Below are positions 1-32,000 of a stretch of 32,000 nucleotides of DNA, piece after piece. Numbering within the stretch: position 1 is the stretch's first letter; every line of letters starts with the position of its first letter. Both the position numbers and the translations under genes were made by a program. The stretch is from an uncultured archaeon (GTDB lineage: Archaea; Iainarchaeota; Iainarchaeia; Iainarchaeales; DATDZZ01), in NCBI GenBank assembly GCA_964373795.1, contig CAYJVY010000006.1, positions 30,001 through 62,000 on the forward strand. Reading direction: 5' to 3'. The notes below the pieces were generated by a model. It was given only the letters and a program-made list of their open reading frames with translations, did no database searches and was not told where the DNA came from.

Positions 1-883
1 CTCTAAGCAATGCAGGGTCTAAAATATCTATTCTGTTTGTTGCAGCAATTATTTTCACGTTTTTCACTTCATTAAATCCATCAATTTCAGCCAATAATTG
101 CATTAAAGTTCTTTGAACTTCTCTGTCTCCTCCAGTTGTTGCATCAAGTCTTTGCGCGCCAATTGAATCAATTTCATCAATGAAAATAATTGAATGCTTT
201 TTTTCTTTAGCCATTTTAAATACATCTCTTACTAGTTTTGCTCCTTCCCCAATATATTTTCTTACTAACTCTGAACCAGTTATTCCAATAAAAGTTGAAT
301 TAGTTGCATTTGCAACAGCCTTTGCAAGCATTGTTTTACCAGTTCCAGGTTCACCGTACAATAAAACTCCGCATGGAGGTTCAATGCCTATTTCTTCAAA
401 TTTTTTTGGATGAGTTAAAGGTAAAATAATTGCTTCTTCTAATTCAAGAATTTCTTTTCTCAATCCCCCAATTTCTTTAAAAGTTACTTTAGGTTTTTCA
501 ACTATCTCCATTGCTCTTGCTCTATAATCAGTTGACTCAGTTAATATTTCCACTAAACTTAAATTTCTTTGATTCAAAGCAACCCTTAAACCGCTTTTAA
601 CCTTGCTCTTAAATTCTTCAGTTAAACTAATTAATAATTCAATTCCATTAGAGTTTTTTACAACTAATTTGTCTTCCATTACTTCTTGAATTACTCCAAC
701 AATTAAAGGAGGTTCTCTTAATTCTTTTAATTCTTTTTGAAGCCTATTCAACTCACTTTCAATCTGAGAATGCTTCATTGAATTCAATTGTTTTTCTTGT
801 TCTAGAACTCGAATTTTTTCCTCTAAAGTAAACACATAATCATATATGTTGAAAGGGGCTTTCTTAACCTCAACTTCACTCAT
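1..883 (-). CDS. pan: Proteasome-activating nucleotidase (AAA+ ATPase), N-terminal ~294 aa; C-terminus lies outside the window
   Basis: Minus-strand ORF open to the window edge with ATG at 883; it is truncated and absent from the ORF track. Hand translation gives [33 protein letters not shown]... (coiled coil), then the AAA+ core with Walker A GEPGTGKT, Walker B IIFIDEID, and [17 protein letters not shown]. This is the typical PAN/Rpt architecture. Confidence 0.9.
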
Positions 884-986
884 TAAATTCCCTCACAGAA
901 TAATTATATTACGCGAACAATGTATTTAAAGCTAACGATTTTAATAATATTTAGAGCAAAAATTAGTTCAAAAATTTAGTGATTTA

Positions 987-1220
987 ATGTATTTACAAAA
1001 CTTGATTGAAGAAATAATTTTTTCCACAATAATATCAATTTTTGTGCTTGGAATTATTTTTATTGGCGAAAACTCAATTTTTTTAAATGCAGACAAATCA
1101 ATTAATTATAGTTTGCTGGCAATAATGTTCGCAGTATTTTTTTTAATTATTTTTGTTTTACTTCATTATATTTCTGGTGGAAAGATAGGTGAATTTCCAA
1201 ACGATCCTTGGCTGCCATAA
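987..1220 (+). CDS. Small hypothetical membrane protein (77 aa, two predicted TM helices)
   Basis: ATG ORF with two hydrophobic stretches (IIFSTIISIFVLGIIFI and LLAIMFAVFFLIIFVLL). It is preceded by AGTGATTT-A-ATG, nearly the same SD-like leader as the neighbouring aMBF1 gene, which argues it is translated. Confidence 0.5.
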   Translation: MYLQNLIEEIIFSTIISIFVLGIIFIGENSIFLNADKSINYSLLAIMFAVFFLIIFVLLHYISGGKIGEFPNDPWLP

Positions 1221-1246
1221 AATGAATTGAAAAATTAAGTGATTTC

Positions 1247-1729
1247 ATGCCTTGCGAAATTTGTGGAGAAATATTAACTCAGGAAAGAAAAATTGAATTA
1301 GATGGACTAGTTTTTCTTGTATGCGAGAAATGTGTTCACCACGGCAGAGAATTAATTGAACGCCCGCAAACAAATAAAAAACAATTCAAAGCATTTGATT
1401 TAAGCAAGCAAGTAAAACACGAAATGCAAAGCGATAAAACTGAATTAATTCAAGATTATGGCAAGCAAATAAAAACAGCAAGAGAAAAAAAAGGTTTAAC
1501 AATTGAGGATTTAGCAAAAAAAGTATTCGAAAAAAAATCTTTTCTGCACAGAATTGAATCACAAAACGCAGTGCCATCAGATGAATTAATTAAAAAACTT
1601 GAAAAAGAATTAAATATTTCTCTTACAACAACAGTAAATGAAGTAGAATTAAATGAATTTGAAAGCCAAAAAGGAATGACTTTAGCTGATTTAATTGATA
1701 AAAAGATTTCAGAGCAAAAAAAGAATTAA
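1247..1729 (+). CDS. mbf1: Archaeal multiprotein bridging factor 1 (aMBF1): N-terminal zinc ribbon plus C-terminal Cro/C1-type HTH
   Basis: CEICG...CEKC zinc-ribbon pairs at the N-terminus. HTH_3-like segment IKTAREKKGLTIEDLAKKVFEKKSFLHRIESQNAVPSDELIKKLEKEL. The ~160 aa length is typical of aMBF1. Confidence 0.8.
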   Translation: MPCEICGEILTQERKIELDGLVFLVCEKCVHHGRELIERPQTNKKQFKAFDLSKQVKHEMQSDKTELIQDYGKQIKTAREKKGLTIEDLAKKVFEKKSFLHRIESQNAVPSDELIKKLEKELNISLTTTVNEVELNEFESQKGMTLADLIDKKISEQKKN

Positions 1730-1738
1730 TGTGAATAA

Positions 1739-3136
1739 ATGATTTTAGAAATACTAGCAGGATTTTTACTTGTATCACTTATATTTACCTACATTTTAAA
1801 GCATTTTAACATCGGAGAAACTCATGTCATTATTACTTTGCTTCGATCTAAAAAAGCAGTAAAATTTTTTGATTTGTTCACTAAACCAAAACGCTTGCTT
1901 GAATTAATTGCTGACTTTGGATTAATTATTGGCTTTGGAGCAATAGGAGTAGATTATTTATTTGGCAGAAAACTTTCACTTGTAAAAAGAATTGCATTAT
2001 TTTTTGTTGCAGCAATTTTTTTTACTGCATTTTTTTTCTTTATTCTTTCACCTTTTTTTAAAAACCCTTTAATTGAAAACGATTATTCAATGCTTTTCTC
2101 GTTTTTTTTTGGCATTGCAGGTTTTTCTGGATTAATTTTAGTTACTTTAATTGTTTCAGGAATTGAAATTATTTTCAGAACTCTTTCAGGGGAAAAAACT
2201 TGTCCAGCTGTAGCCCCAGTAATCCCTGGAGTTGAAATTCCTAATGTTCCAATAACTGTTCCATTGCATGGATGGATTTCATTATTATTAATTTTAATTA
2301 TTCATGAAGGAAGCCATGGAATTTTAATGAGAAAAGTTAAATTAACTGTTAAATCCACTGGAATTATTTTGCTTGGCTTTCTCCCAATTGGGGCATTTGT
2401 TGAGCCAGAAGACAAGGAATTAAAAAAATTAAACAAATTAGATGCAGTAAGAATTTTTACGTCTGGAGCAACAGCTAATTTTCTTGCGTTCATTGTATTT
2501 GGATTTCTTTCCCTGCTTGCAATAGTTTTCCTAGTAAACCCTTTTCTTGTTCCAACATTTGATTCATTGAATAGAATGTCTATTCAAGGAATTCAAATAG
2601 GGGAAATGCAAGAATTCTCTGAATTATGTGGAGTCAAATACTCTAATTCTGCTTTTGGAAAACTCTTGCCTGGAATGAAGTTATTAGAAGTTGAAGGACA
2701 AAAAATTCAAATTTTTTCTGACTTCATTAAACACTCTCAAGGAAAAAAAGAAGTAAAAGTCAAACTCAAATCCTTGGATGGAAAAATAGTTGAAGAAACT
2801 CTTTCAAGAAATAAGTTAAACTTGTTTGGTTTTACAGTTAAACCAATTCCAAATCCTGATTTTGAAATGCCTTTTCATTTCACAGTAATTGGAATTGTTT
2901 TCAGTTTTCTTGCATCATTTATTTTATGGTTTGTTTTATTGAATTTAATGGTTTCACTTGTAAACTTTTTGCCTACAGAACCATTTGACGGAGGCAAGAT
3001 TGCAAAAATAGTTTTCACTGAATACTTAGGTTTTACTGGTTGGAGTCAAGAATTTAAAGAAAAAATTATTTCCAGATTCTTTGGAATTGGAACACTAATT
3101 CTTTTACTAATAAATATAATGCCTTTATTTCTTTAG
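1739..3136 (+). CDS. Site-2 protease family (peptidase M50) intramembrane zinc metalloprotease with an inserted PDZ-like segment
   Basis: Multi-TM protein with HExxH in a TM helix (LILIIHEGSHGILM) and the second M50 motif near the C-terminus (LVNFLPTEPFDGGKI). The soluble insert around residues 285-365 looks PDZ-like. It starts 9 nt after the mbf1 stop. Confidence 0.85.
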   Translation: MILEILAGFLLVSLIFTYILKHFNIGETHVIITLLRSKKAVKFFDLFTKPKRLLELIADFGLIIGFGAIGVDYLFGRKLSLVKRIALFFVAAIFFTAFFFFILSPFFKNPLIENDYSMLFSFFFGIAGFSGLILVTLIVSGIEIIFRTLSGEKTCPAVAPVIPGVEIPNVPITVPLHGWISLLLILIIHEGSHGILMRKVKLTVKSTGIILLGFLPIGAFVEPEDKELKKLNKLDAVRIFTSGATANFLAFIVFGFLSLLAIVFLVNPFLVPTFDSLNRMSIQGIQIGEMQEFSELCGVKYSNSAFGKLLPGMKLLEVEGQKIQIFSDFIKHSQGKKEVKVKLKSLDGKIVEETLSRNKLNLFGFTVKPIPNPDFEMPFHFTVIGIVFSFLASFILWFVLLNLMVSLVNFLPTEPFDGGKIAKIVFTEYLGFTGWSQEFKEKIISRFFGIGTLILLLINIMPLFL

Positions 3137-3181
3137 AAATTAAATTATTTATAAATAGCTTTTTGAAAAAATAAAAAAAAG

Positions 3182-3226
3182 ATAGAAAGAATATCTTTCT
3201 TTTGCCGGGTAAAATATTCTTTCTAT
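3182..3226. terminator. 13-bp perfect inverted repeat between convergent genes, flanked by oligo-T runs on both strands; candidate bidirectional terminator
   Basis: ATAGAAAGAATAT (3182-3194) pairs with ATATTCTTTCTAT (3214-3226). A nested hairpin AGAAAGA-ATA-TCTTTCT lies at 3184-3200. On the minus strand a T8 run (3171-3178, A8 on the plus strand) lies just past the left arm, downstream of ftsZ. On the plus strand a T5 run follows the M50 stop. The right arm overlaps the ftsZ TAG stop. Confidence 0.4.
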
Positions 3227-4305
3227 TTAATATAATCTAAGTCTAATTCTCTGTCTCTTCCGTAATAGTTTTTTGAGGATTTATTGTTGTTTGAATCAGG
3301 TCCTTTAATGTATGGGCTGTGAACTCCTGTAAAGATTGTAATGATTTCAATTTTGTTTTCAAAAGTTGGATCAACTCTTGCACCCCAAATTACTACTGCT
3401 TTTGGATCAATTTTATCAGTTAATCTTTCACCAATAGAGTTTGCTTCTCCTAAAGTCAATTCAGGTCCACCAGTAATGTGAATTAATGCTCCTGTTGCTC
3501 CGGCAATATCAACGTCTAATAAAGCGTTTTTCAAAGTATCTTCAACTACTTCGTTTACTTTATCAACTGACTTTGACTCTCCTACAGCAATAACGCTTAA
3601 TCCTTTATTACTCATTACTGATCTAACATCAGCATAATCTAAGTTAATTAAACTTGGCTGAGTAATTGTTTCAGTTATTCCTCTAACTGTTCTAGCAATA
3701 ACTTCATCAGCTACTCTGAAAGCGTCTTGAATTGGCAAGTTTGGAACTAATTCAACTAATCTATTATTGTCAATTACTACAACTGTATCAGTAACTTTTC
3801 TTAAAGTTTCAATTCCTTCTTCTGCTTTAATTAATCTAGCTTTTTCTAAAGCAAAAGGGTAAGTTACAATTGCAATAACAATTGCTCCTTGATCTTTAGC
3901 AATTTCTGCAATAATTGGAGCTGCTCCAGTTCCAGTTCCTCCTCCCATTCCGCATGAAAGAAATAACATGTCTACTCCACTTAAAATTTCTTCCAAAGAT
4001 TGTCTTGAAACCTCTGCAGCTTTTGCACCAATTTCAGGATAACCTCCAGTTCCTAATCCTCTAGTAACACTTTTACCAATTAACACTTTAGTCAATTCAT
4101 CATTAATGATTGCCAAGTGTTGTTTATCAGTGTTAACAGCTACTAGTTGAGCGCCACTAATGCCCATATTAGCCAATCTATTTACCGCATTACAACCTGC
4201 TCCTCCAGCACCAATAACCATTATCTTCGGAGCTCCAAATTCTTCAACATGCTCCTCAGTTTTAGTGTCTGTCTTTTGCATTGCGTCCGAAACTAAGCTT
4301 TTCAT
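3223..4305 (-). CDS. ftsZ: Cell division GTPase FtsZ
   Basis: Tubulin/FtsZ signature GMGGGTGTGAAP, N-terminal VIGAGGAGCNAVNRL, and the NTD...L and DFADV-like (LDYADVRSVM) motifs. The track start at 4308 is a TTG. I prefer the ATG at 4305, which is preceded by GGGGTGG (SD-like) 8 nt upstream. Confidence 0.95.
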   Translation of the reverse strand: MKSLVSDAMQKTDTKTEEHVEEFGAPKIMVIGAGGAGCNAVNRLANMGISGAQLVAVNTDKQHLAIINDELTKVLIGKSVTRGLGTGGYPEIGAKAAEVSRQSLEEILSGVDMLFLSCGMGGGTGTGAAPIIAEIAKDQGAIVIAIVTYPFALEKARLIKAEEGIETLRKVTDTVVVIDNNRLVELVPNLPIQDAFRVADEVIARTVRGITETITQPSLINLDYADVRSVMSNKGLSVIAVGESKSVDKVNEVVEDTLKNALLDVDIAGATGALIHITGGPELTLGEANSIGERLTDKIDPKAVVIWGARVDPTFENKIEIITIFTGVHSPYIKGPDSNNNKSSKNYYGRDRELDLDYIK

Positions 4306-4523
4306 CAAAATACCACCCCTTAACCATTTAAAACGGTTAAATTAGTTTAAAAAAATACAAATTTTAGTAAAAAAATTTGTTTATAATAATTAATCCTAAC
4401 TTATTTAAATACTTTTCGGTTGAAGAGCTCTAATAAGGCTTTTTTTTCAAAAAAGCCCAAAATAAACGTTTTTTCCATTCAATTTCTTCTCCAAAATTAG
4501 CTTGTCAATTCATGGTTTAAATG

Positions 4524-4539
4524 GAAAAGTTAATAAAGT
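4524..4539 (+). promoter_or_regulatory. Candidate BRE/TATA promoter for the SRP RNA gene
   Basis: The purine-rich stretch GGAAAAG is followed by TTAATAAAG, centred about 25-30 nt upstream of the first G-rich nucleotides of the SRP RNA (about 4561). The call rests on position and composition only. Confidence 0.35.
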
Positions 4540-4560
4540 TCTTATGTATAATTATTATTG

Positions 4561-4866
4561 TGGGCTAGGCTGGGCGGGTAGCAGTCGCCTTTTCTGGAAA
4601 TCTGCTTATGCCAGAGCCGAAGCTTGAAGGGCAGCTAAAGAACTGTGTTTAAGCCTGTTATTTTAGCCGTAGATCCTCTGTCCTTTAAGATTGTGTGTTC
4701 AAGTGAACCCCGCCAGACCTGGAAGGGTGCAACGGTAGCTTTTACATTTAATGCTTAAGGGGAAGCGGGGGGGAGGCGAATAACAGTTCACTTTTTCATG
4801 GTTTCTTTTTCTCACCTTTGAGCGTGCCCGCATTCTTCAATTAACGAACTCCGTGCATCCACGCTT
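4561..4866 (+). ncRNA. ffs: Archaeal signal recognition particle RNA (7S/SRP RNA); the 3' boundary is uncertain by about 30 nt
   Basis: An isolated G+C-rich island sits in an AT-rich spacer that has no ORF. The 5' Alu-domain sequence GGGCUAGGCUGGGCGGG...UAUGCCAGAGCCGAAGCUUGAAGGGCAG resembles archaeal SRP RNAs. The helix-8 core AACCCCGCCAGACCUGGAAGGGUGCAACGGUAGC (4706-4739) matches the conserved CCAGGCCCGGAAGGGAGCAACGGUAG motif. Distal pairing partners are GAACUGU/AACAGUUC, GCGGG/CCCGC and GUGG/CCAC. The ~306 nt length is typical. Confidence 0.8.
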
Positions 4867-5052
4867 AAAACATTCTTAATAAAATAGAAAAACTGTTTAA
4901 AATAGGTTTTAACTAATTCTAAACTCAAAAACAAGGCATTTCATCTTTTGAGGCGCGGATTTAGTATCTAGATTTGTTATGTATATTGTTCTTTTTGTTT
5001 GATTAATTTTTTAATGCATATAATTTAAAGTTTTTAGCTGCCTGTTTTTCTC

Positions 5053-5562
5053 ATGAAAGTAATTCTTTACATGGCTGTAACTGCTAATGGTTTAATTGCT
5101 CGCGAAGATGATTCAGCAGATTTTGTTTCCAAAACATCTTGGAAAAGCTATTTAAAAAAAGTTAGAGAATCAGATTATGCTGTTATAGGTAAAAGAACAT
5201 ATGAAATTATGCCTGTTGAAGAATTTATTAAAGAAACAAAATATTTAGTTTTTACACATGTCTTGAGTTTGGAAAAAAAGGTTAAAAATGTTGAATTTAC
5301 AAACAAACCCCTTAAAGATGTTTTACATGAACTTAAAAATAAGGGGGTAAAAAAAGCCGCCATTTTTGGTGGCGGAAAACTGAATGCTTCTTTTATGGCT
5401 CAAAATTTAGTGGATGAAATTTTTTTGGATGTAATGTCAATAGTTCTTGGAAAAGGAATTCCATTATTTAATGGCGAAAATTTTGAAGCAAAATTAAAAC
5501 TGTTAGGCGTGAAAAAGCTTTCAGCAAATGAAATGCAGTTGCATTTTAAAGTGAAAAAATAG
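5053..5562 (+). CDS. RibD C-terminal domain / dihydrofolate-reductase-like family protein
   Basis: 169 aa. The N-terminus MKVILYMAVTANGLIARED, then AVIGKRTYEIMP, and a C-terminal IFGGGKLNASFMAQNLVDEIFLDVMSIVLGKGIPLF are characteristic of the RibD_C/DHFR-like reductase fold. Confidence 0.7.
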   Translation: MKVILYMAVTANGLIAREDDSADFVSKTSWKSYLKKVRESDYAVIGKRTYEIMPVEEFIKETKYLVFTHVLSLEKKVKNVEFTNKPLKDVLHELKNKGVKKAAIFGGGKLNASFMAQNLVDEIFLDVMSIVLGKGIPLFNGENFEAKLKLLGVKKLSANEMQLHFKVKK

Positions 5563-5644
5563 TTTTTCCAGATTTAGTAGGAGATAATATTTAAATATTT
5601 AAAATCTTAGTTATATTTTTATATCTTGGAAGAGTAAATTCTTT

Positions 5645-6808
5645 ATGCGTAAAAGGCCTGACAGAAAAATTCGTCTTCAAGGAAGCCAAAGAGCAAATAC
5701 TTTGAGGATAGCATTAAGGCGTGCTCAAAGTGCTATAGAAATGGCTAAAGAAAGCGGGCATACAGGTATTGCTTTGGCCAGGGTTTTGGAAAGATTAATG
5801 TCAAAAGCAGAGAACCCTTATCTTAGAAGATTTTATGAAAAAGAAAGAGTTAAACTTCTTTTACAATTGGCAGAACAAAAAGCACAAAAAAAGGGTTTGA
5901 AAACTACTCAACCAGAAGTATCTTCTACTCAACTTCCTGGAAAAAGAAATGGAAAAGGCAGGCCTTTGAGTAGAGATGAATTTGATGCTAAAGTTACAAG
6001 TCTTTTGCGTGAAAAAAGATATGAAGAAGCTTTAGAAGAATTACGTATTGCTGGAGACAAGGATTGGATGCATGGCTTGCTAGTTCCTCCTAATATTTTT
6101 TCCAACAAACCAGAGATTGCAGCTAAATGGCTTATGACTACTGCTGGAATGTTTTTATCTTCTTGGCACGTTTTAAAAGGAAAAGATCATACTAAAGCCC
6201 TTGAATGTAAAGAAATAGCAATTGATTGTCTTGTACATGCTGAACAAATGTATACTAAAATTGGTACTAGAGATGCACTTGAAACAGCTGAAAGAAATAG
6301 GAAAAGAATTGAAGAGTTACGTGAAGAAAAAAATCTTGACTTTGATGACATTTTAATAGATTCTGAAGGCGAAGGAGAACAAGAATTATTTGGCGTTGAA
6401 GACCCATCTGAGCCTAAAAGGCCTTTTGAAAGGATTCCTCTTGGCATGATGGGTGAGAGATTGATTGCGGAAGGAAGATTTGAAGAAGGTTTAAGTGCTC
6501 TTTGGAATGGTAAAGCACATAATGAGTTATATACTGTTTTAACTACTAATGAGGATTTGCGCTCTAGTTTGAGGCCTACTAGAAGAGCTATATGGCTTGA
6601 AAGAACTTCTGATTTGTTTGATGAAGTTGTAAAAAGAACTGGAGAACTTGAAAAGCCAAAAGAATTTAGAACAAATGAAAAGCTTGCAATTGAGTGTTTG
6701 AGAATTGCTTTAAAAATTTTTTTCAGAATTAAGCAAAAATCAAGGCAAGATTTGAGTAAAATTGTTGCGCTAAATAAAAAAATTGCTGTACTTAAAAGAA
6801 GACCTTAA
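5645..6808 (+). CDS. Hypothetical alpha-helical, highly charged protein with an internal two-fold duplication
   Basis: 387-aa ATG ORF with no competing frame. It has a basic N-terminus (MRKRPDRKIRLQGSQRANTLRIALRR). Two related about 130-aa halves are visible: REKRYEEALEELRIAG...KEIAIDCLVHAEQMY versus AEGRFEEGLSALWNG...EKLAIECLRIALKIF. I recognise no family. Confidence 0.65.
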   Translation: MRKRPDRKIRLQGSQRANTLRIALRRAQSAIEMAKESGHTGIALARVLERLMSKAENPYLRRFYEKERVKLLLQLAEQKAQKKGLKTTQPEVSSTQLPGKRNGKGRPLSRDEFDAKVTSLLREKRYEEALEELRIAGDKDWMHGLLVPPNIFSNKPEIAAKWLMTTAGMFLSSWHVLKGKDHTKALECKEIAIDCLVHAEQMYTKIGTRDALETAERNRKRIEELREEKNLDFDDILIDSEGEGEQELFGVEDPSEPKRPFERIPLGMMGERLIAEGRFEEGLSALWNGKAHNELYTVLTTNEDLRSSLRPTRRAIWLERTSDLFDEVVKRTGELEKPKEFRTNEKLAIECLRIALKIFFRIKQKSRQDLSKIVALNKKIAVLKRRP

Positions 6809-6858
6809 AATTTAGTTTTCAGGAACTTATTTATATTGCTTTAAACATTTGATTTTAC

Positions 6859-7401
6859 ATGTTGCCTCATAAATATTTTGAAGTGTATTTGTTTACTGAT
6901 TTAAATGAGATGCCTTTTTTTGCAGAGCTTCCATATTTTTTGTGGGGGCCAATTAAATATAATTCGCTTGGAAACTCTAAAATCCCTAAAGACAAGCATT
7001 GGAGTGTATTAGATTTAGAGTCAAGAGAAGATAACAGAATGTTAAACATTTTTTTAGAAAAAAATGATAATAAAAAAGTTGACGCCAAATATGTTATTCA
7101 ATTAACTTCTTATTCTGATTCGCAGAAAATAAAAAAACAAAACATTAAAATAATTGAATCCACAATTGAAGATGCAGTTAAGGCAGCGATTTTAATAAAC
7201 AAGTATAGCCCTGTTAAAAAAATTTTGTTTGAAGGAAAAGAATTTTCTTTAGAAAAACTGCAAAAAGATTTTTTGCCAGGTTTTGACTTGCAAAAAGCAG
7301 AGGAAAATCTTTCACTAATTTTAAACCACTTTAATTCATTGGATGAAAAACTTAATTCTGTTTTGCATTGGAGTGAATGGAAATATCATAGACAGTTATA
7401 G
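6859..7401 (+). CDS. Hypothetical protein (180 aa)
   Basis: ATG ORF on the same strand as, and closely spaced with, its flanking unknown genes (50 nt and 35 nt gaps). No recognisable motif. Confidence 0.5.
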   Translation: MLPHKYFEVYLFTDLNEMPFFAELPYFLWGPIKYNSLGNSKIPKDKHWSVLDLESREDNRMLNIFLEKNDNKKVDAKYVIQLTSYSDSQKIKKQNIKIIESTIEDAVKAAILINKYSPVKKILFEGKEFSLEKLQKDFLPGFDLQKAEENLSLILNHFNSLDEKLNSVLHWSEWKYHRQL

Positions 7402-7436
7402 AAAACAATTTTAACTCTCTTAATCAATACTTTTTA

Positions 7437-8291
7437 ATGATTTGGCGAAAAAAAACCAATAATGTTTCTCGAGCTGAAAGAAGGCGAGTTTTAAAAGAAG
7501 GAAGAAAGCCTTTTTTTAAAAGAATTATTGGTAAACGAAAACTTGGATTAATTGGATTAGCATTGTTAGCTGCAATTGGTTTTGGAGTTGTAAAAGTTTA
7601 TTCAAAATTTGTAAAAGAAAAAGAAAAACCAGTGCCTGTTAGAGAATTGCCGCTTGAAAAACCAGAAAAATCATTGTTCAAAGTTGAAAGGTTTTCTTTT
7701 ACAAGAAATTTTTCTTCAGAAGAAATCGAGGAAACAAAAGCGTTAGCAGATATTGCTTCAACTTTATTGTTTTCAAATGATCCTGAATTGAAAGACAAAT
7801 TAAGTGGAAGAAGAGTTTCACTCATGTTTGCTAATGGATTAGAACAACTTGAAGCTGAAGACCCTATTGCAGCTAAAACACTTAAAGATACTGGTGCAGA
7901 TTCTGCAACGGTTTTTATTGGAACTAAAGAACATTTTACTCAAATAGTTATATTTAATTTAGCTGCCAGAAAAAACAGGGGAGAATTTATTGCTTCATTT
8001 GTTCACGAAGTTGGAGGGCATTTGCCTTTCCAAGAACAAGTAGTTATGGCTGCAACCATTGGTGGCAGAGTTGTTAGAGCTAAAGAAGAAGTTAAAGCAT
8101 TCCAGTACAGTGTTTCAAAATTAAGCGAAATAATTGAAGACATGAAAAGAAGAAAAGAAAAATTTCAAGTAAGTGATAGTTTGTATGATGAGACAATTCA
8201 ACAATTAGAGGGCGCGCTTCAAGAAGAAATGCGTTTAAGAGACAAGTGGATTGGGATTTTGGGAAACATGCAAAATGAACGTGAAAAATAA
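7437..8291 (+). CDS. Hypothetical N-terminally membrane-anchored protein with an HExxH motif (possible zincin-like metallopeptidase)
   Basis: A basic N-terminus is followed by one TM helix (LGLIGLALLAAIGFGVVKVY) and a ~220-aa domain containing FVHEVGGHLPFQEQ (HExxH). Acidic residues lie about 25 aa downstream (AKEEVKAF). No other family signature was recognised. Confidence 0.6.
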   Translation: MIWRKKTNNVSRAERRRVLKEGRKPFFKRIIGKRKLGLIGLALLAAIGFGVVKVYSKFVKEKEKPVPVRELPLEKPEKSLFKVERFSFTRNFSSEEIEETKALADIASTLLFSNDPELKDKLSGRRVSLMFANGLEQLEAEDPIAAKTLKDTGADSATVFIGTKEHFTQIVIFNLAARKNRGEFIASFVHEVGGHLPFQEQVVMAATIGGRVVRAKEEVKAFQYSVSKLSEIIEDMKRRKEKFQVSDSLYDETIQQLEGALQEEMRLRDKWIGILGNMQNEREK

Positions 8292-8330
8292 TTTACATTT
8301 CGCCTAATTCTCTTAATTTTGCATAGCAAT

Positions 8331-9650
8331 TTAAGTTACTTTTTTTAGAAACTCTTTCAAAACCTTTTCCAAATTTAGTTTGCCTTTTTCTTGTAATTCA
8401 TATGAAACCCTTGTCCAAGGCTTTTTAATGTTCAACAACTTGCCTAAATTGATTGGCGTGCCAATTACAATTGCTTCTGCATTGCTTGAATTAATTGTAT
8501 CTTGCAAGTCTTTTAATTGTTGAGGAAAATAACCCATTGCAGGTAACTCTTTTCCAATTTCTGGATATTTTTTAAACGTGTTCTTTAAAGAGCCTTTCAA
8601 GAAAGGCTTTGGATCAATTATTTTGCAATTAAATTTTTTTGCTGCAATTGATCCAGCTCCAAACTTCATTTCACCATGAGTTAATGTAGGGCCATCCTCA
8701 ATTACTAATACTTTTCTGTTTTTAATTTTTTCAGGGTTTTCAACTGTAATAGGAGAATTTGCATGAATTATTTTTGCCTTGGGATTTAATTTTTGCAAAT
8801 TGCTTTCCACTAATTTAATGTCTTCTTTTTTAGCTGAATCCTCTTTATTGATTATTAATACGTCTGCAATTCTTGCATTTGTTTCTCCAGGAAAATAATT
8901 TAATTCATGTCCAGGCCTTAAAGGGTCTGCAACAGTGAAAGCCAAATCAGGTTTAATGAAAGGAGTATCATTATTTCCACCGTCCCATAAAATTATGTCT
9001 GCTTCTTTTTCAGCTTTACGTAAAATCTTTTCATAGTCAATTCCTGCAAAAACAATTAATCCTTTTTCAATGTATGGCTCGAATTCTTCTCTTTCTTCAA
9101 TAGTGCATTTGTTTTTTTCCAAGTCTTTAAATGATTCAAATCTTTGAATTGCTTCAATTGAAAGATTTCCATAAGGCATTGGATGTCTTAAAGCAACAAC
9201 TTTCAATCCTTTTGCTTTCAATAGCTCTATAATTTTCCTGCTTGTCTGGCTTTTTCCAGCACCAGTGCGTACAGCGCAAACAGATATAACTGGTTTAAAT
9301 GATTTCAGCATTGTTTTTTCTGGAGAAATTAATTTAAAATCAGCGCCAGCTGCATTTACAAGGGAGGCGCGATTCATTAAATATTGGTATGAAACATCTG
9401 AGTAAGAGAAAACAACTTCTTGTACTTGAAATTTTTTAATTAATTCGCAAAGCCTTTCCTCTGAATAAATTGGGATTCCTTTTGAATAAAGTTTTCCAGC
9501 AAGTTTTGCAGGATATACTTTGTTTTCAATTCCAGGAATTTGAGTTGCAGTGAATGCAATTACTTGAAATTCTTTTTTGTCTCGAAACAATACATTAAAA
9601 TTGTGAAAGTCTCTTCCAGCTGCTCCCATTATTAAAATCTTTTTTCTCAT
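8331..9650 (-). CDS. COG2403-family P-loop protein (predicted GTPase / cyclic 2,3-diphosphoglycerate synthetase-like)
   Basis: The N-terminus MRKKILIMGAAGRDFHNFNVLFRD...VIAFTATQIPGI is characteristic of this family. A Walker A-like AVRTGAGKSQTS is followed by LRHPMPYG. SD-like GAAGGA lies upstream of the ATG at 9650. Confidence 0.6.
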   Translation of the reverse strand: MRKKILIMGAAGRDFHNFNVLFRDKKEFQVIAFTATQIPGIENKVYPAKLAGKLYSKGIPIYSEERLCELIKKFQVQEVVFSYSDVSYQYLMNRASLVNAAGADFKLISPEKTMLKSFKPVISVCAVRTGAGKSQTSRKIIELLKAKGLKVVALRHPMPYGNLSIEAIQRFESFKDLEKNKCTIEEREEFEPYIEKGLIVFAGIDYEKILRKAEKEADIILWDGGNNDTPFIKPDLAFTVADPLRPGHELNYFPGETNARIADVLIINKEDSAKKEDIKLVESNLQKLNPKAKIIHANSPITVENPEKIKNRKVLVIEDGPTLTHGEMKFGAGSIAAKKFNCKIIDPKPFLKGSLKNTFKKYPEIGKELPAMGYFPQQLKDLQDTINSSNAEAIVIGTPINLGKLLNIKKPWTRVSYELQEKGKLNLEKVLKEFLKKVT

Positions 9651-9741
9651 ATTCCTTCTTTAGAATAAAATAAAAACAATTTTAAAAAACAATGTGCATA
9701 TAAAGTTTATATAAAATATTTTTTTTGGAGGAAAAAATTTT

Positions 9742-11031
9742 ATGGATTCGTTGAATTTTTTGTTTTATTCGTATGATGCGCTTTCAGGAGATCTTGCTTG
9801 GCAAGTAAAAAAAGAAGGACATAACGTTAAAATGTATATTAAAAACCCTGATTACAAGGACAATGCAGACGGATTTATTGATAAAACAGAGGACTGGGAA
9901 AAAGAAGTTGACTGGGCAAACGTAATTGTTTTTGATGATGTTTTAGGGCATGGAAAATTAGCTCAAAAACTTAGAGAAAAAGGAAAACTAGTTGTAGGAG
10001 GAACTCCTAACACTGATTTATTAGAGGATAGCCGTGAATATGGTCAAGAGCAATTAAAAAATGTTGGAGTAAGCATTATTCCTCAAAAGAATTTCACTTC
10101 ATTTGAAGAAGCAATTGAATTTGTTAAACAAAACCCAAATAAATATGTTATAAAGCCTAGTGGAGCAGCTGGAAACACTAAAAGACTTTTATTTATTGGA
10201 CAAGAAGAGGATGGAAAAGATGTTTTAGATGTATTAGAGCATTACAGGAGAGTTTGGTCAAACAAAATTAAGGATTTTCAGCTTCAAAAAAAGATTAGTG
10301 GAGTAGAAGTAGCTGTTGGAGCATTCTTTAATGGAAAAGACTTTATTACTCCAATTAATGTAAACTTTGAGCATAAAAAACTTTTTCCAGGAGAAGTTGG
10401 CCCTGCAGTTGGAGAAATGGGGACAACTATGTTTTGGAGTGAGCCAAACAAATTATTTAATTCAACGCTTGCAAAAATGAAAGATTTTTTAGCGCAAGAA
10501 AAATATGTAGGGTATGCAGATGTTAATTGTATTGTGAATTCTCAAGGAATTTATCCATTGGAATTCACAACACGTTTTGGTTATCCAACGATTAGCATTC
10601 AACAAGAAGGAATGGTTTCACCAATTGGAAACTTTTTATATGAATTAGCTCAAGGAATTGAACCAAAATTGAAAGTAAAAAAAGGGTTTCAAATAGGAGT
10701 AAGAGTTGTTGTTCCTCCTTTTCCTTTTGATGACAAAAAAACATTTGAAAATGAATCAAAAGAATCAGTAATTATTTTTAAAAAAGATGGAGTGGAAGGA
10801 ATTCATATTGAAGACGTGAAAATGAAAAACAATGAATGGGTTGTAGCAGGAAATTCTGGAGTAATATTAATTGCATGTGGTTGTGCAACTTCAATGGAGC
10901 AAGCAAGAATCCAAGCATACAATAGAGTAAACAATATTTTAATTCCAAACATGTATTATAGAACAGATATTGGTGAAAGATGGAGAGAGGATTCAGATAA
11001 ATTACATACCTGGGAATATTTGAGGCCTTAA
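9742..11031 (+). CDS. ATP-grasp protein, PurD (phosphoribosylamine-glycine ligase)-like but with a divergent N-terminus
   Basis: ATP-grasp core YVIKPSGAAGNTK...; the motif FEHKKLFPGEVGPAVGEMGTTMFW parallels the PurD DHKR..DGD.GPNTGGMG motif. The canonical PurD N-terminal GSGGREHA motif is not seen. GGAGG lies 10 nt upstream of the ATG. Confidence 0.55.
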   Translation: MDSLNFLFYSYDALSGDLAWQVKKEGHNVKMYIKNPDYKDNADGFIDKTEDWEKEVDWANVIVFDDVLGHGKLAQKLREKGKLVVGGTPNTDLLEDSREYGQEQLKNVGVSIIPQKNFTSFEEAIEFVKQNPNKYVIKPSGAAGNTKRLLFIGQEEDGKDVLDVLEHYRRVWSNKIKDFQLQKKISGVEVAVGAFFNGKDFITPINVNFEHKKLFPGEVGPAVGEMGTTMFWSEPNKLFNSTLAKMKDFLAQEKYVGYADVNCIVNSQGIYPLEFTTRFGYPTISIQQEGMVSPIGNFLYELAQGIEPKLKVKKGFQIGVRVVVPPFPFDDKKTFENESKESVIIFKKDGVEGIHIEDVKMKNNEWVVAGNSGVILIACGCATSMEQARIQAYNRVNNILIPNMYYRTDIGERWREDSDKLHTWEYLRP

Positions 11032-11065
11032 ATTAAGGGAATTAAAAATGCATTTATTTGTATGA

Positions 11066-11992
11066 TTAAATTGAAAGCAAGTAAATTCCAAAAATCATTA
11101 CAATAAATGCAATGCCTTTAATTGCAATGCTTTTCTTATCAATTTCTTCTTTAAATAATTTTGGAAAAAACCTTGAAAACAAAATTGCGTATAATAAAAC
11201 AATTAATGGTTGAATGCTTTCAACTACTGATATAAGGGATACGCTTGCAATGCTTAATGCATATAAGTGAGCAAGAGATGAAATTATTACTAAAATTGCT
11301 CCAACTAAGAAAATTAAAACAGTTTTTGTTTGTTTTAATACCTTAAAATGTTCTTCTCTAATTTTTTTATTAATTAAAAGAATTTGACTAATAATTGATC
11401 TGAAAAAAAATATTAAAATAAATAAAGTAATAAAATGAATTCCTTTAACTAAAATAAATTTTTGAACAATTGATACAAATGCAATGAAAAGCGATGCAAA
11501 AACCATTAAAAATAATCCTTTACTTGGTTTAAACAAGTTTTTAGTATCACGTATTGAAATAATAAAACTGCTAATCAAGATTAATGGAATTGCTAAATAT
11601 TCATTTAATCTAAGTCTTTCATTCAAAAAAATGAAGGCAATTATTGGAACAAATAACGAACCAATATTCCAGTAAGCAATAACATGTGAAGTGTCTTCAG
11701 ATTTTAAGGCTTTAAGGTAACACAGAATTGACAAATTATATAAAATGCCTGCAGCTATTAAAAGAATTAAAATAGATGATTCAATTTCCAAAATATTTGG
11801 TCTGAATGCAATGAACACTGCAATGCTTGCCAATAAATTGAAAAACCCCCAAAGAGTAAGTAAAGCAAGAGAGCTTTTAACAATTTTATTTGACAAGTAA
11901 TTATCCATTACATTTAATGCAGCCCAAATAGTTATTGCAATAAAAGTAAAACCAATCCATTCAAGAGACATAAAAAATAAAGAGAAATGCAT
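11066..11992 (-). CDS. DMT superfamily (EamA-like) transporter, about 10 TM
   Basis: 308-aa polytopic membrane protein with about ten hydrophobic segments in two halves, the size and layout of EamA/RhaT-type carriers. The alternative start M8 (MSLEWIG) is possible. Confidence 0.55.
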   Translation of the reverse strand: MHFSLFFMSLEWIGFTFIAITIWAALNVMDNYLSNKIVKSSLALLTLWGFFNLLASIAVFIAFRPNILEIESSILILLIAAGILYNLSILCYLKALKSEDTSHVIAYWNIGSLFVPIIAFIFLNERLRLNEYLAIPLILISSFIISIRDTKNLFKPSKGLFLMVFASLFIAFVSIVQKFILVKGIHFITLFILIFFFRSIISQILLINKKIREEHFKVLKQTKTVLIFLVGAILVIISSLAHLYALSIASVSLISVVESIQPLIVLLYAILFSRFFPKLFKEEIDKKSIAIKGIAFIVMIFGIYLLSI

Positions 11993-12080
11993 TACTTAAA
12001 GCTTGCTTTTTAGCTTCAAACAATTCTGTGTAGGAGAAAAATATTTAAGCAAGTTAAACCATACTAGTTATTGTGGAAAT

Positions 12081-13184
12081 GTGAAATCTTTATGGTTTAA
12101 AAAAATTTTAATTTTTTTGCTAATAATTTTATTCATTAGTGGATGCATTGACAATTCTACAACAAATTTGACAAAAAATGAAATAAAAAATGCAAACAAT
12201 GTTGTCAAAAATGATTCTCTTAATGATGTTAAAAACCAATCTGTAGACAAGGAATCCCAAAATAAAACTTCTGAACAGTCAAAGCAGGAAGCAATTGAAG
12301 TAAAACAGTATGCTTCAGCGCAAAACCAATTCTCAATAGATTATCCAAAAAATTCAAGCATTAAAGAAAATGGCTCAGACCCAACAGATGGGCCTTTCTT
12401 GGTTCGATTCATTTACAAATCAACTAGTTCTATTACTGTGAGAAGAGGAAACCTTGTTAGAAATGTTCAAAATATGTCTGATTTAGTGAAAAGATCTTTG
12501 AAGGAAATTGAATCAGTGAGCAATGGAAAAACAACAGTAAAAGTTGAAAGTGAAGGCGCTTTAAAAATTGGCGACAATGAGGCTTATCAATTAACTCTAG
12601 AAATTGGTGCCCCTGAATTAGGTCAAGGAGGGGAATTCGTTTTCAAATATGTGTTCGTTGACACAAAAGACTCAAAGGCTTATAGATTGGATTTTAAGTC
12701 AAAAAAATCAGACTATGAATGGTTTTCAAAAATTATTGAAAAATCAATAAACTCGTTTAATGCAATTTCACAAGAACAAGAAAACACTTCAACAACTGTG
12801 GAAGTTACTGCACAAAACGATGCAGGTTCAGGAAAAGATGCTCCAAATTCCAAAGAAGATTCTATTGAATTACTTAAAGAAAAAACATACAAAGCAGAAC
12901 TTGATCCAGAAAATAATGATTCAAAAGATTACTATAAAATTTTAGTAGCACCAAACAAAAAAATGAATGTAAAATTCACAAGAGACACTAATGCATTAGC
13001 GTTTTACTTGCATGCCGTGGAAAACAAAGAACCATTTGCAGACAGTGTAATAAAAATTCAAAAGGAATTAGAATCAGCAACAATAGTAATTGAAACAGAA
13101 GCAGACCAAGAAGAAGCACTAATAGATATATCTTCTACAACTAAAGGAAAATACACAATAGAAACAACTGAAACAACTAAATAA
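12081..13184 (+). CDS. Secreted lipobox-containing protein with a PsbP/DcrB-like middle domain and a C-terminal PPC-like (DAGSG..DA / D..DYYK) beta-sandwich
   Basis: The track ORF starts at a TTG (12003). An in-frame GTG at 12081 sits just before the signal peptide KKILIFLLIILFISGC (lipobox-like ISGC). The middle part FSIDYPKN...AYRLDFKSKKSDYEWFSKIIEKSINSF resembles PsbP/DcrB-type folds. The C-terminus NDAGSGKDAPNSKEDSIELL..YKAELDPENNDSKDYYKILV resembles pre-peptidase C-terminal-type domains common in archaeal surface proteins. The start codon is uncertain. Confidence 0.6.
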   Translation: MKSLWFKKILIFLLIILFISGCIDNSTTNLTKNEIKNANNVVKNDSLNDVKNQSVDKESQNKTSEQSKQEAIEVKQYASAQNQFSIDYPKNSSIKENGSDPTDGPFLVRFIYKSTSSITVRRGNLVRNVQNMSDLVKRSLKEIESVSNGKTTVKVESEGALKIGDNEAYQLTLEIGAPELGQGGEFVFKYVFVDTKDSKAYRLDFKSKKSDYEWFSKIIEKSINSFNAISQEQENTSTTVEVTAQNDAGSGKDAPNSKEDSIELLKEKTYKAELDPENNDSKDYYKILVAPNKKMNVKFTRDTNALAFYLHAVENKEPFADSVIKIQKELESATIVIETEADQEEALIDISSTTKGKYTIETTETTK

Positions 13185-13304
13185 GTCTAATTTCTTTCTT
13201 TATTTTTTTCTTTGCAAAAAAACTAATTGGTTTTGTCATTGAATTTAAAAATTACGCTAAACAATTTTTAAATGGTTTTAATAAATAATTTTTAGGAGTT
13301 AGAC

Positions 13305-14048
13305 ATGTTTAAAGGTTTGTTCACTAGAGTTGCTAAAAAAATCAAGGACAAGTTTACTAGAAAGCCTAGAGAATACTTATTTTTAAAAGAGACTAAAGAA
13401 AACCTACCTGATTTGCCTGAAGGAGTTTTTCATAAAAGAGGAAGAGTTCACACAATTGTCTCCCATTATGGAATTGTTTCTTTTGTTATTAGAGAAGGAA
13501 AGCCACTTGTTAGAAAAATTTTCAAAGACACCGCAGGTGGAAAACAGATTAATACAAAAAAAGAGTATTATGCTTTAAAGATTGCAAACCTATTAATTCC
13601 TGGACATGTAATTAATCCAAGGTTTGCAAGGCTTTCAAGAAAACAAGTTGAAGCAATTAAAGGAAAACTCTCGGAAAGTGAAGCAAAAAAGTTGGCAGAA
13701 AAACCAGTGCTTTATTCTGATCCAATTCCGGTTCCACAAAAATACTTGCAAATGATTGCAGAAATCTATGAGGATTCAGTTCCGTGGGGACAAGCTTATG
13801 GATTACAAGAAGTTAACCAACGGAAGGCTCAAAAGCTTAGTCAAAGCTTTAGAGAACTTGGAATTAATGTTAATACTCATGAACATAACTATACAATCAA
13901 TACTGAAACTGGTAAAATTGTTTTCTTTGAAATAATAAATATTGATGAAGAAAAACTAGCCAACACAATTCTCCAAGTACAAGATCTAGAAACAAGAAGA
14001 AAACTTGAAAACTATTTTAAAAGATTCAAAGCGCTTAAATGGAGTTAA
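13305..14048 (+). CDS. Hypothetical protein (247 aa)
   Basis: The ATG is preceded by AGGAG 7 nt upstream. The frame is clean and the N-terminus is basic. I recognise no family with confidence. Confidence 0.65.
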   Translation: MFKGLFTRVAKKIKDKFTRKPREYLFLKETKENLPDLPEGVFHKRGRVHTIVSHYGIVSFVIREGKPLVRKIFKDTAGGKQINTKKEYYALKIANLLIPGHVINPRFARLSRKQVEAIKGKLSESEAKKLAEKPVLYSDPIPVPQKYLQMIAEIYEDSVPWGQAYGLQEVNQRKAQKLSQSFRELGINVNTHEHNYTINTETGKIVFFEIINIDEEKLANTILQVQDLETRRKLENYFKRFKALKWS

Positions 14049-14051
14049 AAA

Positions 14052-14123
14052 CGCCCCAGGGAAGATTCGAACTTCCGACCCTTCGGTTAACAGCCGAATG
14101 CTCCACCACTAAGCTACCGGGGC
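14052..14123 (-). tRNA. tRNA-Asn (anticodon GUU), 72 nt, no intron, no encoded CCA
   Basis: The reverse complement reads GCCCCGGTAGCTTAGTGGTGGAGCATTCGGCTGTTAACCGAAGGGTCGGAAGTTCGAATCTTCCCTGGGGCG. The acceptor stem GCCCCGG/CTGGGGC has one G-U pair. The anticodon stem TTCGG/CCGAA flanks the loop CT-GTT-AA, and the T-arm is GGAAG-TTCGAAT-CTTCC. A T5 run follows the 3' end. Confidence 0.95.
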
Positions 14124-14195
14124 ACAGTTTTTCTTTTTAAAAGAAAAGTTGGCAAAAGAAATTTTCTAATATATAAAAGTAGAATTATAATAGTT

Positions 14196-14939
14196 TTAAA
14201 AAAGTTGTTGCAAGTGGCTTCCGCCATCGACAAAAATTATTTCTCCAGTAATGAAATCACTTCCTTCAATTAAAAAAACAACTACGTTAGCAATGTCTTT
14301 AGGCAAACCACTTTTCTTCAGCAAAGTTTTATTGATTAATTTTCTTTCTAATTTTTTATTTACAAATTTAGGCATTAAAATTAATCCAGGAGCAATTCCA
14401 TTTACTTGAATAATTGGAGCTAATTCTTTTGCCAATCCCTGCGTTAAAGAAATTAATCCTCCTTTTGAAACAGTGTATGGCAGAAAATTTTTTCCAGGAT
14501 TAAATGCAAGTGAATCAATTAAATTAATTATTTTTCCTTTTCGTTGTTTTTTCATATGCTTTGCTGCAAACAAAGAACAAAGAAATGGCGCTTTTAAATT
14601 TACTTCAAAATTTTCATTAATGTCTTTTTCAGTAATTTTTTCAAAAAGGGTTCTCTTGAAAATTGAAGCATTATTAATTAATACATCAATTGATCCAAGT
14701 TTTTTTACAGTGAAATCAATTAATTTTTTTATTTCATTTGAATTTGAAAGATTTGCTTTAAACTTGAATGCTTTCACTCCAAATTTTTGAATTTCTTTAA
14801 CTGTTTTTTCAGCTTCTTTTTCAGAAGACTTAAAATGAACTACTACGTTCGCGCCCTTCAATGCAAGAGTTAAAGCAATTTCTTTTCCAATTCTTTTTGC
14901 TGCGCCAGTAATTAATACATTGCAGTTGTTTAAGTTCAT
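14196..14939 (-). CDS. Short-chain dehydrogenase/reductase, pteridine reductase (FolM/PTR1)-like
   Basis: The N-terminal cofactor motif VLITGAAKRIGKEIA (TGxxxRIG) is typical of FolM/PTR1-type SDRs. NNAS, catalytic YTVSK (YxxxK) and C-terminal ITGEIIFVDGG are present. SD-like GGGAG lies upstream of the ATG. Confidence 0.8.
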   Translation of the reverse strand: MNLNNCNVLITGAAKRIGKEIALTLALKGANVVVHFKSSEKEAEKTVKEIQKFGVKAFKFKANLSNSNEIKKLIDFTVKKLGSIDVLINNASIFKRTLFEKITEKDINENFEVNLKAPFLCSLFAAKHMKKQRKGKIINLIDSLAFNPGKNFLPYTVSKGGLISLTQGLAKELAPIIQVNGIAPGLILMPKFVNKKLERKLINKTLLKKSGLPKDIANVVVFLIEGSDFITGEIIFVDGGSHLQQLF

Positions 14940-14983
14940 TTCAACTCCCTAGAGCAGTTCACAAAGTTTTATTTTTGCGCCAA

Positions 14984-15370
14984 TTAGTATGTTTCTACTG
15001 GCACGCCTGTTTTGTCAAAGTCTTTTTTGTTTCTTGTTAGTACTTTTTCATGTTTTGTTTTAGCAATCCCTGCAATCATTGCGTCTATTGGTTCAATGGA
15101 ATTATTTTTTGTAATCTTGCCAAAGATTCTTCCGCCTTCCTCTGAACTTTCTTTATCAAATTCAAGTATTGTTTGGCCAAGCAATACTTCAGCTATCTTT
15201 CTTTTTTCCTCTTCTGGTTTGTTGCATAACATTACTCCTGACCAAACTTCGAACAAGGAAGGAGTAGTAATAATTAAAGGAGTTCTTTGTTGAATAAGTT
15301 GCCCCAGTTTTTCTATTGCTTTCAAGTCTTTTCTCATTACATTTATGATAAAAGTTGTATCCAAAATCAT
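14984..15370 (-). CDS. vapC: PIN-domain ribonuclease toxin VapC
   Basis: 128 aa with acidic PIN residues at D4 (MILDTT), E41 (LFEVWSG) and D96 (IDAMIAG), plus the C-terminal LTRNKKDF motif. Its start overlaps the upstream antitoxin stop (TAATG). Confidence 0.8.
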   Translation of the reverse strand: MILDTTFIINVMRKDLKAIEKLGQLIQQRTPLIITTPSLFEVWSGVMLCNKPEEEKRKIAEVLLGQTILEFDKESSEEGGRIFGKITKNNSIEPIDAMIAGIAKTKHEKVLTRNKKDFDKTGVPVETY

Positions 15371-15609
15371 TATTTGATTGCCCCTGATATTTTGTGTATT
15401 CTTTTACCTATTTTCTGATTGGTTTCTTTTACATGTTTTTGAATTGTTTTTGCTTCTTCGTCTGTTAAAATCCCGGCAAGCTCCAAAAGAGATCTTTGCC
15501 TGGCTATGCGTTTTATAACATCAGTAAAGCTTTCATATTCTTTTTTTTGGGAAGCAAGAATGTCATAGGCGTCTTCCCCAATTGAAATAGTTTTTGTAGC
15601 CATGTACAT
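15370..15609 (-). CDS. vapB: VapB-type antitoxin (DUF217 / PF02697-like)
   Basis: The N-terminus MATKTISIGEDAYDILASQKKEYESFTDVIKRIA matches the KTISI..E.Y..L...K...ESFSDVI signature of archaeal VapB/DUF217 antitoxins. It shares a 1-nt overlap with vapC. The start may be the third codon (ATG at 15603). Confidence 0.75.
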   Translation of the reverse strand: MYMATKTISIGEDAYDILASQKKEYESFTDVIKRIARQRSLLELAGILTDEEAKTIQKHVKETNQKIGKRIHKISGAIK

Positions 15610-15730
15610 GTATATATGTGTATGTAATATAAAAGCATTTTGTATGCCATAACTTAGTTGAATTTTGACACTATGTTTTTTAAGTCCATTTAAATTCCCA
15701 TCATTTTTTTTAAGGCTTGTACTCTTCTTT

Positions 15731-15865
15731 TTAGGGTTTTGATTTTCGTTTTCCAGATTTTTTTGCGCGTGAATTAAATTGTTCTTGTGTTACTCTTAGT
15801 CCTTGAAGAAATATTGCAAAATCTTGATCAGCTCTTATTTTTCTAGAACTGCGTTTTCTAAGCAT
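15731..15865 (-). CDS. Candidate small basic protein (44 aa), possibly translated from a leaderless mRNA
   Basis: Hand-found ORF below the track cutoff: MLRKRSSRKIRADQDFAIFLQGLRVTQEQFNSRAKKSGKRKSKP. There is no SD. A TATA-like ATATATTA box lies about 24-31 nt upstream of the ATG, directly after the stop of the 757-aa surface gene. This spacing is expected for a leaderless transcript. Confidence 0.3.
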   Translation of the reverse strand: MLRKRSSRKIRADQDFAIFLQGLRVTQEQFNSRAKKSGKRKSKP

Positions 15866-15896
15866 TATAAAAAATTAGGAAAAGAAATTAATATAT

Positions 15897-18170
15897 TTAC
15901 CTATTTTTCTTTTTTCTCTTAACAGTGAATAAATAGTATCCTGTAATTAAAAGCAATAAAACTGCTCCTATTCCTAGTGCAGTGTTTTCAATTCCTCCAA
16001 GTCCAAGTAAACCAGTTGGAGGAGTCTTCAATTCAATTGCTACACAGCTTCCATTACTACAAACCTTGTTATCTGCACAAGAAATTCCGTTTACTTCATT
16101 TGAATAACTACAAGTTCCATTAGAAGAATTACAAGAATCAATTGTACAAGGATTATTATCGTTACAGCTTATGCTCTCACATAAGTTAGATGTTTTTGGC
16201 TCTGAAGTAATTGTTTTGGATTTTTCAGGCAAGGTTAAATCAACAACTAAAGGAGCAGCAAATAAATTAAATGCTTCTTGAGTAACTTTTTTCTTTACAG
16301 TGTAACTTAGTTTAACTGTCTCTCCAGCCTTTAATTCTTTTACAATGAATTGAATTACTGGATCAGATTTTAATACAATGAATTCAAAGCTGCTTGAAAG
16401 CTCGTTTGCATCAAATGCAATTTCTTTTGGCACTACTTCAACTACTTTAACATTTTTCAAAATTTCTGTTCCAGGATTTGAAACGCTTACCCCAATAGTT
16501 GAAGCAAAGCTTTCCTTGCTTCCTTGAACAGTTTTTTCTACTTTTAAGTCTCTTGAAAATTCAACTCTATTATTTAATGCTTCTAATGCAACTGAATTTT
16601 TTTCAACATTAATTTCTTCTAAAACTTTTTTAATTGAATCAGGAGTTACTTTAACTTCTTTATTTGTTTCCAATTCAATAGTTGTTTTAGGCTGTAAAGG
16701 AGTTGTAGGACTTCCGCCAGGTGCAGGAGGATTAGTTGTTCCTCCACCACTATTTTGACTAGGAGCAGCATTAACTACTACTGAGACACTTAAATTATTG
16801 TCTGTTTCACTTGATTCATTGAAAGAGTTTTCAGGATCTAATGAAAAAGTATAAGTGTGAGTTGCAACACTTGAAGGAGTAATTGAATAAGTTAAAGTTT
16901 TTTCTTGTCCTGCAGTTAAATCAAGTGATTGACTATTTAAATCAGTTGAACCTTCTTTTAATTTCACTGTAACTCCAATTACAGAGCTTACTTGAGACTT
17001 GAATACAGCAGTTAAAGTTACACTGCTTCCAACAGTAATGCTTGAACTTGAAGCAGTAAAGGAAACTGCATTTAAATCAAAGCTTCCAGGATTGCTTGGT
17101 TGAACAGTAATTAATTGATTTAAATCATTGTTTGTTTCACTGCATTCAGCAATTGCTTTAGAGCCATCTGCTACTACTTTTACTACATGATTTCCTGTTT
17201 TATTCGAAGTATTCCAATCTATTGAAACAGTTACAGAACTATTTGCATCCAAAGAAGAAACAGTATTCTTGTCAATTTGTCCTTGAGAATTCAAGAAATT
17301 AACATCAAAAGGAGTTGAAATATTTGTATCTCCAGTGTTTTGAATAACTGCGGAAATTCTTACAATGTTTCCATCAATTGGATTAGAGTTATTAAAAGTT
17401 AAATCTGAAACCCTTAAATTAGGGCCAACAAAATTAAAGTCCTTGCTTATACTAACGCTTGGCTTTGGAGTTCCATTCAAGTTTTGATAAGTAACAATTG
17501 CTCCAAGAGAAGTGCTTCCACAAGTTAAAGGATTTACATTAAAATGCCTTGAATTAGAAGCATTAGATCCGGCTAATTGAAATCCAGCATAAGCTGAAAC
17601 ATTTGAATCAAATACAGTTGAAGTAGAAGGATTTAATGACACAACTACATGATTTGCATCTTGAGCTCCTTTATTTGTCATTAAAACTCCAAAAGTAAAA
17701 GGCACTCCAAGAGTCTGAGTTCCTGAAACAGAAGGAGAAATTCCTGCATTCAAATCAGCTTCATATTCAACAGTATGATTAATGTCACATAAAGGTAAAA
17801 CACTGTTTACATCAGTTAATTTAAAGTTTACATCAAAAGACGTAGTTGAATTATTCATGTCAAAAGAATAACTTGCAGTTGAATGACTAATTGAAACATT
17901 ATTTGAACTAATTAAGTTCACTCCAGCTGGAACAAAAATATTCAAGTCTTCAAAAGCATTTGCATTGCTTGTTCCAAAATATTTTGGAGGAGGTAATCCA
18001 TCTATATATCCATTTTGATCTGTAACTGAAACAGTGAAAGTTCCATTTGAATAATCAGAGGTAACTTTAAAACTAATATTTGAACAAACAGTTGTAGAAC
18101 TAGTAGCAGCTTGAACGCTGGACAAGAATGCAAGTAATGCAATCAAAACAAAAAACTTTGAATAATTCAC
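15897..18170 (-). CDS. Secreted, C-terminally membrane-anchored surface protein: beta-sandwich/CARDB-like domains, Pro/Gly linker, Cys-rich CTxDxC stalk, TM helix and basic tail
   Basis: The preferred start is the GTG at 18170, preceded by GGTGA with a 4-nt spacer; the track start at 18185 is a TTG. The signal peptide is MNYSKFFVLIALLAFLSSVQAA. CARDB-like endings are CSETNNDLNQLITV and ESSETDNNLSVSVVV. The linker is PSQNSGGGTTNPPAPGGSPTTPLQP. The Cys-rich block CESISCNDNNPCTIDSCNSSNGTCSYSNEVNGISCADNKVCSNGSC resembles the Dictyostelium CTDC repeat. The C-terminus is GIGAVLLLLITGYYLFTVKRKKKNR. N-x-S/T sequons are abundant. Confidence 0.85.
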   Translation of the reverse strand: MNYSKFFVLIALLAFLSSVQAATSSTTVCSNISFKVTSDYSNGTFTVSVTDQNGYIDGLPPPKYFGTSNANAFEDLNIFVPAGVNLISSNNVSISHSTASYSFDMNNSTTSFDVNFKLTDVNSVLPLCDINHTVEYEADLNAGISPSVSGTQTLGVPFTFGVLMTNKGAQDANHVVVSLNPSTSTVFDSNVSAYAGFQLAGSNASNSRHFNVNPLTCGSTSLGAIVTYQNLNGTPKPSVSISKDFNFVGPNLRVSDLTFNNSNPIDGNIVRISAVIQNTGDTNISTPFDVNFLNSQGQIDKNTVSSLDANSSVTVSIDWNTSNKTGNHVVKVVADGSKAIAECSETNNDLNQLITVQPSNPGSFDLNAVSFTASSSSITVGSSVTLTAVFKSQVSSVIGVTVKLKEGSTDLNSQSLDLTAGQEKTLTYSITPSSVATHTYTFSLDPENSFNESSETDNNLSVSVVVNAAPSQNSGGGTTNPPAPGGSPTTPLQPKTTIELETNKEVKVTPDSIKKVLEEINVEKNSVALEALNNRVEFSRDLKVEKTVQGSKESFASTIGVSVSNPGTEILKNVKVVEVVPKEIAFDANELSSSFEFIVLKSDPVIQFIVKELKAGETVKLSYTVKKKVTQEAFNLFAAPLVVDLTLPEKSKTITSEPKTSNLCESISCNDNNPCTIDSCNSSNGTCSYSNEVNGISCADNKVCSNGSCVAIELKTPPTGLLGLGGIENTALGIGAVLLLLITGYYLFTVKRKKKNR

Positions 18171-18174
18171 TTCT

Positions 18175-18179
18175 TCACC
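18175..18179 (-). promoter_or_regulatory. Shine-Dalgarno GGTGA, 4 nt upstream of the GTG start of the 757-aa surface gene
   Basis: The minus strand reads TATGGTGAAGAAGTG. GGTGA is complementary to the conserved archaeal 16S 3' end, and the geometry is identical to that of the giant gene. Confidence 0.55.
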
Positions 18180-18248
18180 ATACAAAATAAATCTTAAATG
18201 TTGTATATATTACTGATTTTTAATATATAAATATTCTTCTTTTAAACA

Positions 18249-21200
18249 TTATGTAACAGTTACAACCCTTGTTACAGTTGCCTGATCTAATGTATTTGCT
18301 CCTGCTTTAACTGTAACTAGATAACTTCCAGGGTTTGGCATATTCATTTGCCAATAATAATCTTCACTTGATAACTTGTTTACATCTAGTGAAGCATTTG
18401 CATTTGCTCCAGCTGATTCTGATGCAACTACATTGAATACTCCGTTTACATCTACTTGGATTGGCAAACTCTTGAAATTCTCTTGGCTTTGAGTAAAGTT
18501 TTCAAACACAGCTATTGTGAAAAAGTTTGCCCCAGCAGTTACACTTGAAGGAGGGTAATTGCTTGAATTAAAGAATCTTGCATTAATTGTGTCTACAACA
18601 CTCCAAACAGTTAAACTATAGTCTTTTGAATTATCTGTAGTACTAGTTTCTCCTGTTACTGGAACTGCATGAACTGTTAAAATAGTTGAACCCTTGTTAT
18701 TTGCATCCCATGAAAACCTCATTGGAAGAGTTTGACCTGCAGCAATCCTCACTACATTGTAATCAAATATAATTGTTCCAGTGGATGGATTGAATGCCTT
18801 TAATTGAACATTTACATCTTCTGAAACATTTCCTGCATTGAATACATTTGCATCAACTGAAATGTCTTGGTTATACAAATAAGTTGTAGTGCTTGCTTTT
18901 CCGTAAACAATTGAATCAACTCTTACATCATGTGTTGCTTGAACAGTTACATTTTTTGTTTTATTATTATCACTTAAATTTACTTCTCCTGTTACAGAGT
19001 CAACTGAAACCTTTAATTCAAATACTCCTTCACTTGTTGGAGTGAAATTAAATGAATAAATTGCAATTTGTCCTGGAGCAAGATTAGTTAAAGTAACTGT
19101 TTCTTGTAATACTCCATTCACAAAAAAGCGAACATTACTTGACTCTAAAACATTTCCAATATTTGATATATTTGCATCAACTACTGTAGTTGAATTAATT
19201 GCTACTGTTCCAGGAGCGGAAAGAGAATCTGTTCTCAAATCATGACTTGCAATGCTTACAACATTAAATGAAAAAGATTTCACTGCTTGAGTTCCAAGTT
19301 TATCTGAAACAAATACATTTACATCATGGCTTCCAACACTTAAATTACTTAAAGAAGTAAAAGTTACTTTATTTGCTGAAACATTTGCATTAGCAGTTAC
19401 GTTATTGCCGTCCAAAAATAATTGCACTGAATTCAAGTCAACTCCGCTTAAAGCATCGTTAAAGTCAGCAGAAATTGTTGGAGTTTGATCTGAAGTATTT
19501 TGATCTTGTCCTGGAATTAAATTAGTTATTGTTGGAGCATTACTATCAAAAAACACTGTATCTAATACACTTGAACTAGTGTTTCCTACTGCATCAACAA
19601 ATTTAACGTACACTCCAACTAATCCATTAATTCCATTACATCCAAACGCAGTGTCCATTATATTAAAGTCTGAGTAAGTTGTAGCGAATGCAATGTTGCT
19701 TGTGTATGCAATGTCATTACAAGAAAATTTCATGAATTGAACAGATGTTGTAGCATCGCTTGCAGTTAATGCAAGTGAAGGTTTTTGATTTTTAGTGAAA
19801 GTATTTCCATCTGCAACTACAATTGAAGTTCCTGTTGGAGCAGTTTTATCAACTCTTACATTTAATGTTGTATTTGATTGATTGTTATCTGCAAAGTCAA
19901 CTGGCTTTACTCTAAATAAATGATTTCCATCACTTAAAGTATTTGAAACAACAAAGCTCCAATTAGTTGAACCATTCGCGTCTGTAAAAGAGTTTCCATC
20001 AACATTTAATTGAACTTTTCTTATTCCTGTTTCATTGTCAACAGCTGTTCCACTTAAAGTTAGTGGGAAGTCTGAAGCATTTAAGTCAACATTATTTGTT
20101 GGAGAAGTAAATGATGCACTTGGATTATTTAAATCAACATGAATTGTTATAATAGATGAATTTAATCCATTTAAATCTAAATTATCTTGAGCTTTTACTA
20201 CTAAATTATAATCTGCCTGAGTTAGTGCACTTAAAGTGAAACTCCAGGAAGTAGTTCCATTAGCGTCTTGGAAGCTTGTTCCGTTATCTGTTGAAACAAA
20301 TACTTTTTGTACTCCGCTTCCAGTTCCATCTGAAGCAGTTCCTGAAACAGTTAATGGGAAAGAATTATTTCCAGCATTAAAGTCTGAAACAGGGGAAGTA
20401 ATTAAAGCAGTTGGTTGAGTTGAATCAAATGAAACTGAGTCTGAAACCGCAGTTGAAGAATTTCCAATTACATCTTCAAATCCTGCGTAAACTGTTTTCA
20501 ATCCATCTCCACTAGTACATCCAAATGCTGGATCTAACATATTGAAATCAGAGTAACTTGTAGCAAAAGGAATATTTGAAGTGAAAGTTATATTATCACA
20601 ACTGAAACGCATGAATGCAACTCCTGTTCCACTTCCGTCTGAGGCATTTAAAGTTAAAACAGGTTTTTGCGCATTAGTGAATCCTAAAAGATTTGCAATT
20701 GAAATACCTGTATCAGTTGGAGGAGTTTTATCAACAGTTAAAGTAATTGAAGCAGGAGTTAAATCATTATTGTCTGCATAATCTCTTGCTTTTGCTTTCA
20801 AAGTATAATTTCCATCAACTAAAGTTGGAACATTAAAAGTCCAAGAACTTAAATCATTTGCGTCTGCAAAAGTCAAACCATTATCTAGGCTTACAAATAC
20901 TTTTGTTAAACCTGTTCCAACATCTGAAGCTGTTCCAGTAATTGTTAAAGGAAATTGAGCTGCATTTAAGTCTCCTGAAGGGAAAGTAATTACAGTATTT
21001 GGATCAACTAAATCTACATGTAATAATTGAGTTGTTAAACTTACTTGGTTTTGATCTAAATTGTCTTGAGCTTTTGAAATAATATTATAATCTCCTGAAG
21101 TTAGAGATGCAATTGAAAAACTCCAGTTAGTTGAACCATTTGCGTCTGCAAATGTTGCACCATTATCTAAGCTTATGAATACTTTTTTCACTCCTGCACC

Positions 21201-24200
21201 TGAATCAAAAGAGGTTCCTGAAACAGTTAATGGAAATGCATTTAATCCTGCATTGAAATCATTTACAGGACTTGAAACACTTGAAGTAGGAGGAGTTGTG
21301 TCAAAGAAAATTGAATCCAAAACTGAAGCAGATTCATTTCCAACTGCATCAGTGAATTTAACATAAATTCCAGTTAAACCATTTAATCCACTGCAACCAA
21401 ATGCAGGATCTATCATGTTGAAGTCTGAGTAAGTTGTTGCAAAAGCAATGTTGTTTGTGTATGCAATATCATTACAAGAAAATTTCATGAATTGAACAGA
21501 TGTTGTAGCATCGCTTGCTGTTAAAGTTAGATCTGGTTTTTGATCGTTTGAAAAATTATCTCCATTTTGAATTACAATTGAAGCTCCAATTGGAGGAGTG
21601 GAATCAACTATAATGTTTACGTCAGTGAAACTTGTTTGATTATTGTCAGCGAAATCGTTTGCTTTTGATTTCAAGGTATGAACTCCATCTGTTAAAGGAG
21701 TTGAAATTACAAAGCTCCAAGCATTAGAGCCATTTGCGTCTGTAAAACTTGTTCCACCATTAGTTGAAAGGAATACTTTTCTTACCCCAGTAAATGCATC
21801 GCTTGCAGTTCCGGAAATTGTTATTGGAAATTCATTTGCATTAAAATCTGATCCATTTAACGGGCTTGTAATTGTGCTTGAAGGAACAACTGTGTCAATG
21901 TGTAATACTAAAGGACCAATTGAAGGAGAATTTTGATCTAAGTTATCTACTACTCTAATGAATATATTATAGTTTCCATCTACTGGGCTTCCAAGGTTTC
22001 TAGTCCAATTAGTTGTTCCAGTTGCCAAGTTAGGAAAAGTTAATCCTCCATTAGTTGAAACAAATACTTGTTTTACTCCACTTCCTGCATCGCTTGCAGT
22101 TCCAGTTAAAGTTAAAGGCAATGCATTTGCTCCTGCATTAAAGTCTTGAACAGGTGAAACAAATGCTCCAGTTGGAGCAGTAGTGTCAAAGAATATTCCA
22201 TCTGAAACAGCTGTTGAAACATTATTCAAATCATCTGCAAATCTTGCAAAAATTGTTTTATTTCCATCTACAGAATTACATCCAAATGTTGAGTCAAGCA
22301 TATTAAAGTCTGAATATGAAGAAGCAAATGAAACATATGAAGTGAAACTTACATTATCACAAGAGAATTGCATGGATGCAACATTTGTTAATGCATCAGT
22401 TGATGCAAGAGTTAATGAAGGCTTTTGAACATTAGTAAAGTTTGCTCCGGATGCAATTGAAATTAAATTATTTATTGGAGGAGTGGAATCAAATAAAAAG
22501 TTCACATCAGTCGAAACTGATTGATTATTGTCTGCAAAGTCTTGAGCTTTAACTTTAATTGAGTAATTGCCGTCTGGAAGAGAGGGAATTGAAAAACTCC
22601 AAGAATTTGTTCCAGTTGCTTCAGTGAAAGAAATTCCTCCATTAGTTGAAACCAAAACCTTTTTCACTCCAACATTATTATCTGAAGCAGTTCCAGTTAA
22701 AGTAAAAGGCATGTTTGCATCTGAAAGCCTTGCATTATTGGCTAGATTTGAAATCACTGAATTAGGAGGAGTTAAATCAACATGCAATAAAACAGTTGAA
22801 ACACTGGATTGATTTTGATCCAAGTTATCCATTGCTTTTACTTGAACTAAATAATCTCCTGCAGTTAAACTTGATTTTGAAAAACTCCAGGAAGTAGTTC
22901 CATTTGCGTCTTGGAATGAAGCTCCTGAATCAAATGAAAGCCATACAGTTTTCACTCCGCTTCCAGTTCCATCGCTTGCAGTTCCACTTAAAGTTAATGG
23001 GAAAGAATTATTTCCAGCATTAAAGTCTGAAACAGGACTTGAAACATTTGAAGTAGGAGGAGTTGTATCGTAATTAACTACTTTACTAATTTGAGTTGAA
23101 GAATTTCCTGTAAAGTCTTCAAATACAACGAATACTGTTTTGTTTCCATTTCCTCCAATGCAACCATTTACTGGATCTAAAATATTGAAATCAGAATGAC
23201 TTGAAGCAAATGCAACATTTGCAGGGTAATTCAAGTTATCACAAGAAAATCTCATGAATTTTACTCCTGTAACAGCATCTAGAGCAGCTAATGAAAGTAA
23301 TGGTTTGGATAAATTAGTGTATCCAACTCCGTTTGCAATATTCATGTCAGCATTAGTTGGAGGCAAATTATCTACTCTGAAATTCAAATCCGCAGTTAAA
23401 GAATTATTGTCTGCAAAGTCTTGAGCTTTAACTTTTACTTGATACAATCCATCTGCAGGCAAAGAAATAGATTTACTCCAAGAAGTTGTGCCAGTTGCAA
23501 GAGTAAAAGTTAAACCATTGTCAGTTGAAAGCCATGCCTGTTTCACTCCAGTTCCAAACCCATCTAAAGAAGTTCCATTAACATTTAATGGGAACGCACT
23601 TGAAGTATAATTTGAATCATTTGAAGGAGAAGAAATTGCAATAGTTGGAATGGTTTTGTCTACGTGAATTAAAATTCTTTGAGGAACCTCATTTTGATCT
23701 AAATTGTCTTGACCTTTAACTAATACATTGTAATCTCCATCTGATAAATCTGAAATTATAAAGCTCCAAACACTTGTACCAGTTGCTTCAGCAAATGTTA
23801 CTCCATTATTTGTTGAAACAAATACTTTTTTCACTCCACTTCCAGTTGAATCAGCTGAAATTCCGGAAACAGTTAAAGGGAATTTACTTGCATTAAAATT
23901 TGAATCATCTGCTGGACTTAAGATAACTGAACTAGGGGCAGTTGAATCAAAGAAAATTGCATCTTGAAATGCATTTGATTCATTTCCAGCAGTATCACTA
24001 AATTTAACATAAACTGTTTTGTTTCCATCACTTGAAGTGCAACCAAATGCTGAGTCAAGCAAATTGAAGTCTGAGTAAGTTGTAGCGAATGCAATGTTGC
24101 TTGTGTAAGCAATATCATTACAAGAAAATTTCATGAATTGAACAGAGGTAGTAACATCTAAAGCTGTTAAAGTTAGTGAAGGTTTTTGTGCATTAGTAAA

Positions 24201-27200
24201 GTTTGCTCCAGATGCAATTAATATTGTTCCAGTTGGAGCAACTGAATCAACTACTACATTAATATCTGTTAAAACGCTTTGATTGTTGTCTGCAAAGTCA
24301 TTTGATTTTACTGAGATTGAATAATTTCCATCTATTGGTTGAGTAAATACATTATTCCAGTTACTTGTTCCAGAAGCCAATTCAAAGTTATTACTTGAAC
24401 CAAATCTAATCCAAACTTTTTGCACTCCAGTATTGTTATCTGAAGCAGTTCCAGTAACAGTTAAAGGAAAATTACTTGCCTTAAGTTCAGCTCCATTTAA
24501 AGGAGAAACAATTACTGAACTTGGATTAGTTAAATCAACATGTAATAGTTGTGGAATAGTTGTTGAACCATTTAAATCTAAATTATCTTGAGCTTTTACT
24601 ACAAGAGTATAGTCTCCTTGAGTTAAAGACGTTAAAGTATAAGTCCAATTAGTTGTCCCTGTAGCTAAGTCAAATGAATTTCCATTGTTTGTTGAAACCC
24701 AAACTTTTTGCACTCCTGATCCAGTTCCATCGCTTGCAGTTCCGGAAACAGTTAATGGAAAGGAATTATTTCCTGCATTAAAATCACTTATTGGATTAAC
24801 TAAAACAGCATTAGCTCCAGTTGAATCAAAGAAAATTGTTTCACTTGCAATTGCATTATTATCTACAAGATCTTCAAATGCAACGAAAACAGTTCTATTT
24901 CCATCTATAGTTGAACAACCAAATAATGGATCAACTATATTGAAATCAGAATGAGTTGAATTAAATGCAATGCGTGAAGTAAATGGACCGCTTGCAGAGC
25001 AACTGAATTTCATGAATTGCACTCCTGTTGTTGCATCACTTGCATTCAAAGACAAAGAAGGTTTTTGTTTATTTGTATACAAAGCATTACTTTCAATATT
25101 TACATCAGCATTAGTCGGAGAAGTTGAATCAACTCTTACATTAATTGAAGTTAAAGATAATTGATTATTGTCAGCTGCATCTTGAGCTTTAATAATTAAA
25201 TTATGATTTCCATCAGTTAAAGGATTGGAAACAATAAAATTCCAAGAAGTAGTTCCAGTTGCTAAATTAAATGAAACTCCTTCATCTAATGAATACCAAA
25301 TCTTTGAAACCCCTGAATTATTGTCAGCAGCTGTTCCGGAAACAGTTAAAGGAAAATTTCTTGCATTCAAATCAGCATTATTTAATGGACTTGAAATTAT
25401 TGAAGTTGGACGAGTTTTATCTACTTGGAATACGCCTCCTAAAAATTCAACAAAATTATTATCCAAGTTATCTATTACTTTAACATATAAATCATGAGTT
25501 CCTTCACTTAAATCAAATACTAAAAAATTCCAATCATTTGCTGTAACTTGATTTCCATCAACAAAGTTTCCTGAATCTAATTTAAATTGAACTTTATTTA
25601 ATCCTGATCCTGAATCACTTGAATTAATTGGATAATTAAATGGGAATGCATTCAATCCATATCCTCCTGGAGGGGTTGCGCCAACTGCATTAATTTGAGG
25701 AGCAGTTGAGTCAAAGAAAATATTTTTACTTACAGTTGAAGAAAAACCAACATAGTCAGTAAATTTTGCATAAACAGTTCTATTTCCATCAGCAGTAGTA
25801 CAACCGGTTGCAGGATCTAAGATATTGAAATCCGAATGAGTAGTTGCATAAGCAACATTTGAAGAATAATTTACATTGTTGCAAGAAAACTGCATGAAGT
25901 TAATTCCTGTAACAGAGTCTTCAGCTCTCAAACTCAAAGCAGGTTTTTGTTTTCTAGTAAAGTTTGCTCCTCCTTCAATGTTTAAATCCAAATTTGTTGG
26001 AGCAATGAAATCTAACCTGTAATTCACATCAGTTGTTATAGATTGATTATTGTCAGCGAAATCTTGAGCTTTAACTTTTAAAGTATAAAATCCTTCTTGC
26101 AATGCATCTGGATTAAAAGTATAACTCCAATTAGTTGAACCATTTGCATCTCTGAAAGTAACTCCACTGTCAAGTGAAACAAATACTTTTTTTACTCCAA
26201 CATTATTGTCAGCAGCAGTTCCACTAAAAGTAATTAAACTAAATTGATTAAAATTTGCGTCGCTTACTGGAACAGTAACAGTACTAGTTGGAGGAGTTAA
26301 ATCAACATGAACAACTGTAAAAGTATTGTCAGCTGTGTTTGCTAAATTATCTGTTAATCTAAGAATTACTGCATGATCTCCTGCAGTAATAGAGTTGAAA
26401 ATAAATGAAACAATTGGAACACTTATATTATTTGCATCAACAAAAGTTAAACCATTATCTAAACTCAATTGAGCTCTTAAAAGACCAGATCCATTATTTG
26501 GATCACTTGCATCAAATGCAAATGTGTAAGGGAAAGAATTTACTCCAATGTTTGCGTCAACGTTTGAAGCTGAAATTCCTGCAGTAGGAGCTGTTGAATC
26601 ATAAAACACTTCATCTGAAACAGCAGTTGATTCGTTTCCCACTTCATCTAAAAATTTCACGAAAACAGATTTATTTCCATCACTTGAATTACATCCAAAA
26701 GCTGAATCTAATAAATTAAAATCTGAGTAAGTTGTTGCAAAAGCAATGTTGTTTGTGTATGCAATGTCATTACAAGAAAATTTCATGAATTGAACAGATG
26801 TTGTAGCATCGCTTGCAGTTAATGCAAGTGAAGGTTTTTGATTTTTAGTGAAAGCATTTCCATCTGCTACAACAATTGATCCAGTTGGAGCAATAGTGTC
26901 AAAAACAAAGTTTACATCAGTTAAAACTAATTGATCGTTGTCAGCGAAATCTATTCCAGTTACTTTTAAATTATTTAATCCTTCAATTGGAGTCAAACTT
27001 GGAATACTCCAAGAAGTTGTTCCAGAAGCATTTTGGAATTGCGCTCCATTTAAAGAATATAAAACCTTTTTTGCCCCAGTAAACGCATCTGAAGAAGTTC
27101 CTGAAACAGTGCTTGCGAAAAAACTTGTAGAACTATATTTTGCATTATTTGTTGGAAAAGAAATTGTGCTTGAAGGCCTTGTTAAATCAACTGTAATTCT

Positions 27201-30200
27201 TCTAGAACTTGGTTGAGAGTTTTGATCTAAATTATCTGTAACCTTTGCTTGAATTTCTTTTGCTCCCTCAGTTAAAGAATTAATTACATAATTCCAATCT
27301 CCTGTTCCTGAAGCTAAATTAAATGTTAATCCATTGTTGTCTGAAACCCATACTTGTTTTACTCCACTTCCTGCATCGCTTGCAGTTCCAGTTAAAGTAA
27401 ATGGAAAGAAACTAATTCCTGCATTATAATCTTCCGGAGGGAATAAACTTATTCCAGGCAACCCTGGAGTTGAGTCAAAGAAAATTCCATCTGAAACAGC
27501 TGTAGAAATATTTCCTAAGTCATCAGTGAATTTCACGAAAACTGTTTTATTTCCATCAGAGGAAGTGCAACCAACTGTTGAATCCAATATATTAAAATCC
27601 GAATGACTTGATGCAAACGCTACATTTGAAGTAAAGCTAGTTCCATTACAGCTAAACTGCATTTGAGTAACAGTTCCAAGTGCATCACTTGAAGCAAGAG
27701 TTAATGAAGGCTTTTGAGCATTAGTGAAATTTGCTCCTCCAGAAATTGAAATTGAATTATTTGTCGGAGGAGTTGTATCTACTATGAAATTTCTGTCAAC
27801 AACTATTGCATTGTTGTCAGCGAAATCTGAAGCCAAAACTCTTACATTATGGGATCCATCTGCAGGCAAAGAAATTGTTTTACTCCAAGAAGTTGTGCCA
27901 GTTACAAGAGTAAATGCTGCATTGTCAAGACTTACATATACTTCTTTTACTCCAGTGAATGCATCTGAAGTTGCACCAGTTAAAGTAAAAGGAAAATTAC
28001 CTGCATTTAATTTAGTTGTTCCAGCCAAAGCCAAATTAATTGATCCAGGTTCTGGAGCAGTTGGAAGAGTTAAATCAACTTTTACTGTTAATTTTTTATT
28101 ACTTAAAGGGGTTTCGACTTGCCCTAAATTGTCTGTTGCTTTTGAAACAAAAATATAAGTTCCTTCAGTTAGAGAATTAATTACTGTATTCCAATTATTT
28201 GTTCCAGTAACATTTGAAAAAGTTGCTTCATTATTTGTTGAGAGTTGAACTAACTGTACTCCGGCTCCTGCGCCATCGCTTGCAGTTCCAGAAACACTTA
28301 AAGGAAATTTGCTTGCATTCAAATTTGAATCATTTGTTAAAGAAATACTTGAAGTAGGAGAAGTTAAATCCAAAGTAAAAGAATCGCTTACAGCTGTTGA
28401 AGAATTTTGCAATTCGTCTTCAAATATTGCGAAAATTGTTTTCAATCCATCAACTGAATTACAACCAAATTGATTTGAACTCAAATCAAGTTGACTTGAA
28501 GTTGTTGTGAATGAAAAATTTGAAGTATAAGGCCCTGTTTGAGAACAACTAAATCTCATAAATGCAACGCTTGTAGTTGTATCGCTTGAACTCAAAGTAA
28601 GAGTAGGAGTTACGTCGTTTGAAAACCCATTTGTTTTAGAAATTGAAACTGAATTACTTGCAGGAGCAGTAGTGTCTAAGGTTAGAGTTAAATTTGTTGT
28701 AACAGTTTGTTCATTGAATGCATTATCTAATGCTTTTACAACTAAATTAATTGCTCCATCAGTAAAAGAAGAACCAAAACTAATGCTCCAATTAGATCCA
28801 TTTAAAGTTGTTTCTTGAAATGTTATTCCACCATCTTTTGAAGCAAATACTTTTTTCACTCCACTCAAAGAATCGCTTGCAGTTCCTGAAACAATTAATG
28901 GAAGATTACTTGAATTAATTTTTTGCCCATTAGAATGAGAAGTAATAGTTGAAGTAGGTTTAGTTGCATCAAAAGTAATTGCATCTGAAACACTTGAAGA
29001 AGTGTTTCCTAAATCATCTAAGAATTTTACGAAAACGTTTTTAGTTCCTTCAGTTGAATTACATCCAGTTGCTCCATTTGTTAAATTAAATTGAGAGTAA
29101 GTTGTTGCAAAGTTTACTGCAGGAGAAAAATTTGTTCCATCACAAGAAAACTGCATTTGAGTAACAGTTCCTAAAGCATCTTGAGATGCAAGAGTTAATT
29201 TTGGATTTGAAGAATTTGAAAATTGATTTCCATCCGCTATTACAATAGAATTATTTGTCGGAGGAGTAGTGTCTACTTGAATTGTTATTCCTGCAGAAGG
29301 AGTTTCAAGATTTCCAGTTCCATCAGTTGCACGAGTTTGAATTAAGTGATTTCCATTACTTAAAGCACTTGAAGGAGTAAAACTCCAACTAGTTGTACCA
29401 GTTGCTTGAGTAAAACTTCCTCCATCAATTGAAACTTCCACTTTTGTTATTCCACTAAATAAATCTGAAGCTGTTCCAGTAAAAGTTGGACTTGTATTGC
29501 TTGTTCTTTGTCCATTTGAATGAGAAGAAATACTTGAAGTTGGAGCAGTTATATCGTAAACAATTGAATCCAAAATTGAAGCTGAAACATTTCCAACTCC
29601 ATCCTTTAATTGCAAGTAAACGTTTTTTGTTCCTTCACTTAAAGTACAACCTAGAGCAGAATCGAGTAAATTAAATCCATTAACTAAAGGAGCTAATGCA
29701 GTGAAAGTTGAAAAAGTTGAATCATTGCATGAAAATCTCATTAAAGATGTTCCAACAATATTGTCTGAAGCAGTTACAGCTAAACTCACTAATCCGTTTG
29801 CAGTAAAAGCATTTCCATTATTAATTGCAAGAGTTCCAGTTGGAGCAGTTGAATCAATTGTTACAGTTACATTTGCATCCGAAACATTTCCAGCATTATC
29901 TGTTGCATTTACGCTGTATCTAAAGCTACCATTTTTTCCTGTAATGCTGCGAGGCTCAACAATTAAATCAGTTAAAGTTAAAGAAGAATAATTTTTTGAA
30001 TTTCCTTGAGTTGTAAGTGGAGTTACATTTAGCTTTGTTTCCCCATAAGTTGTTTGATTTAATCCGCTTACATTATCAGTTAAATTAAATTTTAAAGCAA
30101 AATTTGCAGAATTATCAGGGCCATAACTTACTCCATTAACTGGTTCAGTTATTGAAATTGTTGGAGGAGTTACATCAAAAATAATTTGATCTGAAACAGT

Positions 30201-30821
30201 TAAAGGATTGTTACTTAAATCAAATCCTTTTACATAAACAGTTCTAATTCCTTCAGTTGAATTACATCCTGCTCCTGATTCATTTGATAAATTAAATGAC
30301 TTGCTTGAAGTGAATGCTTGCTGTGAAGTGAAGTTCACATTGTCACAACTGAATTGAAGAGAATTAATATTGTTTCCATCAACTGTTAAAGTAACTTGAG
30401 CATTGTTGGAATAAGTTGCTGCATTATTAATTGAAGCACTTAAACTTCCAACCGCTGGAGGAGCAGTGTCTAAAAGAATTGCACTTGTTTGAGTTCCCAA
30501 ATCAAAAGTGCTTCCGTTTGAAGCAATTCCAATTCCTGTTACTCCAACAACTTTTAATCCATCTCCACCAATTAAATTCCATGAATGAGTATAAGTTCCA
30601 GCAGGCTTTGTAAAGCTTTGTTGCTGGCTTTGACCATCAAATACTGTGTAAACATGTGAAATTCCTCCTGAAACAGAAACAGTTACATTTATTGCAGGAT
30701 TATTAGTTGTAGTTGAACCATTATTTAATGAAACACTTAAAGCAGCGAAAGCTATAGAAGAAACTATAAGTAATCCAATTAATACGTAGAGATATCTAAA
30801 GGTTGAACTAAATGATCCCAC
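18249..30821 (-). CDS. Giant (4,190 aa) secreted repeat protein: signal peptide, 14 two-cysteine domains interleaved with 23 Ig-like domains, one distinct Ig-like domain, CARDB-like domains; no C-terminal anchor
   Basis: Uninterrupted 12,573-nt ORF with a GTG start preceded by GGTGA-N4. The N-terminal hydrophobic segment is LYVLIGLLIVSSIAFAALS. The repeat unit is [D-T-x-P-T ... FTN.QKPSLTL.ASD....V.FM.FSC.......N.AF...YSDFN.LD..FGC.S.DGNKTV.VKF.D..GN.S] followed by Ig-like domains carrying SGTASD..SGV.KV.VS..NG.TF motifs. The tail has CARDB-like segments (NISNIGNV...VDSVTGEVNLSDNN) and ends ...ATVTRVVTVT without a TM segment. Confidence 0.9.
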   Translation of the reverse strand: MGSFSSTFRYLYVLIGLLIVSSIAFAALSVSLNNGSTTTNNPAINVTVSVSGGISHVYTVFDGQSQQQSFTKPAGTYTHSWNLIGGDGLKVVGVTGIGIASNGSTFDLGTQTSAILLDTAPPAVGSLSASINNAATYSNNAQVTLTVDGNNINSLQFSCDNVNFTSQQAFTSSKSFNLSNESGAGCNSTEGIRTVYVKGFDLSNNPLTVSDQIIFDVTPPTISITEPVNGVSYGPDNSANFALKFNLTDNVSGLNQTTYGETKLNVTPLTTQGNSKNYSSLTLTDLIVEPRSITGKNGSFRYSVNATDNAGNVSDANVTVTIDSTAPTGTLAINNGNAFTANGLVSLAVTASDNIVGTSLMRFSCNDSTFSTFTALAPLVNGFNLLDSALGCTLSEGTKNVYLQLKDGVGNVSASILDSIVYDITAPTSSISSHSNGQRTSNTSPTFTGTASDLFSGITKVEVSIDGGSFTQATGTTSWSFTPSSALSNGNHLIQTRATDGTGNLETPSAGITIQVDTTPPTNNSIVIADGNQFSNSSNPKLTLASQDALGTVTQMQFSCDGTNFSPAVNFATTYSQFNLTNGATGCNSTEGTKNVFVKFLDDLGNTSSSVSDAITFDATKPTSTITSHSNGQKINSSNLPLIVSGTASDSLSGVKKVFASKDGGITFQETTLNGSNWSISFGSSFTDGAINLVVKALDNAFNEQTVTTNLTLTLDTTAPASNSVSISKTNGFSNDVTPTLTLSSSDTTTSVAFMRFSCSQTGPYTSNFSFTTTSSQLDLSSNQFGCNSVDGLKTIFAIFEDELQNSSTAVSDSFTLDLTSPTSSISLTNDSNLNASKFPLSVSGTASDGAGAGVQLVQLSTNNEATFSNVTGTNNWNTVINSLTEGTYIFVSKATDNLGQVETPLSNKKLTVKVDLTLPTAPEPGSINLALAGTTKLNAGNFPFTLTGATSDAFTGVKEVYVSLDNAAFTLVTGTTSWSKTISLPADGSHNVRVLASDFADNNAIVVDRNFIVDTTPPTNNSISISGGANFTNAQKPSLTLASSDALGTVTQMQFSCNGTSFTSNVAFASSHSDFNILDSTVGCTSSDGNKTVFVKFTDDLGNISTAVSDGIFFDSTPGLPGISLFPPEDYNAGISFFPFTLTGTASDAGSGVKQVWVSDNNGLTFNLASGTGDWNYVINSLTEGAKEIQAKVTDNLDQNSQPSSRRITVDLTRPSSTISFPTNNAKYSSTSFFASTVSGTSSDAFTGAKKVLYSLNGAQFQNASGTTSWSIPSLTPIEGLNNLKVTGIDFADNDQLVLTDVNFVFDTIAPTGSIVVADGNAFTKNQKPSLALTASDATTSVQFMKFSCNDIAYTNNIAFATTYSDFNLLDSAFGCNSSDGNKSVFVKFLDEVGNESTAVSDEVFYDSTAPTAGISASNVDANIGVNSFPYTFAFDASDPNNGSGLLRAQLSLDNGLTFVDANNISVPIVSFIFNSITAGDHAVILRLTDNLANTADNTFTVVHVDLTPPTSTVTVPVSDANFNQFSLITFSGTAADNNVGVKKVFVSLDSGVTFRDANGSTNWSYTFNPDALQEGFYTLKVKAQDFADNNQSITTDVNYRLDFIAPTNLDLNIEGGANFTRKQKPALSLRAEDSVTGINFMQFSCNNVNYSSNVAYATTHSDFNILDPATGCTTADGNRTVYAKFTDYVGFSSTVSKNIFFDSTAPQINAVGATPPGGYGLNAFPFNYPINSSDSGSGLNKVQFKLDSGNFVDGNQVTANDWNFLVFDLSEGTHDLYVKVIDNLDNNFVEFLGGVFQVDKTRPTSIISSPLNNADLNARNFPLTVSGTAADNNSGVSKIWYSLDEGVSFNLATGTTSWNFIVSNPLTDGNHNLIIKAQDAADNNQLSLTSINVRVDSTSPTNADVNIESNALYTNKQKPSLSLNASDATTGVQFMKFSCSASGPFTSRIAFNSTHSDFNIVDPLFGCSTIDGNRTVFVAFEDLVDNNAIASETIFFDSTGANAVLVNPISDFNAGNNSFPLTVSGTASDGTGSGVQKVWVSTNNGNSFDLATGTTNWTYTLTSLTQGDYTLVVKAQDNLDLNGSTTIPQLLHVDLTNPSSVIVSPLNGAELKASNFPLTVTGTASDNNTGVQKVWIRFGSSNNFELASGTSNWNNVFTQPIDGNYSISVKSNDFADNNQSVLTDINVVVDSVAPTGTILIASGANFTNAQKPSLTLTALDVTTSVQFMKFSCNDIAYTSNIAFATTYSDFNLLDSAFGCTSSDGNKTVYVKFSDTAGNESNAFQDAIFFDSTAPSSVILSPADDSNFNASKFPLTVSGISADSTGSGVKKVFVSTNNGVTFAEATGTSVWSFIISDLSDGDYNVLVKGQDNLDQNEVPQRILIHVDKTIPTIAISSPSNDSNYTSSAFPLNVNGTSLDGFGTGVKQAWLSTDNGLTFTLATGTTSWSKSISLPADGLYQVKVKAQDFADNNSLTADLNFRVDNLPPTNADMNIANGVGYTNLSKPLLSLAALDAVTGVKFMRFSCDNLNYPANVAFASSHSDFNILDPVNGCIGGNGNKTVFVVFEDFTGNSSTQISKVVNYDTTPPTSNVSSPVSDFNAGNNSFPLTLSGTASDGTGSGVKTVWLSFDSGASFQDANGTTSWSFSKSSLTAGDYLVQVKAMDNLDQNQSSVSTVLLHVDLTPPNSVISNLANNARLSDANMPFTLTGTASDNNVGVKKVLVSTNGGISFTEATGTNSWSFSIPSLPDGNYSIKVKAQDFADNNQSVSTDVNFLFDSTPPINNLISIASGANFTNVQKPSLTLASTDALTNVASMQFSCDNVSFTSYVSFASSYSDFNMLDSTFGCNSVDGNKTIFARFADDLNNVSTAVSDGIFFDTTAPTGAFVSPVQDFNAGANALPLTLTGTASDAGSGVKQVFVSTNGGLTFPNLATGTTNWTRNLGSPVDGNYNIFIRVVDNLDQNSPSIGPLVLHIDTVVPSSTITSPLNGSDFNANEFPITISGTASDAFTGVRKVFLSTNGGTSFTDANGSNAWSFVISTPLTDGVHTLKSKANDFADNNQTSFTDVNIIVDSTPPIGASIVIQNGDNFSNDQKPDLTLTASDATTSVQFMKFSCNDIAYTNNIAFATTYSDFNMIDPAFGCSGLNGLTGIYVKFTDAVGNESASVLDSIFFDTTPPTSSVSSPVNDFNAGLNAFPLTVSGTSFDSGAGVKKVFISLDNGATFADANGSTNWSFSIASLTSGDYNIISKAQDNLDQNQVSLTTQLLHVDLVDPNTVITFPSGDLNAAQFPLTITGTASDVGTGLTKVFVSLDNGLTFADANDLSSWTFNVPTLVDGNYTLKAKARDYADNNDLTPASITLTVDKTPPTDTGISIANLLGFTNAQKPVLTLNASDGSGTGVAFMRFSCDNITFTSNIPFATSYSDFNMLDPAFGCTSGDGLKTVYAGFEDVIGNSSTAVSDSVSFDSTQPTALITSPVSDFNAGNNSFPLTVSGTASDGTGSGVQKVFVSTDNGTSFQDANGTTSWSFTLSALTQADYNLVVKAQDNLDLNGLNSSIITIHVDLNNPSASFTSPTNNVDLNASDFPLTLSGTAVDNETGIRKVQLNVDGNSFTDANGSTNWSFVVSNTLSDGNHLFRVKPVDFADNNQSNTTLNVRVDKTAPTGTSIVVADGNTFTKNQKPSLALTASDATTSVQFMKFSCNDIAYTSNIAFATTYSDFNIMDTAFGCNGINGLVGVYVKFVDAVGNTSSSVLDTVFFDSNAPTITNLIPGQDQNTSDQTPTISADFNDALSGVDLNSVQLFLDGNNVTANANVSANKVTFTSLSNLSVGSHDVNVFVSDKLGTQAVKSFSFNVVSIASHDLRTDSLSAPGTVAINSTTVVDANISNIGNVLESSNVRFFVNGVLQETVTLTNLAPGQIAIYSFNFTPTSEGVFELKVSVDSVTGEVNLSDNNKTKNVTVQATHDVRVDSIVYGKASTTTYLYNQDISVDANVFNAGNVSEDVNVQLKAFNPSTGTIIFDYNVVRIAAGQTLPMRFSWDANNKGSTILTVHAVPVTGETSTTDNSKDYSLTVWSVVDTINARFFNSSNYPPSSVTAGANFFTIAVFENFTQSQENFKSLPIQVDVNGVFNVVASESAGANANASLDVNKLSSEDYYWQMNMPNPGSYLVTVKAGANTLDQATVTRVVTVT
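19540..30470 (-). repeat. Intragenic tandem super-repeat region of the giant gene: 3 short units (~200 aa), 10 long units (~292-299 aa, ~880 nt), and a terminal 14th two-Cys domain
   Basis: The FSC motifs fall at residues about 157, 363, 558, 757, 1056 and 1348, then about every 292-294 aa up to 3699. The anchor codon of FMKF in four near-identical copies sits at nt 19733, 21488, 24134 and 26786. These spacings of 1755, 2646 and 2652 nt correspond to 2, 3 and 3 units. Boundaries are approximate, within about 30 nt. Confidence 0.85.
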
Positions 30822-30825
30822 GACT

Positions 30826-30830
30826 TCACC
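30826..30830 (-). promoter_or_regulatory. Shine-Dalgarno GGTGA, 4 nt upstream of the GTG start of the giant gene
   Basis: The minus strand reads TTTTTGGTGAAGTCGTGGGATCA, giving GGTGA-N4-GTG. Confidence 0.55.
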
Positions 30831-31010
30831 AAAAATTCTTTTTTTTTACTAAAAAAATTGATTAGAACTAGTAAACATTTGTGGCATGCATTGTATTTAA
30901 ATGTTTCTATAATTGTACTTAAAGAAAAATTTTATAAATCTTCACTTTTTCAAGTAAAAAAATTACTTCACTCGCTTTTTAATAAAAAATTTGGTTGCAA
31001 AAAAATGAAT

Positions 31011-32000
31011 TTATTTTCTTGTTTTTGCTAGAAATCCTTGTTGTTCTCGAGTCATTCCAGTCCTTTGAGGTGAAAGTTTTCGTGCCTGGCCTGCAACTGC
31101 ATTGAATAAACTTCCTACATCAACGTTAACGCTTCCTTGCCAAGCATTTCTATCAGCCATTTCAAATTCAGCTGTAAAATTTACTCCATTGCCTGTAGTC
31201 CACCAACCTCTTAACCCTCCACCAAATTCTTTTCCAAAAGTTAATTCTCTTCTTCCAAGTTTATCAAAAGTTAAAAATGCTTCAATTCCTCTACCTCTTT
31301 CAAGATTTTCTAAACCAATTCCTCCAACAGTTCTTAAAGTATCAGCTGCTTCTTGAATTGATTGATAATCTAATTGCAATCTATAAGAAATATTCCATCT
31401 ATTTCCTGAAGGAGTAAGTTGTGCTCCAGCTTTTTCTAATTCAATTTTTTGATCTGGAGTTAAAGTTTTTCCTTCAACTCTAATTGATCCATCTCTTCCA
31501 ATTGGAATTCTTCCAACAAGTAATCCTCTTAGAGAATGAGATCTTAAAATTGGATCGTCTTGAAATGCATGTTGTAAAGATAAATCAACTTTTCCACCTA
31601 AAGCTCTTCTTAAATCAATTCCTGTTACAACTCTTCTACCACTTTCTTTTGTTCCTTCTAGAGGGCCATGAACTACTTCTGTTTTAGTCCAACCAGGACC
31701 TAAAGCTAAATCAATTCTTCTTCCAAATAAATCAAATTCATGTCCAAACATTAAATCAAATGTTTCCCTTCTTCTAACATCTCTTAACCTTGTTTTAACA
31801 TCAATTGGACCAAAAGGAATTGGAGGTTGTGCAACTCCGCCAATTTCAGTTTGAACTTGTCCTGAAACAGCTTTATTAGTAGTTGTTTCACTTGATTCAT
31901 GTTCTCTTAAATATCTTCCACCTAATTTAATATCTGGCAAGTCAAGTGGAAATCTATGAATTACATCACTTCCAGTTGTTTTATCTCTTCTAAGAAATTC
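31011..32000 (-). CDS. Hypothetical Arg/Gly-rich, beta-strand-rich protein (partial; N-terminus outside the window)
   Basis: The track start at 31940 is a TTG, but the frame stays open to nt 32000 (hand translation EFLRRDKTTGSDVIHRFPLDLPDIKLGG...), so the gene is truncated by the window. Alternating hydrophobic/polar strands (FDLMFGHEFDLFGRRIDLALGPGW, VDLSLQHAF, WNISYRLQLDY, IEAFLTFDKLG, VNFTAEFEMA, WQGSVNVDVGSLF) are separated by G/R/D-rich turns. It is visibly more G+C-rich than its neighbours. Confidence 0.7.
   Translation of the reverse strand, partial: EFLRRDKTTGSDVIHRFPLDLPDIKLGGRYLREHESSETTTNKAVSGQVQTEIGGVAQPPIPFGPIDVKTRLRDVRRRETFDLMFGHEFDLFGRRIDLALGPGWTKTEVVHGPLEGTKESGRRVVTGIDLRRALGGKVDLSLQHAFQDDPILRSHSLRGLLVGRIPIGRDGSIRVEGKTLTPDQKIELEKAGAQLTPSGNRWNISYRLQLDYQSIQEAADTLRTVGGIGLENLERGRGIEAFLTFDKLGRRELTFGKEFGGGLRGWWTTGNGVNFTAEFEMADRNAWQGSVNVDVGSLFNAVAGQARKLSPQRTGMTREQQGFLAKTRK

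Follow-up and report, generated by a model that had tools for sequence, protein, structure and literature searches.

A giant immunoglobulin-like repeat protein and a membrane-anchored neighbour as a possible surface fibre of an uncultured archaeon

A giant gene and its neighbour

We analysed a 32,000-nt stretch of DNA, here called the window. Its host is an archaeon, because the window carries an archaeal SRP RNA (136 bits) and an aMBF1 match above cut-off, in line with what a sequence-only reading of the same stretch had held. A single reverse-strand open reading frame (ORF) of 4,190 codons plus stop, opened by GTG and free of internal stops, spans 12,573 nt, or 39% of the window (Table 1); its start codon agrees with the gene call of the public protein collection (P0006). 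The arrangement GGTGA-N4-GTG is common to this giant gene and the partner gene next to it.

The mature giant protein has a computed mass of ~437 kDa and a pI of 4.2, and the composition is led by S (12.6%), T (11.6%), N (10.3%), V (8.4%), A (7.8%) and D (7.3%). Its sole hydrophobic segment covers residues ~10-28 (Kyte-Doolittle mean 2.4) with A-F-A↓A next to it, and hydropathy stays at or below 0.43 over the last 45 residues. The sequence-only reading had named an uninterrupted ORF over about 39% of the window, a signal-like N-terminal segment, dominance of S, T and N, and a C terminus without a hydrophobic segment, all of which held. Judging by its N terminus, the protein would be exported through a cleavable-looking Sec signal, with cleavage itself presumed; a class III (pilin-type) signal was ruled out, as no [KR]-[GA] stands ahead of the h-region. 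At 0.31-0.35, the GC content of the giant gene differs little from that found elsewhere in the window (mostly 0.28-0.33), and a horizontally acquired island was rejected on that ground.

The partner protein comprises, in order, a Sec signal, an unassigned N-terminal region, CARDB domains, a Gly/Pro-rich linker, weak DUF11-like and Cys-rich matches, a transmembrane (TM) helix and a basic tail. Sorting signals scored below threshold throughout (LPXTG_anchor 10.3 bits vs 15.9, GG_III-CTERM 10.2 vs 22). The 78 nt between the two genes include an AT-rich, TATA-like stretch, so co-transcription is not certain.

Table 1. Coordinates of the giant gene, its partner and their parts within the window.
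Feature	Position	Strand	Basis or remark
Giant gene, 4,190 codons + stop, GTG start	18249..30821	(-)	ORF without internal stop
Shine-Dalgarno-like GGTGA	30826..30830	(-)	4 nt 5' of the giant's GTG; read directly from sequence
Candidate signal peptide, residues 1-27	30741..30821	(-)	R9, h-region YLYVLIGLLIVSSIAF, A-F-A↓A cleavage-type site; read from sequence and hydropathy
N0, first beta-sandwich domain, residues 28-117	30471..30740	(-)	weak Big_7 match
A1-X1, A2-X2, A3-X3, two-domain units, residues 118-715	28677..30470	(-)	segmentation
Ten A-B-C super-repeats, residues 716-3657, period ~293 aa	19851..28676	(-)	Pfam and AF2
A14, final two-Cys domain, residues 3658-3758	19548..19850	(-)	segmentation
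T1, Ig-like, residues 3759-3854	19260..19547	(-)	sub-threshold Big_13 and Big_5 matches; starts the conserved C-terminal module
T2 and T3, two CARDB domains, residues 3855-4084	18570..19259	(-)	PF07705; AF2 block pLDDT mostly 80-94
T4, C-terminal 106-aa beta domain	18252..18569	(-)	no family above threshold
Longest exact internal repeat, 102 nt, copy 1 (A14)	19700..19801		repeat search
Longest exact internal repeat, 102 nt, copy 2 (A6)	26753..26854		repeat search
Partner gene, 757 aa, GTG start at 18170 (not TTG at 18185)	15897..18170	(-)	78 nt downstream of the giant gene
Top-scoring partner CARDB domain, residues 255-355	17106..17408	(-)	Pfam
Partner C terminus: PPTGLLGLG motif, TM helix (ALGIGAVLLLLITGYYLFTV), KRKKKNR tail	15900..16022	(-)	motif and arrangement conserved in the L003 partner

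Domain families and predicted fold

Segmentation divides the giant into 42 beta-sandwich domains of ~95-120 aa each, matching the earlier estimate of about 40, in the layout SP-N0-(A-X)x3-(A-B-C)x10-A-T1-CARDB-CARDB-T4. Within the super-repeats, A is a two-Cys Ig domain, and B and C are Big_7/Big_13 Ig domains in which DNLDQN and DFADNN motifs are conserved. X2 and X3 resemble C; X1 is divergent and has the top sequon density (8.4 per 100 aa).

The whole giant scores 378.8 bits for Big_7 (PF17957; cut-off 24.1, 16 stretches) and 278.1 bits for Big_13 (PF19077; cut-off 27, 10 stretches) in Pfam. Taken alone, a B domain passes the Big_7 cut-off (26.3 bits), a C domain falls slightly under the Pfam cut-off (22.5 bits), and an A domain reaches 16-21 bits for Big_13, below its cut-off. 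Canonical relatives of A that lack the cysteines score 24.7-34.6 bits, above the Big_7 threshold, and a search with the profile retrieves 32,706 proteins (E ≤ 0.001). By these profile matches, A is a divergent variant of a widespread bacterial Ig domain, one that adds a coupled Cys pair. The C-terminal 450 aa give 41.2 bits for CARDB (PF07705; cut-off 22.7) in two stretches. All repeat types of the giant thus fall within or beside Big_7, Big_13 and CARDB, and the sequence-only view that the units could not be assigned to a family does not stand. The same reading had the protein ending in CARDB domains; two do lie near the C terminus, but T4 follows them. Big_7, Big_13 and CARDB group domains at the level of the fold and carry no defined function.

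More specific families were not reached. The OmpL47 multi-beta-barrel surface protein model (NCBIfam NF047441) scores 233.6 bits over many repeats, under its equivalog cut-off of 250. On T4, the T9SS sorting domain gives 16.7 bits vs 27 (Por_Secre_tail, Pfam) and 12.6 vs 23 (TIGR04183); with both scores under cut-off and an archaeal host, we rejected a T9SS C-terminal sorting domain. A motif scan of the giant showed no PGF, PEF or LPXTG motif and no hydrophobic C-terminal stretch, and an LPXTG or PGF-CTERM protein was rejected because the motifs are absent. No recognisable ligand-binding domain or tip is among the giant's Pfam matches.

Modelled with AF2, one A-B-C unit reaches pLDDT 87.7 and forms three beta domains. 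Its best PDB matches in Foldseek were SiiE 2yn5 (E = 4e-11), 6xi3, MpIBP 4p99/5irb and GhpA 9flw; a PDB sequence search gave no useful match. These structural matches, among them SiiE BIg50-52 and MpIBP RII, are extender regions of giant adhesins. With the predicted fold matching such regions, the attachment role suggested earlier from sequence is reasonable, while adhesion itself is presumed.

The giant resembles the SiiE/MpIBP/LapA-like T1SS adhesins in being very large and acidic (SiiE has a pI of 4.24; PMC6272769) and in having a stalk of dozens of tandem bacterial-Ig domains, that is, a tandem BIg extender. However, T1SS adhesins such as Salmonella SiiE and Marinomonas MpIBP are Gram-negative, whereas the giant's host is an archaeon without an outer membrane. 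RTX adhesins carry a C-terminal T1SS signal and the giant an N-terminal Sec signal; unlike T1SS adhesins, the giant has no N-terminal retention module, and a separate TM protein is its proposed anchor. A motif scan found no RTX nonapeptides (GGxGxDxUx) in the giant, and an RTX adhesin identity was rejected on these missing motifs, the N-terminal Sec-type signal and the archaeal host.

Cysteines, acidic motifs and sequons

The 28 cysteines of the giant fall into 14 pairs with a spacing of 27-28 residues. Five other proteins among the best 150 profile matches have the two-Cys A domain, and in these every copy keeps both cysteines (21/21, 18/18, 17/17, 5/5 and 3/3), a pattern consistent with a disulfide in each A domain. 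The giant contains 12 copies of D-x-A-[GD]-N; in SiiE, a conserved D-x-A-G-N links Ca2+ sites (PMC6272769). A fibre built from these domains would possibly be rigid, perhaps via Ca2+ at the conserved Asp/Asn motifs.

The giant has 120 N-x-S/T sequons (2.9 per 100 aa), against 99.8 ± 8.3 in composition-preserving shuffles (z = 2.4), a 1.2-fold excess; most of its sequon richness follows from the abundance of N, S and T. Two structural motifs, D-x-x-G-N-x-S and DGNKT, account for 20 of the 120, and related forms of them (such as DNAGNxS and DGTKTVY) occur in aligned A-like domains of other proteins, bacterial ones included. The window holds no glycosylation gene. Of the surface glycoprotein proposed by the sequence-only reading, then, the sequon count stands but is mostly compositional, and with an excess of only 1.2-fold, N-glycosylation is plausible rather than indicated by the statistics.

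A conserved C-terminal module and gene pair

One true homologue of the giant was found, P0009, a 3,193-aa protein of another uncultured archaeon (L003; GC 52% vs 32% for the window). It has a collinear T1-CARDB-CARDB-T4 module (36% identity over 430 aa), and T4 occurs in none other of the best 150 profile matches. Near the N terminus of P0009 are two Golvesin_C domains that are absent from the window's giant. Sequence comparison of the two proteins fits a variable distal N-terminal tip and a conserved proximal C-terminal base.

In L003, the gene after P0009 overlaps its stop by 11 nt, and the product aligns with the window partner at 30% identity over 495 aa (E = 2e-62). The layouts of the two partners agree as well, each running from a Sec signal through CARDB domains, a Cys-rich region and a PPxTGLxGLG motif to a TM helix with a basic tail. 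Synteny between the window and L003 is limited to the giant-partner pair and extends to no further window gene. The pair is thus conserved in two genomes; two metagenome scans and word-index searches yielded no other. Word-index searches returned one weak non-self match for the C-terminal module, four for one super-repeat and two for the partner, and a scan of genome contigs returned the P0009 locus only, without the window's own genome. The metagenome scan with the C-terminal module had no match, and that with the partner alignment had one irrelevant Cys-rich match, on a high-GC contig (L004).

The next gene's product probably supplies in trans the anchor that the giant lacks. The sequence-only reading, which described the giant as having no membrane anchor, was right for anchors in cis, but missed this conserved, membrane-anchored partner. 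We propose T4 as the docking domain. Its AF2 model is of low confidence (block pLDDT ~44-65), and for the C-terminal module Foldseek returned nothing more specific than generic macroglobulin/Ig arrays, at low TM-score. The CARDB domains of the giant and the partner show no significant sequence similarity, and we rejected a sequence-based case for homotypic CARDB pairing for that reason.

A possible surface fibre and its alternatives

We give roughly an even chance to the reading in which the giant is a cell-surface fibre that docks on the membrane-anchored product of the next gene and makes adhesin-like contacts. The Sec-exported, acidic protein would form a rod of 42 tandem beta-sandwich domains, roughly 140-190 nm long. 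Its C-terminal module (T1, two CARDB, T4) would most likely dock non-covalently onto the partner, which, with its CARDB domains and C-terminal TM helix, would act as the membrane socket. The variable N-terminal end would then point outward from the cell, and the many Ig domains might make multivalent contacts with another cell or surface. Such anchoring would parallel the anchorless SlaA and anchored SlaB of Sulfolobus S-layers. Counting against this reading, the pair is seen in two genomes only, the T4 model is of low confidence, the CARDB domains of giant and partner are not significantly alike, the 78-nt gap leaves co-transcription uncertain, the giant lacks a recognisable ligand-binding tip, and its hydrophobic stretch (~17-19 residues) is long enough for an uncleaved signal anchor.

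That last observation opens an alternative we consider unlikely, in which the uncleaved N-terminal segment tethers the giant (type II), CARDB and T4 form a distal ligand-binding tip, and the 757-aa neighbour is an independent surface protein or the tip's co-receptor. The mean hydropathy of the stretch would suffice for a membrane span, CARDB bears the name of a cell-adhesion-related domain and has been read as an adhesion module in the DPANN archaeon Mia14 (PMC5498576), and ligand-binding modules are C-terminal in RTX adhesins (see PMC5550230). Small-x-small sites, however, stand directly behind the h-region in both the giant (A-F-A) and P0009 (A-H-A), and the P0009 h-region of only ~15 residues is typical of a cleaved Sec signal. 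Moreover, the conserved end, and the one that goes together with the partner gene, is the C-terminal module; the N-terminal end is variable, with Golvesin_C in P0009 only. A ligand-binding tip is usually the variable end of a protein.

Rather improbable, in our estimate, is a released matrix, sheath or S-layer-type component, with the giant shed, or layered with its partner in the manner of SlaA/SlaB, and no directional adhesin. In the SlaA/SlaB system of Sulfolobales, an anchorless archaeal glycoprotein is combined with a TM-anchored beta-sandwich partner (PMC10903991). The window's pair shares with it a Sec-exported, sequon-rich, anchorless beta-sandwich protein and a smaller, C-terminally TM-anchored one, encoded by adjacent genes in the same order and conserved as a pair in two genomes, a resemblance of architecture only. 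Sequon density is similar (31 in the 1,424 aa of SlaA; PMC10903991), and the lack of a recognisable ligand-binding domain among the giant's Pfam matches would suit such a role. However, the giant is ~3x longer than SlaA, and its linear string of 42 Ig domains fits fibre or stalk structures rather than lattice-forming S-layer proteins; SlaA is a compact lattice subunit of six domains. Building a lattice from 4,190-aa monomers would also be costly. No S-layer family is among the Pfam/NCBIfam matches of the giant or the matches of the partner, and the partner, with no helix-rich or coiled-coil segment, lacks the long (trimeric) coiled-coil helix of SlaB and has a Cys-rich membrane-proximal region instead.

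Little is understood of how uncultivated small archaea attach to surfaces or to one another's or other organisms' cells. Should the fibre-plus-socket reading be true, the locus offers a concrete, testable gene pair for such attachment, the C-terminal module becomes a possible search handle for related systems, and the SlaA/SlaB principle of an anchor in trans extends from S-layers to giant fibres. The domains are generic, and giant Ig-repeat surface proteins are known from bacteria and DPANN archaea (PMC10266531, PMC5498576), so the locus adds a member and a plausible anchoring variant, not a new principle; nor is the size alone very surprising, although the sequence-only reading had called it rare in small-genome archaea. 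The new point is probably the anchoring, through a conserved C-terminal module and a conserved adjacent anchor gene. Among those giants, the nanohaloarchaeal SPEARE proteins (SVXNc_0300, BNXNv_0298) also combine an archaeal host, a Sec signal and a very long Ig-like/fibronectin-like ectodomain with a proposed role in host interaction, but they are described as anchored in the membrane and as containing a VirB4/TraG-like ATPase domain, and a gene for a VirB4-like ATPase lies downstream of them (PMC10266531). The window's giant has no TM segment beyond its signal and no ATPase family among its Pfam/NCBIfam matches, and the gene downstream encodes a CARDB surface protein.

A bolder version, which we regard as a long shot, would make the pair a two-component attachment organelle of archaea not described before: a disulfide-stapled Ig fibre of ~150 nm that plugs, through T1-CARDB-CARDB-T4, into a socket with a novel PPxTGLxGLG-TM sorting or anchoring signal, by which ultra-small, host-dependent archaea might grasp partner cells. 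On that version, DPANN archaea (Diapherotrites) and CPR bacteria (Gracilibacteria) would have exchanged the two-Cys Ig block.

Internal repeats and assembly

Between super-repeats, the median dN/dS is 0.57 (dS 0.87), a sign of no more than moderate constraint that favours none of the explanations over another. A target of a diversity-generating retroelement was rejected, as the ORFs scanned have no reverse-transcriptase family among their Pfam/NCBIfam matches and the two copies of the 102-nt repeat are identical, without A mutations.

Window positions 14488-19695 recur with 100% identity in an independent Logan assembly (run ERR3478686), which confirms the 3' 1.4 kb of the giant gene, its stop codon and the neighbouring gene. 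The contig stops at 19695, 5 nt short of the 102-nt repeat, leaving the A6-A14 copy number outside its span. This break, together with the exact 102-nt repeat shared by A14 and A6 and with several shorter exact ones (41-50 nt), could suggest that the gene is real but that its repeat number, and hence the 4,190 aa, comes from mis-resolved repeats in a short-read metagenome. We find this very unlikely, since the units are well diverged (DNA identity mostly 60-80%, protein identity 41-58% for most pairs), only 13 exact repeats of at least 25 nt occur in the giant gene, and the reading frame is unbroken across 12.5 kb. The alternative resolution would be a short gene plus a closed 7-kb circle, so that, among linear paths, only the full-length one would take in every unique segment a single time. 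Long relatives, of 3,193 aa and 6,710 aa, are also known.

A conserved gene pair

The giant, a 4,190-aa secreted protein, and the product of the next gene downstream, a 757-aa protein with CARDB domains and a transmembrane (TM) helix (the partner), recurred as a pair in a second genome. Among the 150 best profile matches, the C-terminal domain of the giant (T4) was found in only one other protein, P0009 (3,193 aa), which carries the whole T1-CARDB-CARDB-T4 module, collinear with the giant at 36% identity over ~430 aa, together with a Sec-type signal, 17 two-Cys A domains and C domains. P0009 lies on CAZILS010000001.1 (387,661 bp; uncultured archaeon isolate SRP141376_co4_238), fetched as locus L003, where GC content is 52% and neighbouring genes for a wyosine-formation radical-SAM enzyme and a geranylgeranyl reductase are archaeal housekeeping genes. 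Directly 3' of the P0009 gene, with an 11-nt overlap with its stop, is a 682-aa gene homologous to the partner (30% identity over 495 aa, E = 2e-62). A search for syntenic homologues had been proposed in the sequence-only reading. Between the window and L003 no synteny was detected beyond the pair; that the pair alone is conserved across such different genomes, two in all, argues for a functional link between giant and partner.

The giant ORF was uninterrupted, as previously described, with a GTG start preceded by a GGTGA element 4 nt 5' of it; P0006, the giant's copy in the public protein collection, begins at that same codon. The protein is rich in S (12.6%), T (11.6%), N (10.3%), V (8.4%), A (7.8%) and D (7.3%), with a computed mature mass of ~437 kDa and pI of 4.2. 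Its sole hydrophobic stretch (residues ~10-28) is followed by A-F-A|A, in keeping with the earlier claim that a hydrophobic C-terminal segment is lacking.

The partner begins at a GTG with its own GGTGA-N4 spacing; the recorded version starts at GTG, and a TTG-start version is not on record. Both partner proteins have a signal peptide, an N-terminal region without family assignment, CARDB domains and a linker rich in Gly and Pro. They also share a Cys-rich region close to the membrane, the conserved PPxTGLxGLG motif, a TM helix and a basic tail. The last three elements form a C-terminus whose tripartite layout resembles sortase/archaeosortase signals; no NCBIfam sorting-domain model reached its cut-off on the partner C-termini. 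PPxTGLxGLG was absent from the rest of the window, L003 and L004 (a high-GC metagenome contig found in the scan with the partner alignment), and from within 60 residues of the C-terminus of other fetched proteins. The arrangement, seen in two sequences, may be an unrecognised sorting signal.

Features of the window, the giant protein and the homologous locus L003
Feature	Location	Strand	Details
Giant ORF	window 18249-30821	-	4,190 codons
Signal peptide	giant residues 1-27		
N0	giant residues 28-117		
Three A-X units	giant residues 118-715		
Ten A-B-C units	giant residues 716-3657		period ~293 aa
A14	giant residues 3658-3758		
T1	giant residues 3759-3854		
T2 + T3	giant residues 3855-4084		two CARDB domains
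T4	giant residues 4085-4190; window 18252-18569	-	
102-nt exact repeat	window 19700-19801 (A14) and 26753-26854 (A6)		
Partner	window 15897-18170	-	757 aa
Partner tripartite C-terminus	window 15900-16022	-	
P0009 gene	L003 1697-11278	+	
Tripartite C-terminus, partner homologue	L003 ~13122-13313	+	
Golvesin_C domains	P0009 residues ~108-240 and ~443-570		PF25275; 86 and 95 bits
Archaeal SRP RNA	window 4558-4833	+	RF01857, 136 bits, full length
Predicted secreted protein or lipoprotein	window 12003-13184	+	weak PsbP_2 match
VapBC pair	window 14984-15609	-	
VapB antitoxin	window 15370-15609	-	PF02697, 62 bits; 1-nt overlap with toxin
PIN-domain toxin	window 14984-15370	-	PF01850, 46.5 bits
ORFs without family	window 8331-9650	-	
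	window 5645-6808	+	
	window 7437-8291	+	
	window 13305-14048	+	
Gene 5' of giant	window 31011-32000	-	at least 329 aa; runs past window end

Domain architecture and fold

D-x-T-x-P linkers and an all-against-all segment comparison divided the giant into 42 domains, close to the ~40 estimated before. The two-Cys domain (A) with two alternating Ig-like types (B and C) described in that estimate holds for the core, but the first three units have two domains only, and the CARDB-like domains said to end the protein, two in number, are followed by an unassigned domain, T4. The 28 Cys make up 14 pairs spaced 27-28 residues apart, and B and C are mutually related (best cross-type identities about 45-56%).

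Pfam assigned Big_7 (378.8 bits, 16 stretches), Big_13 (278.1 bits, 10 stretches) and CARDB to the whole giant; in a single-domain test, B exceeded the Big_7 threshold, and C and A fell just under threshold. Judged by sequence, A is a Cys-containing variant of a very common Ig domain (...INGGAxYTNSxxVTLxLSAxD..SGVxxMxFSNDGxxWSxWExY...GDGxKTVYVxFxDxAGNxS), the canonical form of which passes Big_7. When the A-B-C unit was used as the query of an exhaustive profile search, 32,706 proteins matched at E <= 0.001 and 2,361 at E <= 1e-30, with lengths in the thousands of residues in many cases. Among those with names are an Ig-like domain protein of Pseudomonas protegens (6,027 aa), a PKD-domain protein of Thermoplasmatales and, from a Candidatus Diapherotrites MAG, a 'LamG-like' protein of 6,710 aa. 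The giant itself scored 4,771 bits and the best other match 1,249 bits, with no close orthologue in this search. From these assignments and matches the building blocks are ordinary, and the repeat unit, which the sequence-only reading could not place in a named, characterised adhesin family, resolves into Big_7/Big_13-type domains (B and C) and the A variant.

T4 weakly matched models of the T9SS C-terminal sorting domain from two libraries, below threshold in each (PF18962, 16.7 bits; TIGR04183, 12.6 bits). Archaea are not known to have a T9SS, so the matches, at most a hint, probably reflect just a shared small beta-sandwich shape.

The coupled Cys pair of A occurred in five other proteins among the 150 best profile matches (P0007, P0009, P0011, P0113 and P0149), in all of their copies of the domain. 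P0007 derives from a Candidatus Diapherotrites (DPANN) MAG, and members of P0113's cluster are named Candidatus Gracilibacteria (CPR). In this small sample of five carriers, the distribution is a hint of a connection with ultra-small host-dependent lineages, or of transfer between domains of life.

Structure prediction of a single unit, also proposed in the sequence-only reading, gave three all-beta domains (AF2, pLDDT 87.7; alignment of the giant's ten paralogous units). The best Foldseek matches in the PDB were stalk segments of giant adhesins: SiiE BIg50-52 (2yn5/2yn3, E = 4e-11), a tetra-tandem repeat from the extending region of a large adhesion protein (6xi3), MpIBP (4p99, 5irb) and the GhpA grappling hook of Aureispira (9flw and related entries). 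TM-scores were modest (0.4-0.5), as expected with flexible multi-domain queries. The giant resembles SiiE in its acidic pI and recurrent D-x-A-[GD]-N motif (12 copies); D-x-A-G-N in SiiE links Ca2+ sites that rigidify the rod (PMC6272769), and by analogy the giant may bind Ca2+. For the C-terminal module, AF2 was confident solely for the two CARDB domains, and PDB matches were generic.

Proposed anchoring and comparison with known systems

On the simplest reading, the partner would be a membrane anchor bound by the giant's conserved C-terminal module. In a fuller scheme, the giant would be Sec-exported as an Ig fibre, possibly Ca2+-stiffened and disulfide-stapled, its C-terminal module would dock on the TM-anchored partner, and its N-terminus would project outward for multivalent adhesion; we give this scheme as a whole roughly an even chance. 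Ig-domain fibres measure 3.3-4.5 nm per Ig domain, from which we estimate a length of about 140-190 nm. The N-terminal region varies, with two Golvesin_C domains inserted among the N-proximal Ig domains of P0009 and none in the giant, which fits a distal, target-facing tip. The reverse orientation, in which the N-terminal hydrophobic stretch is a signal-anchor and the CARDB end the distal tip, is unlikely; it would place the conserved module, and not the variable end, outermost. Slightly less probable again is a shed or lattice-type envelope or matrix component.

For the docked fibre, SlaA/SlaB offer a documented archaeal precedent of an anchor in trans, and the giant and partner are organised alike: SlaA (1,424 aa, 31 sequons) is anchorless, and SlaB (475 aa) has beta-sandwich domains and a C-terminal TM region (PMC10903991). 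In membership tests the giant fell outside every characterised family. An RTX/T1SS adhesin was rejected on the lack of RTX repeats, the N-terminal Sec-type signal and the archaeal host, and an archaeosortase/sortase substrate on motif and sorting-domain model tests. SPEARE-type proteins are anchored in the membrane, contain a VirB4-like ATPase domain and have an ATPase gene downstream of their own (PMC10266531); the giant has none of these and was rejected as a member.

By analogy, the giant would work like the stalks of known giant adhesins while being organised like SlaA/SlaB. Surface proteins of giant size with Ig repeats are familiar from bacteria. In DPANN archaea, CARDB/PKD surface proteins occupy ~2.5% of one genome (PMC5498576), and giant surface proteins reach 8,880-9,409 aa (PMC10266531). 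A specialist is unlikely to be greatly surprised by the finding; the conserved fibre-plus-anchor gene pair, resting on two genomes, is a useful, testable lead.

Sequons

The many N-x-S/T sequons reported earlier were counted at 120, but their excess over shuffles was modest (99.8 +/- 8.3, z = 2.4); the control motif [ST]-x-N showed no excess. Density was 2.9 per 100 aa in the giant, 2.6 and 2.8 in the window's two other predicted secreted proteins and at most 1.2 in non-secreted ones. Twenty sequons sit in two structural motifs, D-x-x-G-N-x-S and DGNKT, related forms of which occur in aligned A-like domains of other proteins. Because some of these relatives are bacterial, motif-borne sequons need not mean glycosylation. 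Such modification of an archaeal surface protein is plausible, yet the sequon statistics fall short of demonstrating it.

The predicted secreted protein or lipoprotein at 2.8 sequons per 100 aa, comparable to the giant and partner, has an internal lipobox-like FISGC 3' of a hydrophobic stretch, so its true start probably lies downstream of the listed TTG.

Repeats and assembly

Most pairs of super-repeats shared 41-58% protein and 60-80% DNA identity. TRF, with a maximum period of 500, reported no long-period array in the giant gene, and only 13 exact repeats of at least 25 nt were present, the longest being 102 nt shared by A14 and A6. Protein identity among A6, A9, A12 and A14 was 65-77%, compared with about 50% in most other pairs. 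Set amid such divergent repeats, these identities suggest that gene conversion has recently acted between units that do not adjoin. Run ERR3478686, assembled independently by Logan, matched window positions 14488-19695 at 100% and 7603-10902 at 99.97%, the former match ending 5 nt short of the 102-nt repeat. At that repeat we infer the full-length path to be the only linear solution, since resolving it the other way leaves a shortened gene and a closed circle of 7 kb; an artefactual repeat number is very improbable.

Archaeal host and neighbouring genes

The window (32% GC) is archaeal, given its archaeal SRP RNA, aMBF1 (125 bits; cut-off 110) and FtsZ. A VapBC toxin-antitoxin pair lies just 3' of the partner gene. 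The gene 5' of the giant, which encodes a Gly/Arg/Leu-rich protein, had no Pfam or NCBIfam match and no synteny in L003. Four further sizeable ORFs matched no Pfam or NCBIfam family above threshold; one of them, of 439 aa, recurs exactly in run ERR3478686.
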